Translations under genes and position numbers: made by a program | Shown here: one piece after another, positions 1 to 64,000 of the stretch | How positions within the stretch are numbered: the stretch's first letter is position 1 | Layout: every line of letters begins with the position of its first letter | The notes under the pieces: generated by a model | Database searches by the model: none | What the model saw: the letters and a program-made list of their open reading frames with translations, nothing else | Told to the model about the DNA's origin: nothing | IMG/VR virus record: IMGVR_UViG_3300050011_000047 | Location: 14,132-78,131 of that record | Reading direction: 5' to 3' (one strand) | Source of the DNA: a virus | Taxonomy: Duplodnaviria; Heunggongvirae; Uroviricota; Caudoviricetes | DNA: 64,000 nucleotides

Positions 1-419
1 GCGCCGTCCACAACGCGCTCGACGTGCTGCTCGCGCCGTCGATGGGCGAAGGGTTCGGCGTCCCGCTCATCGAGGCGCAGGCGTGCGGCACCCCCGCCAT
101 CGTGACGAACTTCTCGGCCATGCCCGAGGTCGCACCCGCGAGCGCGGGCAACTGGAACGTGGACGGGCAGTTGCAGTGGACGGGATTCAAGTCCTGGCAG
201 ATGACACCGAACATCGAGCACATCGTGGCCTCGCTCGAAGAAGCGTATGCCGACTCCGCCGAGCAGCGGCAGGCGCGGCGTGTGTCTACCTTCCAGCACG
301 CACACAGGTACTACCGCTCGGACGACATCGTGCGTGACCACTGGAAACCCACTATCGAGGCCGCGCGTGCGGAGCGCGCGTGGCGCGGGCAGAAGATGCG
401 GAGGTTCGCTGATGCTTAA
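1..419 (+). CDS. glycosyltransferase family 1 (GT4-like), C-terminal part; 5' end lies upstream of the window
   Basis: Frame starts at nt 3. Translation ...LLAPSMGEGFGVPLIEAQACGTPAIVTNFSAMPEV matches the GT1/GT4 C-terminal EX7E-type motif. Stop TAA at 417-419. Confidence 0.6.
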   Translation, partial: AVHNALDVLLAPSMGEGFGVPLIEAQACGTPAIVTNFSAMPEVAPASAGNWNVDGQLQWTGFKSWQMTPNIEHIVASLEEAYADSAEQRQARRVSTFQHAHRYYRSDDIVRDHWKPTIEAARAERAWRGQKMRRFADA

Positions 420-864
420 AGTTTGTGCCGCTCAGGGATGTATGAACACCTTTCAACCATTCAGACGAAAAATATACTGCACCCCTGAATGTAGAGGACG
501 TGAATCAAGACTCCGCAATGCAACGTACATCCGTGAGTGGAAGCGAGACAATCGCCCTAGGTTAAATACCTATGCTCGCACATGGGGTTCCAAAAATCGA
601 GACAAACTTTCACAGTACAATCGGAATGCTCGTTTCCGCCGATATGGGATAACGCACGAGCAGTTTCTTGAGATGCTTGATGCGCAGCAAGGATTGTGTG
701 CTATCTGCCATACAAATGATACAGGGAAGAAGGATTGGAGGATAGACCACGATCATCAAACAGGAGCGATTCGTGGTCTATTGTGTGGGCCTTGTAATGG
801 TGCACTTGGGTTTCTAGAGCGAAGCGGCTGGTTAATCTCGGCGCAGAGGTACTTAGATGGGTAG
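412..864 (+). CDS. HNH (endonuclease VII-like) homing endonuclease in a low-GC island
   Basis: ATG 412 overlaps the upstream stop (ATGCTTAA). Translation has CxxC plus ...CAICHTNDTGKKDWRIDHDHQTGAIRGLLCGPCNGALG (H-N-H, Zn-binding Cys pairs). GC content drops sharply over 420-900. Confidence 0.6.
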   Translation: MLKVCAAQGCMNTFQPFRRKIYCTPECRGRESRLRNATYIREWKRDNRPRLNTYARTWGSKNRDKLSQYNRNARFRRYGITHEQFLEMLDAQQGLCAICHTNDTGKKDWRIDHDHQTGAIRGLLCGPCNGALGFLERSGWLISAQRYLDG

Positions 865-1882
865 GGTGCTTCTTTGTCTCGCACATTCAATAGAAGAACA
901 TGACCAACTCCGCCTCCTTCATGGGCTCGGTTACGATGTCGCCTCGCTCGGCGGCTACATTGATCCACGAGTCCCGCATGATGACAAACGCCCGGCACTC
1001 GACATCCCGCAAGTCGATGTCGTGCGCGAGTCCGTCGATGCGCTCGGCGTCGATGACAATATCGGCGCGGCGCAGGCGCACATCCCGGAGCCGATCCTCG
1101 AATGGCTCGGTGCCGACGGCATCATCATCTACCACCACTACCTCGAACGACTGTTCGCGCAGTGGCCGCACTTGGGCGATTGGCGCTCGGGCGGCGGGCG
1201 TGTCGTGTGGCGTACCGTCGGGCAGTCCGTCGAACCAAACGAGCGGCGAGCCAAGCCATTCGTCCATGACGGGCTAGAAGTTGTCCGCTACTCCCCGAAG
1301 GAGCGGAACATCCCCTCGTACTCCGGCGAGTCCGCGCTCATCCGCTTCTACAAAGACCCCGAGGAGTGGACGGGGTGGACGGGTACCGCCGAGGGTGTAA
1401 TCAACTTCACGCAGGACATGCTTGCGCGCGAGTCCTTCTGCAACTACGGGTTTTGGAAGACGGCGACGGCGGCGCTCCCGGCGAAGGTTCTTGGGCCGGG
1501 CTCCGAGCAGATTGGTGGGCCGGGCAAGGTGAGCGAACCCGAGATGCAGTCGTGGCTACGGCAGGCGCGGTGCTACCTCTACACCGGCACGCAGCCTGCC
1601 TCGTACACGCTCGGCCTGCTCGAAGCGATGATGACCGGCTGCCCCGTCGTGAGCATCGGCCCCAAGTGGATGACGCACTTCCCCTACGGGCCTGACATGT
1701 TCGAGGGCCACGAACTCGCGGGCCTATGGGACGAGAGCCCGACGAATGCTCGCAGCATGCTGCGCGCGCTCCTCGAAGATCACGACCTTGCGCGCGAAGT
1801 CTCCGAGCGGCAGCAGTCACGCACACGCGCCGAGTTCGGCATGGAGCCGGTCGGACGCGCGTGGGCGGCGTTCCTCGGTTGA
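857..1882 (+). CDS. glycosyltransferase family 1
   Basis: 341 aa. C-terminal ...QPASYTLGLLEAMMTGCPVVSIGP... is typical of GT1/GT4 nucleotide-sugar binding. ATG 857 overlaps the HNH stop. Confidence 0.6.
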   Translation: MGRVLLCLAHSIEEHDQLRLLHGLGYDVASLGGYIDPRVPHDDKRPALDIPQVDVVRESVDALGVDDNIGAAQAHIPEPILEWLGADGIIIYHHYLERLFAQWPHLGDWRSGGGRVVWRTVGQSVEPNERRAKPFVHDGLEVVRYSPKERNIPSYSGESALIRFYKDPEEWTGWTGTAEGVINFTQDMLARESFCNYGFWKTATAALPAKVLGPGSEQIGGPGKVSEPEMQSWLRQARCYLYTGTQPASYTLGLLEAMMTGCPVVSIGPKWMTHFPYGPDMFEGHELAGLWDESPTNARSMLRALLEDHDLAREVSERQQSRTRAEFGMEPVGRAWAAFLG

Positions 1883-2565
1883 GCGTCGCGCCGTTCACCG
1901 AAGGCGGGCCACCGCCCGTCGGCCCGCCGCATGAACTGCGGGCTATCCCTCCCGCACCGTATCGCACGGAGCCCCTGTTCCCCGGCCCCGAGCGCGGGCA
2001 GAAGGCGCTCCTGCTCGTAGCGCACCCGGACGACGAGACGTTGTTCGCGGGCGGCGCGCTCCTGCATTACCCCGGTTGGGATTGGCATATCGTCTGCATG
2101 ACCGGCGTCGAGGAGCGGCGCACGCAGTTCGACGCAGCGATGCAGATGTACCGGGACTCGGGAGTCAACATCGCGTACACGCGCAACCACGAGTTCATCG
2201 ACCGAGCGCATCTCCCTGACCGGCGACTGTGGCTCGCGGCGCTCGCGAAGGAGAACTGCTCGTGGGACATCGTGCTCACGCACGGCGCGCGAGGCGAGTA
2301 CGGCCACCATCATCACATTTGGCTCAACCACATCGCGCATCTCCTCTACGAGAACGTGTGGGACTTCTTCAACCCCGGCGCGAAGGTTGAGCAGATAGTC
2401 AAGACGAACACTGTGATGGTGCCGACCGAGCGGCGCAAGTCCCTCATCTTTGACACGGCATACGCGGGGATTGCTCGTGGCATCCGCGAGAACGCGCCGT
2501 ACCTTGCACAGTCGCAGTTGTCGGGCGAGCCCGAGTTCTTCACGCAAGCGGTGCTCGGGTTGTGA
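1861..2565 (+). CDS. PIG-L/LmbE family N-acetylglucosaminyl deacetylase
   Basis: ALLLVAHPDDETLFAGGALL is the PIG-L signature, with His-rich motifs downstream (HGARGEYGHHHH). Start uncertain: GTG 1861 or TTG 1879 (TTGA overlap with the upstream stop). Confidence 0.6.
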   Translation: MGGVPRLSVAPFTEGGPPPVGPPHELRAIPPAPYRTEPLFPGPERGQKALLLVAHPDDETLFAGGALLHYPGWDWHIVCMTGVEERRTQFDAAMQMYRDSGVNIAYTRNHEFIDRAHLPDRRLWLAALAKENCSWDIVLTHGARGEYGHHHHIWLNHIAHLLYENVWDFFNPGAKVEQIVKTNTVMVPTERRKSLIFDTAYAGIARGIRENAPYLAQSQLSGEPEFFTQAVLGL

Positions 2566-3383
2566 GTCGCGCAGTCTTCCTCCCGACTCCGGGCGATCCG
2601 TTCCTTGTCTCGTATTGGCTGCGTGAGTATGCGGCATGGAAGCAGCACACGGATCGGCTCTACGTCCACATGTCATTCCCTCAGGAGCCGGAAGTAGCCG
2701 AACGTCTCCGCGCGGACATCGAGGCCGCAGGCGGCGTGTGTGTTCTTCCGCCCGACGTTGTGCCTCGCGAGCACGGTCAGGCGCTCAACGCGCTGCTCGA
2801 TCAGTGCGAGGAGGATGTCGTGTTCATGTGCGAGGACGACCTCTACATCCGCAATCCCGAGATGGTGCGTCGATACTTCGAGCGCGTCGAGGCGCAAAGC
2901 ACAGTGATCGGGCGTCCTCGTGGCTCGATGTCGATGGAGATTGTCAACGCGCTGCACAGTCAGTACCCACAGGGTGCGGGCCTGTGGCCGTTCTTATTCG
3001 CACGTGTCGAAGACCTCCGCCGACTGAGTGAGCCGTTCGGTGCTCGTTGGTGGGCCGCAGGCGAGACGATCAAGGGCGTGAACTACACGTGCATCGAGGC
3101 GTGCAATGCAGACACGTTCGGCGCGGCGTCGATGGAACTTCGCGGGCTTGTGCCGGTCGAGGTCGGAGAGAGCGAGCAGCGCGGTGGGTGGCATCACGCG
3201 GGCAGTCTCTCCTCCGGGCCGTACACAAAGGACTACGAGCATGTGCGCGCGGCGGCATTCTCGTGGCGAGTCCGAGTCGGGTGGTGGGAGAAGTTCCACG
3301 CCACATGGCCGGGAGGACTCCCGGAGCAGTACGCGGCCTACGGTCAGGCGCTCGACCGCCTCCATGCTACTCTCCGGTCATGA
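2562..3383 (+). CDS. hypothetical protein of the glycosylation cassette (possible DxD-type sugar transferase)
   Basis: GTG start overlaps the upstream TGA (GTGA). Translation has VVFMCEDDLYI (DxD-like). No firm family assignment. Confidence 0.4.
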   Translation: MSRAVFLPTPGDPFLVSYWLREYAAWKQHTDRLYVHMSFPQEPEVAERLRADIEAAGGVCVLPPDVVPREHGQALNALLDQCEEDVVFMCEDDLYIRNPEMVRRYFERVEAQSTVIGRPRGSMSMEIVNALHSQYPQGAGLWPFLFARVEDLRRLSEPFGARWWAAGETIKGVNYTCIEACNADTFGAASMELRGLVPVEVGESEQRGGWHHAGSLSSGPYTKDYEHVRAAAFSWRVRVGWWEKFHATWPGGLPEQYAAYGQALDRLHATLRS

Positions 3384-4021
3384 GCATCGTCACCTTCCCG
3401 TCCGGGCTCAAGTGGGATGTCCGGGATGACACGACTGATTGGAACACCGTCTACGCTGCCGGTGCCGACGGCGATGAGTACGGGCTCACCGGGGTGAATG
3501 TAAACGAGGCGCTCGTCTTCGACATTGGATCACACATCGGCGGGTGTGGGGTGTGGCTCGCTACTCGGAATGCGCGAGTCGTGTTCGTGGAGCCGATCCC
3601 GGAGAACGTCGAGGGGATCAGGCGCAACCTCTATCTCAACGGAGCGCATGCGCTTGGCATCGTGGAAGCAGCCGTCGGGACGGATCGCATCTGTCTCGGC
3701 CCGCCGGGAGATGCGCACGAGTACATCGGCGGTATGACCGGCGTATCTGACGACGACTCCCGTTGGCTCAATGTCGGGCGCACGACGTTCGACAAACTCG
3801 CTCAACGCTATGGCGTGCCGGACATCGTGAAGATCGACTGCGAGGGAGGCGAATGGGAAGTGCTGCGTAGCGTGAACATCCGCGCCGTTCCGCTCATCGT
3901 GGGCGAGTATCACCCGCTCGACGCCTATCGCGGCCCGAACATCGCGGTCATGCTTCCCGATCACGACGTGACCATCGGAGAGAGTCCCGATCTTGGCGGC
4001 TTCCGCGCGGTGCGCCGATGA
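3380..4021 (+). CDS. FkbM-family SAM-dependent methyltransferase
   Basis: ATGA overlap with the upstream gene. VFDIGSHIGGCGVWLA ... VKIDCEGGEWEVL are hallmark FkbM motifs. Confidence 0.6.
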   Translation: MSIVTFPSGLKWDVRDDTTDWNTVYAAGADGDEYGLTGVNVNEALVFDIGSHIGGCGVWLATRNARVVFVEPIPENVEGIRRNLYLNGAHALGIVEAAVGTDRICLGPPGDAHEYIGGMTGVSDDDSRWLNVGRTTFDKLAQRYGVPDIVKIDCEGGEWEVLRSVNIRAVPLIVGEYHPLDAYRGPNIAVMLPDHDVTIGESPDLGGFRAVRR

Positions 4022-4563
4022 GCCCGGAGGAGCAGATCGCTTACTTCAAGGTTGCGAAGACTTGTGAGGTTGACGGCGACATCGTAGAGTGCGGCGTCTA
4101 CAACGGGGACTCTCTTTGCGCGATCACGTCGGCGCTCCCCGGACGCAGGGTGTGGGCATACGACTCCTTCGAGGGCTTCCCGCCGGGCAATCCTCTGCAT
4201 GATGACCCCGTGGCGCTCGGGCTCGCGGGTGCGGTAGTCGGGCATCCGTCGCAGGTAGCGCGGCAACTCCACGGGCTCGCAGGAGAACTACAGATTCGCG
4301 CCGGGTGGTTCGCGGAGACGTTCCTACTTCCGCTACCCGAGCGCATCGCGATACTGAGTGTGGATTGCGACCTCTACGACTCCGTGCTCCTGACGCTGCG
4401 CACGATGGCAAACCGCGTCGTGTCCGGCGGCATCATCACCGTGGATGATTGGACGTGCTTCGAGGGTTGCCGTGCGGCGGTTTACGATTGGGTGATCGAA
4501 AGCGGCGAGCGTCCGCTACTCACGACGTTCGGTACCGGGCAAGCGTACTGGCGTGTGTCATGA
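4018..4563 (+). CDS. TylF/MycF-like (macrocin-O-methyltransferase family) O-methyltransferase
   Basis: 181 aa. ...DIVECGVYNGDSL... and ...LSVDCDLYDSV...GGIITVDDW resemble class I SAM O-MTs of the TylF family. ATGA translational coupling. Confidence 0.55.
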   Translation: MSPEEQIAYFKVAKTCEVDGDIVECGVYNGDSLCAITSALPGRRVWAYDSFEGFPPGNPLHDDPVALGLAGAVVGHPSQVARQLHGLAGELQIRAGWFAETFLLPLPERIAILSVDCDLYDSVLLTLRTMANRVVSGGIITVDDWTCFEGCRAAVYDWVIESGERPLLTTFGTGQAYWRVS

Positions 4564-5636
4564 ACGTTCTTGTGGACAGGCATCATGCCGGTCTTTTGTA
4601 CTCCCTTCAACTTCTCTTTGAGGATAGGTTGGGTCTAGACTTGTATATTCCGATTGGCTCGCAGTGGTGGGACTTGGGCGTGTGGCAGTTCGGCAAGGGC
4701 TACGGTGATGACCGGCTCGCGCAGCAGTATCTCTCGATCAACAATGCCGAACTCATCCTCGGGCTAGATGAGGCCACACCTGCACGCGAGGCCGTCGAGG
4801 GTGACGGGCATTACGTGCTGCGCGACATGGCCGAGTATCCCGAGCGGGACATCCGCTGCGTCACGATGGAGCAGTACAAGAACCTCGGAGAGTGGGCCTA
4901 CGTCGTCGCCACCGTGCCGGACAACGCGCCCGGCTTCGCAACACTCGCGAAGTACAGCGGCGCGAAGTTCGTCTATCAGGTGGGCAACCACAATCAGTTC
5001 ATCGACTGGACTCTTAACCCCATCGTGCTCTCGTCATCCGAGGCCGACCTCCGAGGCTCGACCAAGGCCGTAGCGATCCACCAAGAGTTCGAGAAGGACA
5101 CCGTGTTCCGCTACCGGCCCCCGTCGTACACGTACCAAGACCGCTGCTCGACCGGCTCGTTCGTCAACTGCTTCAACCGCATCCCACGCGAGTTGGGCTA
5201 CTGGACGGAGACGCGCGACATCCTCGACCCCTATGGGTGGTGCTTCGCGATGCACGGCTCCGACGGCGACGACGGCAAGGTGGGGCCGTGCGCGACGCTC
5301 GCGGACAAGATCGCAGAGTTCGGGTTCGGGTGGCACGACAAACCACACGGCGACGGCTTCGGCCACGTGATCCACTACCTCGCGTCCGTGGGCCGTCCGC
5401 TCGTCGGCAACGCGGCGAACTACAAGGGCCTGTTCGCGGAGGGCTTGTGGGAGGACGGCGTGACGGCAGTCGATACCGGCAAGCGCAGCCCGGCGGAGAC
5501 GGCGGAGATTCTCCGCGACATCGCGAGCGATCCCGACATCCACAACGAGATGTGTAAGGCCATCCGCGAGCGCGTGGACACCCTCTGCGACTTCGACGCC
5601 GAGGAACTCCTCGTGCGCGACGTGCTCGGGCTCTAA
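4560..5636 (+). CDS. hypothetical protein, last gene of the glycosylation cassette
   Basis: ATG 4560 (ATGA overlap). 358 aa. C-terminal ...GHVIHYLASVGRPLVGNAANYKGLF... is faintly GT-like. High GC3. Confidence 0.4.
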   Translation: MNVLVDRHHAGLLYSLQLLFEDRLGLDLYIPIGSQWWDLGVWQFGKGYGDDRLAQQYLSINNAELILGLDEATPAREAVEGDGHYVLRDMAEYPERDIRCVTMEQYKNLGEWAYVVATVPDNAPGFATLAKYSGAKFVYQVGNHNQFIDWTLNPIVLSSSEADLRGSTKAVAIHQEFEKDTVFRYRPPSYTYQDRCSTGSFVNCFNRIPRELGYWTETRDILDPYGWCFAMHGSDGDDGKVGPCATLADKIAEFGFGWHDKPHGDGFGHVIHYLASVGRPLVGNAANYKGLFAEGLWEDGVTAVDTGKRSPAETAEILRDIASDPDIHNEMCKAIRERVDTLCDFDAEELLVRDVLGL

Positions 5637-5687
5637 TCCCTCGAACGAGGGAGAGACAACTCCCGGCTCCTGCCCGATACTGAGGGC
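5637..5687 (+). promoter_or_regulatory. palindrome TCCCTCG-AA-CGAGGGA (5637-5652), then -10-like GATACT (5676-5681) 6 nt before ATG 5688: probable leaderless promoter with an operator
   Basis: The same architecture is found in reverse orientation at 30949-30998 (palindrome, 22-23 nt, GATACT, 6 nt, ATGGAC). Confidence 0.4.
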
Positions 5688-5867
5688 ATGGACAACTTCG
5701 ATACACCCGAGAGCGCGTGGGATTCCGAGTCACGGCGCTCACCCTTCTGCACCGTGTGGTCACCCGAGCAGGACGACGACGCCGAGTGGCAGCGCAACTA
5801 CGACAAGGCGATGTCGATATGGGGTCAGGAAGACCTCGCAGACGAGTACGCGGACGCGAGGGCATAA
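5688..5867 (+). CDS. small acidic hypothetical protein (59 aa)
   Basis: MDNFDTPESAWDSESRR... High GC3. TAATG overlap with the next gene. Below the ORF-track size cutoff. Confidence 0.35.
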   Translation: MDNFDTPESAWDSESRRSPFCTVWSPEQDDDAEWQRNYDKAMSIWGQEDLADEYADARA

Positions 5868-6076
5868 TGATCGAGGTCAAGGTTTACGCGGGCGCGGCAC
5901 TGCTCTCGCAGGTCTTCGACATCGAAGACCCCGAGACGGCAGTGTTCGCGGCGCAGACGATGTGGGACGACGCGCTCCGCGCGACGTGCTGCCAGGGCTA
6001 CGAGAAGACGATGCGTGCGACGTTCGCAGTGGACGGCGCTCTCGTGCGGATGATCGAAGGGCGGCGTCCCCGATGA
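5867..6076 (+). CDS. hypothetical protein
   Basis: MIEVKVYAGAALLSQVFDIEDPETAVFAAQTMWDDALRATCCQGYEK... Translationally coupled to its neighbours. Confidence 0.4.
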   Translation: MIEVKVYAGAALLSQVFDIEDPETAVFAAQTMWDDALRATCCQGYEKTMRATFAVDGALVRMIEGRRPR

Positions 6077-6240
6077 TCGAGCGCACTTGCTTCTCAGACA
6101 CCGGGTGCGGCGAGACGCCGTGCGTGTGCAGGCCCGAGCGCGAGCAGGAGTGGCCCGATCACGGACTCGAAGACACGCACGACTTCACCCCCGCCGATTG
6201 GGACTGCGGACTCGGGGAGGTTGACTGTGGCGGCGAGTGA
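6073..6240 (+). CDS. small Cys-rich hypothetical protein
   Basis: ATGA overlap. MIERTCFSDTGCGETPCVCRPE...DWDCGLGEVDCGGE. Confidence 0.35.
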   Translation: MIERTCFSDTGCGETPCVCRPEREQEWPDHGLEDTHDFTPADWDCGLGEVDCGGE

Positions 6241-6346
6241 TAAGCCCCGGCCCGAGATTGGCTCGGACGCTTGGATCGCGGCGGAGATTGCCGCCGGGCG
6301 ACCGCCCGAGGAGAAGGATCGGCCTCCCGTTCGCTAGAATACGGGC

Positions 6347-6577
6347 ATGAGCGGATTCTCCACGAAGGTAGTCGAACTCGACAACGCCGGACACGGCAGC
6401 GTCACCGTCGGCCCCGCGCTGTACTACGGGCAGCAGGGTGCGACCGGCGTCACGAACGACGGCGACGACCTCGGGACGGTGCTGCTCACGCAGGCCACTG
6501 CGCGGTTCGTCGTGGGCGAGGTCGATGTGTCCGGCCCGGCGAACACCGAAGCAGCCCTGTACTTCGCGTTCGGCTAG
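6347..6577 (+). CDS. hypothetical protein
   Basis: 76-aa ORF with high GC3, in the gene-dense plus-strand block. Confidence 0.35.
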   Translation: MSGFSTKVVELDNAGHGSVTVGPALYYGQQGATGVTNDGDDLGTVLLTQATARFVVGEVDVSGPANTEAALYFAFG

Positions 6578-6595
6578 GCTGCTACCCTCCGGGGT

Positions 6596-7126
6596 ATGGC
6601 TTGGCTCGTAGTCCTCGGCACCGGCACATGGAGTGCGCCGGGCCTTACGAAGACCACGTTCAAGGCGAGCGTCTGTAAGTCCTCAGGACGTGCCTACGAG
6701 GTAGACGACGCGGTGGCTGCCGAGGCCACCGGGACGGGCTACGATTGGCTGCTCGTCTTCGACACGGAGCCCGTGCTCGATGTGAGCGATCCCACCGGCC
6801 CGCTCGAACCGGACGACATCAAGGTAGGCGTCTCCGGCGGCGTCCGGCTCGCGGTGCTCGACGGCGGGGCCGAGCCCGAGGAGGAGGACTACCCCGATCC
6901 CGAGGCCCCCGAGATGGCGCACGGCTGCTCGTGGTGCGTCCGCTCGTTCCCCTCGTCCGGCGCACTCGGGCGGCACATCGAGTTCGAGCACACCTACCGG
7001 CACGACGCCGACGTGGCGGCGAGCATCGCGGAGCACGAGGCCCGGCAGTCCGAGCGTGCGGCGCTCCGCCGGTTGAAGGACGCCGAGGAGCCGCTGCCCC
7101 CGTGGGAGCGCGAGGTAGACTCATAG
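6596..7126 (+). CDS. hypothetical protein with a C2H2-like zinc finger
   Basis: ...HGCSWCVRSFPSSGALGRHIEFEH fits C-X2-C-X12-H-X4-H. Confidence 0.4.
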   Translation: MAWLVVLGTGTWSAPGLTKTTFKASVCKSSGRAYEVDDAVAAEATGTGYDWLLVFDTEPVLDVSDPTGPLEPDDIKVGVSGGVRLAVLDGGAEPEEEDYPDPEAPEMAHGCSWCVRSFPSSGALGRHIEFEHTYRHDADVAASIAEHEARQSERAALRRLKDAEEPLPPWEREVDS

Positions 7127-7127
7127 C

Positions 7128-7778
7128 ATGGCGCTCTCGTCGCTCGAAGAAGTCAACCGCATCCTCGGCTTCACGACCGGGGACAACCCGACGCGAGACG
7201 CCAAGGTGCGGGCCGAACTCTCAGCCGTCGAGTCGTGGGCCGAGACGGCCCTGTGGAAGATCAGCGTCGAGGGGCCGAACGTCGAGGTCTACTATGACGT
7301 GGTGGAGGACGCCACTCTGTTCCTCCCGGCGGGCGACATCACCGTGACCAAGGTCAAGATCGTTCCCTACGTCGCGGGCGACGACGGCTTCTACTTCATC
7401 TACATCAACTCCTCCTCCTCGACCGGCCAGGGCTACGACCTCGATGACCAAGGGCGGCTCATGCTGCGCCCGATGAAGACGTTTGCGCCGTTCGATGGCG
7501 CACGCGCGAACCGGCTGCTCATCACCTACGCGCGAGTCGAGGTTCACTACGAGGGCACGGGCGTCGTACCGCGTGCCGTCTCCGAGGGGATCGCGTTCCT
7601 CACGGCGGGCTATCACGCCTACGGGCCGAAGGCGCTCGCGGCGATCAAGTCGGAGCGCATCGGTGACTACAACTACACGCTCGGCGGCATCGGGCCGGGC
7701 GAGGAGTTGCCGTACATGCAACAAGCCATGTTCTTCCTCAAGAGGTTCATCAAGACTCAGCGCGTCCGGGTGATCTAA
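7128..7778 (+). CDS. putative head-tail adaptor/connector protein
   Basis: First of four consecutive small structural-type genes before the major tail protein. Call is by position only. Confidence 0.35.
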   Translation: MALSSLEEVNRILGFTTGDNPTRDAKVRAELSAVESWAETALWKISVEGPNVEVYYDVVEDATLFLPAGDITVTKVKIVPYVAGDDGFYFIYINSSSSTGQGYDLDDQGRLMLRPMKTFAPFDGARANRLLITYARVEVHYEGTGVVPRAVSEGIAFLTAGYHAYGPKALAAIKSERIGDYNYTLGGIGPGEELPYMQQAMFFLKRFIKTQRVRVI

Positions 7779-7779
7779 C

Positions 7780-8178
7780 GTGGGCTTCGAGGCCCTGCTC
7801 ATCCACGAGTTGCAGGTGTACCGGCGCACGGGCGAGGTAGACAACTTCGGGCAGCCGAAGTCGATCAACCCCCGGCAGCACGAGATTGACGGCGAGACGC
7901 TCGTCCACACGTACCCGTGTCGCGCGTTCATGAGCGCGGGCGGGCTCCGCATGAACGAGCGGATGATCGACACGTTCGAGCGGCAGTTCACGGTCTTCAC
8001 GAGCATCGACGTGGACATCAACGAGGACGATGCGCTGCGTGCTATCGGCGTGGACGGCCATCTCATCTTCGGGCTCTCCAAGATCAAGGACTCCGAGACG
8101 AAGTACGACTCGACCGGCCCGCATCACTGCGAGTACACGATTTGGGAGCAGGCCGGGCCGGGCAAGGCGGCGGGCTAG
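7780..8178 (+). CDS. putative head closure / head-tail joining protein
   Basis: 132 aa, GTG start directly after the upstream stop. Call is by position and size. Confidence 0.4.
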   Translation: MGFEALLIHELQVYRRTGEVDNFGQPKSINPRQHEIDGETLVHTYPCRAFMSAGGLRMNERMIDTFERQFTVFTSIDVDINEDDALRAIGVDGHLIFGLSKIKDSETKYDSTGPHHCEYTIWEQAGPGKAAG

Positions 8179-8179
8179 G

Positions 8180-8596
8180 ATGGCGATGGTATCCCGCACG
8201 TGGAACGGCCTCACGATCCAATCGAAGATCGACCGCGCAGCCGGGCGGGCCATCGTCGGCGTCGGCGTGCTCGCGTCCGTCGAGACGAAGCGCGTCACGC
8301 ACAAGATCACCGGCACGCTCGCCCGCTCCGTCCACGCGGCGGAGCCGATGGAGTACCATGAGTTGGATGAACAAGATGCCGCAGGAGGCGCTGACCTCAT
8401 GGAGAACGTAGGCGAGTTGCACGCCGGGAAGATTCCCTTCGGGCGCGTCATCGAAGTGGGCTCGTGGATCAGTTACGCATGCGCCGAGTGGGTTGGGCGC
8501 GGGCACCCCGGCGTCACGCAGGGGCTCGAAGTCACGCGCGGCGCACGCACGGACGCCATCGTCAAACAGGCGTTCATCGAGGAGGGGCTCGCGTAA
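8180..8596 (+). CDS. HK97 gp10-like tail completion (neck) protein
   Basis: MAMVSRTWNGL...ITGTLARSVH... resembles the HK97 gp10 family N-terminal pattern. ATG 8180. Confidence 0.45.
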   Translation: MAMVSRTWNGLTIQSKIDRAAGRAIVGVGVLASVETKRVTHKITGTLARSVHAAEPMEYHELDEQDAAGGADLMENVGELHAGKIPFGRVIEVGSWISYACAEWVGRGHPGVTQGLEVTRGARTDAIVKQAFIEEGLA

Positions 8597-9075
8597 TGCC
8601 GTCCGGGCTCCCGCCGATCAGCCCCGCCGAGTTGACTGCCGACCTCATCCGCCGGTACGGCTCCGCCATCACGAACGAGGGCTATGCCCTCGTGGTAGGC
8701 CCGGCCACGGACGCGCAACAACAACAGGGCGTCGTAACGCTCATGGCGGCGGGCTTGCCGTTGATCGAGAAGTACGCGCCGTTGCAGTGGCACCGCTCGC
8801 AGGCGCGGTGCATCGCGGGCGACCTCATCACCGCCGACATCATCGCGCAGTTGGTGCAGCGCGACACGCACGGAGTCATCCGCAAGTTGTGCTTCCAGAA
8901 GCCGAAGGCCGAGTACCCCGAGGACACGGGGCGGTGGTTCCTCGTGCACATGGCGAACGTCACCGCCGGGCCGTCGCACCACTACGACTCACCCGAGACG
9001 TGGGAGTCGCTCCTGTTCATCGAGATGATGATTGGCACGGACGCCGTGGCGACCGGGCCTGACTTCCCCCAATAG
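8596..9075 (+). CDS. putative tail terminator protein
   Basis: ATGA-coupled to the gp10-like gene. Call is by position before the major tail protein. Confidence 0.35.
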   Translation: MPSGLPPISPAELTADLIRRYGSAITNEGYALVVGPATDAQQQQGVVTLMAAGLPLIEKYAPLQWHRSQARCIAGDLITADIIAQLVQRDTHGVIRKLCFQKPKAEYPEDTGRWFLVHMANVTAGPSHHYDSPETWESLLFIEMMIGTDAVATGPDFPQ

Positions 9076-9108
9076 GGGGTTGCGTTCGGCAGCGCCCGGC
9101 CCGATAAT

Positions 9109-9315
9109 GTGGGCATGCAAGCATACGGAATCTTCGAGCACCATCGCGAGCGCACGCCGACCGGCGGCGGGCTCGTCGCGCGGGCCGTGTACGACGACGG
9201 CTCGGCGCACGATCAGTTCAACTATGGCGGGCTCGTGCCGATCAAGGTCTACAAGACTGAACGCGGCGCAGACGCCTACGTGGATCGCAAGTACCGGGAG
9301 CGTGTAGGCTCCTAA
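9109..9315 (+). CDS. hypothetical protein
   Basis: GTG 9109 or ATG 9115. 66-68 aa. Confidence 0.3.
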   Translation: MGMQAYGIFEHHRERTPTGGGLVARAVYDDGSAHDQFNYGGLVPIKVYKTERGADAYVDRKYRERVGS

Positions 9316-9386
9316 TCGTTCGCAGCGTCCGCTACGGCGGGCCGACTGCCACGGAAGTGCCGACGGCCCTACGGGGCCGTTCGCGT

Positions 9387-9416
9387 GTCAAGTTTTTGGC
9401 ACAAAAACTTGTCAAG
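9387..9416. promoter_or_regulatory. perfect 10-3-10 inverted repeat CAAGTTTTTG-GCA-CAAAAACTTG (operator-like site, family member a)
   Basis: Read directly. No U-tract follows on either strand, so an intrinsic terminator is unlikely. Related sites at 31445, 59506, 60281 and 60725-60770. Confidence 0.45.
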
Positions 9417-9582
9417 CACGCGGGCGACCGACTGGCCGCATCTCGACTCCGGCGGCGCGCAGGTGACGGAGCACCGTCCCGCGCGAGCAGCGCAGGTACT
9501 TGGCCGTCTTCCGCGTGCTGCCGTGGATCGCATACCACTTCACGACGAGCGCGGTGTCCTTCGGCTTGAGTGTGCGGGCCAT
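9412..9582 (-). CDS. small helix-turn-helix DNA-binding protein (56 aa), antisense within the structural operon
   Basis: Reverse-complement translation: MARTLKPKDTALVVKWYAIHGSTRKTAKYLRCSRGTVLRHLRAAGVEMRPVGRPRA. HTH at TRKTAKYLRCSRGTVLRHL. Its stop codon lies inside the palindrome at 9387-9416. Below the ORF-track cutoff. Confidence 0.4.
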   Translation of the reverse strand: MARTLKPKDTALVVKWYAIHGSTRKTAKYLRCSRGTVLRHLRAAGVEMRPVGRPRA

Positions 9583-9597
9583 CTCGCAATGGTACCA

Positions 9598-9612
9598 CTT
9601 TGATAGAATGCT
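9598..9612 (+). promoter_or_regulatory. extended -10 promoter TTTGATAGAAT upstream of gene 9640
   Basis: TGATAGAAT (TGn plus TAGAAT) lies about 30 nt before ATG 9640, with GGAGGGG in between. An identical TGATAGAAT occurs at 63340-63348. Confidence 0.3.
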
Positions 9613-9639
9613 GCGCGGAGGGGTACAGTCCTGATTGCG

Positions 9640-10086
9640 ATGGCATCCCCTTACGAGTATCCGGTCTACTTCGACTCCGACGCGGTTGCGGACGCGGGTT
9701 CGCCCGATCCGGGCACCGCTCTCCTGTTCCCGCCGCTTGCGGGCATCGCGGCGTACGACGTGTCGAGTCCTGACCTCTCGCGTGCAGCGTCGGCCATCTA
9801 CTTCAACGATGTCTCCCGCTGGCCCGCAACTGACGCGGGTACCGCGATTGCGCTTGCGACGACGATGGTGGACTCACCCGACGGCGCGGCGCTCGCCAAC
9901 TGGCTTGCTTCTGAGCACGGTCTTCTCCCCGGCATCCCGGTCGCAGTTCCGACCGGCCCGGATCAGGTGACCGACGACGAAGGTGAAGGGCGCACGGACA
10001 ACGAGGGCACGATCCCGTATGTCAATCCGGCGAACACGTCGAACCCGGATGCGATCTACGCTCTCAACTGGCTTCTGGACAACTAG
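9640..10086 (+). CDS. hypothetical (probable virion) protein
   Basis: 148-aa ORF between the neck genes and the major tail protein. Confidence 0.4.
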   Translation: MASPYEYPVYFDSDAVADAGSPDPGTALLFPPLAGIAAYDVSSPDLSRAASAIYFNDVSRWPATDAGTAIALATTMVDSPDGAALANWLASEHGLLPGIPVAVPTGPDQVTDDEGEGRTDNEGTIPYVNPANTSNPDAIYALNWLLDN

Positions 10087-10089
10087 GTC

Positions 10090-10674
10090 ATGGCAAACAC
10101 TCAGCCTTACGAGATTCTCGCAGGGCCGCTCTCGGTCTACTTCGCGCCGACGGAGACTCCGTTCCCGGCGATCACGGACACGGACGAGACGATCACGGAC
10201 GGCGGCACTTGGACGCCCATCGGATTCACGGAGGGCGGCATCAAGGTGGCGCACCCGCAGACGGTTGTCGAACTCCGCGCCGATCAGGTGACCGGCGTCA
10301 TCAAGGCCGTGCGCTCCGAGGAGGGTCTCGAAATCACGTTCGACATCGCCTCCTTGACTTTGGAGAATTACGCGCTCGCGCTGAATCAGGCGATCACCGG
10401 CCCCGGCACGGGTGCAGGCAAGAAGTACGTCAAGTTGTATAGGGGTGGATTTCAGGTTGAAACTTTCAGTCTCCTGTGTCGTCAGGGCCATCTTTCACCC
10501 TACGGTGATAAGCCCCTGAGTTTCGAGGTTCCGGTTGTCTTCGAGGCAGGCTCGCCGGAAGATACCCATTCGAAAGACAATAAAGCAGTGCTGGCCGTGT
10601 CACTTCACGCGATGGTTGACCCCAACCGGGCCGACGATTCTGAGTCCTTCGGTCGAGTCAACGCAGGCGACTGA
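10090..10674 (+). CDS. major tail protein
   Basis: 194 aa, directly upstream of the tail assembly chaperone/tape measure genes. The 3' portion (from ~10435) has markedly lower GC. Confidence 0.5.
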   Translation: MANTQPYEILAGPLSVYFAPTETPFPAITDTDETITDGGTWTPIGFTEGGIKVAHPQTVVELRADQVTGVIKAVRSEEGLEITFDIASLTLENYALALNQAITGPGTGAGKKYVKLYRGGFQVETFSLLCRQGHLSPYGDKPLSFEVPVVFEAGSPEDTHSKDNKAVLAVSLHAMVDPNRADDSESFGRVNAGD

Positions 10675-10740
10675 CTAACCCCTTAGCGCCACGCGGCGCA
10701 CACGACGGAGGCACAGCCATTTTGGCACAGCCCGATGAGA

Positions 10741-11202
10741 CTACTTACCACGCATACGACGAGCATTGTGACGCCAACGGCAGTTGTCACACCCTTCGGT
10801 TATGTAGTCGAGTGGCCCACCGCATCCGACGCACTCCGTCTTCAACGGCCCGACGACCGCTATGGATCGCACGGATTCCGCTTGCTCCTTCTTCACATCC
10901 GAAAGGTATGGCCACAGGATGCGGAGCACCTTCTCACCTTCCTCACGGTATGCATGAAACACGTAGTGCGGCTTGGTGCCCGGTGTCTTTCCGCTCGTGT
11001 GCGAGATGTACGGCCCGTATGGCCCGCCGACCTTGCCAGCGCCAACGGCAGCACAAAACCGGTCAAGCACGCGCCGATCAATCTGTCCGACCTGTACTCG
11101 CAAGTATGGGCGAGTGTGTTTTCCATCAACGGTCATTGCACCCGTGTGCCCCTCCCCATCGAAGAAGCCTGCGGCCCACGCGATTTCTGTTTTGTTCTCC
11201 AT
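10741..11202 (-). CDS. LAGLIDADG-family homing endonuclease (paralogue 1)
   Basis: MENKTEIAWAAGFFDGEGHTGAM... Low-GC island inserted between the major tail protein and chaperone genes. Paralogous to the genes at 35409-35819 and 49171-49518. Confidence 0.6.
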   Translation of the reverse strand: MENKTEIAWAAGFFDGEGHTGAMTVDGKHTRPYLRVQVGQIDRRVLDRFCAAVGAGKVGGPYGPYISHTSGKTPGTKPHYVFHAYREEGEKVLRILWPYLSDVKKEQAESVRSIAVVGPLKTECVGCGGPLDYITEGCDNCRWRHNARRMRGK

Positions 11203-11387
11203 AACAAGGAAGTCTAGCAGATGGAACCCGATCACATCGACGTTGACTTCTCCCCCACCCGCAGGCTCGTGAAGCGAGCGATCCGCGACTTGGAGGATGC
11301 CAACAAGGAACTCGCGCGGCTCGAAGAACGGTGCCTCGCGCTCGAAGCACGTCTCCTAGCCGAATACGGAATCGAAAGGAAGATCAC

Positions 11388-11765
11388 ATGACCGAGGAGT
11401 TCGCACTCAGTTTCACCACCGCACTCAAGCCGACCCGCAAGTTTCAGGTCGATGGCAACGTCTACGAGATTCTCGGCTTCGAGCATCTCACGCCCGAGCA
11501 GGAGGCCGAGGTCATCGCGCAGTTCGCGCGGTTCGGTGTCTTGCAGGCCGAGTTGGAGATGACGGCCAAGACCGCTCGCGGCGCAGTGCTAGCAGCGCAG
11601 GTGCGCGAGGTTCGCCTCTCGATCCTTACCCGGCTCACCACGATGCCGAAGGAAGTCGCGGCGTCTCTGCATCTCGTGCAGCAGGTCAAGTTGTTCGAGG
11701 CCGTAGACGCGGAGCCCGATGACGACGACGACGACGCGAGTGGCACCGAGCCCGCCACGAGTTAA
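11388..11765 (+). CDS. tail assembly chaperone (G-like)
   Basis: ATG 11388 after GAAAGGAAG. Acidic C-terminus DAEPDDDDDDASG. Located directly upstream of the tape measure gene. Confidence 0.5.
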   Translation: MTEEFALSFTTALKPTRKFQVDGNVYEILGFEHLTPEQEAEVIAQFARFGVLQAELEMTAKTARGAVLAAQVREVRLSILTRLTTMPKEVAASLHLVQQVKLFEAVDAEPDDDDDDASGTEPATS

Positions 11766-12108
11766 GGTCGAGGACTGGCCTCGGCTCACGCGGTTCTACG
11801 GCATCTCCCCGGCGGAGTTGCTTCGCACCCCGCACGCCATCCTCGAAGTCTACGCGGCGCAACTCATGGAGTTGCAGGCGGAGGAGACGCTCATGGCGAT
11901 GGTCGTGTCCGATATGCCGTACATGTCTGACTCCGACCGGAAGAAGGCTCGTCGCCCACTCGCACGTGTGGTGGGCGGCGGCGAGCAGGTGCAGAAGATC
12001 GACCACACGACCGAAGGCGGCAGGGCAACGGCAGCGCAACTCGGGATCGGCGTCCGGGGCGCGATAGAGTCAACAGAAGAATCCGATCCACGAAAGGAAC
12101 TCAAGTAG
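11388..12108 (+). CDS. putative G-T tail assembly chaperone fusion via programmed +1 frameshift near the G stop (AGU UAA G) or within the GAC repeats
   Basis: ORF 11719-12108 is in the +1 frame, overlaps G by 47 nt and ends 2 nt before the tape measure start. Confidence 0.3.
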
Positions 12109-12109
12109 C

Positions 12110-14353
12110 ATGGGCACCGGCACTCTAGGCGCAGCAGTTTACGAACTCGTCTTCGACACCCGTCAGGTGGCGAAGATGACGACTGCCGAGGGCAAGGTCG
12201 TAGCGGCGACCGACGGCATGGAGGCGGCGACCCTCAAGGCCGACGAGTCCGTGATGAAACTGGCATCGGACACGGGGCTCGCTGCCGGGCGCATCTCCGC
12301 ATCGTACAAAGAGGCAGCCGCAGGCGCGGCGCAGGGCGCGGATGAGATTTCGGCAGCGGCAGCGAAGGGTGCGGCTGCGACCTCAGCGGGCGCGGCGAAG
12401 TCCGAGAGCGCGCTCATGCGCTTCGGGAAGATCGGCGGCGGCATGGGGCAGATGCTCGGGCTCGGTGCGGCGTACTTCGCCATCAAGGGCGGGTTCGGGT
12501 GGATGGAGTCGGCGCAGTCCGGGATGCTCGCAGTCAATCAGACGCTCAAGGCCACCGGCAACGTCGCAGGTGTCACGCGCAAGGACGTATCGAGCCTCTC
12601 GGATACGTTCACGAAGTGGACGGGCGACTCTCGCGGGACGAACCTGCAACTCTTGCAGTTGCTCCTTACGTTCAAGAACCTCCGCAACGTCGGCGCAGGT
12701 AACCTCGCCATCTTCGACCGCTCGGCCAAGTTGGTCGAGGACATCGCAGTCGGCACCCATCGCTCGACGCGCATGATCGCACTCGCGATGGGCAAGGTCA
12801 TGAACGACCCGGCGAACAACCTACAGTCCCTCGGACGCGCGGGTATCCGCTTCAACAAGGTGCAGCAACAGATGGTCAAAGACATTCAGGCCGGGAACAA
12901 GGCGTTCCAGGGGCAGAAGGGTCTTGTCGGCGCGCAGTTGTACGTGTTCTCGCAGTTGTCCGCGTGGACAGGCAAGGCGGCGGCGCAGACGAACTCGCTC
13001 TCGACGCGCCTACACGTGGCGAAGGATGCCATCGACGCGGCCTCCGCGAAGATCATTCAGGCACTCCTCCCGGCGTTCGTCTCGTTGACGCACATCATCG
13101 GCACAGTGGCAGAGTTCCTCGCGCGCCACACGACGGCGCTCAAGCGTCTCGTCGTTGCATTCATCGCGGCGAAGACGGCAGCGTTCGCGTTCAACCGCGT
13201 GATGACGCTCATGAAGTTGGGCTCGTGGGCCGCAGGTATGATGGGGCTCACGACTGCAACGGAGGCAGAGGCGGGCGCTGCTAGTGCAGCGGCTACATCT
13301 ACCGGCGCGTTCTCGGCGGCGGCGCTCGCGGGACTCGCACCTATCGCGGCAATCGCGCTCGCGGTGGGCGGGCTCATCCTCGAATGGCAGTCGTTGACCA
13401 AGGCGCAGAATGAAGCGGTGGCTGCGTGGAACAAGGTCGGTACCCCTCAGCGGAACGCCAACGCCTTCTACGCGCAGCGTGTGGCCGTGTACGAGAAGCA
13501 GGGCATGTCCCCCGCCGACGCGAAGAAGAAGGCGGCAGCCGAGACGCTCAAGGTTACCGGGCTCCCCGGCGGCAAGGCGGGTATCGCGGCAGCACAGGCG
13601 GAGACGCAAAAGTACGGCAAGCCGGGCACCGTGCCGGAAGGCGCGGCGAAGTTCGGCAAGGGCGGCGGCATCCTTCCGCTCGCGATGCAGATTCAACTCG
13701 CCATCTCTCAGCGGATGGGTGCGAAGGTGCAGATTGCACAACTCAAGAAGGAGCAGACGTACCTCTACGACTTGCTCAAGAAGACCAAAGACCCGAACAA
13801 GGTGCTCGCGATTCAGCAGGAACTCACGTCCATTTGGTCGAACATGACCGGCTTGCAAACAAGCCTGACCAACAAGGCCAACAAGAACAAATACTCGGGC
13901 GTAGTGCCTATCGCGATGGCATTGGCGTATCAGAAGGCACTGCGCACGAAGGGACTTGCAGACGACATCAAGGTGCTCAAGGAGGAGGAGGGCTACTTCG
14001 CTGCGCTCGTGAAGCAGCACAAGGGATCGGCTGCGAAGCAGTTGGCATACTCGACCGAACTCACACGGGTACAGACGAAGTTGCAGGCCGACCTCAAGAA
14101 GCAGGCGGCTGCTCGCGCGGCGGCGAAGCACAACTTCGACATTCAGATGCAGGCGTTCGTTGATACGCGCGGCTCCTTCTTCTCGCAGTTCGCATCCTCG
14201 ATTTTCCAGGCAGGGCCGGGCGGGCTCACGATGGGCGCGACGCCGGGCGGCGGCGACAAGACGGTCAATCAGCACAACACGTTTAACGAGATTCCGAAGG
14301 ATCGGTACAAACTCTCCCGTAACATGCAGGCGCAGATGGCGCACTCGATGTAA
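12110..14353 (+). CDS. tape measure protein
   Basis: 747 aa, Ala/Gly/Gln-rich with hydrophobic segments. In the canonical position after the chaperones. Confidence 0.75.
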   Translation: MGTGTLGAAVYELVFDTRQVAKMTTAEGKVVAATDGMEAATLKADESVMKLASDTGLAAGRISASYKEAAAGAAQGADEISAAAAKGAAATSAGAAKSESALMRFGKIGGGMGQMLGLGAAYFAIKGGFGWMESAQSGMLAVNQTLKATGNVAGVTRKDVSSLSDTFTKWTGDSRGTNLQLLQLLLTFKNLRNVGAGNLAIFDRSAKLVEDIAVGTHRSTRMIALAMGKVMNDPANNLQSLGRAGIRFNKVQQQMVKDIQAGNKAFQGQKGLVGAQLYVFSQLSAWTGKAAAQTNSLSTRLHVAKDAIDAASAKIIQALLPAFVSLTHIIGTVAEFLARHTTALKRLVVAFIAAKTAAFAFNRVMTLMKLGSWAAGMMGLTTATEAEAGAASAAATSTGAFSAAALAGLAPIAAIALAVGGLILEWQSLTKAQNEAVAAWNKVGTPQRNANAFYAQRVAVYEKQGMSPADAKKKAAAETLKVTGLPGGKAGIAAAQAETQKYGKPGTVPEGAAKFGKGGGILPLAMQIQLAISQRMGAKVQIAQLKKEQTYLYDLLKKTKDPNKVLAIQQELTSIWSNMTGLQTSLTNKANKNKYSGVVPIAMALAYQKALRTKGLADDIKVLKEEEGYFAALVKQHKGSAAKQLAYSTELTRVQTKLQADLKKQAAARAAAKHNFDIQMQAFVDTRGSFFSQFASSIFQAGPGGLTMGATPGGGDKTVNQHNTFNEIPKDRYKLSRNMQAQMAHSM

Positions 14354-14355
14354 GT

Positions 14356-15297
14356 ATGGACTCAGGAATCCCTCATAGCCTTCTGACCTCCCTCGGGGAG
14401 ATTGTCTTCAACGACCTGACCGGCGACGCGACGGTAACGGCATCGGGGCTCTCCGATGTAGCAACCGGCTCGGTGTGGCCCGGCCCCGGTGTTGTGCCTG
14501 CGTCGATCAATGCAGAGTTCAATGCAGTCGGACTCCCGCCGGGCAACGGATACCTCATGCAGTTCGTCGGCGGCACACACGGTGCTCCTGTGCGTGCGAC
14601 GATTGATAACCGACCCCATAAGCCGGGCGGCATCGCACACAAGTTCTTCTCGGGGCCGAAGTACATGACGCTCACGGGCCACATCATCGGAGACACCCTC
14701 GAAATCCGGCAGGTGCTCTATGACTACCTCGCGATGCACTTGTACGCAGCACAGAATGCAGACTCACGCCACTTCTTCAAGCCGAACGGTGCGAACTCCC
14801 CGACGCGCTTCCACACTGTCAAGTGCTACGACCTCGGTGACATCATCGGGCCGTCTACCGCTCAGGGCACATCACCCGCAGGCATCGCCGGGCCGAAACT
14901 GTTTGACTTTGAGTTCGTTGCAGTCAACCCGTTCTCATACACATACACCGAGCGCGACACGCCGATCATCGGCACCGCGTCTGCGCACGTGGACAACGAC
15001 GGCACCGTGGAGACGTGGCCCGTCATCGAATGCTACGCAGGCGGCAGTGCGATGACCTTCTTCGAGATTGGCAATGGCACCTTCCAGGTGATTTGGACGG
15101 GCAACTGCCCGGCGGGCCATTACATCGAGGTCAACATGTTCGAGGAGACGATGTTCCAAGACCGTAACGGTTCAAACAAGATCGGCGGCTTGGACGACCA
15201 ATCCGACTTTTGGAGCATCCCACCGCAGGGCGGCGCACTCATTAACTCGAACGGCCCGGATAACATCCTCATCAAGTCCAACGACGCTTGGATTTAG
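14356..15297 (+). CDS. minor tail protein (distal tail protein-like)
   Basis: 313 aa, directly after the tape measure gene. Confidence 0.45.
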   Translation: MDSGIPHSLLTSLGEIVFNDLTGDATVTASGLSDVATGSVWPGPGVVPASINAEFNAVGLPPGNGYLMQFVGGTHGAPVRATIDNRPHKPGGIAHKFFSGPKYMTLTGHIIGDTLEIRQVLYDYLAMHLYAAQNADSRHFFKPNGANSPTRFHTVKCYDLGDIIGPSTAQGTSPAGIAGPKLFDFEFVAVNPFSYTYTERDTPIIGTASAHVDNDGTVETWPVIECYAGGSAMTFFEIGNGTFQVIWTGNCPAGHYIEVNMFEETMFQDRNGSNKIGGLDDQSDFWSIPPQGGALINSNGPDNILIKSNDAWI

Positions 15298-15300
15298 CGC

Positions 15301-16482
15301 GTGAGCCTGTACGCGCCCGTAGATTGGCGGTTCGTAATCCTAGCCCCTGTGGGCGTCGCACGCGCGTGGAAGAAGATCGCGATACTGACGCACGTCGCGC
15401 AGGATGTCGAGTTGCTCTACCAACTCAACCGCTCGACCATGCTCACGTTCTCCGTGCCGTCGGACAACCCGCTCGTCAACATCCTGCACACGGATGGACT
15501 GCCGTTCCTCTCCGTCGGCCCGCGCTGGATTCTCGGGTGGCGTAAGGCCCCGGCCACACTTGAACCGACTCCGGGGCAGTGGGTGTTGCAGTACGCCGGG
15601 CGCGTGTGGACGTTGCAGGACACGGGCGACGGCGACAACTGCCGCACGATGGTCACGTGCTTCGACACGCTCAAGCACTTGGAGAAGCGGATCGTTCGCG
15701 CTGCCGACGGCACGTTCCGTAAGCAGGTCGCATGGTGGGCGACTCCGGGCTCGACCGTGGTCAAGAACATGATCGACCGCACGCAGTCGTTCGTCGGCAC
15801 GTGCCGTATCGACACGGGCGGGCATTGGGTTGACTCGGCGCTCATGGGCGCGATCAAGGTGGATCAGGCGATGGTCATGCCTACGCTCCTGCGCGTCACA
15901 GACACCGGCACGTTCGACCTCGATCCCGCACCCCTCGACGGCTCCGATGGTAACTTCATGCTGCTCGGCGGACGCCCGCGCCTCGGTGGCGACAAGCCCA
16001 ACGTCGTGATCGGGTACGCAGCGCCTCCGCGTCGCGCCGTCGGCTACGACCGCACGCAGTCGCTCGACAACCTCACGAACTCGGTGGACTTCTTCGGCAA
16101 GTCGAGTAAGGGGCGGCACGTGCACTCCGAAGACCTCGACTCGCAGGCGACCTTCGACGTCTTCGAGGATGTGTCCGTTATCCCGGACGTGCAGACGGAC
16201 GAACTCTTGCAGTTGCTCGCGGACGAGGAGGTCTTCCTTCGCAAGAGTCCGAACGACCTCATCTCGATCATCCCGACGCCGGAGGATTCGCCGCGCTTCT
16301 TCAACGAGTATTTCATCGGGGACACGATCAAGTTGAGCGCAGCGGTCAACCCGCTCCCCGTGACGCGGCAGGCGATCAACGGATTGCAGCGCGTCTACGG
16401 CGTGCGCCTCAAGGTGGACAACGAGTACGGTGAGGCGGTCACTGAGATGATCGCGAGCGCGAACGCGGAGTCTGCACTGTAA
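15301..16482 (+). CDS. minor tail protein (tip/Tal-like)
   Basis: 393 aa, follows the Dit-like gene. Confidence 0.4.
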
Positions 16483-19016
16483 TGGCGAAGCATCTCAAGC
16501 GCGAGACAGTACACACCCAACTCGGGGAAGGCGCGAAGGCGCAGAAGCGGCTTGAGCACCGTATCGACGGCGATTGGATTTACGTCGGCACGTACCCCAC
16601 CGATCCGAATACGAACCCGGACTCGCCTCCGTTCGAGAACGGGTGGAAGAACACGGACTCCGGCGTGCTGCCGATGCGCTTCCGTTGGCTGCTCTCCGGC
16701 GACATTGATATTGAATGGGACGTGACGAACGACATCCTGACCGGCGGTGCGGAGATTGGCACCGTGGTCTTCACGTTGCCCGTCGGCTACCGGCCCGACT
16801 TCGTGACCCCGCTCGTCGGCTCCTCGACGCTGCTCCTCATCCAACTTCTCGTCGCGCACCCGGACGGTACGGTCACGTTCGGTGGCGGCGGTTCGACCGG
16901 CCCCACAGGTGTCCCCGGTGCGACCGGCGGCACGGGGCCTCCGGGTACGACCGGCCCGAGCGGCGGAACAGGTGGGACGGGCGGTACCGGCGGAGTAGGC
17001 GCGAGCGGCACGAGCGGCGCGAGCGGGGCAGCCGGAGAGACGGGTGCGACCGGCCCCGCAGGAGGCCCCACAGGGCCGACCGGGCCTACTGGCCCCGCAG
17101 GAGGCCCGACTGGCCCCTCAGGGCCTACCGGCCCCACAGGGCCGACCGGCGCGACGGGCGGCTTGGGCTCGACCAACATCATCTTCAACGAGGTTCCCGC
17201 AGGCACCATCGACGGCTCGAACGACACGTTCACGTTGGCGAACGCTCCCGATCCTGCCGGACATCTCGCGCTCTACAAGAACGGGCTCCTCATGCAGCCC
17301 GGCGGTGTTGACTACACACTCACTAGCGATACCATCGTGTTCGCGACGGCGCAGATTCCGCTGACCGGAGAAGTGCTCGAAGCGATCTATCAGTACGGTG
17401 CAGGCCCCGCAGGTGCTACCGGCCCCGTAGGCGCAACTGGCGCGGGCGGAACTGGCACGACCGGCGGCACAGGTGGAACCGGAGGCACGGGCGGTGTTGG
17501 TGCAACCGGCGCGAGCGGTACCTTCGACTACTACACTGCCAACTTCGAGGGCGAGGAAGCCGTCACGTCTACGTCGTATGCGACGTACACAGGGGCTCCA
17601 TCACTGACCGGACTTGACGACGGCGATTGGTTCGTCATTTGGGGATGCGGCGGTAAAGGTGACGACAACGCGAACGGATCGGAACTCCGACTCGCGGTGC
17701 AAATCAACGGCGGCGGCGAGACGAACTACGTCGAGTCACAGGAGCAGTTGTACTACACCGGCATCGCGCGGCACGAGAAGGTCACACTCTCCGCAGGCGC
17801 AGGTGCCAACACTCTCGCGCTCGTTGCACTGACGACCATCGGCGGGCACACGAGCAAGGTGCGTGAGTCATGGATCGCAGCGTTCCGTGGCGGCGGCGTC
17901 GGCGGTACAGGAGGCACAGGCGGCACCGGCCCCTCAGGCGGGCCGACGGGCGCTACCGGGCCGACTGGCCCGACTGGCCCCTCGGGCGGGCCTACCGGCC
18001 CGACGGGAGCCACCGGCCCGACGGGAGCCACTGGCGCTATCGGTGTGCGCGGCGTCGGCGCGATTGACGTGCAGGTGTTTACGACTGCGACTGCGGGCGC
18101 AACTGGCGCGGGCGCGACATGGACGGCAGCAGCGGGCACGACGTGGGCCGAGGTCTTCCTCATCGGAGGCGGCGGAGGCGGTGGCGGCGGCGCAGGCGGT
18201 GCGAACGGCGGCAGCGGCAACGGCGGCGGTGGCGGCGGTGGCGGCGGCGAAGACGAGCAGATGTTTCGCATCTCCGACATCGGGACTTCGATCACGGTCA
18301 AGGTTGGCGCGGGCGGCGCATCCGGTGCGGCTCAGACGACGGCGAACACGACCGGCAACCCCGGTACAGCAGGAACCGAATCAAGTTTCGGCTCGCTCCT
18401 CAAGGCGGGCGGCGGCGGGCATGGGGCAGGTGGCGTAATCTTTGGTGCAACCGGCCAAGCACCCGCAGGTGGTGGCGGCGGCGCGGGCTTGTTGCTTACA
18501 ACGAACGATGCGACTGTATCGAGCACGGGCGGCGGCGCAGCATTCACGGACTACAAGGGCGGTAACGCAGGCACCCCCGGTGTGCACGGCGGCGGCGGCG
18601 GCGGGCTCGGGACTGACGACTCCCATGCGAGCCCCGGAGACGGCGGCGGCTCTCGGTATGGCGGCGGCGGAGGCGGCGGCGGCGGTGTGGGTACGAACAA
18701 CACGGCGGGCTCGGGCGGGGGCGGTGGCTTGGAGACGGGCGGCGGCGGCTCTAACGGCGGTATCCCTCCCCTCAACGGGACGCCTCCGGCGGGCAATGTC
18801 GGCGGCTCCGTCGGCCTACGCGGTGCGGGCGGTGGCGGTGGCGCGGGTGCTCGGCATAACGACGGCATCGCGACGGCAGGCGCGGTGGGCGGAGCCGGAG
18901 CCAACTACGGCGGCGGCGGTGGTGGCGGTGGCGGCGGCGGCGCGGGTGGCGGCGGCGGTCATGGTGGTGCGGGCGGCGCAGGTGCCGATGGCATCGTCGT
19001 GGTCGTGTCCTACTAG
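16482..19016 (+). CDS. collagen-like glycine-rich minor tail/fibre protein
   Basis: Long [26 protein letters not shown] Gly-X-Y arrays (~16900-17160, 17400-17520, 17900-18050). Poly-Gly tract [28 protein letters not shown] (~18160-18250). Gly-rich C-terminus. Confidence 0.6.
16900..17170 (+). repeat. nucleotide triplet-repeat array encoding collagen-like Gly-Pro-Thr repeats
   Basis: ggccccaca gggccgacc gggcctact ggccccgca... Periodic 9-nt units inside the fibre gene. Confidence 0.5.
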
Positions 19017-19033
19017 ATTGCTACGCTTACGCG

Positions 19034-20158
19034 ATGCGCCTGCATCTTGTCTCGCTCCCACACACTGAAACGACCTCGGAGTACATGACCTGCGCCTACA
19101 CGCAGAAGGTGGTCAAGTTCTCGAAGATGATGGTCGAACAGGGGCACGAGGTCTTCCTCTACGCGGGCACGCGCAACGAAGCCATCTGCTCGGAGCACAT
19201 CGAGGTCATCACCGAGGAGGAGCGGCTCGGGTGGTACGGCAAGTGGGACACGAACAAACCACCGGACGTGGATTGGTCACCCGATCAACTTCCATGGGGC
19301 GTCATGGCTGCACGCACTGTTCGCTCGATCAAGAAGCGCCGTGAACCGGGCGACATTCTCTGTATGGTCGCAGGTTGGTCGCAGCAGGCTATTTCCAAGG
19401 CGCTCCCGCAGTTGCTTCCTCTTGAGTGGGCTGTCGGCTACGAGGGCATCCACCACCAATACCGCGTGTTCGAGTCGTATGCGTGGATGCACCACGTCTA
19501 CGGACTCACCGGCAACAAGGGATGGGACTACAACACAATCGCCTATGACACGGTGATCCCCAACTTCTTCGACCCCGTGGACTTCCACACCGCGCCGGAC
19601 AAGGACGACTACCTCCTGTTCATCGGCAGGCTTGTTCGACGCAAGGGGCCAGACGCAGCCGCACGCATCGCTGCGCTCACAGGACGCAAACTCATCGTGG
19701 CCGGGCCGGGTGCGAAGGCGCTCATGCCGGGGCGGATCATTGCCGAGGATGTCGTCATCGAGGGCGATGTTGAGTACGTGGGTGCAGTAGGCGCGGACGA
19801 ACGTGCCGAACTCATGTCCCGCGCGGCAGCGTGCATTGTGCCGACGCTGTACGTCGAACCGTTCGGCGGCGTGGCGGTCGAGGCGATGATGTGCGGCACG
19901 CCCGTCGTCGCGACTGATTGGGGCGCGTTCCCGGAGACGGTGCAGACGGGCATCTCGGGCTACCGCTTCCGCACGCTGCGCGAGGGCGCACGCGCAGTCG
20001 AGAAGGCAGTCCTCCTCGATACACAGGCCGTGTCGGACTACGCCCATCGGCGGTACAGCATCGACGCCGTAGGCCCGATGTTCTCGGAGCACTTCGAGCG
20101 CCTTCAAGAACTGTGGGACGAAGGCGGGTGGTTCGCATCGCGGTCTTTGACGGACTGA
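19034..20158 (+). CDS. glycosyltransferase family 1 (GT4-like) embedded among tail-fibre genes
   Basis: ...FIGRLVRRKGPD...LIVAGPG...EPFGGVAVEAMMCGTPVVATDWGAFPETVQTGISGYRF is a GT4 C-terminal signature. Confidence 0.6.
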   Translation: MRLHLVSLPHTETTSEYMTCAYTQKVVKFSKMMVEQGHEVFLYAGTRNEAICSEHIEVITEEERLGWYGKWDTNKPPDVDWSPDQLPWGVMAARTVRSIKKRREPGDILCMVAGWSQQAISKALPQLLPLEWAVGYEGIHHQYRVFESYAWMHHVYGLTGNKGWDYNTIAYDTVIPNFFDPVDFHTAPDKDDYLLFIGRLVRRKGPDAAARIAALTGRKLIVAGPGAKALMPGRIIAEDVVIEGDVEYVGAVGADERAELMSRAAACIVPTLYVEPFGGVAVEAMMCGTPVVATDWGAFPETVQTGISGYRFRTLREGARAVEKAVLLDTQAVSDYAHRRYSIDAVGPMFSEHFERLQELWDEGGWFASRSLTD

Positions 20159-21624
20159 TTGATTGGTGGGCATTCGGTGACGCTGCCGACGTGCTCGCCG
20201 CTGCACCGGACAACGGAGGATTCCCCGGATCGGATGCGGTGTTCTCCGATAACATCGCTCGCTTCGGCCTGACCCCACACGACGGGCTCTACACGAACGG
20301 CGGGTTCGGGTACCAAGGCGATCAAATCATCGGTATCAATGATGTCGAGCCCGGAGCGCCGTGGGCCTGCCGGTACGACAAGAAGGCGCTCGTGCAGAAT
20401 CTTGCACCAACTGGCCCTGCGTGGGACTCCGCAATACACTACGTCTTTGGCGATCTTGTGACCTACCTCAGTATCGTCTATCGTTGCATCGCAGCGAACA
20501 CAAACGTTGTACCAACGAACGCGGCCTACTGGCGCAGGATGCCGAGCGCCGGAAGCATCGACCCCGCCTCAGGTTGGGGCGGATTCTCCGGCCTCGTTGA
20601 TACGACGACGCCGACGGAGTTCTCGTTCAACATTTGGGCGAAGCCTACACCGAACGGCTACTTCATATCGCGCTCGGGTGCATTGATGTTGACGTACCTC
20701 TGCGGTGATGTGCAAGCAACTCCGGGCTCGGAGCGCGGATGGGCGATCACTGCCAACTACACCGGCACACCGCTCGGTTTCAACCCCAATAGTGGGTTCT
20801 TCCAACTGCGCTCCAAGAGTGGTGCGACGATCATGCCGAACTTGAGTCTCGGCTCCTTTCGCTATCTCGGTGATGGTTCGACAGATTGGGTGATGCTGAC
20901 CATCACGTATGACAGTACGACGGTCAAGTGCTATCAGTCATTCACAGTCGCGGGCTTCGGCTTCGTCACCACGCTCACGGACTCGTTGGTGACGGACTTC
21001 CATATCAACTCGCAGATTTGCTTCGGAGCACGGAACAACACCGGGCCTGACGACGGCTTGTTCTCCTCGCCATTCAACGGCGCGTTCGATGAGGCGCTCA
21101 TGTGGAATCGCGCACTCACTGCCGATGAGGTCAACGCGATCCCTACGGCGTGCAACGGGAGCACGAAAGGTAAGGCCCGCTTCACCGCAGTGCAGCCCGA
21201 AACACACAAGTTGTTCACGCACGCGAAGGTGATGCGCGGGGCGCTCGGTACGACCGTCGCGTGGGATGTCGCGGGGCTCTACACCGAGCCCGGCGAGCCG
21301 GTGGGCAGCGCGGTCACGGGTGGCCTGTTCCAAACCGTGTGGTTCAAGTGGACGGCCCCGGCCTCCGGCCCGATCACGTTCATCACGGCGGACTCCTCCC
21401 CCGGCGATGTCTACTCGCAGTCCCCCGGCGAGGCATCGAAACTGTGGAGCACCCTCACCGTGTGGACGGGCACTTCGCTCGGGGGCCTCACCGAAATCGT
21501 CTCCGTGGATGACTCTGCCGTCCACCCGGCGACCTTCACGGCGGTGGCCGGGACGGAGTATCTGATTCAGATCGGAACGGGCAAGACCGGCGAGAACGGC
21601 AAGGCATCTCTCGCATGGGGCTAA
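20128..21624 (+). CDS. LamG/concanavalin-like lectin-fold minor tail protein
   Basis: Ser/Thr/Gly-rich beta-rich sequence typical of phage LamG-like minor tail proteins (inference). Start GTG 20128 is inferred and overlaps the GT 3' end. Confidence 0.4.
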   Translation: MVRIAVFDGLIDWWAFGDAADVLAAAPDNGGFPGSDAVFSDNIARFGLTPHDGLYTNGGFGYQGDQIIGINDVEPGAPWACRYDKKALVQNLAPTGPAWDSAIHYVFGDLVTYLSIVYRCIAANTNVVPTNAAYWRRMPSAGSIDPASGWGGFSGLVDTTTPTEFSFNIWAKPTPNGYFISRSGALMLTYLCGDVQATPGSERGWAITANYTGTPLGFNPNSGFFQLRSKSGATIMPNLSLGSFRYLGDGSTDWVMLTITYDSTTVKCYQSFTVAGFGFVTTLTDSLVTDFHINSQICFGARNNTGPDDGLFSSPFNGAFDEALMWNRALTADEVNAIPTACNGSTKGKARFTAVQPETHKLFTHAKVMRGALGTTVAWDVAGLYTEPGEPVGSAVTGGLFQTVWFKWTAPASGPITFITADSSPGDVYSQSPGEASKLWSTLTVWTGTSLGGLTEIVSVDDSAVHPATFTAVAGTEYLIQIGTGKTGENGKASLAWG

Positions 21625-21709
21625 ATCAGCCCGCCCGGCACGTCCTGTAAGCCCCTCTAGCCCTCATAGCGCCGACGCGGGCGCTCACACCCGCGTGGAT
21701 GCTCCGGGC

Positions 21710-21976
21710 TTAGGAGGGCTCCTGTGGCCTCGCAGCGATTCCGACGATCAGGCCGTTCGGCCCGTCCGCGATGCCCTCGACCACGACGTATCGGCTCACG
21801 CCGTCCTCACGCACGGCGAGCACGTCCCCGGCGGAGATGCGCGAGCCCGTGAGCGGCTGCTCGGCCTCCGGCGGAATGAACCTCAGGTTGTGAAGGGCGA
21901 TCATACGCAGGCTCCCCGAGATGCTCCACACGCCCCAGGCGAGGAAGAACAGGAGGGCGAAGAACGCAGTAGTCAT
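21710..21976 (-). CDS. small membrane protein (single N-terminal TM helix)
   Basis: MTTAFFALLFFLAWGVWSISG... followed by a soluble ~60-aa domain. Opposite strand, between the LamG gene and portal gene. Confidence 0.4.
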   Translation of the reverse strand: MTTAFFALLFFLAWGVWSISGSLRMIALHNLRFIPPEAEQPLTGSRISAGDVLAVREDGVSRYVVVEGIADGPNGLIVGIAARPQEPS

Positions 21977-22022
21977 GTCGTGAAGACTAGCACGTCGCGA
22001 TATAGGAAAAGGCGACGGCAGG

Positions 22023-22037
22023 TATACTCGTAGGGTG
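22023..22037 (+). promoter_or_regulatory. leaderless promoter: -10 TATACT, 6 nt, then GTG start of the portal gene
   Basis: ggTATACTcgtaggGTGgac has the same spacing and the same second codon (GAC) as the GATACT-N6-ATGGAC elements at 5676 and 30955. Confidence 0.35.
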
Positions 22038-23756
22038 GACGCACCCGATCCTAAGAAGGTACGCGCAGCCGTCGAAAAGGCCAAGGAGGGCTCCGACGGC
22101 AAGGTGCTCAAGGTACTCTACCTCGACGCGCAGGGTGAGCCCGCAGGCGATTGGGCCTCGACGCAGTTGCCCGAGAATCCGTGGGAGACTGTGCAGGCCA
22201 CCACGCAGTTGATCGAGCCCCCGTTCCCTATGGGGCAGTTGACCTTCCTCGCGGAGATGCACCCGGTGCATTCATCGGCGCTCGAACAGAAGGCAGCGGA
22301 CGTGTGCGGCAAGGGATGGGAATGGATCGCGGATGATCCCGATGTAGCAGACGAAGACCTCCGTGACGAGATGGAGGACTGGTTCCAGTCGCTTGCACCG
22401 GACGAGTTCGACATGCGCGAACTCGTCAACACCGCGTGGCTCGATGAGGAGACGACCGGGTGGGGACTGCTCGAATGCGCACGTGATCCGCAGGGAGTCG
22501 TGCAGCGGCTCTACCACGTGCCCGCGCACACGGTCAAGACGCACAAGAACGGGTTTGCTCTCTGCCAGGTGCGCGACTCGCGCAAGATGTGGTTCCGTAG
22601 GTGGGGCTCCACTGACATCGCCGGGAAGCCGGTCGAGGTCAACATGCGCAACGGCTCAATCACGAACGTGCCGGAGGATCAGCGCGCGAACGACCTTCTC
22701 GTCATCAAGCGCCCGTCGCGGCGATCCACGTGGTACGGCATCCCCGGCTACATCTCCGCAATCGGATGGATCACGCTCGCGCTCGCAGCACGCGATGACA
22801 ACCTGTACTTCTTCTCCAACCGCCGCGAGCCCCGTTGGGCGATCATCCTCACCGGTATGGCCGAGGATACCGAGATTGAGGAAGATCTCCGGCGCGCGTT
22901 CACCGTGGACATGAAGCAGCCGTACCGAAATGTCATGGTACCGGTCGCAGGCAAGGACGCGAAGGTCACCTTCCAAGAGTTGTCGTCCACGGCGAAGGAC
23001 GGCTCGTTCGGGAACCTCGGGGATCGCGCCGACAAGGCCATCATGGTCGCACACCGCGTGCCCGCCGAGCGTCTTGCGAACTCCCAGGTTGGCGCTCTCG
23101 GCGGCAACGTCGCGTCCGAGTCGAACCGCGTCTACAAGGAAGGCGTCGTCGCTCCCGCGCAGGAGGTTCTCAACTCGCGCCTCAATCGCTTCATCGCGGT
23201 CGAGTTTGCCAAGTACAAGAATCAGGAGTACAAGAAGGGCGACAAGTCGATGTGGCTTCTCAAGATGGATGACCTCGACATCCGCTCCGACCGCGAGGAC
23301 ATGGATCAGGCGCTCATCCTGTTCCACGGCGATATGATTACGCTCCGGGAAGCGCGTCATCGGCTCGGCCTCGGCCCACTCATGAAGCCGAAGCCGGTCG
23401 CACAGAAGAACCCGGATGGTACGCCGAAGACGAACCCTGACCCGATCACGGGTGAGCCGACGCAGGTCTTCGGCCCGCCGATCCCCGGCGTAGACGACGA
23501 GGAGAACCCGGCAGTGGACATCAACGGCAACCCCGTACCGCCTGAGGAAGTCGAGTCCGAGTTCAATGACATGTTGTTCTCGCAGTTGCCGGGCGCGAGC
23601 GGTCAGGCCGGGCTCCCCGGTGGCGCTCCGCCTACCGGCACCGGCAAGTTGACGCCGGAAGTGAACAAGGCGCTCGCGTCTGACGTGCGTGAACTGCTCC
23701 GTTCATCCTACGCGACACATGATCGTATCGCGCGGATGGCCGGAGATGACGGCTAG
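22035..23756 (+). CDS. portal protein
   Basis: 573 aa with an acidic C-terminus, immediately upstream of and overlapping a MuF-like gene (canonical portal-MuF pairing). Assignment is by size and context. Confidence 0.55.
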   Translation: MDAPDPKKVRAAVEKAKEGSDGKVLKVLYLDAQGEPAGDWASTQLPENPWETVQATTQLIEPPFPMGQLTFLAEMHPVHSSALEQKAADVCGKGWEWIADDPDVADEDLRDEMEDWFQSLAPDEFDMRELVNTAWLDEETTGWGLLECARDPQGVVQRLYHVPAHTVKTHKNGFALCQVRDSRKMWFRRWGSTDIAGKPVEVNMRNGSITNVPEDQRANDLLVIKRPSRRSTWYGIPGYISAIGWITLALAARDDNLYFFSNRREPRWAIILTGMAEDTEIEEDLRRAFTVDMKQPYRNVMVPVAGKDAKVTFQELSSTAKDGSFGNLGDRADKAIMVAHRVPAERLANSQVGALGGNVASESNRVYKEGVVAPAQEVLNSRLNRFIAVEFAKYKNQEYKKGDKSMWLLKMDDLDIRSDREDMDQALILFHGDMITLREARHRLGLGPLMKPKPVAQKNPDGTPKTNPDPITGEPTQVFGPPIPGVDDEENPAVDINGNPVPPEEVESEFNDMLFSQLPGASGQAGLPGGAPPTGTGKLTPEVNKALASDVRELLRSSYATHDRIARMAGDDG

Positions 23757-26700
23757 CGCACTAGACCTCTCCGCCGAGCATCTCCGTCAGGTCGAGGAGT
23801 TGTACCTTCGCATCCGCGAGGCGGGGATCGAAGCCGACGCAGGCAGTGATGATCTTCTCGCACTCTCGCGCGAGCACAAGCGGCGCGTGAAGCATCTGTT
23901 CCTCGCGGTCGAGAAGATGCGGCGCAGCCCGCACCGGCAGGCCGTCCATGAGAAGTCGCACGCGCAGCGGCTCGCGCTTGAGCAGGTGTGGACGCAGCGG
24001 CTCCGGCTCCTCTCCGACCATCTCGTCAACGGCTTCGACATCGACGGGGCCTACGAGGTAGCCCGGCGGGCGTGGGTCACCCCGGCGGACGAGCCCCACG
24101 ACGGCATCTACGTGGACGAGCATGCGCCGGGGCGGCTCAAGAAGGCTCTCACGCCGCCGAAGAAGTCTGACCTCTCGGTGGTCGAGCACTGGCCCGGCAA
24201 GCGCGGGACGGCGGCTCGACTTGCGCTCAAGAGGGCGGCGACTACCGAGGGCGTCGAGGCGCTCGTGCTCCGCGACTCGACCGGCAACCCGATTGCCGTC
24301 GCAGCGGTCAAGGCGAGCCCCGGCGACCTGCACGTGGAGTTCCTTGCATCCGAGCCCGGCAAGGGCGCACAGATGATGCAGGAGTTGGCGAAGGTGGCGA
24401 AGAAGACCGGCTCCGGGCTCTCCCTGTTCTCTGTCCCCGAGGCGGCGCAGTTCTACGATGGGATCGGGATGGCGGCAGGCGACCGCGCCGGGCAGTACAT
24501 CATGACCCCTGCGCAGACGGCGGCATTCGCGGTGACCGGCGGCATTCTTCCTCCGGCGGGCTCGAAGGCGGCGGGTATGACCAAAACCGAGCAGGCAGGT
24601 GTGCAGCAGTTGATGCTCAACGCGATCCAGTCGAGCGGGACACCTGGCAGCGCCGACGTGAAGCGGGCACTCTCATCGGTCGAGAATCAGGCAGCATGGG
24701 AGCGCGGCGCGGCGACGCAGTACCTCGGGCTCGCGGTGCAGACGGCGGAGCAGGCCGGGCAGGTGGCGCTCGATCATCTCGGACTCCACAAGACGTTCGA
24801 GTTCGCGAACCCGCAGACGATGGTGGGCGACGCGACGGCGGTGCGCGGCTCGAAGGTGATTCAGTCCATGTACGGGGCGCACGTCGATGCGCTTACGAAC
24901 ATCATCACGGACGCCACTAACCCGGCAGCGCCGCAAACCATCGCGCAAGTCAAGGCGTCGATCCGCGAGCAGTGGCCGAAGTTGCAGACGTATCAGGTCG
25001 AGCGGATCGCACGCACGGAGACGGCGGCGGTGTGGATGTCCACGAGCGCGAACGCCTACGCGGCGAACGGCATCTCGCAGTTCGAGACTATCGTCGCCAC
25101 CGGCCCAAGCATCGGCGTCGAGAGCGAAGACCCGTGCGACGAGTGTGTGGCGGCGGCAGAGGACGTGCACTCGCTCGATGACGACCTCCCGCCGTGGCAC
25201 CCAAATGCGGTGCTTGGAGGTTCTACGTTTCTATCTTACGGTGAACCGCTCGAAGCGGTTCGTGCGCGCTACCGTGGCCTTTCCGTACTCATCCGTGCGG
25301 GGGAGCACGTGCTTACCATCGGGCCTAACCACCCGGTGATGACCCGGCGCGGGATGGTGCCTGCAAATCAGATTCGCGAAGGTGACGAGTTGGTCTACGA
25401 CAGACGCGCTAATCGGCAGGAAGGCGCGATACGCGCTATCACATCGGACATCGAAGACGTGCCACTCGTCGAGGATGCGTTCACGGCGCTCCTGTCTACG
25501 GGCACGTATGCGACCGTTCCCGTGACCCCCGATGATCTCCACTGCGACGGGGTATTCTGCGAGGGCGAAGTCGATGTTGTAAGGCCCGACGGCAACCTGC
25601 TGGCGGTACTCGATCCCCGAGGCATCAAGGAGATGCGCGAAGTCGCGTTCGAGGCTTCCAGCGCCGAGTACCCTCAACTCTCTCGTTTTCGCGCGAGCCT
25701 CACGCCGAGAGAGCGGGTCGATGTTTCCACGTCGAGCCTCGTGGCAGGCCATGAATCGCTTAGGTTTATTCGAGTCATTCATGTGGACTTTGTGGACTTC
25801 GAGGGATGGGCGTTCGATTTCTCGGTACAGGGTGGGATGTATCTCAGTAATGGCTTTATGGTATCAAACTGTCGATGCGAGGCCGTGCCGGTACTGGAGG
25901 ACACGGACGGCACGCCATGGCTTCCGCCGGACGAACCGTGGACGGGCGGCGGCGACGGCTCCGGTGACATGGCACCGGGCACATTGTTCGAGCCGATGCC
26001 TCCACCGGAGCAACTCGCGATGGAGTTTGCGCCGGGCACGGTTGCGCCGTCGGCGGACATCTTGCTCAAAGGCTCGCTTGCGCAGCAGACGGTGCAGGAA
26101 GAACTCGGCAACATCGGGCGCGTGCATCAAATCCCCGATCACGTTGATGTGCCTTCGGTCAAGGGCGCGGTACACAACTCCTACTCACCCGATGAGAACC
26201 GCATCTTCCTCAATCCTCGTCCCGCCGAAGGCGAGTATCTCAAGGGCACGAGCGTTGTTCACGAGTACGGGCACTTCGTGCAAGAGCAGCGTGTCGTCTC
26301 AATGAACGATCAGATTGCCGTGTCCGATATGGCCGAGGCCACGCCGGAGTGGGCGTCGTTCGAGCGGTACGACCAACAACCGAACGAGTTGTTCTCCCGC
26401 GTGTATCAGCAGTGGATCGCAACCAAGAACGCGGACGAAGTGAAGTTGGCGTTCTACAAGGCGCAAGGCAAGTTTTGGTCACCCGAGTCGTTCAAGCCTC
26501 TCGGCGCGAAGATGGATGAGGTCTTCGCTCCGCTCATGAAGCCGAAGTTCCCGGACGGCTCACCCAAACTCCCGGAGAAGACGCCCGACGCAGCGCCCGC
26601 ACCGAAGGCGGAGGAGTTCCCCGCACCACTCGTGATCGACGCTGCGACGTGGACTGAGAAGAAGGTAATCGAGACACTCGCGCCGTTCGAGGGACGCACC

Positions 26701-29700
26701 GTTCGCCTGACGGGCCAGGGGTTCAAGGGGCACGAGTACACGATGGAGGGCGAGTACAAGTTCGACAAGGAATCAGGCTACCCGCTCGTTGGGGATCGCA
26801 CCATCGGCACCGGCACGGACATGGTGCACGTCGAAGTGCAAGACTCCGGCGGCGCGTGGCACACGATTGCGGAGAAGCCGTTGTCCGAGCGTGCGCCGGT
26901 CGAGCCCGAGCCGACGTTCTCGAAGCCCGACGCACTCCCCACGTATTCGGGCAAGACCGTGGAACTGTCCGAGCGGTACAAACTCAAGGTGCCGAACAAG
27001 GAGTTGAAGGCGTCGGTCACGACGGCGCTCGATGACATCGCGAGCCGGATTAAACTCCCGGAGGAAGCACGCCCTGTGGACGTTACGCCGGGCTCCGGCA
27101 TGTCGTCAAACTTCACGCCCGCAGGTGTGCAGCGCGGTGTTGTCAAGGGTGCACGCATTCGTATCTCCACGAATCGCGGTACGCAATCGCATTTCGACCG
27201 CATCGACTCGACCTATCATGAATACGGGCACTACCTCGATTGGACGGGCCTTGGCGGCGCGGATGGTTGGGCGGGCACGCGGTACGGCTCCGAGTACGCA
27301 GCCGACATGAAACCGCTCATGCAGGCGTTCTTCGACTCGCCCGAGTACAAGCAGTGGCGCGACATCTACTCCGGTAAGTTCAAGCCCGGTGAGGGTGTCT
27401 ACGCGCCCAAGAGTCATGCTCGCTACATGAAGTCGAACGTCGAGTTGTTCGCTCGCGGCTTCGCGCAGTACATGTCCGAGGTCACTGGCAACGCGGAGTA
27501 CCGCGCGTTCGTGGCCGATCACGTCCCGCTTGAGAAGGGCGGGTGGTATTGGACGCCGGAGAACTTCGCGCCGATCAAGGACGAGTTCGACAGGTTGTTT
27601 GAGAAGCGAGGTCTACTCAAGGAGACGCCACCCGCGCCCGAGCCGTTGCCCGCACCTACACCCGAGCCCCTCGCGCCGGAGACGCCCGCGTTCGCGCCCA
27701 AGGAGCCGCTCACGCAAGATCAGCAGTTGGCCGTCAACGACTACACCGGCAGAGGCGGCGAGGGGCAGGAGGGCTACCTACGCACGAACCGTTGGCTCCG
27801 TGGGCTCAAGCAGACACACGGCGACCCGCTCGCGACGATCAAGAACCGCGTCGAGCATCTCGATGCAGCCATCGAGAGCGCGGCCCCGCTCGCGACGCCG
27901 ACGACCGTGTGGCGCGGTATCGGTAACTCTGAGTTCTATGGTGGCGGCGGCACGCTCAAGGTCGGTCAAGTGATCGAAGACCCGGCCTACCTCTCGACCT
28001 CTTCGACGCCGAAACTTCCGACCTCGTGGGCGGGCACTCACGGCGACCTGTGGGAAATCAAACTGCCGAAGGGGATGAAGGGCCTCGACGTGAACGCGGC
28101 CCTCAAGGACACACCCTACGGCCCACACGGGCTCGATCCGGCCACGACCAAGGAGGGCGAGATTATCCTCCCACGCAACACGCGCCTCGTGGTGGACGCG
28201 ATCAAGGAGCGTGTCACGACATACCCGAACGGGAACCGCGTGGTCGCACACGACGTTACAGCGCACGTGGAGAGCATCCCCGAGTTGCGCCCGCCGACGC
28301 CGGTCAAGGAGAACATCCCCGATCCGAACCCGGCAACTCCGCCACCGCCCCCGCCTCCGCCCCCGCCTCCGCCACCGGCACCCACTCCGGTGCATCCGAC
28401 GACTCCCGAGGCAACACCGGCCTCCACGACGAACAACCCGCCCCTCCCCGAGTGGCACGACTTCACGACGCCCTCCGGGCTCGAAGCCGGGCTCGCACAC
28501 TACGAGGGCAAGCAGGTGCGTCTGACGTTCACGTTCCCGAGCGGAGCAACTAAGAAGTTCACCGGGCTCGTTGAGCGCAACTCACGCGGGCAGATGATGG
28601 TGGATCGTTCGACGTTCCGCGAGTCAGCCGTCCCGAACATCACGGGCGTCGAGGTCAAGGTCGGCAGTCGCTTCAAGCCGTGGAAGGAATACGAGCGTAT
28701 GACGCCCGAGCAGCAGAATCCCGCGCCTCCGAAGCAGCGCACGGCATCCGGTTCGTCAGAGAAGCCGGTACCCGAGGGCGGTTACACGTTCCCGGACAAC
28801 GTACCGAGCGGTGTCCTCGGTGACGTACCGGCAACGCCGATCTTCGAGAACGTCGCGCATGCACAGGCGTTCGCAGAGAGGTACCTCGCACGTGAGGTCT
28901 ACCTCGGAAAGAACCCGGAACTCAAGGGCGTGCAAGAGGCGCTCGATGCGATGGCGCAAGTGCTGCGCCCGTTCGACTTGAAGATCGAGCGGTTGCAGGT
29001 CGAGCATGATCCGCGCTCCTCGGGGCTCGCGTACTACTCCTCGAATGCCACGAAGAAGATGCTCATTGACGGCAAGAAGCAGTATTGGTCAGGCGAACTC
29101 ATCCGCGCGCAGGCGCAGTTGTTCTCGAAGTCCAAGGCGGCGGCGGTGGGTGACAACCAAGCAGTGTTCGAGGCGAACAAGGCGAAGGAGATTCGCACGC
29201 GCGAGGACTGGATCGCACAGGCGGAAGAACGCCACACGTCACCCGAGAAGATCGCGCAGTACCGTCGTGAGATTGCCAACTTGGAAGCGGCGAAGCGGTG
29301 GTACATCGCGGCGGTTGATGGCGGTGCTGACGCCACCAAGGCGTTCATGTCGCACGAGGCTGCGCACATGCTCTCGCGTAACTTCGGACATGAAATCGCC
29401 GGAGTCAGCATCACGGAGGCGGGGCTCGCGCCGATCTTCACCACGCGACTTGAGTTGCACGGCGTCACGCAGGAGGAGCGTTGGTCAGTCTCGCAATACG
29501 GCGCGAGCGGCGACAAGGCGCGACAGGCTCAAAACTCGGAGTTGTTCGCAGAGGTTACGGCGGCGAAGATCAGCGGGCACTATGACCTCGTGCCCCTCAA
29601 CATCCGCGAGGCATACGAGGAGACGCTCGGCTACATCACGCAGGCTGACATCGAGGCGAAGGCAGCGGCGAACAAGGCCCGAGATGCGGCGGTCGAGGCG

Positions 29701-29757
29701 AAGCGCGTACAGAAGGCCGGGCTCGAATCGGTGCGCAAGCGGGTTGGGCTACACTAG
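23746..29757 (+). CDS. giant MuF-like virion protein: MuF domain interrupted by an intein, two HEYGH zincin-like motifs, an ADP-ribosyltransferase-like domain, a poly-Pro linker and a C-terminal domain
   Basis: ATG 23746 after CCGGAG. Translation has ERIARTETAAVW...DLPPWHPN[221 aa]CRCE (Mu F signature PPxHPNCRC split); TSVVHEYGHF and STYHEYGHY; ...TTVWRGIGN...AYLSTSS...KEGEIILPR (R/STS/ExE); [14 protein letters not shown]. Confidence 0.7.
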   Translation: MTASALDLSAEHLRQVEELYLRIREAGIEADAGSDDLLALSREHKRRVKHLFLAVEKMRRSPHRQAVHEKSHAQRLALEQVWTQRLRLLSDHLVNGFDIDGAYEVARRAWVTPADEPHDGIYVDEHAPGRLKKALTPPKKSDLSVVEHWPGKRGTAARLALKRAATTEGVEALVLRDSTGNPIAVAAVKASPGDLHVEFLASEPGKGAQMMQELAKVAKKTGSGLSLFSVPEAAQFYDGIGMAAGDRAGQYIMTPAQTAAFAVTGGILPPAGSKAAGMTKTEQAGVQQLMLNAIQSSGTPGSADVKRALSSVENQAAWERGAATQYLGLAVQTAEQAGQVALDHLGLHKTFEFANPQTMVGDATAVRGSKVIQSMYGAHVDALTNIITDATNPAAPQTIAQVKASIREQWPKLQTYQVERIARTETAAVWMSTSANAYAANGISQFETIVATGPSIGVESEDPCDECVAAAEDVHSLDDDLPPWHPNAVLGGSTFLSYGEPLEAVRARYRGLSVLIRAGEHVLTIGPNHPVMTRRGMVPANQIREGDELVYDRRANRQEGAIRAITSDIEDVPLVEDAFTALLSTGTYATVPVTPDDLHCDGVFCEGEVDVVRPDGNLLAVLDPRGIKEMREVAFEASSAEYPQLSRFRASLTPRERVDVSTSSLVAGHESLRFIRVIHVDFVDFEGWAFDFSVQGGMYLSNGFMVSNCRCEAVPVLEDTDGTPWLPPDEPWTGGGDGSGDMAPGTLFEPMPPPEQLAMEFAPGTVAPSADILLKGSLAQQTVQEELGNIGRVHQIPDHVDVPSVKGAVHNSYSPDENRIFLNPRPAEGEYLKGTSVVHEYGHFVQEQRVVSMNDQIAVSDMAEATPEWASFERYDQQPNELFSRVYQQWIATKNADEVKLAFYKAQGKFWSPESFKPLGAKMDEVFAPLMKPKFPDGSPKLPEKTPDAAPAPKAEEFPAPLVIDAATWTEKKVIETLAPFEGRTVRLTGQGFKGHEYTMEGEYKFDKESGYPLVGDRTIGTGTDMVHVEVQDSGGAWHTIAEKPLSERAPVEPEPTFSKPDALPTYSGKTVELSERYKLKVPNKELKASVTTALDDIASRIKLPEEARPVDVTPGSGMSSNFTPAGVQRGVVKGARIRISTNRGTQSHFDRIDSTYHEYGHYLDWTGLGGADGWAGTRYGSEYAADMKPLMQAFFDSPEYKQWRDIYSGKFKPGEGVYAPKSHARYMKSNVELFARGFAQYMSEVTGNAEYRAFVADHVPLEKGGWYWTPENFAPIKDEFDRLFEKRGLLKETPPAPEPLPAPTPEPLAPETPAFAPKEPLTQDQQLAVNDYTGRGGEGQEGYLRTNRWLRGLKQTHGDPLATIKNRVEHLDAAIESAAPLATPTTVWRGIGNSEFYGGGGTLKVGQVIEDPAYLSTSSTPKLPTSWAGTHGDLWEIKLPKGMKGLDVNAALKDTPYGPHGLDPATTKEGEIILPRNTRLVVDAIKERVTTYPNGNRVVAHDVTAHVESIPELRPPTPVKENIPDPNPATPPPPPPPPPPPPPAPTPVHPTTPEATPASTTNNPPLPEWHDFTTPSGLEAGLAHYEGKQVRLTFTFPSGATKKFTGLVERNSRGQMMVDRSTFRESAVPNITGVEVKVGSRFKPWKEYERMTPEQQNPAPPKQRTASGSSEKPVPEGGYTFPDNVPSGVLGDVPATPIFENVAHAQAFAERYLAREVYLGKNPELKGVQEALDAMAQVLRPFDLKIERLQVEHDPRSSGLAYYSSNATKKMLIDGKKQYWSGELIRAQAQLFSKSKAAAVGDNQAVFEANKAKEIRTREDWIAQAEERHTSPEKIAQYRREIANLEAAKRWYIAAVDGGADATKAFMSHEAAHMLSRNFGHEIAGVSITEAGLAPIFTTRLELHGVTQEERWSVSQYGASGDKARQAQNSELFAEVTAAKISGHYDLVPLNIREAYEETLGYITQADIEAKAAANKARDAAVEAKRVQKAGLESVRKRVGLH
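25207..25869 (+). other. putative mini-intein (221 aa) inserted between N and C of the MuF HPN/CRC motif
   Basis: Begins AVLGGSTFLSYGE (Ala1). Block B-like LTIGPNHPV (TxxH). C-terminal ...GMYLSNGFMVSN followed by Cys +1. Local GC is lower than the flanking extein. Confidence 0.5.
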
Positions 29758-29761
29758 CGCC

Positions 29762-29980
29762 ATGCCAGGAATCTCCGACCTCTGCCTGCGCTGCGCCCGC
29801 TTCCGGGGCGACGGCACGTGCGCGGCGTTCCCGGACGGCATCCCCGAGGAAGTCTTCGGCGGCGAGCATGACCACCACGAGCCCTTCGAGGGCGACGGCG
29901 GGCTCACGTTCACGCCGACGACGACGCCGGATGCTGACCGACTTCTCGCGTACCCGCCCGACGGCTTCCCCACAGACTGA
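29762..29980 (+). CDS. hypothetical Cys-containing small protein
   Basis: MPGISDLCLRCARFRGDGTCAAFPDG... Last plus-strand gene before the strand switch. Confidence 0.35.
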   Translation: MPGISDLCLRCARFRGDGTCAAFPDGIPEEVFGGEHDHHEPFEGDGGLTFTPTTTPDADRLLAYPPDGFPTD

Positions 29981-30022
29981 GAGCCGCTCGCGCGGCTCCC
30001 GGTCTAACGCTTCTTTCGTTAG
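29981..30022. terminator. two hairpins between convergent genes (bidirectional terminator region)
   Basis: GAGCCGC-tcgc-GCGGCTC (29981-29998) and CTAACG-cttcttt-CGTTAG (30004-30022). Confidence 0.35.
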
Positions 30023-30027
30023 ATGCG

Positions 30028-30948
30028 TTACGCAGTGGCGACCTCCTTCTCGATGACCCGTGCGCCGGAGGGGCGCTTGTAGAAGCCGAAGTGCTCGTCA
30101 TTCTGCGACCGCTCGATGGTGGCCTTGAAGATGACCGTCTCGCCCTTGAGGCCGTCGAGGTCGAAGCCCTGCGAGAAGATCGACTCTGCGACCGTGCCCC
30201 ACACCTTGTTGCCGTCGGCCTCCTTGACGAGCATCTTCGGCTGCGATCCGAAGCCGCGATCCTCAGTCCACTTGGTCGAGAGGACGATGCCGGTGACATC
30301 GCGGCGACCCTCGATGAGTGCGACCTCAGGAGTCGCCTCCGTCTCGCGCTCGGCCTGCGCGGCTGCGAACTTCGCTGCGCCCGCGATGAACTTGCGGACT
30401 GCCTCGCTCTGCCGCTCGGAGAGGTTGCCCCACTTGTCGAAGGTGTTTTTCATGTTGATGAGGAAGTGATGTGTCTGCGGCGGCATTAGGAACAGGATGA
30501 TGTCTCCGTTGGCCTCGCGCCATGCGGTGTTGGCCTCGTGGCGCTTGATGCGGTCGGCCTCGATGGCCGCTGCCTTCTCGGCGGTGCGCTTGATGACCGC
30601 TGCGCATGAGGGAAGACCAATCGTGTCCCCGGCGCAGATGTGGCCGACGGAGATGTACTCGCCGGTCGGAGTGTGAAGGAAGCAGACACCGTGCGCGAAG
30701 ACCGCGCCGCAGTGGTCACACGTCATCTTGGCCTCGTAGTTGCCGCCCTTGAACCGGCGAGCGTTCGTGCGCTGAATCTCGGAGCGGAGTTCCGTCTCCT
30801 CCTGCACGTATGACTGCGCCATCGCGTCATTCGAACCCTGATAGAAACAACCGAGGAACTCGTACTCGGAAGGGTCGAGAAGCGAAGGGCGGTGAATGTC
30901 AGTGCGCTGCGTGGTGCTCATCTTGGGGCTCCTTGTAGTCGTGTCCAT
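30028..30948 (-). CDS. hypothetical zinc-finger-containing protein
   Basis: ...CDHCGAVFAHGVCFLH...HICAGD... Start ATG 30948 is aligned with the leaderless-promoter copy; an alternative is ATG 30921, which has an AAGGAG SD. Confidence 0.45.
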   Translation of the reverse strand: MDTTTRSPKMSTTQRTDIHRPSLLDPSEYEFLGCFYQGSNDAMAQSYVQEETELRSEIQRTNARRFKGGNYEAKMTCDHCGAVFAHGVCFLHTPTGEYISVGHICAGDTIGLPSCAAVIKRTAEKAAAIEADRIKRHEANTAWREANGDIILFLMPPQTHHFLINMKNTFDKWGNLSERQSEAVRKFIAGAAKFAAAQAERETEATPEVALIEGRRDVTGIVLSTKWTEDRGFGSQPKMLVKEADGNKVWGTVAESIFSQGFDLDGLKGETVIFKATIERSQNDEHFGFYKRPSGARVIEKEVATA

Positions 30949-30998
30949 GTACTCAGTATCGGACACCCGGCCCTGCCTGTCATCCCTCGAACGAGGGA
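30949..30998 (-). promoter_or_regulatory. second copy of the palindrome (30983-30998) plus GATACT (rc of 30955-30960) leaderless promoter
   Basis: The minus-strand reading tccctcgTTcgaggga...ccGATACTgagtacATGGAC matches the 5637-5690 element. Confidence 0.4.
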
Positions 30999-31004
30999 AC
31001 CTAC

Positions 31005-31208
31005 CTACGGAGTCGGCTCGCCGTCCCGAGGCACGAGCACGAACTGCTCGGCGTTGTTGTGTGGTTGGAGCCGAGAGGCGACGACGGCGCAGTCCAACTC
31101 ATCCTTGTGCTCGGGGCAGATGACTTGGTACGTGCGGCGGTCGGAGGGGTCTTCCACGTAGTCGCCCGTGTGGTACTCCGCGCCCTCGACCCAAGGACGG
31201 ATAATCAC
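31005..31208 (-). CDS. hypothetical protein
   Basis: 67 aa, ATGA-coupled to the upstream gene. Confidence 0.35.
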   Translation of the reverse strand: MIIRPWVEGAEYHTGDYVEDPSDRRTYQVICPEHKDELDCAVVASRLQPHNNAEQFVLVPRDGEPTP

Positions 31209-31444
31209 GCCACACCCATGAGCCGGTCGAGTTCACGCTCGCGGAGCGCGCGCTTGATGGCCTTCTTGCGGAGCGCCGGAGTGCCGTGGCTTGCGGCTGC
31301 CATCCGCTTCTCCTCGTAGAGCGCGTCGATCTTCGCGGAGAGGGACTCGACTTCGGCCTTGTTCGTGGCGGTTGCGGGATCGGCCCACAACGCGCGGCGC
31401 TCCTCGGAGAGCCGCTCAATCTCAGATGCAATGTCTTTGGCCAT
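31205..31444 (-). CDS. small coiled-coil hypothetical protein
   Basis: MAKDIASEIERLSEERRALWADPATATNKAEVESLSAKIDALYEEKRMAAAS... Start codon lies directly downstream of the palindromic site at 31445-31474. Confidence 0.4.
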   Translation of the reverse strand: MAKDIASEIERLSEERRALWADPATATNKAEVESLSAKIDALYEEKRMAAASHGTPALRKKAIKRALRERELDRLMGVA

Positions 31445-31474
31445 GTCAAGTTTTCTCGCACAAAAACTTATCAC
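31445..31474. promoter_or_regulatory. operator-like site (family member b): GTCAAGTTTTCTCGCACAAAAACTTATCAC
   Basis: Imperfect inverted repeat CAAGTTTT / AAAACTT around a GCA centre, closely matching 9387-9416. Confidence 0.4.
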
Positions 31475-31507
31475 ACCGGAGCCCCTTTTTACGCGGGGGC
31501 TCCGGTG
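31474..31507 (-). terminator. rho-independent terminator for the ftsH-SPFH transcript
   Basis: 12-bp perfect stem CACCGGAGCCCC / GGGGCTCCGGTG. On the minus-strand RNA it is followed by UGAUAAGUUUUUG. Confidence 0.5.
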
Positions 31508-31520
31508 CAAAAAGCATTGG

Positions 31521-32465
31521 TTACGGGTATGTAGAACTCCCCGGCGTGGATGGGACATTGAGGAACGGGATAACGCCTGTGCTAGAGCCGACAAGCGTGC
31601 TCGGCAGGATGCCGTTCCACCTGACGTAGTACTGCCATGACAGGAGTAGAGCCGTCACGGATGCGGCGACTAGTTTGTTCGCCTTGGCCTGCGCCGTTGC
31701 TTTGATGAGCACCGAGCGAGCCGTCGCCTCAGCGTTGATGATAGTCTGCGCCTTGAGAGCGCGCTTGGCGGCGATCAGGTTCTCTTGCTGTAACGCCTGT
31801 TGATGCGCGATGATCTTGGCCTTGACGGCTGCGACGAACGCCGGATCGAAGATCGCGTCCTCGATGTTGACGTAATCGACCACGATGCCGTAGCCCTTGA
31901 GTTGATCGGTCAACTGACCCTGAATCGTCAGTGCGAGCGCGTCCCGCTCCTTGGCGAAGTCGATGGCCTGAATCTGACCAACCGCCGCCTTGGTGCGCTG
32001 GTAGAGCGCAGGCTGAATGACCGTGCTCGCGTACTGCAAGCCGATGCGCTGGTACAGGAACGGGGCCTTGGCCGGATCAACGTGGTAGTTGACCGAGGCC
32101 ACGACGGTGATTTCCTGCAAGTCTGCGGACTGCGCGAACACCTTGTCCGAGTACAACTTCTGCGTTCGCACGGACATCACCGTGAGATGCTGTAGCCACG
32201 GCAGAAGAAATGAGACACCCTCGCCACGCGGCGTCTGTTGGACGCCGCCGTTCCACTGGAAGATCACGCCCCTGTATCCTGCGGGGACGACGCCGATGGC
32301 AGGCACGATCAGGAAGGACGCGAGCACGGACACCGCTGCCCTCCGTAGTGCGCGCTTAACGACGGGTGCATCCTTGCGATGCCGGAATGCCTGCACCAAG
32401 AAGAAGACGGCGACGCCTCCGAACATGGCCCAAATCACCGGCTGTATGAGAGCCGCGTAAGTCAT
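31521..32465 (-). CDS. SPFH/band-7 (stomatin/prohibitin/HflK/C-like) membrane protein
   Basis: N-terminal TM, then ...GYRGVIFQWNGGV...LTVMSVRTQ...EITVVASVNYHV... (SPFH core) and a coiled-coil AEATARSVLIKATAQAKANKL. Strong AAGGAGG SD. Confidence 0.65.
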   Translation of the reverse strand: MTYAALIQPVIWAMFGGVAVFFLVQAFRHRKDAPVVKRALRRAAVSVLASFLIVPAIGVVPAGYRGVIFQWNGGVQQTPRGEGVSFLLPWLQHLTVMSVRTQKLYSDKVFAQSADLQEITVVASVNYHVDPAKAPFLYQRIGLQYASTVIQPALYQRTKAAVGQIQAIDFAKERDALALTIQGQLTDQLKGYGIVVDYVNIEDAIFDPAFVAAVKAKIIAHQQALQQENLIAAKRALKAQTIINAEATARSVLIKATAQAKANKLVAASVTALLLSWQYYVRWNGILPSTLVGSSTGVIPFLNVPSTPGSSTYP

Positions 32466-32477
32466 ACTGCCTCCTTC

Positions 32478-32993
32478 TTAGTTTCCATAGCGAGGAACGC
32501 TATGGGTTGGATTGTTGGTGCGAGAGTTACCACCGTGGCCTCCGGTGCGTGAGTTACCACCGCTGTTAGTGCCGGTACCGGAGAGTGCAAAAGTGTTCGG
32601 GTACGGACGCGCACGATTCCATGCGTTCGTGATGTTGCCGTCGTATGTCGGCCAATACTCGTTCGTCTGCAAGATGCCGATGCACGCAACCTTGGTGCCC
32701 TGCCATCCGTTGTCCACGACGGCCTGACAGAAGGAGCCCTGCACGACACCCATGTCCGGCTTGTCGGACATCACCTTGGCGCGCTGCACGCGGCACATCG
32801 CCGCGAGGTTTGCATCTCCCACTCCTTGCGACTTCATGAAGGAGTCGCCTGAGCAATACCCTTGGAGTTGACTATCAGCAAGCCGCACAAGATTCGCGTC
32901 GTATGGTGGGATGAAGCCGACCGGCATCGCGATATAGACGAACCCGAGGATGATCGTAAGGGCTCCTGCGAGCCCGAGTAACTTACGGCTCAT
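32478..32993 (-). CDS. membrane-anchored/secreted hypothetical protein between ftsH and the SPFH gene
   Basis: MSRKLLGLAGALTIILGFVYIAMPVGF... (TM), Cys-containing ectodomain, Gly/Asn/Ser-rich tail. ATGA overlap with the ftsH stop. Confidence 0.45.
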   Translation of the reverse strand: MSRKLLGLAGALTIILGFVYIAMPVGFIPPYDANLVRLADSQLQGYCSGDSFMKSQGVGDANLAAMCRVQRAKVMSDKPDMGVVQGSFCQAVVDNGWQGTKVACIGILQTNEYWPTYDGNITNAWNRARPYPNTFALSGTGTNSGGNSRTGGHGGNSRTNNPTHSVPRYGN

Positions 32994-34978
32994 GACTCGA
33001 AGCCCCCGAGTAGGTTGTGAATCTCGTCGCCGGTCACAGTGCCCTCATCGTACAGGAGCCGGGCGACGGCCTCGATGTCGTCCTTGTGCGCCGTGAGCAG
33101 CGTGCGGCAGGCTTCGAGCGCCTCAGCGAGAATACCCTCGGCCTGCTTCTGCACCAAGCGGTTGTCCGCAGGGTAGACGCCAATCTGAGAAGCGAGCCCG
33201 TAGCCGACCATGCGCACCGCGTCCTGTGTGGCACTTGCGGCGTCTCCGCCATGCCCGTTGGTTGTGGTACCGATAAGGAGTTGCTCGGCCACGCGGGAGG
33301 CAAGACTCACCTGAATGTCGGCAAGCAACTCGGCGCGTGTCATAAGCCAATCCTCATGCAACGGGGTCGGCGCAACCATGCCGCCCGTCTCCCCTCGGCG
33401 CTCGATGCTCGCGAACCAAATGTGCTGCCTCGTGCGGCAGAGGAGATGGAAGGCTACTGCGTGCCCGGCCTCGTGGACGGCGACGTTCCAGCGGGCTTCC
33501 TCGCGCTCGAAGGGGCCATCGGACTCCCCGAAGCGTGTCCACAGCATCGCGTGCATTAGGTCGTAGAAGCGCACAATGCCGGGGTCATCCCGTTCGTCCC
33601 GGAAACTAACGAGCAACGCCTCGTTCACGATGTCCTGAATCTCGGCTCCGGTGCCTCGCGCGTGGTTGCGCGCGGCCCATTCGATGTTCGCAGGGGTGAG
33701 GTCATTCGTGACCTTACGAAGGTAGCCCTCATACGTCCGGCGGCGACCATCGACCTTCGGGAAGGTGACGTGAATCTTGCGCCCGAACCGCCCGGCGCGG
33801 AGCAGCGCGGGGTCGAGGCGATCCATCATGTTCGTTGCGCCGATCATGAGATACTTGTACTCATACGGAGCCATAGGCTTGAACCCGGCAAAGACGAGAA
33901 GACGATTCAACGGGCCACGCGGCTCCTCCATCCCGTCCATCGCGGAGAGGAACGCTTCGAGGGTACCCATGCCGCCGCCACCGCCGCCGACCACGATGCT
34001 GCGCGTATCGTCAGACGCGGCAGGACGACTAAACGGCACGCATCCGGGCGCTCGACATTCTGCCGGAGCGGCCCCGAGTACATCCCCGCCACGTGAGCCG
34101 AGAGAGTCAATCTCGTCAATGAACACGATGACGCCACCGTAGCGCCGAGCCAACTTGCGAATCTCGCGGAACAGAGTCCACACCTTGAGCAAGTTGATGC
34201 CGACGAACGTCGCTTGGAACGCGCCCGGAGGCACGAGGATGAGCGGCTTCGAGGAGTAGTTCGCCGCTGCCTTCGCGAGATACGTCTTTCCGGTACCCGG
34301 CGGCCCGTAGAGAAGTAGGCCCTTCGGCATGTACCCGCCAGCCGCCTCGATGTGGTCGGAGTCTTCAAGCAGTTTCACCTGTTCCATAACCTTCTGCTTG
34401 GCGTCGTCCTGACCCCACACGTCATCGAACGTGACATTGACTGTGCCGGGCATGACGACCTTGTATGAGCCGACCTTGACCATCGCATAGAACATGATCC
34501 CGAGTTGGAATAATGTCAGCGCAACCATCACGGCGAACTGTATGAACATCGGGAGGTTCTCGACCGCGAGACGGGGCGCGAGGATGACGCACTGTATCGC
34601 GCTTGAGCAGCGCGTGGTGAGTGCGTTGACCATCATGCCAAAGACGTAGAGGGCTAGCAGCCAAGTTGCCACACGCTGCACCTTCAACCACGATTGCTTC
34701 GAGACTACAGCCGCACGCAATCGGGCTCGCTTTTCAACCCTTGCGGTCTTCGCTACCCAACTCTCATCGACTTCCAAGCGCGCGTGGTGGAACTCGCGCA
34801 GCACGAGGAAGGCGAGAGCGAAGATGGCTAGGCGTGCAGGGAACGAAATGGAGAACGGGAACGGTGATGCCCACTCGCTCGCGGCCACATACGCGATGAT
34901 GATGACCGGAAGTTTGACCCGCTCGAAGAACGGCTTAGGTGGGCGTAGCGCTATGGGGCGCTTCTCAACTTCACTCAT
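32990..34978 (-). CDS. ftsH: FtsH-like membrane AAA+ zinc metalloprotease
   Basis: N-terminal TM segments. Walker A LLYGPPGTGKT, Walker B VIVFIDEIDS, second region of homology ATNMMDRLDPALLRAGRFGRKIHV, zinc site HEAGHAVAFH. Start ATG 34978 preferred over TTG 35014. Confidence 0.75.
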   Translation of the reverse strand: MSEVEKRPIALRPPKPFFERVKLPVIIIAYVAASEWASPFPFSISFPARLAIFALAFLVLREFHHARLEVDESWVAKTARVEKRARLRAAVVSKQSWLKVQRVATWLLALYVFGMMVNALTTRCSSAIQCVILAPRLAVENLPMFIQFAVMVALTLFQLGIMFYAMVKVGSYKVVMPGTVNVTFDDVWGQDDAKQKVMEQVKLLEDSDHIEAAGGYMPKGLLLYGPPGTGKTYLAKAAANYSSKPLILVPPGAFQATFVGINLLKVWTLFREIRKLARRYGGVIVFIDEIDSLGSRGGDVLGAAPAECRAPGCVPFSRPAASDDTRSIVVGGGGGGMGTLEAFLSAMDGMEEPRGPLNRLLVFAGFKPMAPYEYKYLMIGATNMMDRLDPALLRAGRFGRKIHVTFPKVDGRRRTYEGYLRKVTNDLTPANIEWAARNHARGTGAEIQDIVNEALLVSFRDERDDPGIVRFYDLMHAMLWTRFGESDGPFEREEARWNVAVHEAGHAVAFHLLCRTRQHIWFASIERRGETGGMVAPTPLHEDWLMTRAELLADIQVSLASRVAEQLLIGTTTNGHGGDAASATQDAVRMVGYGLASQIGVYPADNRLVQKQAEGILAEALEACRTLLTAHKDDIEAVARLLYDEGTVTGDEIHNLLGGFES

Positions 34979-35000
34979 GAGTCGCAGTGTAGCGGAAGTT

Positions 35001-35027
35001 GCGGCCCCCTGCAAGGCAAGGGGCCGC
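35001..35027. other. 8-bp GC hairpin GCGGCCCC...GGGGCCGC between the holin-like gene and ftsH
   Basis: Read directly. No U-tract follows. Confidence 0.3.
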
Positions 35028-35041
35028 GTGGCTCCGGCTGG

Positions 35042-35395
35042 TTACGGGGCCTGTATTTCGGGGGCCGCAACCGGGGCGGGTGCCTCGGCAGCAGGTACGG
35101 CAGCAGGTACGACAAGAACCTTGGCCGTATCGACGCCTGCCTTGTTGGCCGACGTGAGCGCCTCGACTGCCTTCACGATGTCGGCAACCGACGGCTGCAC
35201 GGGCTCGGGTGTGTTGAGGAACCCGTTGGCCTTCACGAGCAGGAACTTACCGACGGCAAGTGCGCCCGCAGTGAGGCCCGTGTAGAGTGCCGTCTTCTCA
35301 TTCGCGGAGCCATGCTGCGCGATGAGCACGGCAAGGAATCCCTGCGCGAACGTGGCGAAGGTGCGCTCCACGAGGTCGATGAGGTACTTCTTCAT
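35042..35395 (-). CDS. putative holin-like small membrane protein
   Basis: MKKYLIDLVERTFATFAQGFLAVLIAQHG...LTAGALAVGKFLLV... has two hydrophobic segments and an Ala/Pro-rich tail. Holin assignment is tentative. Confidence 0.35.
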   Translation of the reverse strand: MKKYLIDLVERTFATFAQGFLAVLIAQHGSANEKTALYTGLTAGALAVGKFLLVKANGFLNTPEPVQPSVADIVKAVEALTSANKAGVDTAKVLVVPAAVPAAEAPAPVAAPEIQAP

Positions 35396-35408
35396 GTGTG
35401 TCCTCCTC

Positions 35409-35819
35409 TCAAGAATCGGAGTGTTCGTTCCGTCGGGCCATCTTACCACGCCCGCTTCTCGTGTGGCGCAAACACTTACACTTAGGTGGGCATTTCCTAC
35501 TGCGAGAATGTGGCAAGTCCTTAGGGAAGGCTTCGAGTTGCTTCTTTCGTTCCGGGTGGCAGACGAATCTGAGAAGAAGAAGTGCGGCTTGGGATGCCTC
35601 CTTGCCCCGTACAGCGTAGTCCCACCTAGGACTTCGTTTGTAGCGGTCATGCCCGTAACTGTCCGGCACAAATGGGCCACGGACTTCTCCGCCCAAAATA
35701 GCCTTTAGACGAAGGAGCGGCTTCTCATGTATTTGAGATACACGCAACCGATTTCCTTGGAGGTCAACACTTCCCTCACCATCGAAGAAGCCTGCGGCCC
35801 AAGCGATTTCAGTGTCCAC
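35409..35819 (-). CDS. LAGLIDADG-family homing endonuclease (paralogue 2)
   Basis: MDTEIAWAAGFFDGEGSVDL... In a low-GC island (~35400-35850). Confidence 0.6.
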   Translation of the reverse strand: MDTEIAWAAGFFDGEGSVDLQGNRLRVSQIHEKPLLRLKAILGGEVRGPFVPDSYGHDRYKRSPRWDYAVRGKEASQAALLLLRFVCHPERKKQLEAFPKDLPHSRSRKCPPKCKCLRHTRSGRGKMARRNEHSDS

Positions 35820-36462
35820 GATTTACAATCTTTGCGCGTAGAGATTCGTCACGAACATGAAGGTAGACCTCCGTCGTGGCAATGTTGGCGTGCCGGAGGA
35901 GCCGCTGTACCTCGTGGAGAGGGAAGCCGTCCTCGATCAGTTCGGTGGCGTATGTATGGCGAAAGACATGTGGCGTCACGATGCCATATATCTTAGCAGA
36001 TTTCTTGAGCCGGAGCACGAGCCGCTGCACGTAGCGCACGGTGACCGGCGTGCCGTCGGGGTTGACGATCAGCGGCAGCGTCGGGTCAGCGTCCGGCCCG
36101 AGCCACTCCTTGCGCTGCGCGAGGTAGGCGTCGAGTGTCGGGAGGATGGCGTCCGGCGTGAAGTACGCGGTGCCGTCGCCTCCCTTCGCATCGTACAGGT
36201 GGATCACGCCATCGCGCTCAACGTCGCGCGGGCGTGTGGCTACCGCCTCAGATACTCGGAGTCCTGCTCGGTACATGAGCAAGAGGAGAAGCACGTTGCG
36301 CTTCGCCTCGCGCGTTCCGTTGTCCGCGAGTGCGAGCAGTTCGGTGGCTTCTCGCCGCGAGAGGACTTTCGGTAACTTCTTCTTTTTGCGCTTCTTTGTA
36401 GGGCTTGGCTCGTCGCCTTGGGCTGGCATGACATGTCCTGGGCTGGCATGTAAATCGATCAC
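35809..36462 (-). CDS. short tyrosine recombinase (integrase/Xer-like catalytic domain only)
   Basis: ...GLRVSE... (box I Arg), HVFRHTYAT (HxxR), LLRHANI, TTEVYLHV (Tyr). Lys-rich N-terminus PTKKRKKKKLP. Start region carries the tandem duplication GGGCTGGCATG...GGGCTGGCATG. Confidence 0.55.
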   Translation of the reverse strand: MIDLHASPGHVMPAQGDEPSPTKKRKKKKLPKVLSRREATELLALADNGTREAKRNVLLLLLMYRAGLRVSEAVATRPRDVERDGVIHLYDAKGGDGTAYFTPDAILPTLDAYLAQRKEWLGPDADPTLPLIVNPDGTPVTVRYVQRLVLRLKKSAKIYGIVTPHVFRHTYATELIEDGFPLHEVQRLLRHANIATTEVYLHVRDESLRAKIVNRGH

Positions 36463-36478
36463 ACCCTCATTGTACGTG

Positions 36479-37123
36479 CTAACGGTCGGCGGTGACGCGC
36501 TTGGCGAGTGCCTTCTCGTCCGCCGTGTAGCGCACCGTCTTGACCGACGAAATCTTGCCGCCGACGAACGGAGTCATCTCCGTCGCAGCGGTGATCGCGC
36601 GAGTGGCGATGCCTACCAAGTCCTTGTCCGGGATCGGCAGACGTGCTTCGCGCTTCGATTTCCCTGCGGTGAGTTCACCGTGCATCGAGCCCGTTGCAGT
36701 TTCCCCGCCCGAGCCGATGGAGTCGAACGGGTAGATGTGCTCGTCCACACCGAAGTCCGACCACACGGTGAACAAGCGCCCACGCACCGCGAGCATGAAC
36801 GCACTCGGGCCGAACTCCTCGACGTTGTGGTAGATGTGCAGGTGGCCGTGATCCTCCATCAACTGCCGGATGTACGGGATGAAGTCACGCACGATCCACC
36901 GATGCTCGTCCATTCCGAGCGGCGGATCATCGAGCGAGTCCATCAAGTGATGTTGAAGAATCTGCCCGAACCGACCTGAGCCGCAGTAGCCGACGGCAAG
37001 CACATCCGAAAGTTGAAAGACCTTGGGCGAGACATCTTCGCGCTTCGTCCACTCCGTCGATCCTTGCGCATCCCCTGCGATGAGGACACCCTTTTCACCA
37101 ACGAGTCCGACGATGCATGTCAT
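36479..37123 (-). CDS. HslV/20S-proteasome-beta-like Ntn-hydrolase peptidase
   Basis: MTCIVGLVGEKGVLIAGDAQGS (HslV: MTTIVSV...IAGDGQ, Thr at position 2) and ...SIGSGGETATGSMHG (HslV GSGG). Confidence 0.55.
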   Translation of the reverse strand: MTCIVGLVGEKGVLIAGDAQGSTEWTKREDVSPKVFQLSDVLAVGYCGSGRFGQILQHHLMDSLDDPPLGMDEHRWIVRDFIPYIRQLMEDHGHLHIYHNVEEFGPSAFMLAVRGRLFTVWSDFGVDEHIYPFDSIGSGGETATGSMHGELTAGKSKREARLPIPDKDLVGIATRAITAATEMTPFVGGKISSVKTVRYTADEKALAKRVTADR

Positions 37124-37611
37124 GAGCCCACGATAGCAGAGTACGCGGCACGAGCGAGGAGCCTGTTTTGCAAGTTATGAATGTCCCGCACCGTCTCCTC
37201 GTTGTCCGAGGAGTGGAGCACCGGCAGCCGGAACATCGCGTTCGCTGCGTCCGCGATCAGGAGCCATGCTTCCTCCTCCTCGCGCGTCATCCACTGCGTG
37301 CGCGGCTCGATCACAGCGTTGCCTCTGCGCTCCTCGCGGCGGGCTATGACCTTCTCCGAACACGTGCAGTGCGAGACGGGATAGCCCTTGCATTTAGGGC
37401 ATGCCTCCTCCGACCACGAACGCGGCTCAGGCGGCGCGTTGATGCAGCCCGGCCCACAGGGCTCGCAGCATCCCTCGGCCATGTCCGGGCAGTACCCGCA
37501 GGTGCATGCGAGTGTCGTAGATGACTCAGAAGACGACACGAGCGCGCGCTCGTCGGCGGTCACCTGCTCGCGCTCGTTGAGCGGAGCCCCGAAGACGAAC
37601 CGTTGCCTCAC
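37120..37611 (-). CDS. Cys-rich hypothetical protein
   Basis: ACTCGYCPDMAEGCCEPCGPGCINAPPEP...CPKCKGYPVSHCTCSEK. Confidence 0.4.
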   Translation of the reverse strand: MRQRFVFGAPLNEREQVTADERALVSSSESSTTLACTCGYCPDMAEGCCEPCGPGCINAPPEPRSWSEEACPKCKGYPVSHCTCSEKVIARREERRGNAVIEPRTQWMTREEEEAWLLIADAANAMFRLPVLHSSDNEETVRDIHNLQNRLLARAAYSAIVGS

Positions 37612-37835
37612 TCGGGTGCTTCGAGCGTAAGGGTGAGCATCCCGGCGGCGACGGCAGCCTCCGCCGTCTGCACATTCGCGAGTTCGTCAGGGATGTCGAG
37701 CACCACGCGGACGATGAGAGCGCCGGGTAGCGGCTGCCGGGGGCACTTCGAGGTCACACGGGCGATGGAGGCACGCCGGGCCACACCGCTCGGTGTGCGC
37801 TCGGGGATCACCTGCACGAATCCGATTGCCTTCAT
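37608..37835 (-). CDS. hypothetical small protein
   Basis: 75 aa, ATGA-coupled. Confidence 0.35.
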   Translation of the reverse strand: MKAIGFVQVIPERTPSGVARRASIARVTSKCPRQPLPGALIVRVVLDIPDELANVQTAEAAVAAGMLTLTLEAPE

Positions 37836-37921
37836 CTGCGCCTCCTTGGAGGTCGGCCCCCGCCCGGTGAAGGGCGGGGCCGTTTGGGTGGGTGGAACCT
37901 TAGTGTAGCGGACGAGCCGGG

Positions 37922-39049
37922 CTACGTCCAGCCGTCATCGGCGGCGCGAACGTCCTGCAAGTTGAGTTGGTGCTGCCCCGTCCACCCTCGCGTCGGGTGG
38001 AACGAGAGGAGCGTCTGCTCGGCGGGACGGCCTGAGCCGAACGCCTGCAAGCCGTACTCGTCAACACCCTTGGTCGAGCCGTTGACGAATGTGCGAGCGT
38101 GGATGCCGTCGAGTGAGTTCGCGGTGTGAAAATGACCCATGAACACGAAGTCGAGCGGCTGCCGGGCCTGCGCGAACTGCGCTTCGAGCGTCGTGACGCG
38201 GCGGATGACTCCACCCCACGGCACGCCCGGCATGGTCGAGCGGATGCCGTCGCCGTGCATTAGCAGCGCACGCCATTTGTTCGCAATCATCTGCGTGGAG
38301 TACCCACCGGTCGAGATGTCGAAGGAGAACTGTGGATGCTTCTCCAAGAAAATCTCCATCACCTTGTACGCGATGAAGTCGGCGTTGTTGTGGATCAACT
38401 TGGCCTGCGTCTTCTTCGCGAAGCGCGGGTGGTTGCCCGGCACGCCTGCGACGTGGATCGCGGGGAAGTCCTTGGCGAGTTCTTCGAGCCACGCAATCGT
38501 GTCACGGGCGAACTGCACCGTGGCCTCGGAGAGCGTGCGGTCGTTGGTCACCATCAACTCCTCATGAATCTGCCCGGAGAGCATGTCCCCGAGCATGAAC
38601 ACGTTGAGGCGGGAGACTTCGTAACCGAAGTGCTCCTTGTGCGATAGGATCGACTGCCGAATCGTGTCCATCCGATCCAGCATGATCGTCCAGTTGTATT
38701 CGTTGATGCCGCGCGTCCCTTCGAGCGTGACGACCTCGGCGGCGTGGGTGTCTGAGAACAGGAGCACCAACTCCTGCGCCGAGCGCCCGTTCTTCGAGGG
38801 CTTGAATGCCGTCGGTTCGTAGCGCGGGCGGACGACCTCGATGGCGTCCTCCATGCGCTGCACGAGCATCTCAAGTTGCATCTCGCCCTTCTCATTCTTC
38901 TTGACGGCGCGGGCGAGTTCGCGGCGCTGCTCCGCGAGGTACTCCTTCTCCTTGTCCAAATCCGCCTGCGTGATCGGCGGTGGAATCTCCTTTACCTGCG
39001 GAGCCTTGACACGGCGCTGCGTTGACGCCTTAATGCGTGAACTAGCCAC
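37922..39049 (-). CDS. calcineurin-like metallophosphoesterase (Mre11/SbcD-like)
   Basis: GTG 39049 with an AAGGAGG SD. Motifs LLFSDTHA (DxH), MLGDMLSG (GD), GNHPRF (GNH), GHFH. N-terminal basic coiled-coil. Confidence 0.6.
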   Translation of the reverse strand: MASSRIKASTQRRVKAPQVKEIPPPITQADLDKEKEYLAEQRRELARAVKKNEKGEMQLEMLVQRMEDAIEVVRPRYEPTAFKPSKNGRSAQELVLLFSDTHAAEVVTLEGTRGINEYNWTIMLDRMDTIRQSILSHKEHFGYEVSRLNVFMLGDMLSGQIHEELMVTNDRTLSEATVQFARDTIAWLEELAKDFPAIHVAGVPGNHPRFAKKTQAKLIHNNADFIAYKVMEIFLEKHPQFSFDISTGGYSTQMIANKWRALLMHGDGIRSTMPGVPWGGVIRRVTTLEAQFAQARQPLDFVFMGHFHTANSLDGIHARTFVNGSTKGVDEYGLQAFGSGRPAEQTLLSFHPTRGWTGQHQLNLQDVRAADDGWT

Positions 39050-39746
39050 ACTTGACCTCCTTGACGATGAATCGACCGAAGCCCTGTGCGCGGTTTGCAC
39101 CAAGCGCGGAGAACTCCTCTGCATATTCGAGGCAGTCCCGGAGCCGCTCCTCGTTGAGCGTCTGCTCCTTCGCAACACCGCCACGGAGAATCTTCACCAT
39201 AAAGGTGATCGTAGCACCCGTGGCTTCTCCGTCGATGTACTCGTTCATGGCGATGGACGAGCGCGGCCCCTGCGCGGTCATGACGTGGATGGGGCGCTCC
39301 TCGATGCCGGTGATGTCATCGACGCCGAAGGTGAGGAAGTCTCCGTTGTCGAGCGCACGCACCACGAGGTCATGCTGAATGACCTGCTTCATGCGTCCGT
39401 CTGCGTTGTTGAGGAAGAAGCCGAGACGCTGCATCGACTCGCGCAGCATCGCCTTCACCTGCCGAGTCTCGATGGCGGGAACGCCCTTGACGCGGCGGAA
39501 GCCGTTGCACGCCGTCTCCGTGTCATCCGAGAGCGGCATCGTGTCGTCGGCTGCGAGGTCGGCTGCGAGTCCTTCTGCATCCGTGTCGCCCTGCAAGTCC
39601 TTCGGAACACCTGCGGCTTGTTTGGCGATCCACGGTGCGTACTTCGCGGCACGCTCCTCCTCGGTCAAGTCCTCGGGGAGTATCGGGATGCCACCGTGGA
39701 TGTGGTTGATGAATCCGAGCGTGACTGTGTACTTGTCGATCTTCAT
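39042..39746 (-). CDS. hypothetical protein
   Basis: 234 aa. Strong SD (GAAGGAGGA). Acidic middle region. Confidence 0.45.
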   Translation of the reverse strand: MKIDKYTVTLGFINHIHGGIPILPEDLTEEERAAKYAPWIAKQAAGVPKDLQGDTDAEGLAADLAADDTMPLSDDTETACNGFRRVKGVPAIETRQVKAMLRESMQRLGFFLNNADGRMKQVIQHDLVVRALDNGDFLTFGVDDITGIEERPIHVMTAQGPRSSIAMNEYIDGEATGATITFMVKILRGGVAKEQTLNEERLRDCLEYAEEFSALGANRAQGFGRFIVKEVKCG

Positions 39747-39944
39747 ATCTCCTCCTTCATTGGTGAGTCACATTGATGGGATTAGGCGCGGTAAGTCTCG
39801 TTGGATGGGAACGGCAGAGTTGGGTACGTCGCGTTGGCCTGGTCCGGAACGGTTGGGAAAGTCGAGTTGGTGAGGGCTGACGTGGCGAGTAGTTACTTCG
39901 ATGTTAGTGTATCGGGCGGACTCTTTCAAGTTCGCCCGATACCC

Positions 39945-40832
39945 TTAGAAGGTCGGCTCGGGCGCAACCACCACTGCGCCGGGAGTCGGAGCCGGTGCCG
40001 GTGCCGGAGCAGCGGGGGCCGGAACGACCGCAGGAGCCGCTGCGACGGGCGGTGCGGCCTGCGCAGCCGTCAGGGCGGCGAGTTGCGCCTGCAACTCCTC
40101 GACCGTGGCAGCCGGTGCGGCAGCGGCGGGCTCAGGCGCGAGCGCGAGAGGAGCCGGTGCCACGGGCGGCACAACCGCCGTAGGCGGAAGCACTGCGGGT
40201 GCCGGGAGCGCAGCCGGGGCGGGTGCCTCGGCGGCAACGGGCGGCAGGGGTGCCGGAGCCGGAGCGGCGGCAGCCGGAGCCGGAGCGGCGGCAGCCGGGG
40301 CCGGTGCAGGCAGGGCCGGAGCCCCACCGATGGCGGCGACCGGCGGTGCGCCCACGAGGGACAGTTTGCCGATGCTTGCCTGCATGTCCGTCGTCTCGCC
40401 GTTCTTGCCCTTGTACGTGTTTTGCACGAGATGCGCCTGCACGATGCGCCCCTCGATCATCACGGTGACCGCCGTGTAGAGCGGTTCGAGATTGGCAGCC
40501 GTCGCGCCAACCTGCCGGGCGACCGCGTTCAACTCCTCGGGGCCAAGGCCGATGGCGGCGAGGTTCGTCAGGGACACGCCCTTCTGATTGCCCCGCTTGG
40601 TCGTGTTCGAGTCGAGGACGACGGAGAAGACCTTGACGTTCTTCCCGGCCTCCGGCCCGGCCTGCACTTTGCCCTCCACGAAAATGTACCCGCCGTCCTT
40701 CTTGTTGAAGCGAGCCGAGAGTGCGAGCGTGTACTCGCCGTTCTCGATCACGTCCGACGAGAAGCCGGTGGACATGTCTGCCTGCGAGAACAAGTCTCCG
40801 GCGAGTGCTGCGTTCGGATCAGGTACCGACAT
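39945..40832 (-). CDS. hypothetical protein with an Ala/Pro-rich C-terminal tail; possible ssDNA-binding partner of Sak4
   Basis: ~170-aa globular N-terminal domain, then ...PAPAAAAPAPAAAAPAPAPLPP... Located downstream of the Sak4-like and Cas4-like genes. SD AAGGAGGG. Confidence 0.35.
   Translation of the reverse strand: MSVPDPNAALAGDLFSQADMSTGFSSDVIENGEYTLALSARFNKKDGGYIFVEGKVQAGPEAGKNVKVFSVVLDSNTTKRGNQKGVSLTNLAAIGLGPEELNAVARQVGATAANLEPLYTAVTVMIEGRIVQAHLVQNTYKGKNGETTDMQASIGKLSLVGAPPVAAIGGAPALPAPAPAAAAPAPAAAAPAPAPLPPVAAEAPAPAALPAPAVLPPTAVVPPVAPAPLALAPEPAAAAPAATVEELQAQLAALTAAQAAPPVAAAPAVVPAPAAPAPAPAPTPGAVVVAPEPTF
40256..40312. repeat. tandem 27-nt repeat (gccggagccggagcggcggcagccgga x2) encoding the PAPAAAAPA repeats
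   Basis: Read directly, inside gene 39945-40832. Confidence 0.4.
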
Positions 40833-40834
40833 TG

Positions 40835-41590
40835 CTAGTTCCCTCCTTTGTTGTTGAGCAAGTTCATGAACGATTCGATGTACTGCTCGCCCGTGTCAGG
40901 CAACGGGATGATCGGGCCGTAGTGCGCCTTCAACTCGTTGGTGCCGTCCTTGGCGACGAAGCCCGGCGTCTCGTCCACAAGCAGATGCCGGATGAAGTTC
41001 CCGTTGGCGTCGGCCTTCTTGAACATATAACCAACGACATCGAGATAGTAGGCGAGTTGCTCGCGCAACGCGCCGACAAGCAAGGGTTGGTTCGTCTCCC
41101 CGTGCGAGCCGGTGATAAAAAGCATCGTCTTGATGCCATTCTCCGGGATGAGCGTCAAGTCGCGGAACTCGCGCACCGTCTTCTCAAGTTCCCGCAGGAG
41201 GATCGAGTAGTGCTCGCGCTCCAACGCAGCAGTGCCCGGCACTTGTTGGTCGATGCACCGCTTCTGCGCTTCCATGAGCGAGTCCAAGCGGCACGAGACG
41301 AAATCGTGGTACTGACGCCCGGCGCGAAGGTATTGCTTCGCCTTGTCGAGCGTCTGATAGTCCGGCACCGCTGCGATGCACGTTGTCCACGTGCCGTCGT
41401 AACGCGGCGGCGGCTCGGCGTTGATGTTCCACACCTTCTTCGGCAGCCCGTGCGCGTCCGGCGTGTACCGAGCGCGGCCTTCGAGGTCGAGAGCGAGTAG
41501 CGGCTTCGGCGCAGTGTCCGAGAGCCACGACTTGCCCACACCCGAGGGGCCGTGAATGAGTGCGGTAAGAGTTGCGTCAATCGTTGTCAT
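40835..41590 (-). CDS. Sak4-like RecA-fold ATPase (AAA_24 family)
   Basis: Walker A IHGPSGVGKSWL. ~250 aa. SD AAGGAGGA. Confidence 0.5.
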   Translation of the reverse strand: MTTIDATLTALIHGPSGVGKSWLSDTAPKPLLALDLEGRARYTPDAHGLPKKVWNINAEPPPRYDGTWTTCIAAVPDYQTLDKAKQYLRAGRQYHDFVSCRLDSLMEAQKRCIDQQVPGTAALEREHYSILLRELEKTVREFRDLTLIPENGIKTMLFITGSHGETNQPLLVGALREQLAYYLDVVGYMFKKADANGNFIRHLLVDETPGFVAKDGTNELKAHYGPIIPLPDTGEQYIESFMNLLNNKGGN

Positions 41591-41626
41591 ACGTCTCCTC
41601 CTTCGAGCGGTAAGTCTAGCACAGTG

Positions 41627-42586
41627 CTAGAACTCATCCGCGCCGTCGTAGCGTTCGAGCGGATCGCGCTCCTCGTAGATCGCATTGAGTGCACCCTCTG
41701 CATCGGAGCCGTCATCGAACAACGGGCAGATGCGGAAGAACTCGCACTCCCACTTGCACCGATCCGGTATCGGAGTCGGCGGTGCGACCGAGTGATGATC
41801 CTCCCCCGCGTCGAGCCGTGCTTCGGTCGCAGCGATTTCGCGTCCGATGGCGACGACATGTTTCCAGTGGTTCCGCAACTCGTAAATGTTGTGCGGAACC
41901 TCCACGCGAGCATAGAACGGTGGCTTGGCCGTACCGCTGCGCTTCACCTTCTTGAGCAGGTTGACGAGAATGCCGGAGCAGTCGCGGTGCGCCTCCTCGG
42001 GCGTCATGCCCTGCTCGATGGAGTGCAGGAACCGTGCGAGATGCTCGGTCAAGAACTGCGCGTCGATGCGGTAGCCAATCTGCGGCGCGTCGAGCGAGCC
42101 GGTGGTCTTGTGTTCGAGCGCGAGACGCTGCCCGTCCGACTTCCGTTCGACCGGCGCGTCCAACTTCGAGAGAAGCGTGATGCCGATGAGCCCGGACGAA
42201 TCACGCAGCGGTACCTTGACCGTCTGCTCGGAGCCGAGAATAGTGAGGTCGGCGTCTGCACCTTCGGCTTCGAGCCACTCCATGTAGCCCGTGAGCATCG
42301 CCTCCACGAGTGTGAACTCCTTGCGGCGTGCCGTCTCCTCGGATGGGTGCTCCGCGATGGCGAGTTCGAGCGCCGTCTGCGCGTACTCCACGGGGTCGAT
42401 GCGGTTCTCCGTGTTGTACCACGCAGCAAGCGCGTCGTGGACAAAGTTGCCGACGGAGAGTGCGGTGCCTGCGGCGGGGTCTACGCGCGGCTTCATGCGG
42501 CGGTAGTGGCCGAGGTACCAACGGCGACGGCAGCGCCGGAACGCCGCCATCTCCGAGTTCGAGAGTCCGAGCGAGTCCTTCCTCAC
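41627..42586 (-). CDS. Cas4/RecB-like PD-(D/E)XK exonuclease with Fe-S Cys cluster
   Basis: N-terminal ...FRRCRRRWYLGHY... and C-terminal ...CKWECEFFRICPLF give the four Cys typical of Cas4/DUF2800 nucleases. GTG start in GTGA overlap. Confidence 0.5.
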   Translation of the reverse strand: MRKDSLGLSNSEMAAFRRCRRRWYLGHYRRMKPRVDPAAGTALSVGNFVHDALAAWYNTENRIDPVEYAQTALELAIAEHPSEETARRKEFTLVEAMLTGYMEWLEAEGADADLTILGSEQTVKVPLRDSSGLIGITLLSKLDAPVERKSDGQRLALEHKTTGSLDAPQIGYRIDAQFLTEHLARFLHSIEQGMTPEEAHRDCSGILVNLLKKVKRSGTAKPPFYARVEVPHNIYELRNHWKHVVAIGREIAATEARLDAGEDHHSVAPPTPIPDRCKWECEFFRICPLFDDGSDAEGALNAIYEERDPLERYDGADEF

Positions 42587-42825
42587 GACTTACTCTCGAC
42601 TTCGAGCGGGAAGCCTTCCGGTATCACCGGGTTCGGTGGGCCGGGCTCACCGATCAGGAACACGAACTCGGGGTACACGACCACGGGCTCGCCGTCGTTG
42701 CGCACGAGCGTCGCGCCTCGGCCCGCCGAGCGGGCGGCGTCGAGTGCGTCCTTGACTTCCTCGATGTCGTCGGCGCGAACGAGAGCGCGGCCCCCGTAAG
42801 GCGACTCGACTGAAAAGATCGTCAT
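42583..42825 (-). CDS. hypothetical protein
   Basis: 80 aa, ATGA-coupled. Confidence 0.35.
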   Translation of the reverse strand: MTIFSVESPYGGRALVRADDIEEVKDALDAARSAGRGATLVRNDGEPVVVYPEFVFLIGEPGPPNPVIPEGFPLEVESKS

Positions 42826-43382
42826 GCGTCCTCCTTGAGTGCGAGCAGTTCGGTGTGCCGAGCGAGGAACTTAGCCTCGGCATTCTCGGGGCTCCACTTC
42901 TTGATTTCGATGTCCGCCGCTTGGATGTCGTGGTAGTAGCCCCAATGATCCCGGCCATGCACTAATTGCTCGGCCTCCGCGATGAGCATGGAGATGTCGG
43001 CGTACTTGACCAGCGGAGGGAAAGGGAACGTGACGCCGAGCGCGTCACGGATAACTCGTTCGATCCGCTGCTCCGCACCCCGATACGCCTGGCCGAGCGT
43101 CTCGTGGTTCTTGAGCGGCTTCGCCATGTCTTGCAGGTACGTCTCGGCGTCATCGTGGTGGAGCGCGTCATACGCCTGCTCCGGCGGCACGAGGAGCGAG
43201 CAGTAGTAGGCGTGCTGCGCGACGGAGTAGTGCCACTTGGTAGCACCTGACCACCGGCACTGCAATGCCAAGTGGTGCGCGATATCTTCGAGCAGGATGT
43301 CCTCCACTTGAAGGTCGAGCGGATTGATGTGCGCGCCCGAGAACATGGTGATGTAACTCGGGATGTGCTCGATCTTAGCCAC
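42822..43382 (-). CDS. HD-domain phosphohydrolase
   Basis: ...IAHHLALQCRW... and ...LHHDDAETYLQD (H...HD...D pattern). Confidence 0.5.
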   Translation of the reverse strand: MAKIEHIPSYITMFSGAHINPLDLQVEDILLEDIAHHLALQCRWSGATKWHYSVAQHAYYCSLLVPPEQAYDALHHDDAETYLQDMAKPLKNHETLGQAYRGAEQRIERVIRDALGVTFPFPPLVKYADISMLIAEAEQLVHGRDHWGYYHDIQAADIEIKKWSPENAEAKFLARHTELLALKEDA

Positions 43383-43641
43383 GTCGGCCTCCCGTCGGGC
43401 GCAAGCCCCGGTTCACCTTCCGCGCCTGCTTGGCGACCTTGCCGAGCGCGCGGCGGCGGCGCAGTTCTTTCGAGGCGTAGGGCGTCTTGACGATTGTGTC
43501 GAGCGGCCCGAGCATGTACCACCGCTTGATCCCAACTTGGTTCTTCGGGATGTAGCGCAAGCGGCGCACGCCTGCACGAGTTGGCGGACGCTCCGGGCGC
43601 TTGCCGAGGATGTTGTCGAACAATCTCATTTGGCGAGCCAT
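43375..43641 (-). CDS. small basic hypothetical protein
   Basis: MARQMRLFDNILGKRPERPP...RRRRALGKVAKQARKVNRG. Start overlaps the helicase stop. Only the 3' 89 codons of ORF 43375-43989 are used. Confidence 0.35.
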   Translation of the reverse strand: MARQMRLFDNILGKRPERPPTRAGVRRLRYIPKNQVGIKRWYMLGPLDTIVKTPYASKELRRRRALGKVAKQARKVNRGLRPTGGRRG

Positions 43642-45404
43642 GCCTTCACATTGGCCTCGTCTCTTGCGATTTCTTCGAGCATCCCCGCCTTGGTCACGAG
43701 TACGTCGCGGACACGCTCCTCGATGGTGCCTTCGGTAATCACGTCGATGATCGTCACCGAGTCGGCGTCCTGGCCGATGCGGTGGATGCGATCCTCCGCC
43801 TGCGCATTCTGCACGGCGTTGAAACTCCGCTGCAAGAAGACGGCAGTCGAGGCGGCGGTGAGCGTGAGCCCTTCGCCACCGGCTGCGAGCGTCAGGAGGA
43901 GCACCTTGATTTCTCCATTCTGGAACAGGCGCACGTTCTCGGTGCGTTGGTAGTCCGGGATGTCGCCCGTGATGAGCCCCAACTTCCACCCGAACATCGG
44001 GCCGTCCTTCTTGCCTGTCTCCGCAACCAGCCGGTTATAACAAAGGTTGATCAACTGCTTAGATTCTGCGAAGACGACGACCTGCTCGTCGCCTACTTCG
44101 AGGAGAATCTCCTCAAGCGCGTCGGCCTTGCACGACGGATCGGAGAGCACGAGCGCCGTCTTCGGTACACCCATGTCGTCCAGTTCGGCAGTCGGCACGA
44201 GTTCGCCGTAGGCGCTCGCGAACTGACACAGGCGCGTAGCCTGCACGAGCGGCGACGACGCCATGAGCACGCCCGCGTCGAGCGAGGCTAGCATCTCCTT
44301 GCGCATCGAGTCGTAGGCGACACCCTGCTTGGTCTTCGATCCGCCGGGCGTCTCCATCTTGACATAGCGCGTGGCGTAAATCTTCGGAGGCAACTGCGGG
44401 AGCACGACTGACTTGATGCGCCGGATGAAGCGGGAGTCGAGGATGCGGAACAACTCCTCCGCCATCTCCGACTTGATCCCGGCGACCTGCTCGAAGCCGA
44501 AGACGTTGTAAACCGTGAGCGCATACCGCTCGATGAACTTCGACTTGTATGGGTACTCACGCGGCGACACGAAGCGCATGAGCGCCCAAATGTCCTCGGG
44601 CGAGTTGGCGATAGGTGTGCCGGTGAGCGCGAAGCGGTGGCGGGCGCGATCCCCGACGTACCACAGTGCGCGCGTCTGCTTCGAGCGCGGGTCTTTGACC
44701 TTGTGCGCCTCATCTGCCACGACCGCCCCGAGCACGATGGCGTTCAACTCCTTGTCTTCCTTCTCCTTGTCGGAGAGGTTGAGTTGCCCGTAACCCGCGA
44801 GCCGCGTGTGCGACCGGAGCGCCTCATAGTTGATGATGCCAACCTCGGCAGCGCCCGAGGCGAGCGCCTCGATGGCGGCGGCTCGCTTCTTCGGGGTGCC
44901 GGTGATGATGACCGTCGGGCGTCCGCTCCACTTCTCCCACTCGTTCGCCCACGTGCCCTTCATCGAGTTCGGGCAGACAATGAGCGCGGGGAACGCCGCG
45001 TCACCGATCAGTTCGAGGGTGGCGATGGCCTGCACGGACTTGCCGAGCCCCATCTCGTCCGCGTTGAGCGCGGAGCCTGCCGTCGCCATGAAGCCGACGC
45101 CCGCGCGCTGGAACGGGTAGAGGTTGCCGAACATCGGAAGGTCGCAGTCTTCTGCGGTGCGGAGCGCGAGCGCGGGCACGATGCGGGTGGCCTGCTCGTT
45201 CGCGGCCCACGCGTTCAATTCCTGGCCGATTTCAAGTGCTGCGCCGAACACCCCGCGCAGTTGGATGCAGCCCGCCCACGAGAGCGGGACGTGCCACACC
45301 TGCGCGTCGTTGTCCCACCGAGCACCGGGAATCTTCTTGATTAGTTCCTTTTCGCGGAACTGTGCGTAGACGTTGATCCGTCCGTTTTCCAACTCAGCGA
45401 TCAT
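43626..45404 (-). CDS. SNF2-family DNA helicase/translocase
   Basis: ...DEMGLGKS... (motif I), VVADEAHKVK (DEAH), ...LLLTLAAGGEGLTL..., ...QAEDRIHRIGQ... (motif VI). Confidence 0.7.
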   Translation of the reverse strand: MIAELENGRINVYAQFREKELIKKIPGARWDNDAQVWHVPLSWAGCIQLRGVFGAALEIGQELNAWAANEQATRIVPALALRTAEDCDLPMFGNLYPFQRAGVGFMATAGSALNADEMGLGKSVQAIATLELIGDAAFPALIVCPNSMKGTWANEWEKWSGRPTVIITGTPKKRAAAIEALASGAAEVGIINYEALRSHTRLAGYGQLNLSDKEKEDKELNAIVLGAVVADEAHKVKDPRSKQTRALWYVGDRARHRFALTGTPIANSPEDIWALMRFVSPREYPYKSKFIERYALTVYNVFGFEQVAGIKSEMAEELFRILDSRFIRRIKSVVLPQLPPKIYATRYVKMETPGGSKTKQGVAYDSMRKEMLASLDAGVLMASSPLVQATRLCQFASAYGELVPTAELDDMGVPKTALVLSDPSCKADALEEILLEVGDEQVVVFAESKQLINLCYNRLVAETGKKDGPMFGWKLGLITGDIPDYQRTENVRLFQNGEIKVLLLTLAAGGEGLTLTAASTAVFLQRSFNAVQNAQAEDRIHRIGQDADSVTIIDVITEGTIEERVRDVLVTKAGMLEEIARDEANVKAWLAK

Positions 45405-45426
45405 GCCGAATCCCTCCTTCTAGCGA

Positions 45427-45861
45427 TCATGGTAGCAGACGTTGGAGGTCTATGAGCCCCGCGCCTGCGAGGTACTTGACGAGATGCCCCGAGGCCGAGC
45501 GTGCGTGGTCACTCCCCTTCGTGTACCATCCGAGCCGCTTCAACTTGTCGGAGCCCGCGAACTTGTACGCACCGGGGTCTTGCAACACGAACTTCACCTT
45601 GTGCGCAGTCGTGAGATAGCGCAGTGCGCCGATCATCTCGATGGTCGTATTGCCCTCCTTCGCGCGTGGGCCGGAGATGCGGAAGTCCTCGCAGACAACC
45701 ACGTCCGACGCCATGACCCACGCCTTGACCTCGGCGTAGAACTGCTCCGGCGTCCACTCCCACGCAGAGAACCACTCGGTGCCTTCGGATTCCCGTGGAT
45801 CGTTGTCCGTCCAAGATGCGACGCCAATGTGCGGCCCCGGATCGACCGCTAAGACTCTCAC
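45427..45861 (-). CDS. RuvC-like Holliday junction resolvase
   Basis: GTG start (GTGA overlap), then VRVLAVDPGPHIGVASW (compare RuvC MRVLGIDPG). Confidence 0.5.
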   Translation of the reverse strand: MRVLAVDPGPHIGVASWTDNDPRESEGTEWFSAWEWTPEQFYAEVKAWVMASDVVVCEDFRISGPRAKEGNTTIEMIGALRYLTTAHKVKFVLQDPGAYKFAGSDKLKRLGWYTKGSDHARSASGHLVKYLAGAGLIDLQRLLP

Positions 45862-46256
45862 TGTGCAGCCGTCATGTTGTCGAGCGTGCGCAGTTCGTTG
45901 AGGCGGCGCACGAATGCCATGTACCGCGCCTTGGTGGCCGGATAGCCGAGCACGTACTCCCGCGTGCGCTCCTCCCACGGGCCGAACGTCGTGCCCTCGG
46001 GGAACTGCACGGCAGTGAGGTCGTACTCCACGTCATTGTCGAGGAGGTTGGCGTAGTGCGACTCCTCGGTGCCGTCCGGCAGCACTGCCACCGTGCGGAT
46101 CAGGCGACCGCCGATGCAGTCCTGAATGATGCACGCGGTGATCGCGCACTGTCCGCGCGAGCGGTTCTTCGTCGTCCACTTATCCGGGCTCGCGCTCGTC
46201 TCCTTGCTCCACGCGCGCCGGATGATCCCTACGTCGAGTGCCTCAGGTGCGCTCAT
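45858..46256 (-). CDS. hypothetical protein
   Basis: 132 aa, ATGA-coupled on both sides. Confidence 0.4.
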   Translation of the reverse strand: MSAPEALDVGIIRRAWSKETSASPDKWTTKNRSRGQCAITACIIQDCIGGRLIRTVAVLPDGTEESHYANLLDNDVEYDLTAVQFPEGTTFGPWEERTREYVLGYPATKARYMAFVRRLNELRTLDNMTAAQ

Positions 46257-46822
46257 GACTGTGCTCCCGCCGCGCCGTGGAACCGCTCATAGCCACCGGG
46301 TATGCAACACCCGTCGCAGCCGTGCACGCTGTAGTCCTGACCACGCGAGAGATGGAACTCCAAGTCATCGGGATCGGGGTGGCCGATGCCGTGCGGGCAG
46401 ATACGCTCCATGTGTGGCCCCTTGATGTCGAACATGCCGCCGTCGCGCCAGTTCGTAGACCACGAGCGCATGTGGTGGTCGGACGGGCGGTGGATCGTGC
46501 AGGCTCTCCCTTCGCAGTCGGCCTCCGAATGCACGTTCGTGATGACCTGGCCGACGCCGGTCGTATAGACCTGCACGGCCTCGTACTCCTGCTCGGGGTA
46601 CCAACCGGCGTCCGTATCGAAGATGACCTCGCCCGACTTGTTGAGCACCTGCACGCGCACAGGCTCGATTGCTTCGGGGCCGAGCACGCCGAGCACGAGC
46701 GCCTCGATGTCGGCCTTGTCCATGTACGAGTACCACCCGTTGTCGTAGTACCCACCTGCGCGCGCCTTCTTGAACTCCTGCCGGAGCCGAAGTGCGGCCC
46801 TCTTTGCAGCGTCCGTTGTCAT
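46253..46822 (-). CDS. hypothetical protein (His/Cys-rich C-terminus)
   Basis: Start ATG (MTTDAAKRAALRL...) with an AAGGAG SD, overlapping the HNH stop. Confidence 0.4.
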   Translation of the reverse strand: MTTDAAKRAALRLRQEFKKARAGGYYDNGWYSYMDKADIEALVLGVLGPEAIEPVRVQVLNKSGEVIFDTDAGWYPEQEYEAVQVYTTGVGQVITNVHSEADCEGRACTIHRPSDHHMRSWSTNWRDGGMFDIKGPHMERICPHGIGHPDPDDLEFHLSRGQDYSVHGCDGCCIPGGYERFHGAAGAQS

Positions 46823-47292
46823 TTCTTTCTCCTTGTCTTGGCGGCAGCACTCATCCTTGCTCGCTGCTCCGGGGTTCTTTTTTGTCCACGGCATTTTTCA
46901 GCACGCTTACGGTTGTTCTCTGCCGACTCCTCCGGGTGTTCTTTGTGCCATCTTCGCAAGGATGCGCTGCGCTTAGCATTGGCTTCGGGTGTATGGGCAA
47001 ACTTGATACCAATTTTGTGAACACGCTTACCTGCCTCTAGCATGTGCGGCTTGGTTATCCCTTGATGATGGTGACGAATATGACAACTAGCATGTGTAGG
47101 GGAGAGGTTCTCCTTCGTGTTGTTATCTTTGTCTTCATCACAGTGGTGGATGTGTAATCGAGTTCTTGGGCTTTCGTCATCAATCTTAATCGCAGCACCA
47201 CAGAACACGCACTCCCAAGGACCGAGCCCATAAGACGCAAAGAACACTGCTTCACACTTTCTCCTTCTATTCATCGCGAAGCCAATCTGCAT
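46819..47292 (-). CDS. HNH homing endonuclease in a low-GC island
   Basis: ...CVFCGAAIKIDDESPRTRLHIHHCDEDKDNNTKENLSPTHASCHIRHH... GC drops over 46880-47620. Start uncertain (47328, 47292 or 47274). Confidence 0.55.
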   Translation of the reverse strand: MQIGFAMNRRRKCEAVFFASYGLGPWECVFCGAAIKIDDESPRTRLHIHHCDEDKDNNTKENLSPTHASCHIRHHHQGITKPHMLEAGKRVHKIGIKFAHTPEANAKRSASLRRWHKEHPEESAENNRKRAEKCRGQKRTPEQRARMSAAAKTRRKK

Positions 47293-49114
47293 CTTCCGTA
47301 TCAATGAACTTCGGAAAATCTGCGGCATAGTGTTGTCCCCAGCGGTGCACGATGTCTGTTTCTATTTCAAGAGTGACGCCGGGATATGTTTTACGCTCGG
47401 GCATCACATCCTCAATTATCCGACGAACCTCGTGACGGAGTTCGATAGGAACCTCGAATAGAAGTTCATCGTGGACTGCAAGACGGAAGAATGGGCCAAG
47501 CCCGGCATGGTCTAATTCTATCATTTTCGTTTTAAGAGTTACAGCACAAGACCCCTGAATACGGAAGTTGACGCCCTTGTATGCCTTGTCCGCCTCGACC
47601 GGCAGCCACCGTCCGTCGATCAGCGTGACGTGGCCGTAGCCCTTGCGCTTACCGCCTGCGGCCTCGATGACCTCACCTACGACCTGCCCGGCGAACTGCT
47701 TGATGCCGGGGAACATGTCGTCGTACAACTTGCGGAACTCACGAGCCATGCCCACGTCGATACCGGCGGTGACGGCGAACTTCTCCACACCTGCGCCGTA
47801 GATGTTGGCGAATGCGCCGTTCTTACAGAGGGTGCGTTGCGGCTTGGTGAAGTCGGCCCCGTAGATTTTCGAGGCAGCGAAGTTGTGCAAGTCCTCTCCA
47901 CGTGCGAACGCGGCTAGCATCTCGGGCTCCTGTGCGAACGACGCGAGCACGCGCAACTCCATGCCCGAGAAGTCAGCCATCACGAAGACGTGGCCGTCGC
48001 GCGGGATGATCGCATCGCGCACGACGCGCCCGCGCGGGAGCGTCTGTAGCGCAGGCTGCGTGACCGACATGCGGCCCGTGCGTGCGGCGACCGGCTTGGT
48101 ACTCGCATGCAGTTCGCCATACACACCTAGCCCGACGGCCTCGCCCTTGGGGTTGATGCCCTTACCCACATCTGCGAACTTGCGGATGTAGCCATTGAGC
48201 AACCGCTCGTCCTTGCGCCACCGCGAGAGCACTTCGGCCATCGGGAACGATCCACCGGGCTCGGAGCCTAGCCACTTGAGCACGTCCTTGTCCACGGAGA
48301 GGTTGCCGTTCTCTGTGTAGACTTCCCACACTGCGCCCTGCTCGTGCAGCGCGTCGATGACTTGCTTATCCGAGCCGGGATTGAGGCCCGGCGCGAGCGC
48401 CTGCAACGCGGCTTCGGTAGCAGCGACGGCGTACGCGAGTTTGTCCTCCGCGAGTTGCCGGTACCCTTCGTCCACCCGGAGCCCGGCCAACTCGGCTTCG
48501 CGCAGGCAATGGATCGTGGCGAGTTCTACCTCGTACGGAACCTTGCGCGTCTCGGGGTACAACTTCCCGGCGAGCAGCGCGGAGAGACATGTGTCGAAGG
48601 CGGCGTACTGCCAGTATGCGGGCACCCACGTCGGGATCGTCTCCCATGTCCACCCGCCCTGCGCCATCGCCTTCTTGAGCAACTCCTCGCCCGCCTGCGC
48701 GCGCTTGTCGATGTGCCGACCGGCGGCAGGCTTGAGCCCCATGTACGCAGCGGGGTCGGCCAGGTGCGTCATAATCATGGAGTCGTGCGCCTGCGCCTGC
48801 GGGATGACGATGCCGTCGAACTTGAGCATCTTCGAGTCGAACAGGAGGTTGTGGCACACGATCTTGCCGGTGTACCGTTCGACTGCATCGCGCACCGCAC
48901 CCTTCCACTCGTCGTACGGGAGCGCCCACCCGACGTTCTCATCCCCGAACTGCGCAAGCCGAATGTAGTCGTAGCCGACGAGCAGCCCCGTCGTCTCGAC
49001 ATCGACCGCGAGGAACTCGCGCCGCTGCCCGAGCCATTGGAAGAACTCGGTCACGTGATCCATCGACGCCACGCGGCGCAATGAGATGTTCGCGATGTTG
49101 TCGAGCCCGCTCAC
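47267..49114 (-). CDS. family A DNA polymerase (3'-5' exonuclease plus polymerase domains)
   Basis: Exo I LAVDVETTGL. Motif A DFSGMELRVLA. Motif B RTLCKNGAFANIYGAG. Motif C VHDELLFEVP. Confidence 0.75.
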   Translation of the reverse strand: MSGLDNIANISLRRVASMDHVTEFFQWLGQRREFLAVDVETTGLLVGYDYIRLAQFGDENVGWALPYDEWKGAVRDAVERYTGKIVCHNLLFDSKMLKFDGIVIPQAQAHDSMIMTHLADPAAYMGLKPAAGRHIDKRAQAGEELLKKAMAQGGWTWETIPTWVPAYWQYAAFDTCLSALLAGKLYPETRKVPYEVELATIHCLREAELAGLRVDEGYRQLAEDKLAYAVAATEAALQALAPGLNPGSDKQVIDALHEQGAVWEVYTENGNLSVDKDVLKWLGSEPGGSFPMAEVLSRWRKDERLLNGYIRKFADVGKGINPKGEAVGLGVYGELHASTKPVAARTGRMSVTQPALQTLPRGRVVRDAIIPRDGHVFVMADFSGMELRVLASFAQEPEMLAAFARGEDLHNFAASKIYGADFTKPQRTLCKNGAFANIYGAGVEKFAVTAGIDVGMAREFRKLYDDMFPGIKQFAGQVVGEVIEAAGGKRKGYGHVTLIDGRWLPVEADKAYKGVNFRIQGSCAVTLKTKMIELDHAGLGPFFRLAVHDELLFEVPIELRHEVRRIIEDVMPERKTYPGVTLEIETDIVHRWGQHYAADFPKFIDTEDADWLRDE

Positions 49115-49170
49115 CTATTCATCACTCGGGTAGAGAAACTCTTTTACGTGTAAGATTGCGCGGTAGTCGC

Positions 49171-49518
49171 TCATGCGAACCGTCCGTTGATTCGTGCTTG
49201 CGGCTCGGGCTCGATGATCGAAGCGAAGACGGCTTGCGCTTGCTCGCGCTTGGGTGCAGAGAGATACGGAAACAGCGCCTCGATGACGGCGCGAGCGGTC
49301 ATACCTCCGTAAGTCAGACGGTACGCCTCGTTCCCTTGCTTGTCTCGGTATGGCCCACCCACTCGACCACCGAGCACAGCAGCGAAACGGTCGAGCGGGC
49401 GGCGATCCTTCTGTCCGAGTTGAACTTGAAGATCGCAGGGCCGAGACTTCTCCGGGTTGGCTAGGTTGGTGCTGCCTTCACCATCGAAGAAGCCTGCGGC
49501 CCATGCGAGTTCGCTCAT
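49171..49518 (-). CDS. LAGLIDADG-family homing endonuclease (paralogue 3)
   Basis: MSELAWAAGFFDGEGSTNL...LGGRVGGPY... closely parallels 10741-11202 and 35409-35819. Confidence 0.6.
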   Translation of the reverse strand: MSELAWAAGFFDGEGSTNLANPEKSRPCDLQVQLGQKDRRPLDRFAAVLGGRVGGPYRDKQGNEAYRLTYGGMTARAVIEALFPYLSAPKREQAQAVFASIIEPEPQARINGRFA

Positions 49519-49640
49519 CGGTATCGCGTTGGCGTGGTGAGCATGGTGACGATGATCGGCACGGCGGCGAGCGCGAAGAACCACGGGCTCACTGCGATAC
49601 CGAGCACGATCCCAAGCACGAACAGAAATATCCCTGCCAT
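49515..49640 (-). CDS. 41-aa hydrophobic membrane peptide
   Basis: MAGIFLFVLGIVLGIAVSPWFFALAAVPIIVTMLTTPTRYR. Strong SD CTAGGAGGACAC. ATGA overlap with the homing endonuclease start. Below the ORF-track cutoff. Confidence 0.35.
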   Translation of the reverse strand: MAGIFLFVLGIVLGIAVSPWFFALAAVPIIVTMLTTPTRYR

Positions 49641-49648
49641 GTGTCCTC

Positions 49649-50278
49649 CTAGCGGTCGAGGTCGAGCGCCTCGATGCCGCCGGAGCGCAGCGCACCCGCG
49701 ACGAGCATGTAAGCGTCGAGCGTTTTGTAGAGGTCTTCGATGCTGCCATTGTTGTAGAGCACGGTGTCCACGAGTTCCTTCGGCAAGGAATCCTCGCTCG
49801 CGTGCGCATCGGCAGTGTCCGATGAGTCGCGCACGATTTCGATGATGGTGCCGCCCGCGTCACGCACGGCGGAGCACTCGTTCACGAATCGCGAGTCCGT
49901 GATGACGTAGTTCTCGTTGGCGTCGAGCGCCTCGATGAGTTGTCGCGTCCAAAAGTCCGCGCCGAACACATCGCGGTGTCCTTCGGTGCCGTAGAACTGT
50001 AGGTACTCGCGCACCGAGATGTCCACGACTACCTCGGCGTCATCCTCACTGTGCTCGTCACCCGCGTAGATGAGCAACTGCACCCGCGCGCACGGATCGT
50101 TCTTCCACTCCTCGAACGTCTCCGGGTCAGGAGGGAGCCCGAGCGATGCGGCGGCACTCACCTTGAGTGGCACTGCGAATGACACACGAGTGTAGCCACA
50201 CCTCTCTACGAGGTACGCACCTGCGGTGTCCTTGCCCGAGTCCTTCTTGCCGTTGAGGCCGATGATGCGGTAAGCCAT
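49649..50278 (-). CDS. deoxynucleoside monophosphate kinase (T4 gp1-like P-loop kinase)
   Basis: MAYRIIGLNGKKDSGKDT... (P-loop, T4 Dnk-like SGKDT). SD GAGGAGGA. Confidence 0.5.
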   Translation of the reverse strand: MAYRIIGLNGKKDSGKDTAGAYLVERCGYTRVSFAVPLKVSAAASLGLPPDPETFEEWKNDPCARVQLLIYAGDEHSEDDAEVVVDISVREYLQFYGTEGHRDVFGADFWTRQLIEALDANENYVITDSRFVNECSAVRDAGGTIIEIVRDSSDTADAHASEDSLPKELVDTVLYNNGSIEDLYKTLDAYMLVAGALRSGGIEALDLDR

Positions 50279-50455
50279 GTCTCCTCCTCAGAAGTTGGGC
50301 ACACCCTAGCACACGAATCACTCGCGCGGGGGATCAAGTTGTAGATGAGATTGGGGGGCGCTCCGGGAAGACCGGAAGGAGGATAACGGTTCTTCGCTTA
50401 TGGCGAAGCGCCCGCCCACAATCTCTAAGTCTGCCCGGAGTGTAGCAGGTTCGGG

Positions 50456-51304
50456 CTAGCGGTGATGTGAGAGCCGGGCTTCGAGGAAGCGGAGCCCCTC
50501 GACCTGCCGGGTCTTCACCGTGTTCACCGTGATGCCGAGGCGCTTGGCGATGTCATCGACGCCGAGTGGCGTCCGCCCGTAGAGCCCGAAGTGGAGTTCG
50601 AGCACCCGGCGGCTCATGCGTCCGCGTGAGCGGTCGGCGCTCTCCTTCTCCAACGCCACGAGCGCGGTGTAGAGTTCGTCCGAGATGTCGTCCTCCACGT
50701 CGGAGGGATCGACTGCGTTCGGGTCGGCCTGCGCATCGAGGAGCGTGTGCGTGTGTTCGTCCGAAGTCATCTCGCGGTCGAGGGACGCGGTGACCTCTGC
50801 GGCCCCCACGGCGCGCTCAACCTCGCGCGGGTCGAGGTCGAGGAGGTCGGCCAGGAACTCGATGTCGGCCTCGGGATACTTGACCTTGACGGCGAGAATC
50901 TTGGCGCGAGAGGCGGCGACCGACGACGGCAGCCGGATGGCGCTCCCGCCGGACGTGAGCCCGCGTTGGATGGCCTGCTTGATCCACAGGGTTGCGTACG
51001 TCGAGAAGCGGATGTTGCGCTCAGGATCGAACTTCTCGGCGGCGCGGTGTAGCCCCTTGATGCCCTCCTGCACCACGTCGGCCATTGAGATGCCCCGGTT
51101 GCGGTAGTAGCGTGCGACGGAGACGACGAGCCGGATGTTGCAGAGGACGAGTTCGTTCCGCGCGTCGAGCGCATCCCGCGTGAGCCCCTTCGCGTTCGTG
51201 CCTGCGCGCACGCGCCGACCGAGCGCCTTCTCCTCGTGCGCGGTGAGCAGCCGGTGGTCAGCGGCAGCCGCGAGGAACTTTTGTAGGCCGTGATCGTCTG
51301 TCAT
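50456..51304 (-). CDS. sigma-70 family RNA polymerase sigma factor
   Basis: Region 2 ...YATLWIKQAIQRGL..., region 4.2 ...LDDIAKRLGITVNTVKTRQVEGLRFL. Confidence 0.7.
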   Translation of the reverse strand: MTDDHGLQKFLAAAADHRLLTAHEEKALGRRVRAGTNAKGLTRDALDARNELVLCNIRLVVSVARYYRNRGISMADVVQEGIKGLHRAAEKFDPERNIRFSTYATLWIKQAIQRGLTSGGSAIRLPSSVAASRAKILAVKVKYPEADIEFLADLLDLDPREVERAVGAAEVTASLDREMTSDEHTHTLLDAQADPNAVDPSDVEDDISDELYTALVALEKESADRSRGRMSRRVLELHFGLYGRTPLGVDDIAKRLGITVNTVKTRQVEGLRFLEARLSHHR

Positions 51305-51364
51305 AGCAACGAAAAGAGGGCTCCCGTGGGGAGCCCTCCTTCGCTGCCGAGTGTAGCACGAGGG

Positions 51365-51835
51365 CTACGCGGCGGCGCGATATATCCGCTTGTGGTACTC
51401 CTTCATGGACTCGCCCGGCTTGAGTTGTACTACTGTAGCCGGAGCCGGAGCCGGAGCCGGAGTCGAAGTTTCCAAACGCTCGCGGGCGGCGCGTGCTGCT
51501 TCACGTTCACCTATGAAAGTGCCGTCTCTTTCGAGCGCGAGCAGTTTAGTGATGCGTGCATCATGCTCGGTTACATCAAGCCTGCGATCCCATGAGGCAC
51601 AGGCACGATCAAGCCCCTCCTTGAGTGCGAGAATCTCCTCCCGGACTTCAAGCATCTGCTCCTTAGTAAAGCGCGTATCGGATACCACACGATCCATTGC
51701 ACCGCCGACGAGAAGTATGTCAATCATCTCTAGCACACGGCCCCGAGAGCGGATGGCGTTGTCCTTACTTTGGGCGAGCACTTCTGCGTTGACCTGAGCA
51801 GTGTAAGCCTCAGGGTCGAGCGGTGTGCTGGTCAT
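51365..51835 (-). CDS. hypothetical protein
   Basis: Start at MTSTPLDPEAY with an AAGGAGATGG SD. Contains an APAPAPA tract encoded by a (GCCGGA)n repeat. Confidence 0.4.
   Translation of the reverse strand: MTSTPLDPEAYTAQVNAEVLAQSKDNAIRSRGRVLEMIDILLVGGAMDRVVSDTRFTKEQMLEVREEILALKEGLDRACASWDRRLDVTEHDARITKLLALERDGTFIGEREAARAARERLETSTPAPAPAPATVVQLKPGESMKEYHKRIYRAAA
51441..51470. repeat. hexanucleotide tandem repeat (GCCGGA)x4-5
   Basis: gccggagccggagccggagccggag read directly. Confidence 0.4.
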
Positions 51836-51995
51836 GGAGCACCATCTCCTTCTGTCCGAGGGAAGCCCGTGGCTCGTGATTGAGGCAGCGGGGTGCTCTC
51901 GAACTTGACTCAGCATACAGACAAGTTGTATCCCGTGTCAAGGTAAATAAAAAGGCTCCCTCGAAGGGGAGCCTTTTTGGGGGGTTTTTGGGGGT

Positions 51996-53123
51996 TTACG
52001 CGGCGACCTTGGCGACCTCCCGGATGAGCGGGATGATGACGTTCTTCGCTGCGTTCGGCTTGAGCAGTGTGCGGTTGACGTACGAGGTCAGGTTCGCCTC
52101 GACGGGGGAACCGCCACGACCGGGGCGCAGGTGATCGAGGTACTCGGTGGCGGCGTTGAACGCGCCCCACCCGGTGAAGCGATGCGCCTCGGGGATCGAC
52201 TTCGAGCGGAGCGCGCCGTAGACTGCGGCCCGCGCCTCCTCGATGTTCCGGGCGACACGATCCGACACCTGCATCGAAGCGTCGAGCGCCGAGGACGGAT
52301 ACGGGATGAACGTCTCCACGAACTCCTTGCGCTGCGTCTCGGTGAGTTCGATCTTCGCGAGCGATTCCGCGAGGGCCTGAAACTCCGAGTGCTCGATCAT
52401 GATGCCCTTGAGCGCCATCTTCGCGTCCTTGATGCGATCCGCGACGTTCCGTGTGTGCTTGAAGGTGAATAGGCGACCCATGCGGGCAGCCTCGCCCTCC
52501 GCCGCTGCGACCGTGTTGGCGCAGACTTCGCGGACGCTCGTGCCGCCGACGTTGAGTGCACCGGCACCATCGTGGCGCCAGTTGGCGAACAGGTACGGGT
52601 AGACCTTAGAGTCGTCGCCGTCGATCATGAACGGGTGATCGAGGTACGCGGTGACGAAGCAGGATGCGCCACCTTCGAGCACGCCACCCGTTTCGTAGTT
52701 GAGCCGGAGCCCCTTGTTGATCGACTCGTCCGAGAGGATCGTGTCGAGGATGTCCCACGGTACCGTATTCTGAATCGGCTCGTAGGACTTGTTCACCATC
52801 TTGATCGACTTGCCGTGCAGCGGGCCGGGTGCGCCATCGCGCAGTTGCGAGAGGCGGAGCCCCTTCTCCCGTGTCGAGCGCCGATACGAGCGCCACTCGA
52901 TGAGGTTCGTATCCTCGTTCCGCACGCGAACCATCGGGCCGGTGTACGTCTGCGGGTCAACGAGCCCGCCCTCGTCACCTGCCATCGTCTCCACGAGCGT
53001 GAAGTCGTGGCCCGCCGCCATGAAGGCGACCTCGCGACCGGGGTACTCGTCAAACACTACGTTTTCGAGGCGATGCCAACTCGGAACGCGGGTGCAAAAA
53101 CCTTGGTCATAGAGAGCGCTCAT
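51996..53123 (-). CDS. conserved hypothetical protein (375 aa)
   Basis: Strong SD GAAGGAGG. High GC3. No family recognised with confidence. Confidence 0.45.
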   Translation of the reverse strand: MSALYDQGFCTRVPSWHRLENVVFDEYPGREVAFMAAGHDFTLVETMAGDEGGLVDPQTYTGPMVRVRNEDTNLIEWRSYRRSTREKGLRLSQLRDGAPGPLHGKSIKMVNKSYEPIQNTVPWDILDTILSDESINKGLRLNYETGGVLEGGASCFVTAYLDHPFMIDGDDSKVYPYLFANWRHDGAGALNVGGTSVREVCANTVAAAEGEAARMGRLFTFKHTRNVADRIKDAKMALKGIMIEHSEFQALAESLAKIELTETQRKEFVETFIPYPSSALDASMQVSDRVARNIEEARAAVYGALRSKSIPEAHRFTGWGAFNAATEYLDHLRPGRGGSPVEANLTSYVNRTLLKPNAAKNVIIPLIREVAKVAA

Positions 53124-53202
53124 GCTGCCTTGCCTCCTTCGATTGGGGATTCCATGCGCATACGGTACCCCTACTATAACGCGCTGTCAAGGGGTGCGCG
53201 GC

Positions 53203-53694
53203 TTAGGAGTGTCGAAATCTGTCGCTCTCCGGGATATCCACCATTCGCCGAACACGATGTCCCTGCTTACGGCGCTTTTCCGGCGGAATAGCCTTCGCCA
53301 CGGTGGCATGATGGCAGCCTAGAATGTCGCCCACCTCTCGGCATGTGAAGCCCTCCTCATAAAGCCGAAGCGCTTCTGTCCTGTCGATCACGTGGCCCTT
53401 ACCACCGCCGCCTCCATTGGTGTTCCACGGTGGTGTGAGGCGCTCGATACACTCGCGTTCGGCCTCCATGACGTCCTCCCGTGACCCGGCCCACAGGATA
53501 ACGTAGCGTACGTCTGCGCGGGGTACAGGATGGTGGTAGTTCGTGGTGAGCCGCGCGGCGGGGTGCATGGTCGTCGCACCCACATAGACGATGCGCTCGG
53601 GATCGAATGTCGTCACGAGCCCATAGACGACGGCCTCGCCCTCAACCGGACGATTCGGGTCAAAATGTGTCGCACTTTGTATGTTATCGGACAT
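53203..53694 (-). CDS. GIY-YIG-like endonuclease with C-terminal HTH
   Basis: ...VVYGLVTTFDPERIVYVGATT...R... is GIY-YIG-like. HTH EALRLYEEGFTCREVGDILGCHHATVAKAI. Preceded by TATAAT 8 nt before the ATG (leaderless). Confidence 0.4.
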   Translation of the reverse strand: MSDNIQSATHFDPNRPVEGEAVVYGLVTTFDPERIVYVGATTMHPAARLTTNYHHPVPRADVRYVILWAGSREDVMEAERECIERLTPPWNTNGGGGGKGHVIDRTEALRLYEEGFTCREVGDILGCHHATVAKAIPPEKRRKQGHRVRRMVDIPESDRFRHS

Positions 53695-53730
53695 CGAGCG
53701 ACATTATAGCGACATTCATGAACCGGGATC
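53695..53730 (-). promoter_or_regulatory. leaderless promoter: perfect -10 TATAAT, 8 nt, then ATG 53694; embedded direct repeat ATGTCGCT x2
   Basis: Minus-strand reading gaATGTCGCTATAATGTCGCTcgATGtcc. Confidence 0.35.
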
Positions 53731-54642
53731 GCGATGCGAGAGTACGCCGACGGCCCACTCGGCGGCGTCCGCGAGCACGTCGCCGTGGCACGCCTGCGGC
53801 GCGCACCAACACCCGAGCCGCTGCCCGTGGAGCGCGGCGAGCGCCTCGATCAGTCCGGGCTCGCTCGCGCGGATTCGTGCCTTTAGCCACAAGCGGTAGT
53901 GCTCGATGGCCTCCTCGCGCGTGGCGACCACGTGCTGCGCGTTCGTGCCCTGCTCGTGCGAGTACGGGTTGCCCCACGGGCCGGGCCTGCCGATGTAGAT
54001 GTCGTAGGGCTCGCGCTGCGAGTGCACGACCGTGGCCCGCACCGGCTCGCGGGGCTCCGTCCACACCTGGCCCGTCTCGTCATCGCGGAGCGCCACGCCC
54101 GGCGGCAGCGGGAAGCACTGCGCCGACGCCTCCTCCCACGTATCCCACGAGGTCACGTATGACTCGTAGGCATCCTCGGCCTCGCCCGCGCGGATGCGCT
54201 CGAACAGCACGAAGCGCCCGGCCTTGAGGCCCTGCTCGGGTGGCATGTCCGTCTCGCACTGCGTCGGCGTGCAGCCATCGGTCTTCGATCCGCAGATGAG
54301 GCAGCCGTAGTGCTCGTGCGAGCAGTTGCCGCACTCGCAGCCGACGGGGTGCGGGGCCGGGATGCGGGCGGCGATGCGCTCGTCCACGGAGAGCGCGTGC
54401 TGCGCCAACTGCTCGGCGTCGCGCTTACCCTTCGCGGTGGCCTTGTGCTTGCGCACGGGGATCGGTGCGTCGGCGGGAATCGAGAGCCCGGCGGGCGCGA
54501 GGTAGGCGACGGGGCGCACGGTGATCGCTTTGCCGTCGGCGGAGCGGCAGTCCACGTAGGCATCGGAGCAGACGCGCGAGAGCCCCTCGATGTGCCATTC
54601 GATGCCTGCGGCGTCCGTGAAGGAGTGCGGGCCGGTCTTCAT
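53716..54642 (-). CDS. DUF4326-domain protein with N-terminal Cys-rich region
   Basis: ...YDIYIGRPGPWGNPY...LGCWCAPQACHGDVL matches the DUF4326 pattern. N-terminal ...CECGNCSHEHYGCLICGSKTDGCTPTQCE. Confidence 0.45.
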   Translation of the reverse strand: MKTGPHSFTDAAGIEWHIEGLSRVCSDAYVDCRSADGKAITVRPVAYLAPAGLSIPADAPIPVRKHKATAKGKRDAEQLAQHALSVDERIAARIPAPHPVGCECGNCSHEHYGCLICGSKTDGCTPTQCETDMPPEQGLKAGRFVLFERIRAGEAEDAYESYVTSWDTWEEASAQCFPLPPGVALRDDETGQVWTEPREPVRATVVHSQREPYDIYIGRPGPWGNPYSHEQGTNAQHVVATREEAIEHYRLWLKARIRASEPGLIEALAALHGQRLGCWCAPQACHGDVLADAAEWAVGVLSHRDPGS

Positions 54643-54827
54643 AGGGACACCTGCCACGGGTTACCATCATTCGTTATGCCTACGTGCCAAGCCGCGATGC
54701 GGAAGCACTTGAAGCACGCCTGTACCGGGCCGAGTCCGACTTGCTCCCACAACTCATCCGAGACGTGGAAGTTGTCAGCCGTCGCATTGCAGAGTCCGCA
54801 GTTCGCGCCTTCCAAGGGATCAATCAT
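54639..54827 (-). CDS. small zinc-ribbon-like protein
   Basis: ...CGLCNATADNFHVSDELWEQVGLGPVQACFKCF... has two CxxC pairs. Confidence 0.35.
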   Translation of the reverse strand: MIDPLEGANCGLCNATADNFHVSDELWEQVGLGPVQACFKCFRIAAWHVGITNDGNPWQVSL

Positions 54828-55009
54828 CTCGCAGCCCGACGCATCACGCGGTTGGCCGGGAGGATGCGCGTGTGCTGCTTACGTCCGCACTTGCACGTGT
54901 AGACCACAACTTGCACGCCATCGAGCCATGCGGTGTAGCGCGTCGGTGCGTGTCGCGTGAGCGTCAGGCACCACAGGTACATGAGCCACTGTGGGATAAA
55001 CCGTCTCAC
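54824..55009 (-). CDS. small hypothetical protein
   Basis: GTG start in GTGA overlap with the upstream stop. Contains CKCGRK. Confidence 0.3.
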   Translation of the reverse strand: MRRFIPQWLMYLWCLTLTRHAPTRYTAWLDGVQVVVYTCKCGRKQHTRILPANRVMRRAAR

Positions 55010-55362
55010 TCGGCGTATATCTCCTCCGCACGTCGAGTCGAGATGAACGTCCACTCGCCGTCGTAGTACATCGGGATAACTTCTCCTCGCTGCACGAGCA
55101 CCGCAACGGCATACTGCGCGTAATACAGATTGGCATTCGTCGTGTACTCGTGGATGATGTTCTCGACTGCTTGCTCGTCATCGGCATCCACGTCGATGAG
55201 CCCTTTCCCAATAGATTTCGCACACGCCATAACTTGCCTCTCGAACGCGCGCGGACTCACAAGTGTATCGTGGTCGATGCCGTCCTCAAGTTCAAAATCG
55301 CGCACGCCTTCGCGCTCGAAGAACTGTAGAATCAGCGCATCAAGGTAGGGGTCGTTATTCAT
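55006..55362 (-). CDS. hypothetical acidic protein
   Basis: 118 aa, ATGA-coupled. Confidence 0.4.
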   Translation of the reverse strand: MNNDPYLDALILQFFEREGVRDFELEDGIDHDTLVSPRAFERQVMACAKSIGKGLIDVDADDEQAVENIIHEYTTNANLYYAQYAVAVLVQRGEVIPMYYDGEWTFISTRRAEEIYAE

Positions 55363-55841
55363 CTGTCCCTCCCTCGGATCATGGGCTTGAGCAACTCCTC
55401 GAACACGAAGATCATGGTCGGCGCTGCACCGATCTTACGCTGCCCTCCGCTCGCGCAGTTGAACTCCACATACGCGGTTGCGAACTCGGCGTACATGCCG
55501 GGATCGCTGCCGTAGCGGTAGAAGTCGGCGGGCACTGCGTACTTGCCGTCGAGCGGCCCACCGATGATCGGCCACGCGAGCGGCGGTGCCTCCTTGCGCC
55601 GGTTCAACTGCGCCTCATCGTACTTCGCGCGGCGCTCGGTGACGGTGAGCCCGAGGCACTCAGCGATGCAGTAGCGCGGGCTCCACGTCGGCACCCTGCC
55701 GGTGAGCGCGTCGCGTGACACCGCCACGTCGATCTTGCACAGGCGTCGCTTCCGGCAGGCCGAGCACGTCTCAGTGACGGGCTCGTTCCGTTGCGTCGTG
55801 CAGTCGCGGCAGTTGCAATCGTCGGCGTGCTTGATGCTCAC
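55359..55841 (-). CDS. Cys-containing hypothetical protein
   Basis: GTG start overlapping the tiny peptide stop. ...DDCNCRDCTTQRNEPVTETCSACRKRRLCK... Confidence 0.35.
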   Translation of the reverse strand: MSIKHADDCNCRDCTTQRNEPVTETCSACRKRRLCKIDVAVSRDALTGRVPTWSPRYCIAECLGLTVTERRAKYDEAQLNRRKEAPPLAWPIIGGPLDGKYAVPADFYRYGSDPGMYAEFATAYVEFNCASGGQRKIGAAPTMIFVFEELLKPMIRGRDR

Positions 55842-55915
55842 TTCGGACGGTTCCTCCGCGTGAGCACCGTGAATGCGATGATGAAGACGATGCAGAAGAA
55901 GACGAACGCGCTCAT
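55838..55915 (-). CDS. 25-aa hydrophobic peptide
   Basis: MSAFVFFCIVFIIAFTVLTRRNRPK, ATGA/GTGA-coupled on both sides. Confidence 0.25.
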   Translation of the reverse strand: MSAFVFFCIVFIIAFTVLTRRNRPK

Positions 55916-56238
55916 CGCGTGTCGCCGTCCCCGCGCAGCGTGCCCCGCTCCATGCGGTCGAGCAACTTGGCCGCGTTCTCATCCGCGAGGACTCCGAGCG
56001 CGAGCCCGAACTCCGTGCACATCTGCGCGACGTGCCACAACACGTCTCCGAGTTCGGAGATGATGGCATCCTGCGCCTCGTCGCTCGTGCCCTCGGTGAG
56101 CAACTTCTTCACCTTGTTGGCGACCTCGCCCGCCTCGCCTGCGAGCCCGAGCGTGACGTAGAGCAGCCCGGCGTTGGAACCCTGGCCGGGATAGATCGCC
56201 GTGGCATTTGCCTTGGCCTGATATTCCTCGAAGGTCAT
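55912..56238 (-). CDS. mazG: MazG-like nucleoside triphosphate pyrophosphohydrolase
   Basis: ...LGLAGEAGEVANKVKKLL...ELGDVLWHVAQM... (EAGE motif). Confidence 0.6.
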   Translation of the reverse strand: MTFEEYQAKANATAIYPGQGSNAGLLYVTLGLAGEAGEVANKVKKLLTEGTSDEAQDAIISELGDVLWHVAQMCTEFGLALGVLADENAAKLLDRMERGTLRGDGDTR

Positions 56239-56273
56239 GATGCTCCGATCCTAGTTGAAAGTTGAGAGATTGT

Positions 56274-56558
56274 CTAGTCCTTGCGTGGGCGTCCGCGCAG
56301 AGGCGCGGGGAGCCCGGCGGCTGCGCAGGCGTTGGCCCACGAGCCGAAGTGGCGCTCGGCTGCGCTGCGCAATGCGGCGCTCGCAGTGTTGTAGCCGTTG
56401 CCGTGCTCCTTGAGCGCGGCGATGACGCGGGTGCCGACGGCGGCGCGACGTGCTACGCGACGCTCGGCCTTGACTTGTTCCTTTGAGCCTGCGAGATGGT
56501 CGATGCTCTCATCGCGTAGGCGTGCGTCGAGGCGTGCGCCTCTTGAACTAAACAACAT
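56274..56558 (-). CDS. hypothetical basic protein
   Basis: Start ATG (MLFSSRGARLD...) with a perfect GAAGGAGGAG SD inside the primase 3' end. Ends ...RGRPRKD. Confidence 0.4.
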   Translation of the reverse strand: MLFSSRGARLDARLRDESIDHLAGSKEQVKAERRVARRAAVGTRVIAALKEHGNGYNTASAALRSAAERHFGSWANACAAAGLPAPLRGRPRKD

Positions 56559-59157
56559 CTCCTCCTTCGGGTTCGTCAATCAGGTGTAGGTCTTTGATGA
56601 GCGCGGCGTAGAGCGGTTGGTTCGTCGTCGGGCTCGTGAGATGGATGTGCTCGATGGGGTACCGTTCCCGGAAGTACGCGAGCATGGCGCGCGATCCGCC
56701 CGGCATCTTGATGTCCGTGCCCTTGGTCACGAGCGTGACGAGATGCTTCGAGCGCACGAACGTGCCGCGTTCATCGTTCCACGCAACCGGGTTGCCGGAC
56801 GCATCCTTCATCGACATGCCTGCCTTGAGCGCGGACTCGTACACGTTCTCGCGCTCGTCCTCGGTGACCTCGCGCGTGAAGCACGAGAGGTCAGGATAGA
56901 TCGGCAGGTCAGGTGCGGACTCGTCGCCGTTCACGAGCGCGTGCGAGCACATCGCGCGGAGTGTCTGCCACCCTGCATGGAGGAGGCGCTCGTTGTACTC
57001 GGGGCGCGTGAGCGCAGTCTCGCCCTCAGCATCGAGATAGTCGAGGCGCGGGATGTCCTCACCCACGACGGCGGTGAGTAGGTAATCGTGCAGCGCAGCC
57101 GCGAACCCTTCGAGCGGCTTCGATTGGATGGCCTGCAACGCTGCGCGATTCTGCGCGTTGCGGCGCGGGTGGATGGAGACGGTGCGGTCACGTTCGCGAT
57201 CCAACTCGAACGTGTCCTCGCCTGCGACGATGACGGGCGCGGTGATGTGGTACGAGACGCTCGTCAGGTCGGCCTGCCCTCGCTCGGCCATACCACCGAA
57301 GTACAGGTTGGGGATCGCACCTTGGAATGCCTCGCGCGTGTCCGGGCGCGACATGCGTGTCCACTCGTCCACGAACACCGGGATCGTGGTAGTAGCGGCG
57401 AGAGTACGAAGGAGGATGAAGGGAGTAACGCTGCCGAGGTCGATGGAGATGTCCGAACCCATGAGCCGGAGCGCCAACTGCGCGAGCGTGGACTTGCCGA
57501 CGCCGGATGATCCGCCGATGAACAGGAGCGGGAAGTTCATGACCTCGTGGCGGCGCGCGCTCGCAACGAGCCACGCGAGAAGCGGGTGCGTGATGTCCGT
57601 GTCGGAGAGCGCGAGGAAGTGCTCGATCCACTCCCACTCGAACGGTTCGGTGTCTGCTTCGAGCGGAAGCAGCACGCGCTTGGTGACGTTCGACGCGGAC
57701 TTGCCGGTCGGCGCGTAGCGCCACGGCAGGTCACCAATGTAGCCCTCGGGGTAGACGACGCTCGGGCCTGCGAAGTGGTACTCGGGCGGCGGAAGATGCA
57801 CGCCCACCTGTTCCGTCTGGAAGACCTCAGGCACGATGGCACCCTCAGCCTCGATGTATTCCGCGATCTTCTTGCGGTCAGCATCGGAGCCGGTGAAGAT
57901 GCCCTCCAACTTGTTCGCCCACTTGTTGAGCGTCTGCGTGCTCGCGAGGTCGGAGAGGCGCAAGATCACCTGCTTGCTCGTGGCCCGCGTGTGGAGGATC
58001 GCATCGTAGCCGGGGTCTTCTCCGCCGATCAGACGCGCGAGTGGTTCGACGTACCAACTCGTGACGGTGCGCCAAATCGCGTTGCCGTTGTCGTCCTGCT
58101 TGCCGGTGTCACAGATGTAACCGCCGGGCGCTTGTTGGATGCGATCCGGGTATGCGAGCGGCTTCTTCGCGTGGTCGAGCAGGTGCCGAATCGTCGGACG
58201 CGCACTGCGCAGGTCGCGTGTGTGTGGGAGCGCGCAGACACGGATGTCGGAATGGCCGTAGGCCACGAGCGCGTCGATCCACCGCCGTGTCGCGGCGACG
58301 CCTGCGCGGTCAGGATCGAACGCGAGGTAGATCGTGCCGCCTGTGCCGAGGAAGTCGAGTTGCTCCTGTGATGGCGGGCGCATCGCACCGCTCGGGAGAG
58401 CGAACACGTCGAGCGGGATGCCCTCCTTCGCTGCGTTGAACGCGGCGTACACGTTGTCCGACTCGCCCTCGGTGAGCAGGCAGTCACGGTACCGTCGCCC
58501 GAGCCATGAGCCGTAGAGCGCCGTGTACTTGGAGCCCGGCAGGCTCTCCTTGTGCTCGCCCGTGCGTACCTTGCAGCCGGTAAGGTCACCCGCTGCGTTC
58601 CAGTGCGGCATGAGGATCGCGCCGGAGTCGGGGTCGAGGCCCCATCCGAACGTCGTGCGCAGCATCAAGTCCCACTCGTGCGCGAGCGGCATCGCGTCGG
58701 CGTCGTTCGGGACGAACCCGAGCCGCACTGCGAGCAGGCCGTCCTTCTCTGCGGCTCGACCACGTGCGACGTTGACGCGGTTGATCCAATCGTCCACCTG
58801 TGGTGCGCGGGTCTTGGGCTCGACCGCAGGCGGGGAGTAGCCGGGCGGGAGCGTGGCGTGAATCTTCTGCGCGAACTCGATGGCCTGCGGGAAGTTGTAG
58901 CCGTAGGTGCGCCGGATCAGGTCGAAGATGTCTCCACCGAATCCGCACACCTGGCACCACCAACGTTCAATGCCGTCATCACCATCCCACAGATAGAACG
59001 ACTCGTTCGTGTCAGGATGGAAGGGGCACAACGCCGTACCGTCGGCAAGGATGTGTGGGCCATGTGCTCCTTGATCCGTTAGATAACGAGCCACCACACG
59101 GATAGGAAGCGCGGCCCGAAGTGAATCCTTGTCCGGCCCGAACAAATCCCCGCTCAT
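56548..59157 (-). CDS. bifunctional DNA primase (CHC2 zinc finger/Toprim-like) and P-loop helicase/NTPase
   Basis: ...CPFHPDTNESF...WWCQVCGFGGDIFD (CHC2 Zn finger). C-terminal Walker A FIGGSSGVGKSTL and Walker B VFVDEW. Confidence 0.65.
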   Translation of the reverse strand: MSGDLFGPDKDSLRAALPIRVVARYLTDQGAHGPHILADGTALCPFHPDTNESFYLWDGDDGIERWWCQVCGFGGDIFDLIRRTYGYNFPQAIEFAQKIHATLPPGYSPPAVEPKTRAPQVDDWINRVNVARGRAAEKDGLLAVRLGFVPNDADAMPLAHEWDLMLRTTFGWGLDPDSGAILMPHWNAAGDLTGCKVRTGEHKESLPGSKYTALYGSWLGRRYRDCLLTEGESDNVYAAFNAAKEGIPLDVFALPSGAMRPPSQEQLDFLGTGGTIYLAFDPDRAGVAATRRWIDALVAYGHSDIRVCALPHTRDLRSARPTIRHLLDHAKKPLAYPDRIQQAPGGYICDTGKQDDNGNAIWRTVTSWYVEPLARLIGGEDPGYDAILHTRATSKQVILRLSDLASTQTLNKWANKLEGIFTGSDADRKKIAEYIEAEGAIVPEVFQTEQVGVHLPPPEYHFAGPSVVYPEGYIGDLPWRYAPTGKSASNVTKRVLLPLEADTEPFEWEWIEHFLALSDTDITHPLLAWLVASARRHEVMNFPLLFIGGSSGVGKSTLAQLALRLMGSDISIDLGSVTPFILLRTLAATTTIPVFVDEWTRMSRPDTREAFQGAIPNLYFGGMAERGQADLTSVSYHITAPVIVAGEDTFELDRERDRTVSIHPRRNAQNRAALQAIQSKPLEGFAAALHDYLLTAVVGEDIPRLDYLDAEGETALTRPEYNERLLHAGWQTLRAMCSHALVNGDESAPDLPIYPDLSCFTREVTEDERENVYESALKAGMSMKDASGNPVAWNDERGTFVRSKHLVTLVTKGTDIKMPGGSRAMLAYFRERYPIEHIHLTSPTTNQPLYAALIKDLHLIDEPEGGDVV

Positions 59158-59513
59158 GCGAGCGCCTTGCGGATCGCTTCTTGACGCCGAACACCCATGT
59201 AGGGGTAGATACTCTCCATGAGATCGCGAGCCTTTGAGTATGCGAGGCGAACACGGAACACGGGCTTATGTGTAGGACGATCCTTCCGCACACCCTTGGC
59301 GTCAACCTTCGAGCCGAGGAGATGCGCGATACGCTCGGCAACGTCTTCGTCTGTCGTCTCGCAGACGACGAGCGGGTATGTACGCCCGTGCGGGGAACAG
59401 GTGATGAATGATCCCTCACCTTCAAGATACCCTGCCAAGTAGATGAGCCGCTCGTGCTCGGTAGCAGCGCGAAGCGCGTCCTTATCATGGCCGAACAGGT
59501 CATCCGTGCTCAA
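59154..59513 (-). CDS. LAGLIDADG-like homing endonuclease whose N-terminus copies the primase N-terminus
   Basis: TTG start after an AGAGGAG SD. MSTDDLFGHDKDALRAA (primase: MSGDLFGPDKDSLRAA), then LAGYLEGEGSF. ATGA overlap with the primase start. Confidence 0.5.
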   Translation of the reverse strand: MSTDDLFGHDKDALRAATEHERLIYLAGYLEGEGSFITCSPHGRTYPLVVCETTDEDVAERIAHLLGSKVDAKGVRKDRPTHKPVFRVRLAYSKARDLMESIYPYMGVRRQEAIRKALA

Positions 59514-59570
59514 GTTTTCTCCTCTTTCGTTGGCGAGAGTGTAGCAGAAGTTTAGAACTTGGGAGACGCG

Positions 59571-59663
59571 CTAGCGTGAGACGATGCCGTCCGGGTCGAT
59601 GATGCCGAGCCCCATGCTCCCGCCCGAGAGCGATGCGAGCAGGACACTAACCCACAGTGGCAT
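59571..59663 (-). CDS. 30-aa hydrophobic peptide
   Basis: MPLWVSVLLASLSGGSMGLGIIDPDGIVSR with SD AGGAGGACACCC. Confidence 0.25.
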   Translation of the reverse strand: MPLWVSVLLASLSGGSMGLGIIDPDGIVSR

Positions 59664-59810
59664 TGCGGGTGTCCTCCTGTACGTGGATGCGGCTCGCAGC
59701 CGCGAGGATGGTGGGCTTGATCGACTTGTGCGAGAGCGCGGCGACCGCGTTGTCTGCGTCGATCAGGAACGTGTGGAGCGTGCCCGCGTAGATCGTGATG
59801 AAGTACCGCT

Positions 59811-59993
59811 TCACAGTGGCACAACTTCGCGATGCGCACGACGATGCACCGGCTTGTCCTTGCGCGGACGGCTCGTGATGCCGCCGGGATTCTGCTCGTG
59901 CACGTGCCGAGCCATCTCGGCTTGGGCGTGCAGTAGTTCCTTGACCGTCGCTTCGAGCGCGGCGATGCGCTGCTTGGTGCGGCGGCGGATCAC
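59811..59993 (-). CDS. small coiled-coil hypothetical protein
   Basis: GTG start in GTGA overlap. ...KQRIAALEATVKELLHAQAEMARHVHEQ... Confidence 0.3.
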   Translation of the reverse strand: MIRRRTKQRIAALEATVKELLHAQAEMARHVHEQNPGGITSRPRKDKPVHRRAHREVVPL

Positions 59994-60211
59994 GTGAACG
60001 CCGGGCCTCTGCCCCGAGTGTGCTCGTCCTCAATCTCGGGAGCGGTGCGTACCTGGGTCGGCTCATCTGCCGGGACGTACTCGGCACGGACGCGCTCGAT
60101 GTCGTAGGTGATGCCGTCGTGTACTCGGTTGGCCGTGATGCGGACGTAGCCCACGCCAGTTGCGTCGGCGTCCTGTGTCGCTTCGGTGAGCGCGGTGACC
60201 GCTGCGGGCAT
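59990..60211 (-). CDS. small hypothetical protein
   Basis: MPAAVTALTEATQDADATGVGYVRITANRVHDGITYDIERVRAEYV... is the distal part of ORF 59990-60511. Confidence 0.3.
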   Translation of the reverse strand: MPAAVTALTEATQDADATGVGYVRITANRVHDGITYDIERVRAEYVPADEPTQVRTAPEIEDEHTRGRGPAFT

Positions 60212-60288
60212 GAGTGCCTCATTGCTCACTGCTTCTCCTTCGTTGGTTTGATCGCACCGTAGTAGGATGGCGGGGCGGATGCAAGTTT

Positions 60289-60702
60289 TTAGACTTGGGG
60301 CGTCTTCCGGGCTCGCATGTAGTGCATCATGCACAGGCCCTTGGCCTTGTATGGGCGGTCGCAGCCGGGCAAGGAGCAGTGTTCCGGCGCTTCTCTCGCT
60401 GCGACTCGTGAGGAGAAGGTCGCTCGTATCTGCCGGGCTTCTTCCTGACGTGCTTCCACCCACAGGCGAATCTCCTCGATGATGGCCGGGGTGAACGTGA
60501 GGTCGAACCACTCACCGTGCGAATGGTAGTCGGCATACTGCTCGTGCAACGCATGCTCAATGCGCCACGTACCGGGGAACGTGCCGATGAGTTTGAGCGG
60601 TACCGGCGAGTTAGCGCGGAGCGTGGTAAGACGTAAGAGCGGTGCCTCCGACAAACCAATCTTGGTCTTGCCTCCGCCTGTGATGAAGTAGACGTGCTTC
60701 AT
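60289..60702 (-). CDS. GIY-YIG (T5orf172-type) endonuclease with C-terminal zinc finger
   Basis: MKHVYFITGGGKTKIGLSEAPLLRLTTLRANSPV... C-terminal CSLPGCDRPYKAKGLCMMH. SD GGAGG. Stop codon lies inside the CAAGTTTTT site at 60281-60300. Confidence 0.5.
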   Translation of the reverse strand: MKHVYFITGGGKTKIGLSEAPLLRLTTLRANSPVPLKLIGTFPGTWRIEHALHEQYADYHSHGEWFDLTFTPAIIEEIRLWVEARQEEARQIRATFSSRVAAREAPEHCSLPGCDRPYKAKGLCMMHYMRARKTPQV

Positions 60703-60704
60703 GT

Positions 60705-60840
60705 TACCTCCGTGTCGTGGGTCACCAAGTTTCCAAGTCTCACTAAGTTTAGCAAAAACGAAACTTATCGTGTGTGACGTTCTTGCGTCCTGTGTTTCTT
60801 CTATCATATCTCTTTCATCTTCATTTCTAAGTCTCAGAAT
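60705..60840. promoter_or_regulatory. AT-rich non-coding region with three AAGTTT / AAACTT motif copies (operator-like family)
   Basis: ccAAGTTTcCAAGTctcactAAGTTTagcAAAAACgAAACTTatcgtgtg. GC is far below the genome average. Confidence 0.35.
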
Positions 60841-61312
60841 GGGTATAGAGGTCTACGTAGAGCGACTCATATTGTTTCATTTGGCACATAATCCGCGATT
60901 TAGTCCGGGAGGTACCTATTTCAAACTGCGAGACTTGGAGACTGTAAAGTGCCTGCAAATCGAGCACTGTGTTCTCAGGTTTGGGCGGATCGCCCAAGTC
61001 TCGAAACTGCGCCCGCTGCGTCCATGCCTTCACCCACCGGCAACGACGCATCCGCGCACGCTCACGGCGCTCGAACAGGCGTTCGCCTAGCGGGAACGTG
61101 CGTTCGCCCCTGGCACGGCGCGGCGCACGCTGCTATGCTTCGCAGGCGCTCGGGTAACCGCTAACCCCCGCTTCCTGTAGAGCGGCAGGTGGCGGCAACC
61201 CCGAGCACCGCACGCCGGGCTTGGCGTTACGATCCGGTGGGGCGAAGCAGGCCGATGCCCCCGGCCAGCGCCAGGGGGCGGCGGGTGCCACGGTATCCGT
61301 CGCCCGAGGCGC

Positions 61313-62275
61313 TCAGACGCGGGCGACGACCGGGCCGAACTGCTCGAACGCCTTGACGAAGGTACGCTGCTTCGTGCCGAGGTAGACGAACACGGAACCA
61401 ATGGTGGCCGATGATGCCTTGCCGGTGGGATTGTCCCACTTTATTCGGCCTTCGAGGAAGCACAGGGTTCCGTCCCACAGAGGCTTGAACCACTGCGTGT
61501 CCGTCGAGTAGGCGCTCACGAGCGCGATGGCCTCGGTGACGTTCCCGGCCTCGTACTCCTCGATCAGTTTGGCGACGAATGGCGCTTGAGCCCCGCCATA
61601 GGGCGGGTTCATGAACACACGCCCGGCCCATCGCTTCGAGAGCCCGTCCTGCTCCTCGGTGAAGAACCGCGCGGCTCCGATGGTGCGGTTGGCCTGCGCG
61701 CACGAGGCGGGATCGAGGTCGATGTCTCCGAGCACCTTCCGTACCGCGTCGAGGTAGACGGCGGGCGTGTACCACTCCTGCGAGTCCGAGGTCTTGAGTG
61801 ATCCGACCTCGCCGGAGCGCGCAGTGCGAAGGATAGTCTCATGTGTTACAAGCAACTCCTCCTCAGCGGCGGCGGCTCCATCGAGCGCGGCCCGCACCTT
61901 CTCGACGGCTCCGGTCTTCGCGATCAGACGGCCCTCGGCTACAGCCTGCGAAGTAGTACCAACTGCATCAAGGGTTTGTGGAGAGTAATCCCCTGATTCA
62001 AGGGATTTCTTCGGTTGCCCTTTCCCGGCAATCTCGCCCCGAGCCTGCCCCTCATCTACGAGTGCGGCTAGGCGTTGGAGGGCCTCGGCGCGGTAGAGAG
62101 CGGCCTCGGATTGGATCGGCACAGGCAACTTGGCGCGCTTGGACAGGTCAGCAATGGCGGCGGCGCGGCGCGTCTCCGTGTGCGCTTCGGCGGGTGTGAT
62201 GATGTAGGCGAGGTCGGCACGGCCCTGCGCGATGAGCGCGGGAACGGCCTCGATCTTGGCGAGGGATGTGCTCAA
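61313..62275 (-). CDS. DNA N6-adenine (amino-) methyltransferase
   Basis: ...GDIDLDPASC...RVFMNPPYGG... (NPPY motif IV). TTG start with a GAAGGAGGA SD. Confidence 0.6.
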   Translation of the reverse strand: MSTSLAKIEAVPALIAQGRADLAYIITPAEAHTETRRAAAIADLSKRAKLPVPIQSEAALYRAEALQRLAALVDEGQARGEIAGKGQPKKSLESGDYSPQTLDAVGTTSQAVAEGRLIAKTGAVEKVRAALDGAAAAEEELLVTHETILRTARSGEVGSLKTSDSQEWYTPAVYLDAVRKVLGDIDLDPASCAQANRTIGAARFFTEEQDGLSKRWAGRVFMNPPYGGAQAPFVAKLIEEYEAGNVTEAIALVSAYSTDTQWFKPLWDGTLCFLEGRIKWDNPTGKASSATIGSVFVYLGTKQRTFVKAFEQFGPVVARV

Positions 62276-62383
62276 GGAAATCCTCCTTCTCGGGAGCCTT
62301 CATGGTAGCAAAGTTGTGCTACCGTTTGCTTGTAATCGACCGGCCTTCGTCGCCTCCACCACCCCGCGTTCTCTATCGCGCGC

Positions 62384-62560
62384 ATGTCAGACGCGATGCA
62401 GTCCTCGGGACTCATCCCTCAGACGGTTCTCGCGCAAGCGCGGTCGCAGATGCACAAGGCCGGACGAGTTGGGCAGCAGGACAACCTCGACGGCGCAGTC
62501 CGTGACGTGCTCGTGGACTACGTGTTCAATCGCTCCAAGGGCCGCAAGATCATTCTCTGA
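62384..62560 (+). CDS. small plus-strand hypothetical protein (58 aa), divergent from the methyltransferase gene
   Basis: MSDAMQSSGLIPQTVLAQARSQMHKAGRVGQQDNLDGAVRDVLVDYVFNRSKGRKIIL. GC3 ~80%. Below the ORF-track cutoff. Confidence 0.3.
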   Translation: MSDAMQSSGLIPQTVLAQARSQMHKAGRVGQQDNLDGAVRDVLVDYVFNRSKGRKIIL

Positions 62561-62562
62561 GA

Positions 62563-62617
62563 AACGTGTGTTCGTGCCCGGCCCTCGCCTGAGGAGCCGG
62601 GCGCGAACGTGTGTTCG
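62563..62617. terminator. hairpin GCCCGGC...GCCGGGC (62576-62602) flanked by direct repeats AACGTGTGTTCG (62563-62574 and 62606-62617)
   Basis: Read directly, between convergent genes. Confidence 0.35.
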
Positions 62618-62618
62618 C

Positions 62619-63296
62619 CTAGACGGCGGGTGCGTCGGCGGGCGCGGGCGCTGTCGGAGCAGCGTCCTCGACGGGCGGCGCTGCGTCCGGGGCCGGAGCC
62701 TCGGGAGCAGGCGTCTCTGCCGGTGCGGCTTCTGCGGGCGCGGCGTCCGGTGCGGGCGTCTCGACCACAGGGGCGTCTGCGAGCGTGGGCTCGCCTGCGA
62801 CCTCGGTGCCTGCCTCGACGGCGGGCGTCTCGACCGGCTGACCGGGGATGCCCTCCGATGACACGCCATCGGCTGCGAGAGCAGCATCGACGGCGACCGT
62901 CTCAGGTGCGGGCTCGCCTTCGGCTACCGGGGCAGCCTCGACGGGTGCAGCCTCGGCCGGGGCCTGTGCGGCCTCGGGGGCGGCGGCGGGCTCAGGTGCC
63001 GTCTGTGCCTCGGCGGGCACTGCGGGCGTTCCCTCGTCGGCTGCCGTCTCGATGGCAGGAGCGTCCTCGGTCTTCTCGACCTCGGGCGTCTCGGTTGCCT
63101 CCTCGGCGTCCGATCCTTCGGCGGGTGCGTCGTTCTCGCCTTCGATCAAGTCCACGACCTCATCGACCGCCTCCTCGGCGGCTGCGAGCGCGTCCTTCGC
63201 GGCTGCCTCGGCGGCTGCGAGTTCGGCCTTGATGCGGGACTTGGTGCCCGCTCCTCCGGTGCCGTAAGACTCACCGGGTGTTGTGTTGTCGCCCAT
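62619..63296 (-). CDS. acidic Ala/Pro/Glu-rich low-complexity protein
   Basis: 225 aa. SD GAAGGGAGCC. Confidence 0.45.
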   Translation of the reverse strand: MGDNTTPGESYGTGGAGTKSRIKAELAAAEAAAKDALAAAEEAVDEVVDLIEGENDAPAEGSDAEEATETPEVEKTEDAPAIETAADEGTPAVPAEAQTAPEPAAAPEAAQAPAEAAPVEAAPVAEGEPAPETVAVDAALAADGVSSEGIPGQPVETPAVEAGTEVAGEPTLADAPVVETPAPDAAPAEAAPAETPAPEAPAPDAAPPVEDAAPTAPAPADAPAV

Positions 63297-63334
63297 TGCG
63301 GGCTCCCTTCTTGTGGTGGGTACCTACCACTAGC

Positions 63335-63348
63335 ATCATATCAAACTT
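63335..63348 (+). promoter_or_regulatory. extended -10 promoter TTGTGATAGAAT for rightward transcription
   Basis: TGATAGAAT is identical to the 9601-9609 element. Confidence 0.3.
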
Positions 63349-63555
63349 GTGATAGAATCCTCAGGCTCGGCAAAGACCACCGCATCGCGGCAAGCGCCGG
63401 AATCGCCTTGGTCGGCAGTTTCGGGCTGACTACCGCCACGCGCGATGTCGAGCGAAGCCGGGACGGGTAGCGCGGTATAACGGGCCTCGGCCCTCAAGGC
63501 CGCGTCCGTCCTGGCCCAACTTGCAGGTGGGCTCGCGCTCGTGTACAGTGCGTGC

Positions 63556-64000
63556 ATGAGTGCTCAGGGATTCCAAGGCCCACAGAGGATCGACCTCCGC
63601 GTGCTCGGCTCGCGCTCGGCTACGGCGCTCTCAGAGGAGCAGCGGCTCATCCTGCGCGGCGCGACTGAGGTAGACATCCCTCGGTGGGTCGAGAAGGTCA
63701 AGGGCAACCCTAGAAAACCGTGCCATCGCGGTAGCGGAGACGGACTACGGCTCGCGGTCGAACGCGCGAGAGGCGCTTGGACTTATTGCGCAGGCCGAAC
63801 TCGCGCTCAAATGCGCCGGCCTTCTTCGCAGGCGTGCGAGGGCGTTCGAGTGATGTTCCGGTTCCTGTTCAATCATCGCGGCGAGACGGGCTTGGTCGGC
63901 ACGTTTGAGCAATGGCTTTACTATCGCGGCATCCCGTGCGGCCTCTACCACCGCTTCTACTGGCGCGAGATACGGCGTGAGCAGAAGGTCGGACGGTTCC
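63556..64000 (+). CDS. possible plus-strand CDS running off the window end
   Basis: Open frame from ATG 63556 (also ATG 63853) with no stop before the window end. High GC3 in the distal part. Absent from the ORF track for lack of a stop. Confidence 0.2.
   Translation, partial: MSAQGFQGPQRIDLRVLGSRSATALSEEQRLILRGATEVDIPRWVEKVKGNPRKPCHRGSGDGLRLAVERARGAWTYCAGRTRAQMRRPSSQACEGVRVMFRFLFNHRGETGLVGTFEQWLYYRGIPCGLYHRFYWREIRREQKVGRF

Follow-up and report, generated by a model that had tools for sequence, protein, structure and literature searches.

Domain architecture of a putative MuF-anchored, intein-interrupted polyvalent effector encoded next to a phage portal gene

What kind of protein is encoded by the large gene that directly follows the portal gene in this viral DNA, and where would it act? 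The gene (23746..29757, plus strand) lies in a stretch of 64,000 nt, in the following called the window, and constitutes a single ORF without internal stops in the translation; the initial annotation had located the ORF correctly, the length of 2004 given there counting the stop codon in addition to the 2,003 aa. When genes were called independently on the source contig, the same ATG was chosen as start, and GC3 over the gene is 0.80. Translation could alternatively start at the GTG at 23689. Judging from the translation and from 25 metagenomic homologues, the product is a "polyvalent" head protein, i.e. it combines several unrelated effector/enzymatic domains and is encoded in a phage packaging/late-gene context, with portal and tail genes as neighbours. 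The motifs discussed below are not chance matches, since significant homologues exist for every domain in which one of them is located. On the basis of homology and of the gene's position we infer that the protein may be a host-targeting virion effector, as had been suggested initially, and we consider it probable (roughly 75%) that it is a MuF-anchored, intein-interrupted polyvalent effector, which is packaged, ejected and acts in the host. Packaging and ejection are predicted by analogy to known systems, and enzyme activities, targets and splicing mechanism are likewise predictions.

The portal gene, the MuF-type module and the N-terminal region

The portal gene (22035..23756, plus strand) is located directly 5' of the large gene, with 11 nt in common, and was identified by PF04860 (43.8 bits, cut-off 39.1, E 2.4e-11) and by the portal family phrog_12 (1.6e-17); the order portal-then-MuF is present at nine homologue loci. 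The MuF/SPP1-gp7-type module consists of an N-extein part (aa 301-487; 24646..25206, plus strand) with the motifs ERIARTE at 419 and PPWHPN at 482-487, and a C-extein part starting with CRC at 709-711 (25870..25980, plus strand), which was assigned by alignment to the homologues. PHROG head-morphogenesis and minor-head families match the module with E values from 2.8e-18 to 2e-5 (phrog_15127, 2.8e-18; phrog_4728, 6.3e-7; phrog_115, 2.2e-5). Of the MuF/SPP1 gp7 head-morphogenesis superfamily profiles considered (PF04233, PF06152 and TIGR01641), TIGR01641 reaches 18.1 bits, below its curated cut-off of 39.65, and PF04233 spans the splice junction only after in silico splicing (E 0.024; 15.8 bits, below the cut-off of 29.6). 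The initially proposed MuF-type module is supported by significant PHROG families and by its position directly 3' of the portal gene. Like SPP1 gp7 or Mu gpF, it would anchor a few copies of the protein at the portal or inside the capsid, and the protein would consequently be packaged with the DNA.

The MuF module is preceded by a helical region (aa 1-110; 23746..24075, plus strand), which is partly common to almost all homologues, residues 37-110 being detected by blastp even in those that lack residues 111-299. The latter residues belong to a GNAT-like insert of putative acetyltransferase fold (aa 111-300, core ~170-250; 24076..24645, plus strand), containing G205-x-G207 and QFYDGIG at 235. 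The region has no Pfam match; with profile A7 the top 12 matches in the PDB are all N-acetyltransferases, the best one being 8osp (1.1e-5), with only ~60-80 residues aligned. The domain is found at different positions in other homologues. It is probably an acetyltransferase, which may acylate a further target. It was absent from the initial reading.

The 25 homologues share residues 1-488 and 709-740, which are then followed by ART, Zeta toxin, PHP, AAA_33 or ATLF domains, i.e. the cargo of the protein is polymorphic. This organization resembles that of the polyvalent proteins described by Iyer 2017 (PMC5512222), giant multi-domain proteins that are encoded among head/packaging genes and are predicted to be packaged and co-injected as multi-effectors. 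Their hub domains, namely MuF, the metallopeptidase MPTase in one to five interspersed copies, ART, GNAT and LPD1, include the phage-type MPTase with an HExxH motif, an Asp three residues further on and a His in strand 2, which is contained in the present protein, too. In contrast, the ART highlighted in that study is of the H-Y-D type, whereas the one encoded here is of the R-S-E (VIP2/Alt) type, and an intein, as present here, is not mentioned in the paper (0 occurrences).

The intein in the MuF motif and its antisense ORF

Between PPWHPN and CRC the MuF motif is interrupted by an intein of 221 aa (A488-N708; 25207..25869, plus strand), which had also been recognized in the initial annotation. 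Segment 488-708 is skipped at exactly that site in all 25 homologues, i.e. residues 1-488 are aligned and then those from 708 onward, with residues 708 to ~740 directly following the PPWHPN motif of the homologues. Inserts homologous to the intein occupy this MuF site in six isolated phages, and with the profile of this family at least 20 solved inteins are matched in blocks B and F/G, e.g. KlbA (1.7e-11), Pho RadA (1.2e-7) and the RecA mini-intein (1.3e-5). It contains His529 in block B and Asp691 in block F and ends with Ser707-Asn708, followed by Cys709 as +1 residue; the Asn708|Cys709 junction is invariant. GC3 is 0.65 in the intein vs. 0.86 and 0.80 in the flanks.

Position 1 is Ala488, not the Cys, Ser or Thr of class 1 inteins, and Ala is also found there in the intein of Rhodococcus phage REQ3. 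Class 3 inteins are defined by the WCT triplet, i.e. Trp at position 12 of block B, Cys at position 4 of block F and Thr at position 5 of block G (PMC2807308); here, with block registers read by eye from alignment A2, these positions are occupied by Val, Asp691 and Val, respectively. Ala488, Cys709, Asp691 and the absence of the triplet correspond to the class 2 pattern of the M. jannaschii KlbA intein (Ala1, Cys+1, block F Asp, no WCT triplet), and KlbA is the best PDB match of the family profile. Because of the Ala at the start and the absent triplet, the most likely splicing route is that of KlbA ("class 2"), in which Cys709 would attack the upstream junction directly. The KlbA inteins on which the description of class 2 was based in 2009 are archaeal (PMC2807308). 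The minor-capsid intein of REQ3 is 44% identical to the present one and has the same MuF site, Ala1, the Ser-Asn|Cys ends and an antisense ORF. It has been assigned to class 3 by Gosselin et al. 2025 (10.1101/2025.01.02.630785), yet, despite the label given in this preprint, it lacks the class-3-defining triplet just as the intein described here. The related inteins of Salmonella, Pantoea, Cronobacter, Pseudomonas and Vibrio phages, in contrast, have a normal Cys1.

Given Ala1 and the Ser that replaces the penultimate His, the intein could be splicing-defective or cleave only. The insert would then be a degenerate or cleavage-only Hint domain that has lost its N-terminal nucleophile and either splits the MuF N-fragment from the cargo or remains in the protein. 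This reading also agrees with a Gly at the position of the block-B Thr and with the single sequence yielding no Pfam intein match. However, the Ala1 and Ser-Asn|Cys pattern is preserved in the REQ3 intein, which argues for selection rather than decay, and none of block B His, block F Asp, the terminal Asn and Cys+1 has been lost. Moreover, the closest PDB relative, the KlbA intein, carries Ala1 as well and does splice (PMC2807308), and the insert disrupts the best-conserved MuF motif from within, so that the motif would be restored by nothing but splicing. We therefore hold a non-splicing Hint domain to be quite improbable and prefer an active intein that would have to splice out, restoring the PPWHPN|CRC motif.

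The complementary strand of the intein contains an ORF of 183 aa (25231..25782, minus strand) with matches to PF18741 (9e-4) and PF04480 (2.6e-3), which had been overlooked in the initial annotation. This frame is uninterrupted in all seven MuF inteins, those of lower-GC phages included, and the encoded sequences are homologous; five of the seven antisense ORFs match PF18741, and the longer ones additionally contain HTH domains. The antisense ORF profile yields weak matches to 3hrl and Vsr (1cw0) in the PDB. Thus, the ORF probably encodes a Vsr/DUF559-like homing endonuclease, which would be the homing nuclease of the intein; an architecture with an antisense VSR-like homing endonuclease has already been described (10.1101/2025.01.02.630785).

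ADP-ribosyltransferase and zincin-like domains of the cargo

The ADP-ribosyltransferase (ART) of R-S-E type (aa 1319-1500; 27700..28245, plus strand) is recognized by PF03496 on residues 1319-1490 with 53.4 bits (cut-off 23.4; E 2.7e-14). Profile A6, comprising 19 homologous ART domains, matches VIP2 (6.5e-32) and 49 further ART chains in the PDB, among them CdtA (9e-27), Certhrax, iota Ia and C3, down to 1e-13. The catalytic residues Arg1390, Ser1417-Thr-Ser1419 and Glu1470-Gly-Glu1472 are in register with those of VIP2, the profile segments tvyRG, flSTSl and ESEll being aligned with TVYRW, MSTSL and EKEIL, and R1390 and E1472 are invariant in the 19 domains. Both the C3/VIP2/Alt-type ART and the R/STS/ExE layout proposed at first are thus corroborated. 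VIP2 from Bacillus, CdtA and iota Ia from Clostridium, Certhrax and the C3 exoenzymes are the closest solved relatives and share with the present domain the Y-x-x-x-N..LR helix, the Arg, STS and ExE. In these secreted toxins the target is eukaryotic actin or Rho, whereas here it is presumably bacterial. Alt from phage T4, an internal head protein that is packaged and injected, is likewise an ART of R-S-E type, although sequence similarity is weak (phrog_802, "Alt-like", 2.9e-4); unlike the protein described here, Alt consists of a single domain with a capsid-targeting sequence and is no MuF fusion. With its ExE motif, the ART would, in the manner of T4 Alt, mono-ADP-ribosylate host proteins on Arg residues.

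Two zincin-like metallopeptidase domains are located between the intein and the ART. Domain 1 (aa 780-935; 26083..26550, plus strand) contains His794, H839-E-Y-G-H843 and Glu881, and domain 2, with an LPD1 tail (aa 1080-1300; 26983..27645, plus strand), contains H1158-E-Y-G-H1162, Asp1165 and Glu1233. The two HEYGH motifs and the zincin-like nature of their regions, which adopt a zincin fold, had been noted correctly, the spacing being 319 aa instead of the reported ~330. Domains 1 and 2 are homologous to each other according to jackhmmer; domain 1 lacks the family Asp three residues after HExxH, having Gln instead, and domain 2 lacks the strand-2 His. A third, divergent zincin-like domain (aa ~1700-1960; 28843..29625, plus strand) with H1870-E-A-A-H1874, Glu1932 and Glu1936, whose HExxH motif was missing from the initial list, contains a helical insert of ~80 aa and has no significant Foldseek match. 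The HExxH residues and the third-ligand Glu (H839/E840/H843 and E881; H1158/E1159/H1162 and E1233; H1870/E1871/H1874 and E1932) are invariant in the family alignments of all three copies and are located on helices in the models. In Pfam, Zn_peptidase_2 (15-19 vs. 27 bits), DUF6782 (15-18 vs. 27) and LPD1 (26 vs. 27) remain below their cut-offs on these modules, the weak Zn_peptidase_2 and DUF6782 matches of domain 1 falling at HExxH. As no curated peptidase profile was reached and there are no sequence-level matches in the PDB, the three modules are placed at the fold/superfamily level only. Anthrax lethal factor (M34), the Pro-Pro endopeptidases PPEP-2/3 and MtfA are only 10-15% identical to the zincins; the closest structural neighbours of the family are the Pro-Pro endopeptidases, and domain 3 is lethal-factor-like.

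The inter-domain linkers all contain 11-41% Pro, as compared to 7.9% overall. The linker behind the ART (28258..28455, plus strand) harbours, at residue 1532, the poly-Pro run noted initially, with 13 prolines (28339-28377) rather than 14. Small domains are found at aa ~968-1060 (26647..26925, plus strand), in common with the homologues P0007 and P0008, and at aa ~1575-1655 (28468..28710, plus strand), in common with homologues having the C-terminal module; they are weakly similar to each other and have no family match. Therefore, the single C-terminal domain of ~600 aa envisaged before does not hold, as ~460 aa follow the poly-Pro run and comprise the second small domain and the third zincin-like module. 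The protein ends with a helix, seen in the model, and a tail, ...RKRVGLH, conserved in alignment A4 (29626..29754, plus strand).

Alternatively, the zincins may not be effectors at all, but either assembly or maturation proteases whose action on the giant protein itself or on the scaffold is confined to the procapsid, or inert spacers, leaving the ART as the only host-directed activity. Autoprocessing of P1 DdrB precedes its packaging, and encapsidation of the N4 vRNAP depends on its MPTase region (PMC5512222). Additionally, this zincin family most often occurs as the only C-terminal domain fused to short MuF or Phage_min_cap2 proteins, which points to a head-related housekeeping role, and the Pro-rich linkers resemble substrates of Pro-Pro endopeptidases. 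The conservation of HExxH and Glu in all three copies, on the other hand, argues against inert spacers. On balance, we regard a reading without effector zincins as rather unlikely.

Proposed role and relation to known phage proteins

In the preferred reading, a packaged polyvalent effector, two homologous zincins, the VIP2/C3/Alt-type ART and the lethal-factor-like third zincin would be carried as cargo behind the anchor on Pro-rich linkers, and the protein would be ejected together with the DNA at infection. The zincins may then cut the polyprotein at its linkers, or host proteins, or both.

A different role is suggested by the MuF polymorphic toxins (Jamet et al. 2017, PMC5576092), such as the EFV toxin of the Enterococcus faecalis V583 prophage (MuF1 plus ART), in which, as here, MuF follows the portal, the C-terminal toxin is variable and a small ORF comes after the gene, the latter feature being found for 89% of MuF toxins (PMC5576092). 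Here, a conserved Cys-rich ORF of 72 aa (29762..29980, plus strand) is located immediately 3' of the large gene. Copies that are 52-58% identical adjoin the gene in 5/5 homologue loci ending in the third zincin, i.e. both occur together in 6/6 loci with the window counted, and no copy was found in 4/4 homologue loci with another C-terminus; presence of the ORF does not track the ART. Accordingly, a phage or lysogen might deliver zincin 3 as a toxin against bacteria without the immunity protein, the Cys-rich ORF encoding this protein, rather than take over its own host. The exchange of cargo between close homologues and a small integrase-family gene at one homologue locus are consistent with this scenario. 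However, MuF toxins usually have one toxin domain and belong to temperate phages, whereas we find about five enzymatic modules and a lytic-type replication arm, the window encoding a complete replication module (PolA, SNF2 helicase, primase, nuclease, Dam) and no integrase among the proteins scanned. Furthermore, the Cys-rich ORF lacks any known immunity fold, its covariation would fit a chaperone or assembly partner just as well, and the ten loci are a small, phylogenetically related sample. Hence, delivery of a toxin against other bacteria appears improbable to us, and a packaged effector acting in the infected host remains the preferred reading.

More speculatively, the WCT-less Ala1 intein, together with that of REQ3, could be a bona fide class 2 intein of phages, the zincins could be proline-directed and serve self-processing, and zincin 3 and the Cys-rich ORF could form a toxin-inhibitor pair. 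We rate these linked readings as rather unlikely, proline specificity of the zincins being speculation. If true, a mechanism described for archaeal KlbA would exist in bacteriophages, and maturation of the head anchor would be controlled by splicing; the zincins would cut the Pro-rich linkers after ejection, thereby freeing the ART and the other modules; and zincin 3 and its covarying 72-aa neighbour would constitute a new protease toxin/immunity pair.

Previous work (Iyer 2017 and 2022; Jamet 2017; Gosselin 2025) has already documented all building blocks of the protein as well as multi-copy MPTases and the fusion of MuF to ART. MuF-ART fusions have been called common (PMC9503650, PMC5576092), with ART present in 14% and metallopeptidases in 20% of MuF polymorphic toxins (Jamet et al. 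2017, PMC5576092). Neither the exact domain string nor the actinobacterial-type high-GC phage lineage was found among isolated-phage records. In view of the published hub domains (PMC5512222), the common MuF-ART fusions and a homologue of the same order, the initial view of an unusual combination was overstated. This metagenomic homologue, P0002 (1,680 aa, JGI), contains MuF, zincin, zincin, ART and zincin 3 in the same order, shares 52% identity over the N-terminal part and is followed by the same small ORF, but differs in having no intein and shorter linkers.

The gene behind the portal and its homologues

The open reading frame at 23746-29757 (+) is a real gene. It gives a stop-free translation of 2,003 residues, its GC3 (0.80) is as in true genes of this window of 63% GC, and genes called independently on the contig of origin (Logan assembly SRR30280121_16716, 91,834 bp) include it with the same start codon. 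By 11 nt it overlaps with the upstream ORF 22035-23756, which encodes the portal protein (PF04860, above threshold). An assembly chimera or a pseudogene is ruled out by the uniform frame, the GC3 value and the full-length collinearity of the homologues. The initial annotation had described a MuF-like virion protein with an ADP-ribosyltransferase (ART) domain, and all motifs it named are found in the translation, although some of its measures need correction: both HEYGH motifs are there, but 319 rather than about 330 residues apart, the proline run comprises 13 instead of 14 residues, and the part following it is not one domain of about 600 residues but about 460 residues long with more than one domain inside. 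A third HExxH motif, HEAAH, is located at residue 1870.

A search of 5.8 billion proteins revealed 25 homologues, all metagenomic and 1,143-2,876 aa in length. In pairwise alignments all of them cover residues 1-488 or 300-488 and then restart at 708; segment 488-708 is thus an insertion peculiar to this gene. Beyond residue ~740 the cargo differs among the homologues, i.e. ART, Zeta toxin, PHP, AAA_33, ATLF and LPD1 are found, and this divergence is the polymorphic pattern expected for MuF-anchored effectors. One metagenomic homologue, P0002, has the identical module order, but lacks the intein. The order portal, then giant gene, recurs in nine homologue loci, mostly with a strand flip afterwards.

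Residues ~270-640 match head-morphogenesis and minor-head families of PHROG (E 2.8e-18 to 2e-5), and TIGR01641 scores below its cut-off on this module. PF04233 does not match the unspliced protein; with residues 488-708 removed in silico, it spans the junction and extends to the end of the profile at E 0.024, which is below its cut-off. MuF membership appears to be supported at the superfamily level and by the position of the gene, not by curated thresholds.

The intein and its opposite strand

The intein (A488-N708, window 25207-25869) separates PPWHPN from CRC. The same MuF site is occupied by inserts in Rhodococcus phage REQ3 (locus L001, 2176-3951; 44% identical to the window's), Cronobacter ES2, Pseudomonas vB_Pae phages, Salmonella Jerseyvirus, Pantoea AH01 and Vibrio H2. 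A profile of the seven inserts finds M. jannaschii KlbA as best solved intein (1.7e-11), with Pho RadA, PI-PkoII and RecA mini-inteins next in rank; the isolated intein has no match in Pfam at E up to 10. Its GC3 of 0.65 is lower than that of the two flanks (0.86 and 0.80).

The proteobacterial copies have a canonical appearance, as they start with C-L-L-G-D-T (normal Cys1), carry T-x-x-H in block B and terminate in [HS]-N|C. The inteins of the window and REQ3 start with Ala, have Gly in place of the block-B Thr and end with Ser-Asn|Cys; His529 of block B and Asp691 of block F are retained. In class 2 inteins, i.e. the KlbA type, Cys+1 attacks the N-terminal junction directly (Tori et al., PMC2807308). 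As both inteins start with Ala and have no WCT (Trp/Cys/Thr) triplet, they would belong to class 2 (KlbA-like) by the criteria of that work, with the mechanism being a prediction; the missing triplet leads us to reject class 3. Our assignment differs from a 2025 preprint (10.1101/2025.01.02.630785), in which the 225-aa minor-capsid intein of REQ3 is filed under class 3.

An antisense ORF of 183 aa (25231-25782, -) lies entirely within the intein and weakly matches the Vsr-like families PF18741 and PF04480 (Vsr/DUF559-like). By itself, such a frame is unremarkable, since other antisense frames of 185-303 codons exist elsewhere in this high-GC gene. Nevertheless, we accept it, but only because the antisense products of the seven MuF inteins are homologous, with an invariant Y-N-x-D ... 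A-V-E, because the matching frame is open over 181-290 codons in all seven, lower-GC genomes included, and because Vsr-like families are matched (PF18741 by five of the seven products, the longer ones also carrying HTH domains). A profile of the antisense ORFs makes weak contact with 3hrl and Vsr. The antisense ORF probably encodes the homing endonuclease of the intein on the opposite strand, in agreement with the antisense VSR-like homing endonucleases described for minor-capsid inteins of actinophages (10.1101/2025.01.02.630785).

The cargo: ART, GNAT-like insert, zincins and a small neighbour

The ART domain, which had been proposed from its R/STS/ExE layout, is borne out by profile similarity. 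PF03496 scores 53.4 bits on residues 1319-1490 (cut-off 23.4), and a profile of 19 homologous ART domains matches VIP2 (6.5e-32), then CdtA, Certhrax, iota Ia and C3larvin, and also ExoT/S, Vis, C3, C2I, SpvB, Tre1-like proteins and HopU1. Arg, STS and ExE are in register with the catalytic motifs of these proteins, and R1390 and E1472 are invariant in the homologous ART domains. Missing profile similarity or motifs that cannot be superimposed would have spoken against the proposal, and neither is the case. In this ART clade ExE, not QxE, indicates an arginine acceptor, and the motif of the window's domain would suggest arginine.

Residues 111-300 (window 24076-24645) form an optional GNAT-like insert, present in the closer homologues and not mentioned in the initial annotation. 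This module is movable, as further polyvalent homologues carry it elsewhere in the protein, and at the top of the list its profile hits only N-acetyltransferases in the PDB (best E 1.1e-5); the N-terminal 300 aa including it have no Pfam match at E up to 10. GNATs, typically beside an ART, are a known component of polyvalent proteins (PMC5512222). The enzymatic modules are interspersed with two small domains (residues 968-1060 and 1575-1655; window 26647-26925 and 28468-28710) that match no family, which for the region 960-1065 includes Pfam at E up to 10. They share a match of 12 residues only, with a common short motif LAxxEGxxVRLT, so that a repeat relationship between them is at most tentative.

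The two HEYGH domains, at residues 780-935 and 1080-1300, show homology to each other. Residues 741-1300 had no match in a word-indexed protein search despite existing homologues, probably because Pro-rich words swamped it, and an exhaustive HMMER search was used in its place. With the family profile it yielded 3,153 representative clusters, 1,669 of them at E <= 1e-10. Among the 132 best matches the domain is located at the extreme C-terminus in 106, HExxH is kept in 130, almost always as HExGH, and 25 proteins contain two to four copies. Those members that were sampled belong to Phage_min_cap2 or Phage_Mu_F and have LPD1 as their tail; therefore, LPD1 is the C-terminal part of the HEYGH domain, and MuF is very commonly combined with this domain. 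Against PDB sequences, neither single sequences nor profiles of the HEYGH and C-terminal modules gave a meaningful match.

Residues ~1700-1960 constitute a separate family, which is located near the C-terminus of eight homologues and has HExxH, an S-x-Y-G motif and E-L-W-A-E as invariants. The C-terminal 444 aa have no Pfam match at E up to 10, and a Foldseek search of the model (pLDDT 84.9) against the PDB was not significant, with lethal factor again on top. An alignment of this family with the HEYGH family by hhalign reaches 91.9% probability (E 7e-7) over the N-terminal helix-strand. The C-terminal module is likely a divergent zincin, the third of the protein (zincin 3), into which a helical segment is inserted. 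The tail RKRVGLH (aa 1997-2003, window 29734-29754) is kept among homologues with zincin 3 and might act as a signal for targeting or cleavage.

Every linker is rich in proline (11-41% Pro vs 7.9% overall), with PAPEPLPAPTPEPLAP and poly-Pro among the linker peptides, and the structural neighbours closest to the zincins are Pro-Pro endopeptidases. Because of this combination it is an attractive hypothesis that the zincins process the protein itself at its linkers.

Directly after the gene lies a 72-aa Cys-rich ORF (29762-29980, +; CLRCARFRG..C..FPDGIP). Copies with 52-58% identity adjoin the gene in all five homologue loci with a zincin 3 C-terminus, one of them on the opposite strand; no copy was found in the four homologue loci with other C-termini. 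This looks like a toxin/immunity or enzyme/partner pair linked to zincin 3, seen in ten loci that are few and not independent. The ORF may encode an immunity, inhibitor or partner protein; an immunity protein against the ART is ruled out, since a copy is present beside the homologue P0003, which has no ART.

Possible role in infection and phage lineage

Architecture, conservation of catalytic residues, insertion of the intein, cargo polymorphism and synteny with the portal were observed directly; how the protein acts may be envisaged from known systems. The spliced MuF module would anchor a few copies inside the head, in analogy to SPP1 gp7, Mu gpF and T4 Alt, and the protein would exit together with the DNA (PMC5512222, PMC9503650, PMC5576092). 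The ART may then modify host proteins, as the literature on polyvalent proteins suggests, and the substrates processed by the zincins may be the polyprotein itself, proteins of the host, or both.

All components as well as the design principle have already been published, and the domain order is shared by one homologue. The protein is an unusually complete example of polyvalent proteins and a compact catalogue of what phages may bring into cells: one anchor is combined with a toxin-type ART, with three proteases and probably with an acetyltransferase. Modestly new are the intein inside a polyvalent protein, its class-2-like signature and the covarying small ORF. These findings extend current views and overturn none. 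They provide a test case for whether polyvalent proteins are truly packaged and ejected, whether the ubiquitous zincins are polyprotein processors or host attackers, and which bacterial substrates MuF-linked ARTs have.

The window is phage DNA. Tail genes for Dit (14356-15297) and a fibre protein (16482-19016) lie upstream of the portal gene on the same strand, with genes for a glycosyltransferase and a lectin-like (lectin/CBM) protein among them (within 12110-23756). The structural arm terminates with the polyvalent gene. ORFs at 1-12000 are mostly without PHROG match. In Rhodococcus phage Trina (locus L009) tail genes likewise precede the portal, indicating that this order is a trait of the lineage. 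Among 50,697 phage records, Megablast found no counterpart of the gene, tblastn gave only partial matches below 60% identity, chiefly within the intein, and the portal shares just 25-30% identity with the portals of archaeal viruses and of large phages of Streptomyces and Rhodococcus. The DNA stems from a 92-kb phage lineage that is uncultured, probably infects actinobacteria and has no close isolated relatives.

Downstream of the gene the strand switches to the replication arm, which encodes a Sak4-like ATPase, a PD-(D/E)XK nuclease, an SNF2 helicase, PolA, DUF932, a primase and Dam. It also contains a proteostasis gene set that is unusual in a phage (31521-37123, -), consisting of an SPFH/Band-7 protein (31521-32465), an FtsH-like AAA + M41 protease (32990-35014) and a protein that resembles a proteasome subunit (36479-37123). 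A proteasome-like gene is also present at the locus of the homologue P0001 (L008).

What the first reader, a model, noticed from the sequence alone, without database searches (positions are those of the whole stretch)
25207..25869. Intein-like insertion splitting the invariant HPN|CRC motif of the MuF domain
The conserved Mu-F motif reads LPPWHPN, then a 221-aa insert, then CRCE. The insert begins with Ala, which is KlbA/class-2-like with no N-terminal Cys or Ser nucleophile. It has a TxxH block-B-like LTIGPNHPV, ends ...NGFMVSN with Cys at +1, and has lower GC than its flanks. Inserting into the most conserved site of a protein is typical of inteins. The non-canonical Ala1 and Ser replacing the penultimate His would make it an atypical splicing class.
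Basis: partly seen in the sequence, partly recalled or inferred. Interest (0 to 1): 0.7.

Follow-up and report, generated by a model that had tools for sequence, protein, structure and literature searches.

The report
MuF intein with antisense homing endonuclease
The 221-codon insert is a real self-splicing protein element (intein) in a phage head-assembly gene, it lacks the usual first catalytic residue, and its middle part encodes a DNA-cutting "homing" enzyme on the opposite strand; a 2025 preprint has already described this two-strand layout in related phages.

Summary
Window 25207-25869 is an in-frame 221-codon insert between LPPWHPN and CRCE of a 2022-aa MuF fusion protein. It starts with Ala and ends ...VSN|C. 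Its GC content is 0.59, against 0.64 for the whole gene.

It belongs to a large clade. Of 125 cluster representatives with a full-length insert, 114 start with Ala. All 125 have a terminal Asn and Cys+1. None has the class 3 Trp-Cys-Thr triplet. By sequence this is class 2 (KlbA-like) chemistry. Splicing itself is untested.

ORF 25231-25782 (-), in codon register with the intein, encodes a Vsr-like nuclease. Across 22 relatives, purifying selection switches strand: sense in codons 1-70 and 191-221, antisense in codons 101-180.

This layout, including the intein of the relative REQ3, is in a 2025 bioRxiv preprint. The element is therefore a new member of a known kind. The class 2 reading and the codon-level evidence are additions made here.

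The parts
23689..29757 (+). Host gene: a 2022-aa MuF-type head-morphogenesis fusion protein. It also carries metallopeptidase-like, LPD1 and ADP-ribosyltransferase regions, and lies directly downstream of the portal gene (22035..23756).
   Evidence: PF03496 E 2.8e-14; LPD1 E 9.5e-6; portal PF04860, 43.8 bits against a cut-off of 39.1. After in-silico splicing, PF04233 Phage_Mu_F matches at E 0.032, below its cut-off, across the junction to profile position 111/112. The unspliced protein gives no MuF hit at E<=1.
25186..25206 (+). N-extein side of the insertion site (LPPWHPN).
   Evidence: The residue at -1 is Asn in 115 of 125 relatives.
25207..25869 (+). Intein, 221 codons, from Ala1 to Asn221.
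25207..25416 (+). N-terminal half of the Hint splicing domain (codons 1-70). It includes Ala1 (25207-25209) and the block B His42 (25330-25332). Selection acts on the sense frame.
   Evidence: in each 10-codon bin, sense-synonymous changes number 82-249 and antisense-synonymous changes 20-46; 13 columns have an invariant sense residue while the antisense residue varies, and none show the reverse. pLDDT is 83-98. NCBIfam intein-containing models hit residues 19-71.
25417..25776 (+). Central segment (codons 71-190). It stays open in the sense frame, but selection acts mainly on the antisense frame.
   Evidence: in codons 101-180, antisense-synonymous changes outnumber sense-synonymous changes several-fold, except in the 111-120 bin; 16 antisense-constrained columns in codons 71-180, against 1 sense-constrained. 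The model is low-confidence at 71-81 and 144-182.
25540..25566 (+). Island of interleaved two-strand constraint (sense codons 112-120, HCDGVFCEG). Sense His112, Asp114, Phe117, Cys118 and Gly120 persist through changes that alter the antisense residue. The flanking and interleaved antisense residues Glu82, Ala80, Phe72 and Asp71 persist through changes that alter the sense residue.
   Evidence: codon tables. For example, codon 112 is CAC in 21 sequences and CAT in 1. Codon 114 is GAC 14 / GAT 8. Codon 118 is TGT 7 / TGC 6. Codon 111 is CTC 13 / TTC 9, which reads antisense Glu in 22 of 22.
25777..25869 (+). C-terminal part of the Hint domain (codons 191-221). It includes the block F Asp204 (25816-25818), Tyr212, Ser220 and the terminal Asn221 (25867-25869). 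Selection acts on the sense frame.
   Evidence: pLDDT is 84-98.
25870..25878 (+). C-extein start, CRC. Cys+1 is the candidate splicing nucleophile.
   Evidence: Cys+1 is present in 125 of 125 relatives.
25231..25782 (-). Antisense ORF of 183 aa, in codon register with the intein (sense codon k pairs with antisense residue 193-k). It is the putative Vsr-like / PD-(D/E)xK-type homing endonuclease. The family-invariant acidic residues are Glu45 (25648-25650), Asp71 (25570-25572) and Glu82 (25537-25539).
   Evidence: PF18741 E 9e-4 and DUF559 E 2.6e-3, both below their cut-offs; a family profile has as its two best PDB hits 3hrl (E 0.0022) and 3r3p, I-Bth0305I (E 0.021); the frame stays open in relatives down to 41% GC, with 1 stop observed against 55.7 expected in the centre; antisense purifying selection; the window keeps all 8 family-invariant residues.

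Best explanation
The insert is a mobile intein at the HPN|CRC site of a phage MuF (minor head / head-morphogenesis) gene. Its information is divided between the two DNA strands.

Sense strand. This strand encodes a Hint-fold splicing domain in two pieces, codons 1-70 and about 185-221. They are joined by a roughly 110-codon linker that only has to stay free of stop codons. After translation the element should excise itself and join ...WHPN to CRCE..., restoring the MuF motif.

Splicing route. The intein has Ala1 and no Trp-Cys-Thr triplet. It keeps the block B His42, the block F Asp204, the terminal Asn221 and Cys+1. The most likely route is therefore class 2 (KlbA-type). In that route Cys+1 attacks the N-terminal junction amide directly and forms the branched intermediate. 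Asn221 then cyclises, and an S-to-N shift makes the peptide bond.

Antisense strand. The linker and part of the N-terminal half are read in the same codon register on the opposite strand. They give a 183-aa Vsr-like nuclease. This is presumed to cut intein-less MuF alleles at the HPN|CRC coding sequence, so that repair copies the element in (homing).

Shown here: the boundaries, the Hint fold, family-wide conservation of the splice-site residues, the strand switch in purifying selection, the nuclease-family similarity, and presence/absence polymorphism in a related clade.

Inferred, not shown: that this copy splices, that it uses the class 2 route, that the antisense ORF is expressed, and that it cuts the empty site.
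For: Intein identity
- The boundaries are exact.
- Homologous inserts lie at the same MuF site in Rhodococcus phage REQ3 (42% identity, full length, Ala1). Cys1 forms occur in Salmonella, Pseudomonas and Gordonia phages, and tblastn matches lie in MuF genes of Cronobacter, Vibrio and Edwardsiella phages.
- The Salmonella form passes TIGR01445 (29.1 bits, cut-off 24.5) and TIGR01443 (25.3, cut-off 15.6).
- The in-silico-spliced Salmonella SE1 MuF matches uninterrupted genes at up to 96.5% identity, and 905 records match it contiguously.
- GenBank annotates the Escherichia phage Snoke homologue as an intein.

Splice-site residues under selection
- In 125 cluster representatives with profile-defined boundaries, position 1 is Ala in 114 and Cys in 11. 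The last residue is Asn in 125 and +1 is Cys in 125. Block F position 4 is Asp in 114. Block B position 12 is Met, Val or Ile. Block G position 5 is Val in 117.
- Ala1 uses all four codons (GCG 7, GCA 5, GCT 5, GCC 4). His42, Asp204 and Asn221 also show synonymous turnover.
- The class definitions come from PMC2807308.

Antisense gene
- The in-register antisense frame is open for 193-251 codons in relatives of 41-68% GC.
- Antisense stops are depleted relative to the flanking extein codons of the same genes. The centre has 1 observed against 55.7 expected (Poisson P 3.5e-23). Codons 16-70 have 2 against 21.9 (P 8e-8).
- Among single-base codon differences, codons 1-70 give 1095 sense-synonymous against 227 antisense-synonymous. 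Codons 136-192 give 225 against 869. Codons 193-221 give 531 against 70.
- The Gordonia Angelicage antisense ORF passes Pfam HTH_58 (38.8 bits, cut-off 23.8) and hits REase_MTES_1575 at E 6.4e-6.
- Antisense proteins are more similar across phages than the sense inserts are. For example, Gordonia against Klebsiella gives 33% identity over 254 aa, E 3e-28.
- The antisense profile's two best PDB hits are 3hrl and 3r3p.

Independent description
- Gosselin et al., bioRxiv 10.1101/2025.01.02.630785, describe the same architecture.
Against: - No experiment shows splicing for any Ala1 member. The class 2 route is inferred from sequence only.
- Pfam finds no Hint or intein family in the window's insert at E<=1. 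TIGR01445 and TIGR01443 do not hit the window's own copy.
- The preprint lists the REQ3 homologue as class 3, which conflicts with the class 2 reading here.
- The nuclease assignment rests on sub-threshold Pfam scores and PDB E-values of 0.002-0.02.
- The antisense protein model failed (pLDDT 35).
- No promoter, terminator or clear ribosome-binding site was found for the antisense ORF.
- In the window alone, the open antisense frame is not significant. About 1.6 stops are expected at this GC content, so the case rests on the relatives.
- No intein-less allele close to the window's own MuF was found.
- The preprint says most Vsr-type intein clusters look vertically inherited.
- The sequence pairs in the codon test are not phylogenetically independent.
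Confidence: 0.8

Rival explanations
1. The insert is a decayed intein that no longer splices. MuF tolerates it as a permanent inserted domain, because the two ends of a Hint fold lie close together.
For: It has Ala instead of Cys or Ser at position 1, Gly instead of Thr at block B position 7, and no penultimate His. No Pfam intein hit was found. The preprint reports largely vertical inheritance for most Vsr-type clusters.
Against: Ala1, His42, Asp204, Asn221 and Cys+1 are kept across 114-125 clusters that are at most 50% identical, and their codons turn over synonymously. A dead domain would not hold the terminal Asn or a specific Ala1. The antisense endonuclease is also under purifying selection, which makes sense only for an element that still moves and must therefore still splice. 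The site is a Cys/His-rich conserved motif, C-x2-C...H-P-N|C-R-C.
Confidence: 0.12
2. The intein splices by a class 3-like route. An internal Cys first takes the N-extein as a thioester. The candidate is Cys118 in the sense motif H-x-D-x-x-F-C-x-G, which lies inside the region otherwise constrained on the antisense strand. The N-extein then passes to Cys+1.
For: The preprint lists the REQ3 homologue as class 3. Sense His112, Asp114, Phe117, Cys118 and Gly120 are kept through base changes that alter the antisense residue. The Cys is present in 83 of 99 resolvable Ala1 members. The AlphaFold model is confident over residues 82-140.
Against: The defining triplet is absent: block B position 12 is never Trp, block F position 4 is Asp, and block G position 5 is Val. 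REQ3 itself has Gly at the Cys118 position. The Cys is also present in 6 of 9 resolvable Cys1 relatives, so it does not co-vary with loss of Cys1. Class 3 inteins usually have Thr or Ser at +1, not Cys. Confidence in the model's central part may be inflated, because covariation from the antisense protein falls on the same codons (inference).
Confidence: 0.1
3. The antisense ORF is a by-product with no function. Long open antisense frames are common in GC-rich genes, and its nuclease-like matches are chance.
For: In the window alone only about 1.6 antisense stops are expected. Pfam hits are below their cut-offs. No promoter or ribosome-binding site was found.
Against: The frame is open in relatives at 41-47% GC, where 5-8 stops are expected in the centre. 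Substitutions in the centre are mainly antisense-synonymous. Sixteen columns keep the antisense residue while the sense residue varies. HTH_58 is passed above its cut-off in a relative. The two best PDB hits are both Vsr-type nucleases.
Confidence: 0.03

Closest known systems
Actinobacteriophage minor-capsid inteins with anti-sense VSR-like homing endonucleases (Gosselin, Arsenault and Gogarten, bioRxiv 10.1101/2025.01.02.630785), including the 225-aa intein of Rhodococcus phage REQ3
   Same: Same host protein type (MuF / minor capsid). REQ3, the member checked here, has the same insertion site. The overall layout is also the same: Hint splicing parts on the sense strand and a Vsr-like endonuclease ORF on the antisense strand. 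The REQ3 insert is 42% identical over its full length, with Ala1 and ...VSN|C.
   Different: The window's copy is a divergent new member in an unidentified GC-rich phage-like genome, inside a 2022-aa polyvalent MuF fusion. The preprint labels REQ3 class 3. By the Trp-Cys-Thr criterion, both REQ3 and the window are class 2-type. The codon-level strand switch and the size of the Ala1 clade in metagenomes were worked out here.
Class 2 inteins (archaeal KlbA inteins, e.g. Methanococcus jannaschii KlbA, PDB 2jnq)
'Fractured genes': split inteins with a free-standing Vsr-like endonuclease gene between the halves (Dassa et al. 2009, PMC2677866)
   Same: Phage-associated. The same endonuclease superfamily is placed at the canonical endonuclease insertion point of an intein.
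   Different: In fractured genes the host gene is broken into two ORFs and the intein splices in trans. Here the sense frame stays open through the endonuclease gene, which lies on the other strand, so the intein stays contiguous.
I-Bth0305I (PDB 3r3p; called the EDxHD homing endonuclease family in the preprint) and DUF559 / REase_MTES_1575 Vsr-type nucleases (PDB 3hrl)
   Same: These are the two best PDB hits of the antisense family profile. The alignment covers the conserved Glu...Asp...Glu positions. Pfam gives weak hits to PF18741 and PF04480.
   Different: Similarity is marginal (E 0.002-0.02, below Pfam cut-offs). I-Bth0305I is encoded in a group I intron, not antisense within an intein. 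The window's ORF lacks the N-terminal helix-turn-helix repeats seen in the Gordonia, Salmonella and Pseudomonas relatives.
Cys1 MuF inteins of Guernseyvirinae and other phages (e.g. Escherichia phage Snoke MK931441, annotated 'intein-containing capsid morphogenesis protein')
   Same: Same insertion site (HPN|C), a homologous Hint domain and a homologous antisense ORF.
   Different: These are class 1 (Cys1, Thr at block B position 7). They are longer (about 270 aa), and their antisense ORF carries a helix-turn-helix DNA-binding module. GenBank annotates the intein but not the antisense endonuclease. Salmonella phage PK1 lists the antisense ORF as 'hypothetical protein'.

Membership tests
Intein (Hint-fold protein-splicing element) | In-frame insertion at a conserved host site that is absent from otherwise homologous genes | tested here: met
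   The 663-nt insert lies in frame between HPN and CRC. In the related Salmonella clade, the spliced sequence matches uninterrupted alleles at up to 96.5% identity. The spliced window sequence becomes colinear with PF04233 to its end, though weakly (E 0.032). No intein-less allele close to the window itself was found.
Intein (Hint-fold protein-splicing element) | Hint fold | tested here: met
Intein (Hint-fold protein-splicing element) | C-terminal Asn followed by Cys, Ser or Thr at +1; block B His | tested here: met
   Asn221, Cys+1 and His42 are present. Asn and Cys+1 are present in 125 of 125 relatives, and His42 is invariant in the 26-sequence alignment.
Intein (Hint-fold protein-splicing element) | Autocatalytic excision and extein ligation | not testable with these tools
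   Needs expression and mass spectrometry.
Class 1 (standard) inteins | Cys or Ser at position 1 for the initial acyl shift | tested here: not met
   Position 1 is Ala (GCG). It is Ala in 114 of 125 relatives, using all four Ala codons.
Class 2 (KlbA-like) inteins, as defined in PMC2807308 | No N-terminal nucleophile and no Trp-Cys-Thr triplet | tested here: met
   Ala1. Block B position 12 is Val44, block F position 4 is Asp204, and block G position 5 is Val219.
Class 2 (KlbA-like) inteins, as defined in PMC2807308 | Cys+1, with the block B His and block F position 4 Asp available to activate it | tested here: met
   Cys+1 is present in 125 of 125. His42 is present. Asp204 is present, and is Asp in 114 of 124 scored.
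Class 2 (KlbA-like) inteins, as defined in PMC2807308 | Direct attack of Cys+1 on the N-terminal junction amide | not testable with these tools
   This is a biochemical property.
Class 2 (KlbA-like) inteins, as defined in PMC2807308 | Common descent with archaeal KlbA inteins | tested here: inconclusive
Class 3 inteins | Trp at block B position 12, Cys at block F position 4, Thr at block G position 5 | tested here: not met
   Block B position 12 is Met, Val or Ile in 117 of 120. Block F position 4 is Asp in 114 and never Cys. Block G position 5 is Val in 117 and Thr in 2. REQ3 also lacks the triplet, although the preprint lists it as class 3.
Vsr-like / PD-(D/E)xK homing endonucleases (I-Bth0305I, DUF559, REase_MTES_1575) | Sequence-profile membership | tested here: inconclusive
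   For the window ORF, PF18741 scores 19.7 bits (cut-off 38.2) and PF04480 scores 18.0 (cut-off 20.6). The family profile hits 3hrl at E 0.0022 and 3r3p at E 0.021, its two best PDB hits. The preprint reports HHpred E 4.6e-5 to 3R3P for its representative.
Vsr-like / PD-(D/E)xK homing endonucleases (I-Bth0305I, DUF559, REase_MTES_1575) | Conserved acidic catalytic-core residues on the helix and strands | tested here: met
   Glu45, Asp71 and Glu82 are invariant in 23 antisense proteins and are present in the window. They align with the conserved positions in 3hrl and 3r3p.
Vsr-like / PD-(D/E)xK homing endonucleases (I-Bth0305I, DUF559, REase_MTES_1575) | Fold, and site-specific cleavage of the intein-less allele | not testable with these tools
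   The model built from a 2-sequence alignment failed (pLDDT 35).
Inteins with an antisense-encoded homing endonuclease (bioRxiv 10.1101/2025.01.02.630785) | A conserved ORF on the opposite strand within the intein, between the splicing blocks, under its own purifying selection | tested here: met
   The ORF also runs across the N-terminal splicing half.

The most novel reading that the evidence does not exclude
The Ala1 MuF inteins may be a very large, phage-borne family that splices without an N-terminal nucleophile. It would be the first big class 2-type group outside the handful of archaeal KlbA inteins. About 110 codons would be truly dual-coding: a nuclease core on one strand, interleaved with sense-strand residues (His112, Asp114, Cys118) that themselves take part in splicing or in target recognition. 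That would be a new mechanistic variant rather than plain class 2.
Probability: 0.15. Interest if true: 0.8.

Novelty: new member of a known kind. Interest (0 to 1): 0.55.

Why it matters
The element shows how two selfish functions share one stretch of DNA. The splicing domain and its homing nuclease are encoded on opposite strands in the same codon register, and selection switches strand at defined points.

Two practical consequences follow:
- Gene callers report one long MuF protein and miss the nuclease.
- Sequence-class labels need care. This clade meets the class 2 definition, not class 3.

If the Ala1 forms do splice, they would supply hundreds of natural variants of a mechanism so far studied mainly in a few archaeal KlbA inteins. 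That is relevant to Cys1-independent intein tools. The nuclease may also be a new site-specific enzyme that targets a conserved phage structural gene.

Tried and rejected
- Word-indexed protein search with the insert found nothing. The full HMMER scan did find the family.
- Megablast of the region against phages found no match.
- tblastn of the spliced extein against phages found no match at 1e-5.
- Single-protein scans of the viral and genome collections found nothing. Alignment-based scans worked.
- The first literature search ('intein' plus 'MuF') returned only irrelevant papers.
- The structure model of the antisense ORF was unusable. No fold search was run on it.
- A group I intron was rejected. 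The sense frame is open, the insert is a multiple of three, and it has a Hint fold.
- Class 3 was considered and rejected on the triplet test.
- Block B Gly7 was considered as a marker that co-varies with Ala1. It does not: 8 of 11 close Cys1 relatives also have Gly.
- Cys118 was considered as an Ala1-specific substitute nucleophile. It also occurs in Cys1 relatives and is absent from REQ3.
- A same-strand out-of-frame ORF in the Gordonia Angelicage intein looks like off-frame noise.
- The window versus its nearest relative P0006 gives intein 46%, N-extein 61-71% and C-extein 94% identity. This hints at faster intein evolution or exchange but does not decide between them.
Full report
**1. Observation**

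ORF 23689..29757 (+) encodes 2022 aa. It reads ...DDDLPPWHPN, then 221 residues from AVLGGSTF to NGFMVSN, then CRCEAVPV. The insert is exactly 25207..25869.

Its GC content is 0.588, against 0.639 for the gene. Four homologous loci show the same 2-4 point drop.

In LTIGPNHPV the His is the block B position 10 His, but position 7 is Gly, not Thr. The Thr lies two residues further upstream. Everything else is as described.

**2. It is an intein**

Direct profile evidence for the window's own copy is thin:
- Pfam finds nothing in the insert at E<=1.
- NCBIfam models of intein-containing proteins hit residues 19-71 (PRK14845, E 4.3e-6).

Homologues make the case stronger:
- tblastn finds homologous inserts inside MuF / head-morphogenesis genes of 107 phage records.
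- Rhodococcus phage REQ3 has a full-length, 42% identical insert at the same site. It also begins HPN|AVLEGSTF and ends VVSN|C.
- Salmonella, Pseudomonas and Gordonia phages carry longer versions at the same position that begin with Cys.
- The Salmonella version passes the curated intein N- and C-terminal models TIGR01445 and TIGR01443.
- GenBank already annotates the Escherichia phage Snoke homologue as an intein.

Precise removal restores the host gene:
- For the window, the spliced sequence becomes colinear with the Phage_Mu_F profile to its last positions. The match is weak (E 0.032). The unspliced protein gives none.
- For the Salmonella clade, the spliced sequence matches uninterrupted MuF genes at up to 96.5% identity. 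In total 905 records match it contiguously, while intein-bearing records appear as two places. This presence/absence polymorphism among near-identical host genes is the hallmark of a mobile intein.

**3. A large Ala1 clade with a class 2 sequence signature**

A full HMMER scan of 1.84 billion cluster representatives gave 2673 hits at E<=1e-3 and 72 at E<=1e-30. I set boundaries with a profile rather than a pattern. The 125 full-length inserts among the best 150 hits show:

| Position | Residues found |
|---|---|
| Position 1 | Ala 114, Cys 11 |
| Block B position 12 | Met, Val or Ile |
| Block F position 4 | Asp 114 |
| Block G position 5 | Val 117 |
| Penultimate | Ser 55, Lys 43, His 21 |
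| Last residue | Asn 125 |
| +1 | Cys 125 |

In 22 distinct DNA sequences, Ala1 uses all four codons almost evenly. His42, Asp204 and Asn221 also turn over synonymously. These residues are therefore held by selection, not by recent common ancestry.

Tori et al. 2010 (PMC2807308) give the class definitions:
- Class 3 needs a non-nucleophilic first residue plus the Trp (block B position 12), Cys (block F position 4), Thr (block G position 5) triplet.
- Class 2 lacks both the N-terminal nucleophile and the triplet, and uses Cys+1 to attack the N-terminal junction directly.

The window, REQ3 and the whole clade meet the class 2 definition and fail the class 3 one. The 2025 preprint lists the REQ3 minor-capsid intein as class 3. 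On the published criteria that label does not fit.

Membership in class 2 here means 'works like'. Cys1 forms are the nearest relatives, and KlbA is not the best structural match. An independent loss of Cys1 is therefore more likely than descent from KlbA inteins.

**4. The opposite strand**

The - strand ORF 25231..25782 (183 aa) lies in the same codon register as the intein. Sense codon k and antisense residue 193-k share a triplet. It gives weak hits to REase_MTES_1575 and DUF559.

In the window alone an open antisense frame means little, because only about 1.6 stops are expected at this GC content. The comparative evidence is decisive:

- **The frame is open in all relatives.** It is open in all five first-examined inserts, including the 51% GC Salmonella phage (253 codons). 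The translations look like real proteins: helix-turn-helix repeats followed by a nuclease core. The Gordonia one passes Pfam HTH_58 above its cut-off.
- **The frame stays open at low GC.** In 26 IMG/VR loci of the window's clade it is open for 193-251 codons at GC contents down to 41%. Antisense stops occur only at sense codons up to 33 or from 201 onward.
- **Stops are depleted.** Measured against the flanking extein codons of the same genes, the centre has 1 stop against 55.7 expected (P 3.5e-23). Codons 16-70 have 2 against 21.9 (P 8e-8).
- **Substitutions change strand preference.** Among single-base codon differences between relatives:

| Sense codons | Sense-synonymous | Antisense-synonymous |
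|---|---|---|
| 1-70 | 1095 | 227 |
| 136-192 | 225 | 869 |
| 193-221 | 531 | 70 |

  Ten-codon bins place the switches near codons 70-100 and 181-190.
- **Invariant columns follow the same map.** Columns where the sense residue is invariant but the antisense residue varies lie almost only in codons 1-70 and 181-221. The reverse columns lie only in codons 94-180.
- **The antisense proteins are better conserved.** They are more similar across distant phages than the sense inserts are. For example, Gordonia against Klebsiella gives 33% identity over 254 aa, E 3e-28.
- **The family resembles Vsr-type nucleases.** A profile of 23 antisense proteins has as its two best PDB hits 3hrl (a DUF559-type endonuclease-like protein, E 0.0022) and 3r3p (homing endonuclease I-Bth0305I, E 0.021). 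The alignment runs across the family-invariant Glu45, Asp71 and Glu82. The window's ORF keeps all eight invariant residues.
- **Some gene callers already call this ORF.** Salmonella phage PK1 lists it as a 'hypothetical protein'. One metagenomic protein 51% identical to the window's ORF exists.

**5. An island of two-strand constraint**

Inside the antisense-selected region, sense codons 111-122 are interleaved.

Sense residues kept through changes that alter the antisense residue:
- His112: CAC 21, CAT 1. An antisense Val alone would allow four codons.
- Asp114: GAC 14, GAT 8.
- Phe117.
- Cys118: TGT 7, TGC 6.
- Gly120.

Antisense residues kept through changes that alter the sense residue:
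- Glu82 (sense codon 111).
- Ala80 (sense codon 113; the window has Cys113 there through such a change).
- Phe72.
- Asp71.

So a few sense residues in the 'linker' matter to the intein protein, but their role is unknown. Cys118 is not a convincing substitute nucleophile. It also occurs in Cys1 relatives and is absent from REQ3.

The confident model of residues 82-140 needs caution. Covariation imposed by the antisense protein falls on the same codons and could mislead the predictor (inference).

**6. Mechanism proposed**

The precursor MuF is translated through the whole insert, and the Hint parts fold together. With Ala1, the most likely route has three steps:
1. Cys+1 attacks the Asn(-1)-Ala1 bond directly, helped by His42 and Asp204.
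2. Asn221 cyclises.
3. An S-to-N shift joins ...WHPN to CRCE....

This restores what looks like a Cys/His-rich motif (C-x2-C ... H-P-N-C-R-C).

Separately, the antisense ORF is expressed and cuts intein-less MuF alleles during co-infection, and repair copies the element in.

| Shown here | Inferred, not shown |
|---|---|
| Anatomy and exact boundaries | Splicing of this copy |
| Hint fold | The class 2 route |
| Conservation of splice-site residues | Expression of the antisense ORF |
| Strand-specific purifying selection | Its cleavage specificity |
| Similarity to a nuclease family | |
| Presence/absence polymorphism in a sister clade | |

No sigma-70-like promoter, terminator or clear Shine-Dalgarno sequence was found for the antisense ORF.

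**7. What is already known**

- Gosselin, Arsenault and Gogarten (bioRxiv 10.1101/2025.01.02.630785) describe actinobacteriophage minor-capsid inteins with anti-sense VSR-like endonucleases. They link these by HHpred to 3R3P and include REQ3.
- Antisense LAGLIDADG endonucleases in inteins were noted earlier, as cited there.
- Vsr-like endonucleases between split-intein halves were described by Dassa et al. 2009.

The window's element is therefore a new, divergent member of a described kind. Four additions were made here:
- the class 2 reading of the Ala1 clade;
- its size, as sampled by 114 Ala1 inserts among 125 full-length ones and 2673 clusters in all;
- the occurrence of homologous antisense ORFs well beyond actinophages (Salmonella, Escherichia, Klebsiella, Pseudomonas, Vibrio, Acinetobacter and Haemophilus phages);
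- the codon-level map of which strand is selected where.

**8. Verdict**

The main thing missed was the antisense endonuclease gene.

I score interest as moderate. The architecture is striking but already in a preprint. The class 2-type chemistry of a large phage clade is the part that would surprise a specialist, and it is directly testable.

Noticed in passing
window 23689-29757 (+): The host protein is a 2022-aa polyvalent fusion. After the MuF region come two metallopeptidase-like stretches with HExxH-type motifs (weak Pfam hits at aa 817-884), an LPD1 domain (aa 1242-1306), an ADP-ribosyltransferase exoenzyme domain (PF03496, E 2.8e-14, aa 1338-1509, about nt 27700-28215) and a run of 14 prolines.
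   Followed up: partly
window 22035-23756 (+) and 23689: The portal gene (PF04860 above its cut-off) overlaps the listed GTG start of the MuF ORF by 68 nt. The true MuF start is probably further downstream.
   Followed up: no
L001 3001-3675 (Rhodococcus phage REQ3) versus bioRxiv 10.1101/2025.01.02.630785: The preprint lists the REQ3 minor-capsid intein as class 3. Its sequence has Val at block B position 12, Asp at block F position 4 and Val at block G position 5, so it has no Trp-Cys-Thr triplet. By the criteria of Tori et al. 2010 it is class 2-type.
   Followed up: yes
L002 2453-3259, L003 2501-3316, L004 2456-3403 (- strand): The Cys1 relatives in Pseudomonas, Salmonella and Gordonia phages carry longer antisense ORFs (253-291 codons open). 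These have one or two N-terminal helix-turn-helix modules ahead of the nuclease core. The window and REQ3 versions lack these modules.
   Followed up: partly
window 25252-25416 (sense codons 16-70), - strand: The antisense frame is kept free of stops across the intein's N-terminal splicing half in 20 of 22 distinct sequences of the clade (2 stops against 21.9 expected). Amino-acid-level selection there is on the sense strand. So the nuclease carries a C-terminal tail of about 55 aa whose sequence is dictated by intein blocks A-B. Whether the tail has a function is unknown.
   Followed up: partly
L007 1405-2214 (Salmonella phage PK1): One GenBank record annotates the antisense ORF inside the MuF intein as a 'hypothetical protein', overlapping the head-morphogenesis CDS. 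Most records omit it.
   Followed up: no
L046 (Prescottella equi DSM 20307) and L047 (Dehalococcoidia MAG): Among 185,579 species-representative bacterial and archaeal genomes, the pattern-seeded scan confirmed only two loci with an Ala1-clade insert. One is a REQ3-like prophage in P. equi and the other is a Dehalococcoidia contig. On this sampling the family appears essentially phage- and metagenome-borne.
   Followed up: no
window 25207-25869 versus P0006: The nearest relative's intein is 46% identical to the window's. The flanking N-extein is 61-71% identical and the first 32 C-extein residues are 94% identical. The intein is evolving faster than its host gene, or it has been exchanged.
   Followed up: partly

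Follow-up and report, generated by a model that had tools for sequence, protein, structure and literature searches.

Introduction

To our knowledge, Alt of bacteriophage T4 is the only well-studied ADP-ribosyltransferase (ART) packaged into a phage head. It is a stand-alone internal head protein with its own N-terminal targeting signal and is processed by the prohead protease. Alt belongs to the R-S-E clade of ARTs, is carried in the head and delivered with the DNA. It serves as the functional model for the domain described here which, unlike Alt, is part of a MuF fusion. Alt reaches the host by injection, and its substrate is RNA polymerase (PMC5512222). Fusion to MuF is found in many ARTs of the Alt/VIP2 type, for which packaging in the head is predicted (PMC9503650; Iyer 2022), and MuF-VIP2 fusions are present in Microbacterium phages (PMC7302621; Jacobs-Sera 2020). 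ARTs account for 14% of the MuF toxins, and the MuF-ART 'EFV toxin' of E. faecalis V583 has ADP-ribosyltransferase activity (PMC5576092). The 2017 survey of polyvalent proteins stated that R-S-E (Alt/VIP2-type) ARTs do not occur in such proteins (PMC5512222); the later survey by its authors does contain fusions of Alt/VIP2 ARTs to MuF (PMC9503650).

The 64,000-nt stretch of phage DNA analysed here (the window) encodes a divergent new example of the known MuF-ART arrangement. Its source is an uncultured high-GC tailed phage lineage of ∼92 kb. The MuF-ART fusions of actinobacteriophages, named 'ADP-ribosyltransferase domain and MuF-like fusion protein' (for example in the Microbacterium phages Percival (gp4), Goodman and Gilda), have ∼600–700 aa and two domains, whereas the protein here has ∼2000 aa, contains an intein, LPD1, three HExxH modules and another module at the C-terminus, and carries its ART internally. 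Sequence similarity between them is marginal (tblastn E of at least 0.07); Percival was matched by Foldseek with E∼1e-9 and Gilda weakly by tblastn. MuF polymorphic toxins also combine an N-terminal MuF, a variable toxin domain and a small downstream ORF, but most of them come from prophages of Firmicutes and have one toxin domain, at the C-terminus, while the ART here is one of several modules. With the polyvalent proteins (Iyer 2017, PMC5512222), the protein shares its very large size, the predicted association with the virion, zincin-like modules, LPD1, MuF and ART, as well as extensive module shuffling among orthologues.

Outside phage heads, VIP2, iota Ia, CDTa, C2-I and C3 have the same catalytic fold and the R / S-T-S / (E/Q)-x-E site. 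The domain here differs from the binary toxins as it is without duplicated adaptor domain and as no B component or secretion signal was found. Alignment gaps show that the distance from R to STS is shorter, and the one from STS to ExE longer, than in VIP2. Listeria Lmo0066 and Serratia Tre1 are R-S-E ARTs whose targets are cytoplasmic proteins of bacteria, and Lmo0066 forms the second-best group of solved relatives (E=1.8e-25). Secretion systems deliver both of them, and each has an ADP-ribosylhydrolase as its immunity partner; the window genes scanned here revealed no hydrolase of this kind.

Results

The ART lies within a multi-module head protein

The initial annotation had described an ART signature inside a virion protein at 27700–28230 on the plus strand, and the peptide that it quoted is identical to the frame-1 translation of this segment. 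According to the ORF list, the segment corresponds to residues 1338–1514 of a 2022-codon ORF at 23689–29757(+). This longest ORF opens with a GTG at 23689. Translation probably starts at the ATG at 23746 (codon 20) instead, which would give a precursor of 2003 aa, and the alignments of the homologues P0001–P0004 to the protein begin at residues 20–23. The protein has a size of ∼200 kDa, and the ART is internal and not terminal. Outside the intein, GC3 ranges from 0.73 to 0.91 along the frame. The coordinates of all features are given in Table 1.

Table 1. Features of the MuF/ART gene and of the genes next to it
Feature	Position (nt)	Strand	Basis and remarks
Portal protein gene	22035..23756	+	Pfam Phage_portal E=2.4e-11; PHROG portal families
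Giant multi-module MuF-type head protein gene	23746..29757	+	ORF list, start of homologue alignments, GC3
MuF (SPP1 gp7 / Mu gp30-like) head-morphogenesis region	24556..25206	+	PHROG matches; ends in conserved PPWHPN motif
Intein A507..N727, 221 aa	25207..25869	+	Splits the MuF motif after PPWHPN and before CRC
Antisense ORF, 183 aa, putative Vsr/DUF559-like homing endonuclease	25231..25782	-	Nested in the intein
First zincin-like module	25999..26538	+	HEYGH, residues 858-862 (nt 26260-26274)
Second zincin-like module, then LPD1	26956..27621	+	HEYGH, residues 1177-1181 (nt 27217-27231)
Pro/Ala/Glu-rich linker (…TPPAPEPLPAPTPEPLAPETPAFAP…) preceding the ART domain	27622..27699	+	Translation
R-S-E ADP-ribosyltransferase domain, residues 1338-1528	27700..28272	+	Pfam PF03496, profile against PDB, AF2, Foldseek
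Predicted catalytic/NAD-binding Arg1409 (VWRG; W1408-R1409)	27913..27915	+	Conservation, model strand
S1436-T1437-S1438 motif (YLSTS)	27994..28002	+	Conservation, model strand
E1489-G-E1491 (ExE), end of ARTT-type loop	28153..28161	+	Conservation, model
Proline-rich linker with 14 consecutive prolines	28276..28420	+	Translation; PPPPPP motif, positions 1551-1562
C-terminal module with HEAAH (residues 1889-1893, nt 29353-29367)	28786..29757	+	Common to P0001-P0003 and P0005 (BLASTP)
Small Cys/His-rich ORF, 72 aa	29762..29980	+	Opens 5 nt past the MuF/ART stop; GC3 0.86

The portal gene is located directly upstream and overlaps the MuF/ART gene by a few bases. This order of portal and MuF is identical in seven related contigs, and tail genes are found near the MuF/ART gene in the window. 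PHROG families of head protein, head morphogenesis, MuF and minor head protein match residues ∼290–660. Together with the portal gene, these matches support the virion-protein setting that had been assigned initially. Judged by its sequence, the ART is carried by a head protein of the MuF type in which several effector modules are combined. The protein itself stayed below the threshold of Pfam Phage_Mu_F because the intein splits the motif; the homologue P0005 reached 35.5 bits (cutoff 29.6) and P0002 and P0004 were matched weakly. The PPxHPNCRC motif is present here as PPWHPN, followed by the intein and by CRCEAVP, with which the MuF domain resumes at 25870. It is contiguous in homologues without intein.

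An intein with a nested antisense ORF interrupts the MuF motif

The intein begins with Ala and ends with SN, followed by C. The alignments of P0001–P0004 stop at residue 507 and continue from residue 727/728; therefore, they lack exactly the intein segment. The intein is 44% identical to that of the minor capsid protein of Rhodococcus phage REQ3, and GC3 of the sense frame falls from ∼0.87 to ∼0.65 across it. The nested antisense ORF showed weak matches to Pfam MTES_1575 and DUF559, both under the cutoff. Its tblastn homologues are always located antisense within the MuF genes of REQ3 and of Pseudomonas, Gordonia, Vibrio, Cronobacter and Aaphi23 phages, and in phages of 42–52% GC, these antisense ORFs are open and have 233–338 aa. 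Pfam searches with the sense frame of the intein and with the N- and C-terminal regions of the protein gave no matches, and nothing meaningful was obtained in PDB sequence searches with the first 270 aa and the last 323 aa of the protein.

Zincin-like, LPD1 and C-terminal modules

Three HExxH motifs are present in the protein. For the first zincin-like module, Pfam Zn_peptidase_2/DUF6782 was matched weakly and under the cutoff (E∼4e-3). LPD1 comprises residues 1242–1306 (nt 27412–27606) and was detected with PF18796 at 29.6 bits (cutoff 27) in a segment search; the PHROG family 'minor head protein and DNA pilot' matches residues 1091–1311. The C-terminal module has no match among Pfam families or PDB sequences. 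As a BLASTP self-comparison of the protein revealed no internal repeats at E≤0.01, the HExxH modules are not claimed to be paralogous repeats.

Sequence family and predicted catalytic residues of the ART

Pfam PF03496 (ADPrib_exo_Tox) matches residues 1338–1509 with E=2.8e-14 and 53.3 bits, well above the gathering cutoff of 23.4, and the match spans positions 13–180 of the 196 positions of the profile. The domain thus belongs to this family. An exhaustive HMMER search yielded 533 homologues at E≤1e-3. At a weak level, PHROG families of Alt-like proteins (E=3e-4) and of exoenzyme-toxin ARTs were matched as well. In a search of the PDB with the family profile, Vip2 was the best match (E=3.8e-30), and the solved ARTs Vip2, CdtA, iota Ia, Certhrax, C2-I, C3, ExoS/T, SpvB, Vis and Tre1 span E-values from 4e-30 to 1e-11; Lmo0066 and C3larvin were matched as well. 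A phmmer search of the PDB with the single sequence found just a marginal match to ExoT (E=0.03), and a word-indexed homologue search with the ART domain alone found nothing. A six-frame scan with the ART profile located one ART domain in the whole window. GC3 across it is 0.80–0.85 and thus like that of the rest of the gene.

The R, STS and E-G-E motifs named in the initial annotation are present as R1409, S1436-T-S1438 and E1489-G-E1491. Its spacings of about 29 and about 54 residues were close enough to the measured ones, which are 27 from R to S1436 and 55 from S1436 to E1491. R1409, STS and ExE are the most conserved columns among 202 homologous domains, so that the motifs proposed initially lie on near-invariant columns of ∼200 domains of a family detected above threshold. 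The column of R1409 holds R in 200 of 203 domains and is invariant in alignment A1 (R85). In the STS columns, S is found in 199, T in 185 and S/T in 192 of the 203 domains. E1491 is conserved in 151 of 153 non-gap homologues and invariant in alignment A1 (E167), while the column of E1489 contains E in 139 of 152 non-gap homologues and Q in four. Given the Pfam match and this conservation, the R-S-E motif is much more than a chance motif. E1491 is predicted to be the catalytic glutamate and E1489 the glutamate that determines arginine specificity.

The ExE form correlates with arginine specificity and is no proof of it. By this form, the domain would group with the arginine-specific VIP2/iota/Alt type rather than with the Asn-specific C3 with its QxE. 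The likeness to C3, VIP2 and iota toxins that had been noted initially holds for the profile matches and the fold, but not for the QxE of C3 nor for the build of a binary toxin. With these two reservations, all computational tests agreed with the initial proposal of an R-S-E ART domain within a virion protein. A C3-like, Asn-specific enzyme was ruled out since the motif is ExE and not QxE.

Predicted fold of the ART

A single-sequence AlphaFold2 prediction of the ART domain was useless (pLDDT 34) and was replaced by an alignment-based model with pLDDT 90.9 and pTM 0.87. The model has N-terminal helices with the Y..N..LR motif, a core β-sandwich and an extra C-terminal β-hairpin. R1409 is located in strand β1 (model residues 81–87), STS in the next core strand (model residues 111–114), and E1491 opens the strand after the ARTT-type loop (model residue 167). 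Confidence is lower in model residues ∼151–170 just before ExE (pLDDT 69–77); this segment is an insertion that is missing from about a quarter of the homologues.

The 50 best Foldseek matches in the PDB are all R-S-E ART toxins, with E-values down to 7e-12, TM ∼0.6 and identities of 16–23%. Structure prediction, which had been suggested as a check on the annotation, therefore gave a confident model with an ART fold. In the BFVD, Foldseek matched phage ARTs, including MuF/head-morphogenesis fusions of Raoultella phage RP180 and Microbacterium phage Percival, VIP2 proteins of mycobacteriophages and RNA polymerase ADP-ribosylases of the T4 type.

Relatives and neighbouring genes

The closest relatives have an identical portal-MuF-ART layout. 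Metagenomes of wood or soil are the sources for the phage or a close relative. In the wider metagenomic family, the N-terminal/MuF part is conserved and ART, Zeta_toxin, PHP, AAA_33 and ATLF modules are exchanged. Such an exchange of effector modules on a conserved N-terminus is expected for injected effectors. Megablast and tblastn searches of cultured phages (INPHARED) with the ART region gave nothing at E≤1e-5 and, under relaxed settings, only matches with E of at least 0.07; with the N-terminal/MuF part, no relative was found at all in this collection. Among 185,579 GTDB species genomes scanned, there were no prophage relatives.

Homologues of the 72-aa ORF adjoin the MuF gene in five of seven ART-bearing loci and in none of five ART-less ones; these loci are few and phylogenetically related. 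The ORF is missing from the ART-bearing loci L016 and L018. It has no Pfam match and no recognisable ARH, macro or other ADP-ribose-removing domain. As an accessory or immunity factor, it is a weak candidate. The co-occurrence of ART and 72-aa ORF is confounded with the C-terminal module, which is shared and linked.

Further genes in the window encode a tyrosine recombinase (35809–36462, 216 aa) and a DUF4326 protein (53716–54657). Among ∼40 window proteins searched with Pfam, the latter was the only finding in the search for ADP-ribose-removing enzymes, and macro, ARH and NADAR domains were not detected. No PA/B-like family was found among the neighbouring window genes scanned, and no signal peptide either.

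Discussion

Residues ∼1338–1528 are likely to form a competent R-S-E mono-ART that serves as an Alt-like effector module of a MuF-type head protein of ∼2000 residues. Family, catalytic residues and fold of the domain agree with each other, and it is placed in a head gene whose relatives exchange their modules. We infer how the protein may be packaged and ejected, its arginine specificity, the target and the benefit for the phage. The precursor would be translated late, together with the portal protein. The intein within the MuF motif would splice out and restore PPWHPN-CRC, and the MuF part may carry the protein through the portal into the procapsid, like SPP1 gp7. At infection, the protein would exit the head with the DNA, either whole or cut. 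Candidate cleavage sites are the Pro-rich linkers, or the zincin-like modules of the protein may cut it themselves. Once in the cytoplasm of the host, the ART would bind NAD+ via R1409, the STS motif and the helix with Y..N..LR. With E1491 as presumed catalytic base and E1489 setting the specificity, one ADP-ribose would be transferred to an arginine residue, or several, of one or more host proteins. This modification may aid the takeover of the host, as with T4 Alt.

It seems unlikely that a temperate phage instead delivers the ART as the toxic part of a MuF polymorphic toxin (Jamet et al. 2017). Its effect would then be growth inhibition of newly infected or competing cells or a bias of the lysogeny decision, and the ORF at 29762–29980 would encode an immunity or neutralising factor. 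An N-terminal MuF with variable toxin-type modules that are swapped among relatives would fit such a toxin. The same applies to the 72-aa ORF that starts 5 nt past the stop and adjoins MuF in five of seven ART-bearing but none of five ART-less loci, to the recombinase gene at 35809–36462 and to the fact that antibacterial ART effectors with immunity partners (Lmo0066 and Tre1) are among the closest bacterial relatives of solved structure. The conserved 72-aa ORF and the tyrosine recombinase suit a toxin/immunity view about equally well. Yet the co-occurrence comes from few related loci, is confounded with the C-terminal module and breaks down in L016 and L018, and the ORF is without any recognisable ARH, macro or other ADP-ribose-removing domain. 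Moreover, the ART is internal, while classical polymorphic toxins are C-terminal. No prophage relatives were found in the bacterial genomes scanned, and the recombinase, with its 216 aa, is short and not necessarily an integrase.

A further, rather unlikely reading would regard the ART as an internal exchangeable cassette of a polyvalent head protein and the 72-aa ORF as a new kind of dedicated partner that neutralises or chaperones it. If this were true, the partner would prevent activity of the ART in the cell that produces it up to the time of packaging.

It is decidedly improbable that the domain has the ART fold but works mainly as NAD+ glycohydrolase, or that it has a non-protein target (RNA, DNA or a small molecule, for example) instead of a protein arginine. 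Precedents for such activities are the RNAylation by ModB, the DNA-modifying ARTs pierisin and Scabin and NADases with an ART fold. As the R-S-E triad is common to these enzymes, the acceptor is not assignable from sequence and fold alone. The DUF4326 protein hints at a wider role in NAD/ADPr metabolism; DUF4326 is predicted to process ADP-ribose derivatives (PMC9503650). Against this, the significant matches to solved sequences are all protein-modifying ARTs of the C2/C3/VIP2/ExoS group, and pierisin, Scabin and NADases are absent both from the 50 PDB sequences at E≤0.01 and from the 50 best Foldseek matches. The ExE form is furthermore typical of Arg-specific protein ARTs.

It is very improbable that the phage provides its bacterial host with a virulence gene for a eukaryote-directed, actin-ADP-ribosylating toxin of the VIP2/iota/C2 type. 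The best solved matches are indeed VIP2, CDTa and iota Ia, but identity to the toxins is only 16–23%, the N-terminal adaptor domain duplicated in binary toxins is lacking, and neither a B/PA-like component nor a signal peptide was found. In addition, the ART is embedded in a head protein adjoining the portal gene, and in relatives its place is taken by Zeta-toxin and PHP modules, whose site of action is the interior of bacteria. A binary actin toxin as such was ruled out because there is one ART domain in the window and no B component was found among the neighbouring genes scanned. Finally, it is hardly credible that the domain is a decayed, catalytically dead remnant that merely fills space within the structure of the head protein: polyvalent proteins do contain many uncharacterised modules, but here neither the catalytic residues nor the NAD-binding helix motif have been lost, and they fall on invariant family columns, GC3 of 0.80–0.85 is as elsewhere in the gene, and the fold is predicted with high confidence.

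The competent, head-packaged mono-ART favoured here leaves the current understanding unchanged because its domain family, its fusion to MuF and the injection route predicted for it have already been described. Head-packaged ARTs are one route by which phages take over the cell in the first seconds of infection. In this uncultured lineage, one head-protein scaffold carries interchangeable ART, Zeta-toxin kinase, PHP, ATLF-like and zincin modules, and it is therefore a possible natural test bed for the packaging, release and delivery of effectors. The lineage could also help to find new bacterial targets of arginine ADP-ribosylation.

ADP-ribosyltransferase domain

The region described in the initial annotation as carrying an R-S-E ADP-ribosyltransferase (ART) signature lies within a giant MuF-type head protein, and the peptide quoted there is its exact translation. 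The three motifs are R1409 (VWRG), S1436-T-S1438 (YLSTS) and E1489-G-E1491 (ExE), spaced by 27 and 55 residues, close to the ~29 and ~54 originally estimated. PF03496 (ADPrib_exo_Tox) matched residues 1338-1509 in Pfam with E=2.8e-14 (53.3 bits, cutoff 23.4), and weak PHROG matches were obtained to 'Alt-like RNA polymerase ADP-ribosyltransferase' and 'ADP-ribosyltransferase exoenzyme toxin'. A word-indexed search returned no ART homologues; when 1.84 billion representatives were scanned exhaustively with HMMER, 533 matched at E<=1e-3, the best with 50-70% identity. Among 202 homologous domains, conservation was highest at the three motifs (R 200/203, S 199/203, T 185/203, first E of ExE 139/152 non-gap, catalytic E 151/153). 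R1409, G1426 and E1491 were invariant in a 46-sequence alignment, and N1367, L1370 and R1371, which belong to the Y..N..LR helix motif also present in VIP2, were nearly so.

The profile of these 46 sequences matched solved Vip2 at 3.8e-30, along with Lmo0066, CdtA, Certhrax, BEC-a, iota Ia, C3larvin, ExoT, Vis, SpvB, C2-I, ExoS, HopU1, C3 and Tre1. AlphaFold2 modelled the domain with a pLDDT of 34 from the single sequence and of 90.9 (pTM 0.87) with the alignment. In the model, R1409 lies within the strand at model residues 81-87 and STS within strand 111-114, while E1491 opens the strand that follows a loop of lower confidence. The best 50 Foldseek matches in the PDB were all R-S-E ART toxins (E down to 7e-12, TM ~0.6), among them Plx2A, VIP2, Certhrax, CDTa, Ia, C2-I, C3bot, C3larvin and Lmo0066. 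The proposed likeness to C3, VIP2 and iota toxins was borne out by profile and Foldseek alike. The initial annotation named a predicted fold unlike that of ARTs as grounds for refutation, and the model shows the opposite. Conservation and model together show a true ADP-ribosyltransferase-family domain with intact catalytic residues and a predicted ART fold.

Homologous R-S-E ARTs also form tandem arrays in giant proteins of 2200-4300 aa. A local rescan found 5-7 significant copies per protein in four of them (P0006, P0007, P0008, P0016), the library search up to 8 matched stretches per protein, and single matches occurred in proteins of up to 7004 aa.

Host protein and gene neighbourhood

The domain had been placed in a virion protein, which agrees with the upstream portal gene and with PHROG head-morphogenesis, minor-head and MuF-type families matching residues ~290-660. 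Homologues align only from residue 20-23 on, so the true gene start is probably ATG 23746. The N-terminal ~270 aa had no Pfam or PDB match. The MuF hallmark motif occurs in two parts, PPWHPN and CRCEAVP, with 221 residues between them. LPD1 exceeded its Pfam cutoff when its segment was scanned alone, and the module layout is that of the 'polyvalent proteins' of Iyer et al. (PMC5512222). Positions 39-119 of a profile of the N-terminal region (23689-24555), which include HEKSH in this protein, also matched residues ~1800-1881 just before HEAAH (29100-29370, +); the comparison suggests a distant relationship between the N- and C-terminal helical modules.

Gene order is atypical at 12110-23756 (+), with tail genes upstream of portal and MuF on the same strand. 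Immediately past the MuF gene the plus-strand block stops and the direction of transcription reverses. Phage-atypical cargo comprises FtsH-like, proteasome-subunit-like, SPFH/Band 7 and sigma factor genes, alongside PolA, SNF2 helicase, Cas4-like nuclease, primase, Dam and dNMP kinase. The FtsH-like gene is kept near the MuF gene in relatives. For DUF4326, Iyer et al. (2022, PMC9503650) predict a role in the processing of phosphate-linked ADP-ribose derivatives; the gene carrying it here is possibly a second NAD/ADP-ribose-related one in this phage.

Features of the MuF/ART protein and of the window
Feature	Position	Strand	Remarks
Dit-like gene	14356-15297	+	
Tail-fibre-like gene	16482-19016	+	
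GT4 glycosyltransferase	19034-20158	+	
Laminin_G/CBM protein	19918-21624	+	
Portal gene	22035-23756	+	Pfam Phage_portal; MuF/ART gene follows
Intein	25207-25869	+	221 residues, A507..N727; splits PPWHPN/CRC; starts Ala, ends SN/C
Antisense ORF	25231-25782	-	183 aa; nested in intein; weak Vsr/DUF559-type endonuclease matches
Module with HEYGH	residue 858		C-terminal to MuF part
Second HEYGH	residue 1177		then LPD1 (PF18796)
Pro-rich linker	between LPD1 and ART		
ART region	27700-28230	+	residues 1338-1514 of 2022-codon ORF 23689-29757
Second linker	C-terminal to ART		14 consecutive prolines
C-terminal module with HEAAH	residue 1889		
72-aa Cys/His-rich ORF	29762-29980	+	starts 5 nt past MuF/ART stop codon; GC3 0.86
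SPFH/Band 7	31521-32465	-	
FtsH-like AAA+/peptidase M41	32990-35014	-	
Proteasome-subunit-like	36479-37123	-	
Sigma-70-type sigma factor	50456-51304	-	full
DUF4326 protein	53716-54657	-	C-terminal domain, E=1e-23; no domain assigned to N-terminal 200 aa

Intein and antisense ORF

The 221-residue insert is an intein, since homologues lack exactly that segment; its block F has no Cys. The antisense ORF, a putative Vsr/DUF559-like homing endonuclease, runs in exactly the complementary codon frame. MuF genes with such an antisense homologue inside occur in Rhodococcus REQ3 (46% identity), Pseudomonas, Gordonia and Vibrio phages, and likewise in Cronobacter ES2 and Aggregatibacter Aaphi23. In phages of 42-52% GC, these ORFs measure 233-338 aa and are open even at 42% GC. 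Compared with REQ3, the sense frame is better conserved in the splicing blocks, where changes fall mainly on sense codon position 3; in the intein centre the antisense frame is better conserved, and most changes hit sense position 1 (antisense position 3). This pattern shows sense-frame constraint on the blocks and antisense-frame constraint on the centre. The arrangement matches the 'anti-sense VSR-like HEN' inteins described from minor capsid proteins of actinobacteriophages (Gosselin, Arsenault, Gogarten; bioRxiv 10.1101/2025.01.02.630785), and its distribution suggests that it may extend beyond actinobacteriophages.

Relatives and host

A full-length search yielded 25 relatives, all metagenomic, and seven more related loci came from IMG/VR. 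The four closest proteins (P0001-P0004) are ~50-60% identical over the N-terminal ~490 residues and 56-70% in the ART, and their genes directly follow a portal gene. The two HEYGH/LPD1 modules are absent in P0002 and present in P0004. Across the 25 relatives, the N-terminus is joined in varied combinations to PF03496 ART, Zeta_toxin, PHP, AAA_33, LPD1 or the anthrax lethal-factor-like ATLF. Since the same N-terminus carries different modules, the ART is, on this comparison, one of several exchangeable cargoes borne by a conserved head-protein scaffold. Orthologous MuF head proteins of this uncultured lineage (P0151-P0170; loci L010-L023) range from 1143 to 2876 aa, with the ~490-aa N-terminus kept at ~50-60% identity and downstream modules swapped.

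The window matched a Logan contig of 91.8 kb as well as wood-metagenome fragments. No cultured-phage relative was found for the N-terminal part, and no prophage relatives in GTDB species genomes. The GC content of 63% and a portal that mainly resembles those of Streptomyces and Rhodococcus phages suggest an actinobacterial host.

Discussion

The domain family, its MuF fusion and the predicted delivery are already published, and phage annotators have a standard name for it; MuF fusions of the R-S-E (Alt/VIP2) clade were reported in the 2022 survey by Iyer et al. (PMC9503650). The present copy is divergent by sequence, as no INPHARED match to the ART was better than E=0.07, and it is housed in an unusually large multi-module protein.

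It is doubtful that the ART is a MuF polymorphic toxin with the 72-aa downstream ORF as putative immunity factor. Homologues of this ORF, which has CxxC…C and HDHH motifs, lie beside the MuF gene in five of seven ART-bearing loci (once inverted) and in none of five ART-less ones, and the window encodes a 216-aa tyrosine recombinase. However, the loci are related, two ART loci lack the ORF, and it has no known domain or Pfam match. This ORF may encode an accessory protein or an immunity factor, or its presence may just reflect linkage to the shared C-terminal module. A mainly NADase or nucleic-acid-modifying activity is compatible with the sequence but improbable, as all solved relatives matched by profile and Foldseek are protein ARTs. 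A dead domain is unlikely because the catalytic residues are invariant and codon usage is normal. A binary actin toxin was rejected: the window has a single ART domain, embedded in a head protein, and no B component was found among the neighbouring genes scanned.

The reading best supported is a scheme like that of Alt, the head-packaged ADP-ribosyltransferase of phage T4. The data establish the domain family, the intact catalytic residues, the predicted fold, the head-gene setting and the exchange of modules among relatives; packaging, ejection, processing, acceptor and target are inferred. The scheme is backed by published MuF-ART cases: MuF-VIP2 fusions are known from Microbacterium phage clusters EH and EJ (PMC7302621), ARTs make up 14% of MuF toxins, and enzyme activity has been demonstrated for the EFV MuF-ART (PMC5576092). 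Among viral models, Foldseek matched just such proteins: the Raoultella RP180 head morphogenesis protein, the Percival MuF-ART fusion, Gordonia and Mycobacterium phage ARTs of ~1300 aa and T4-type RNA polymerase ADP-ribosylases. Synthesis of the protein would coincide with that of the head proteins, and the intein would splice out of the MuF motif. Its MuF part would then carry it into the procapsid, as is established for SPP1 gp7, and it would exit the head with the DNA. The ExE form, which goes with arginine as acceptor in VIP2, iota, ExoS, Tre1 and Alt, points to the same acceptor here. In the infected cell, the ART would mono-ADP-ribosylate one or more host proteins.
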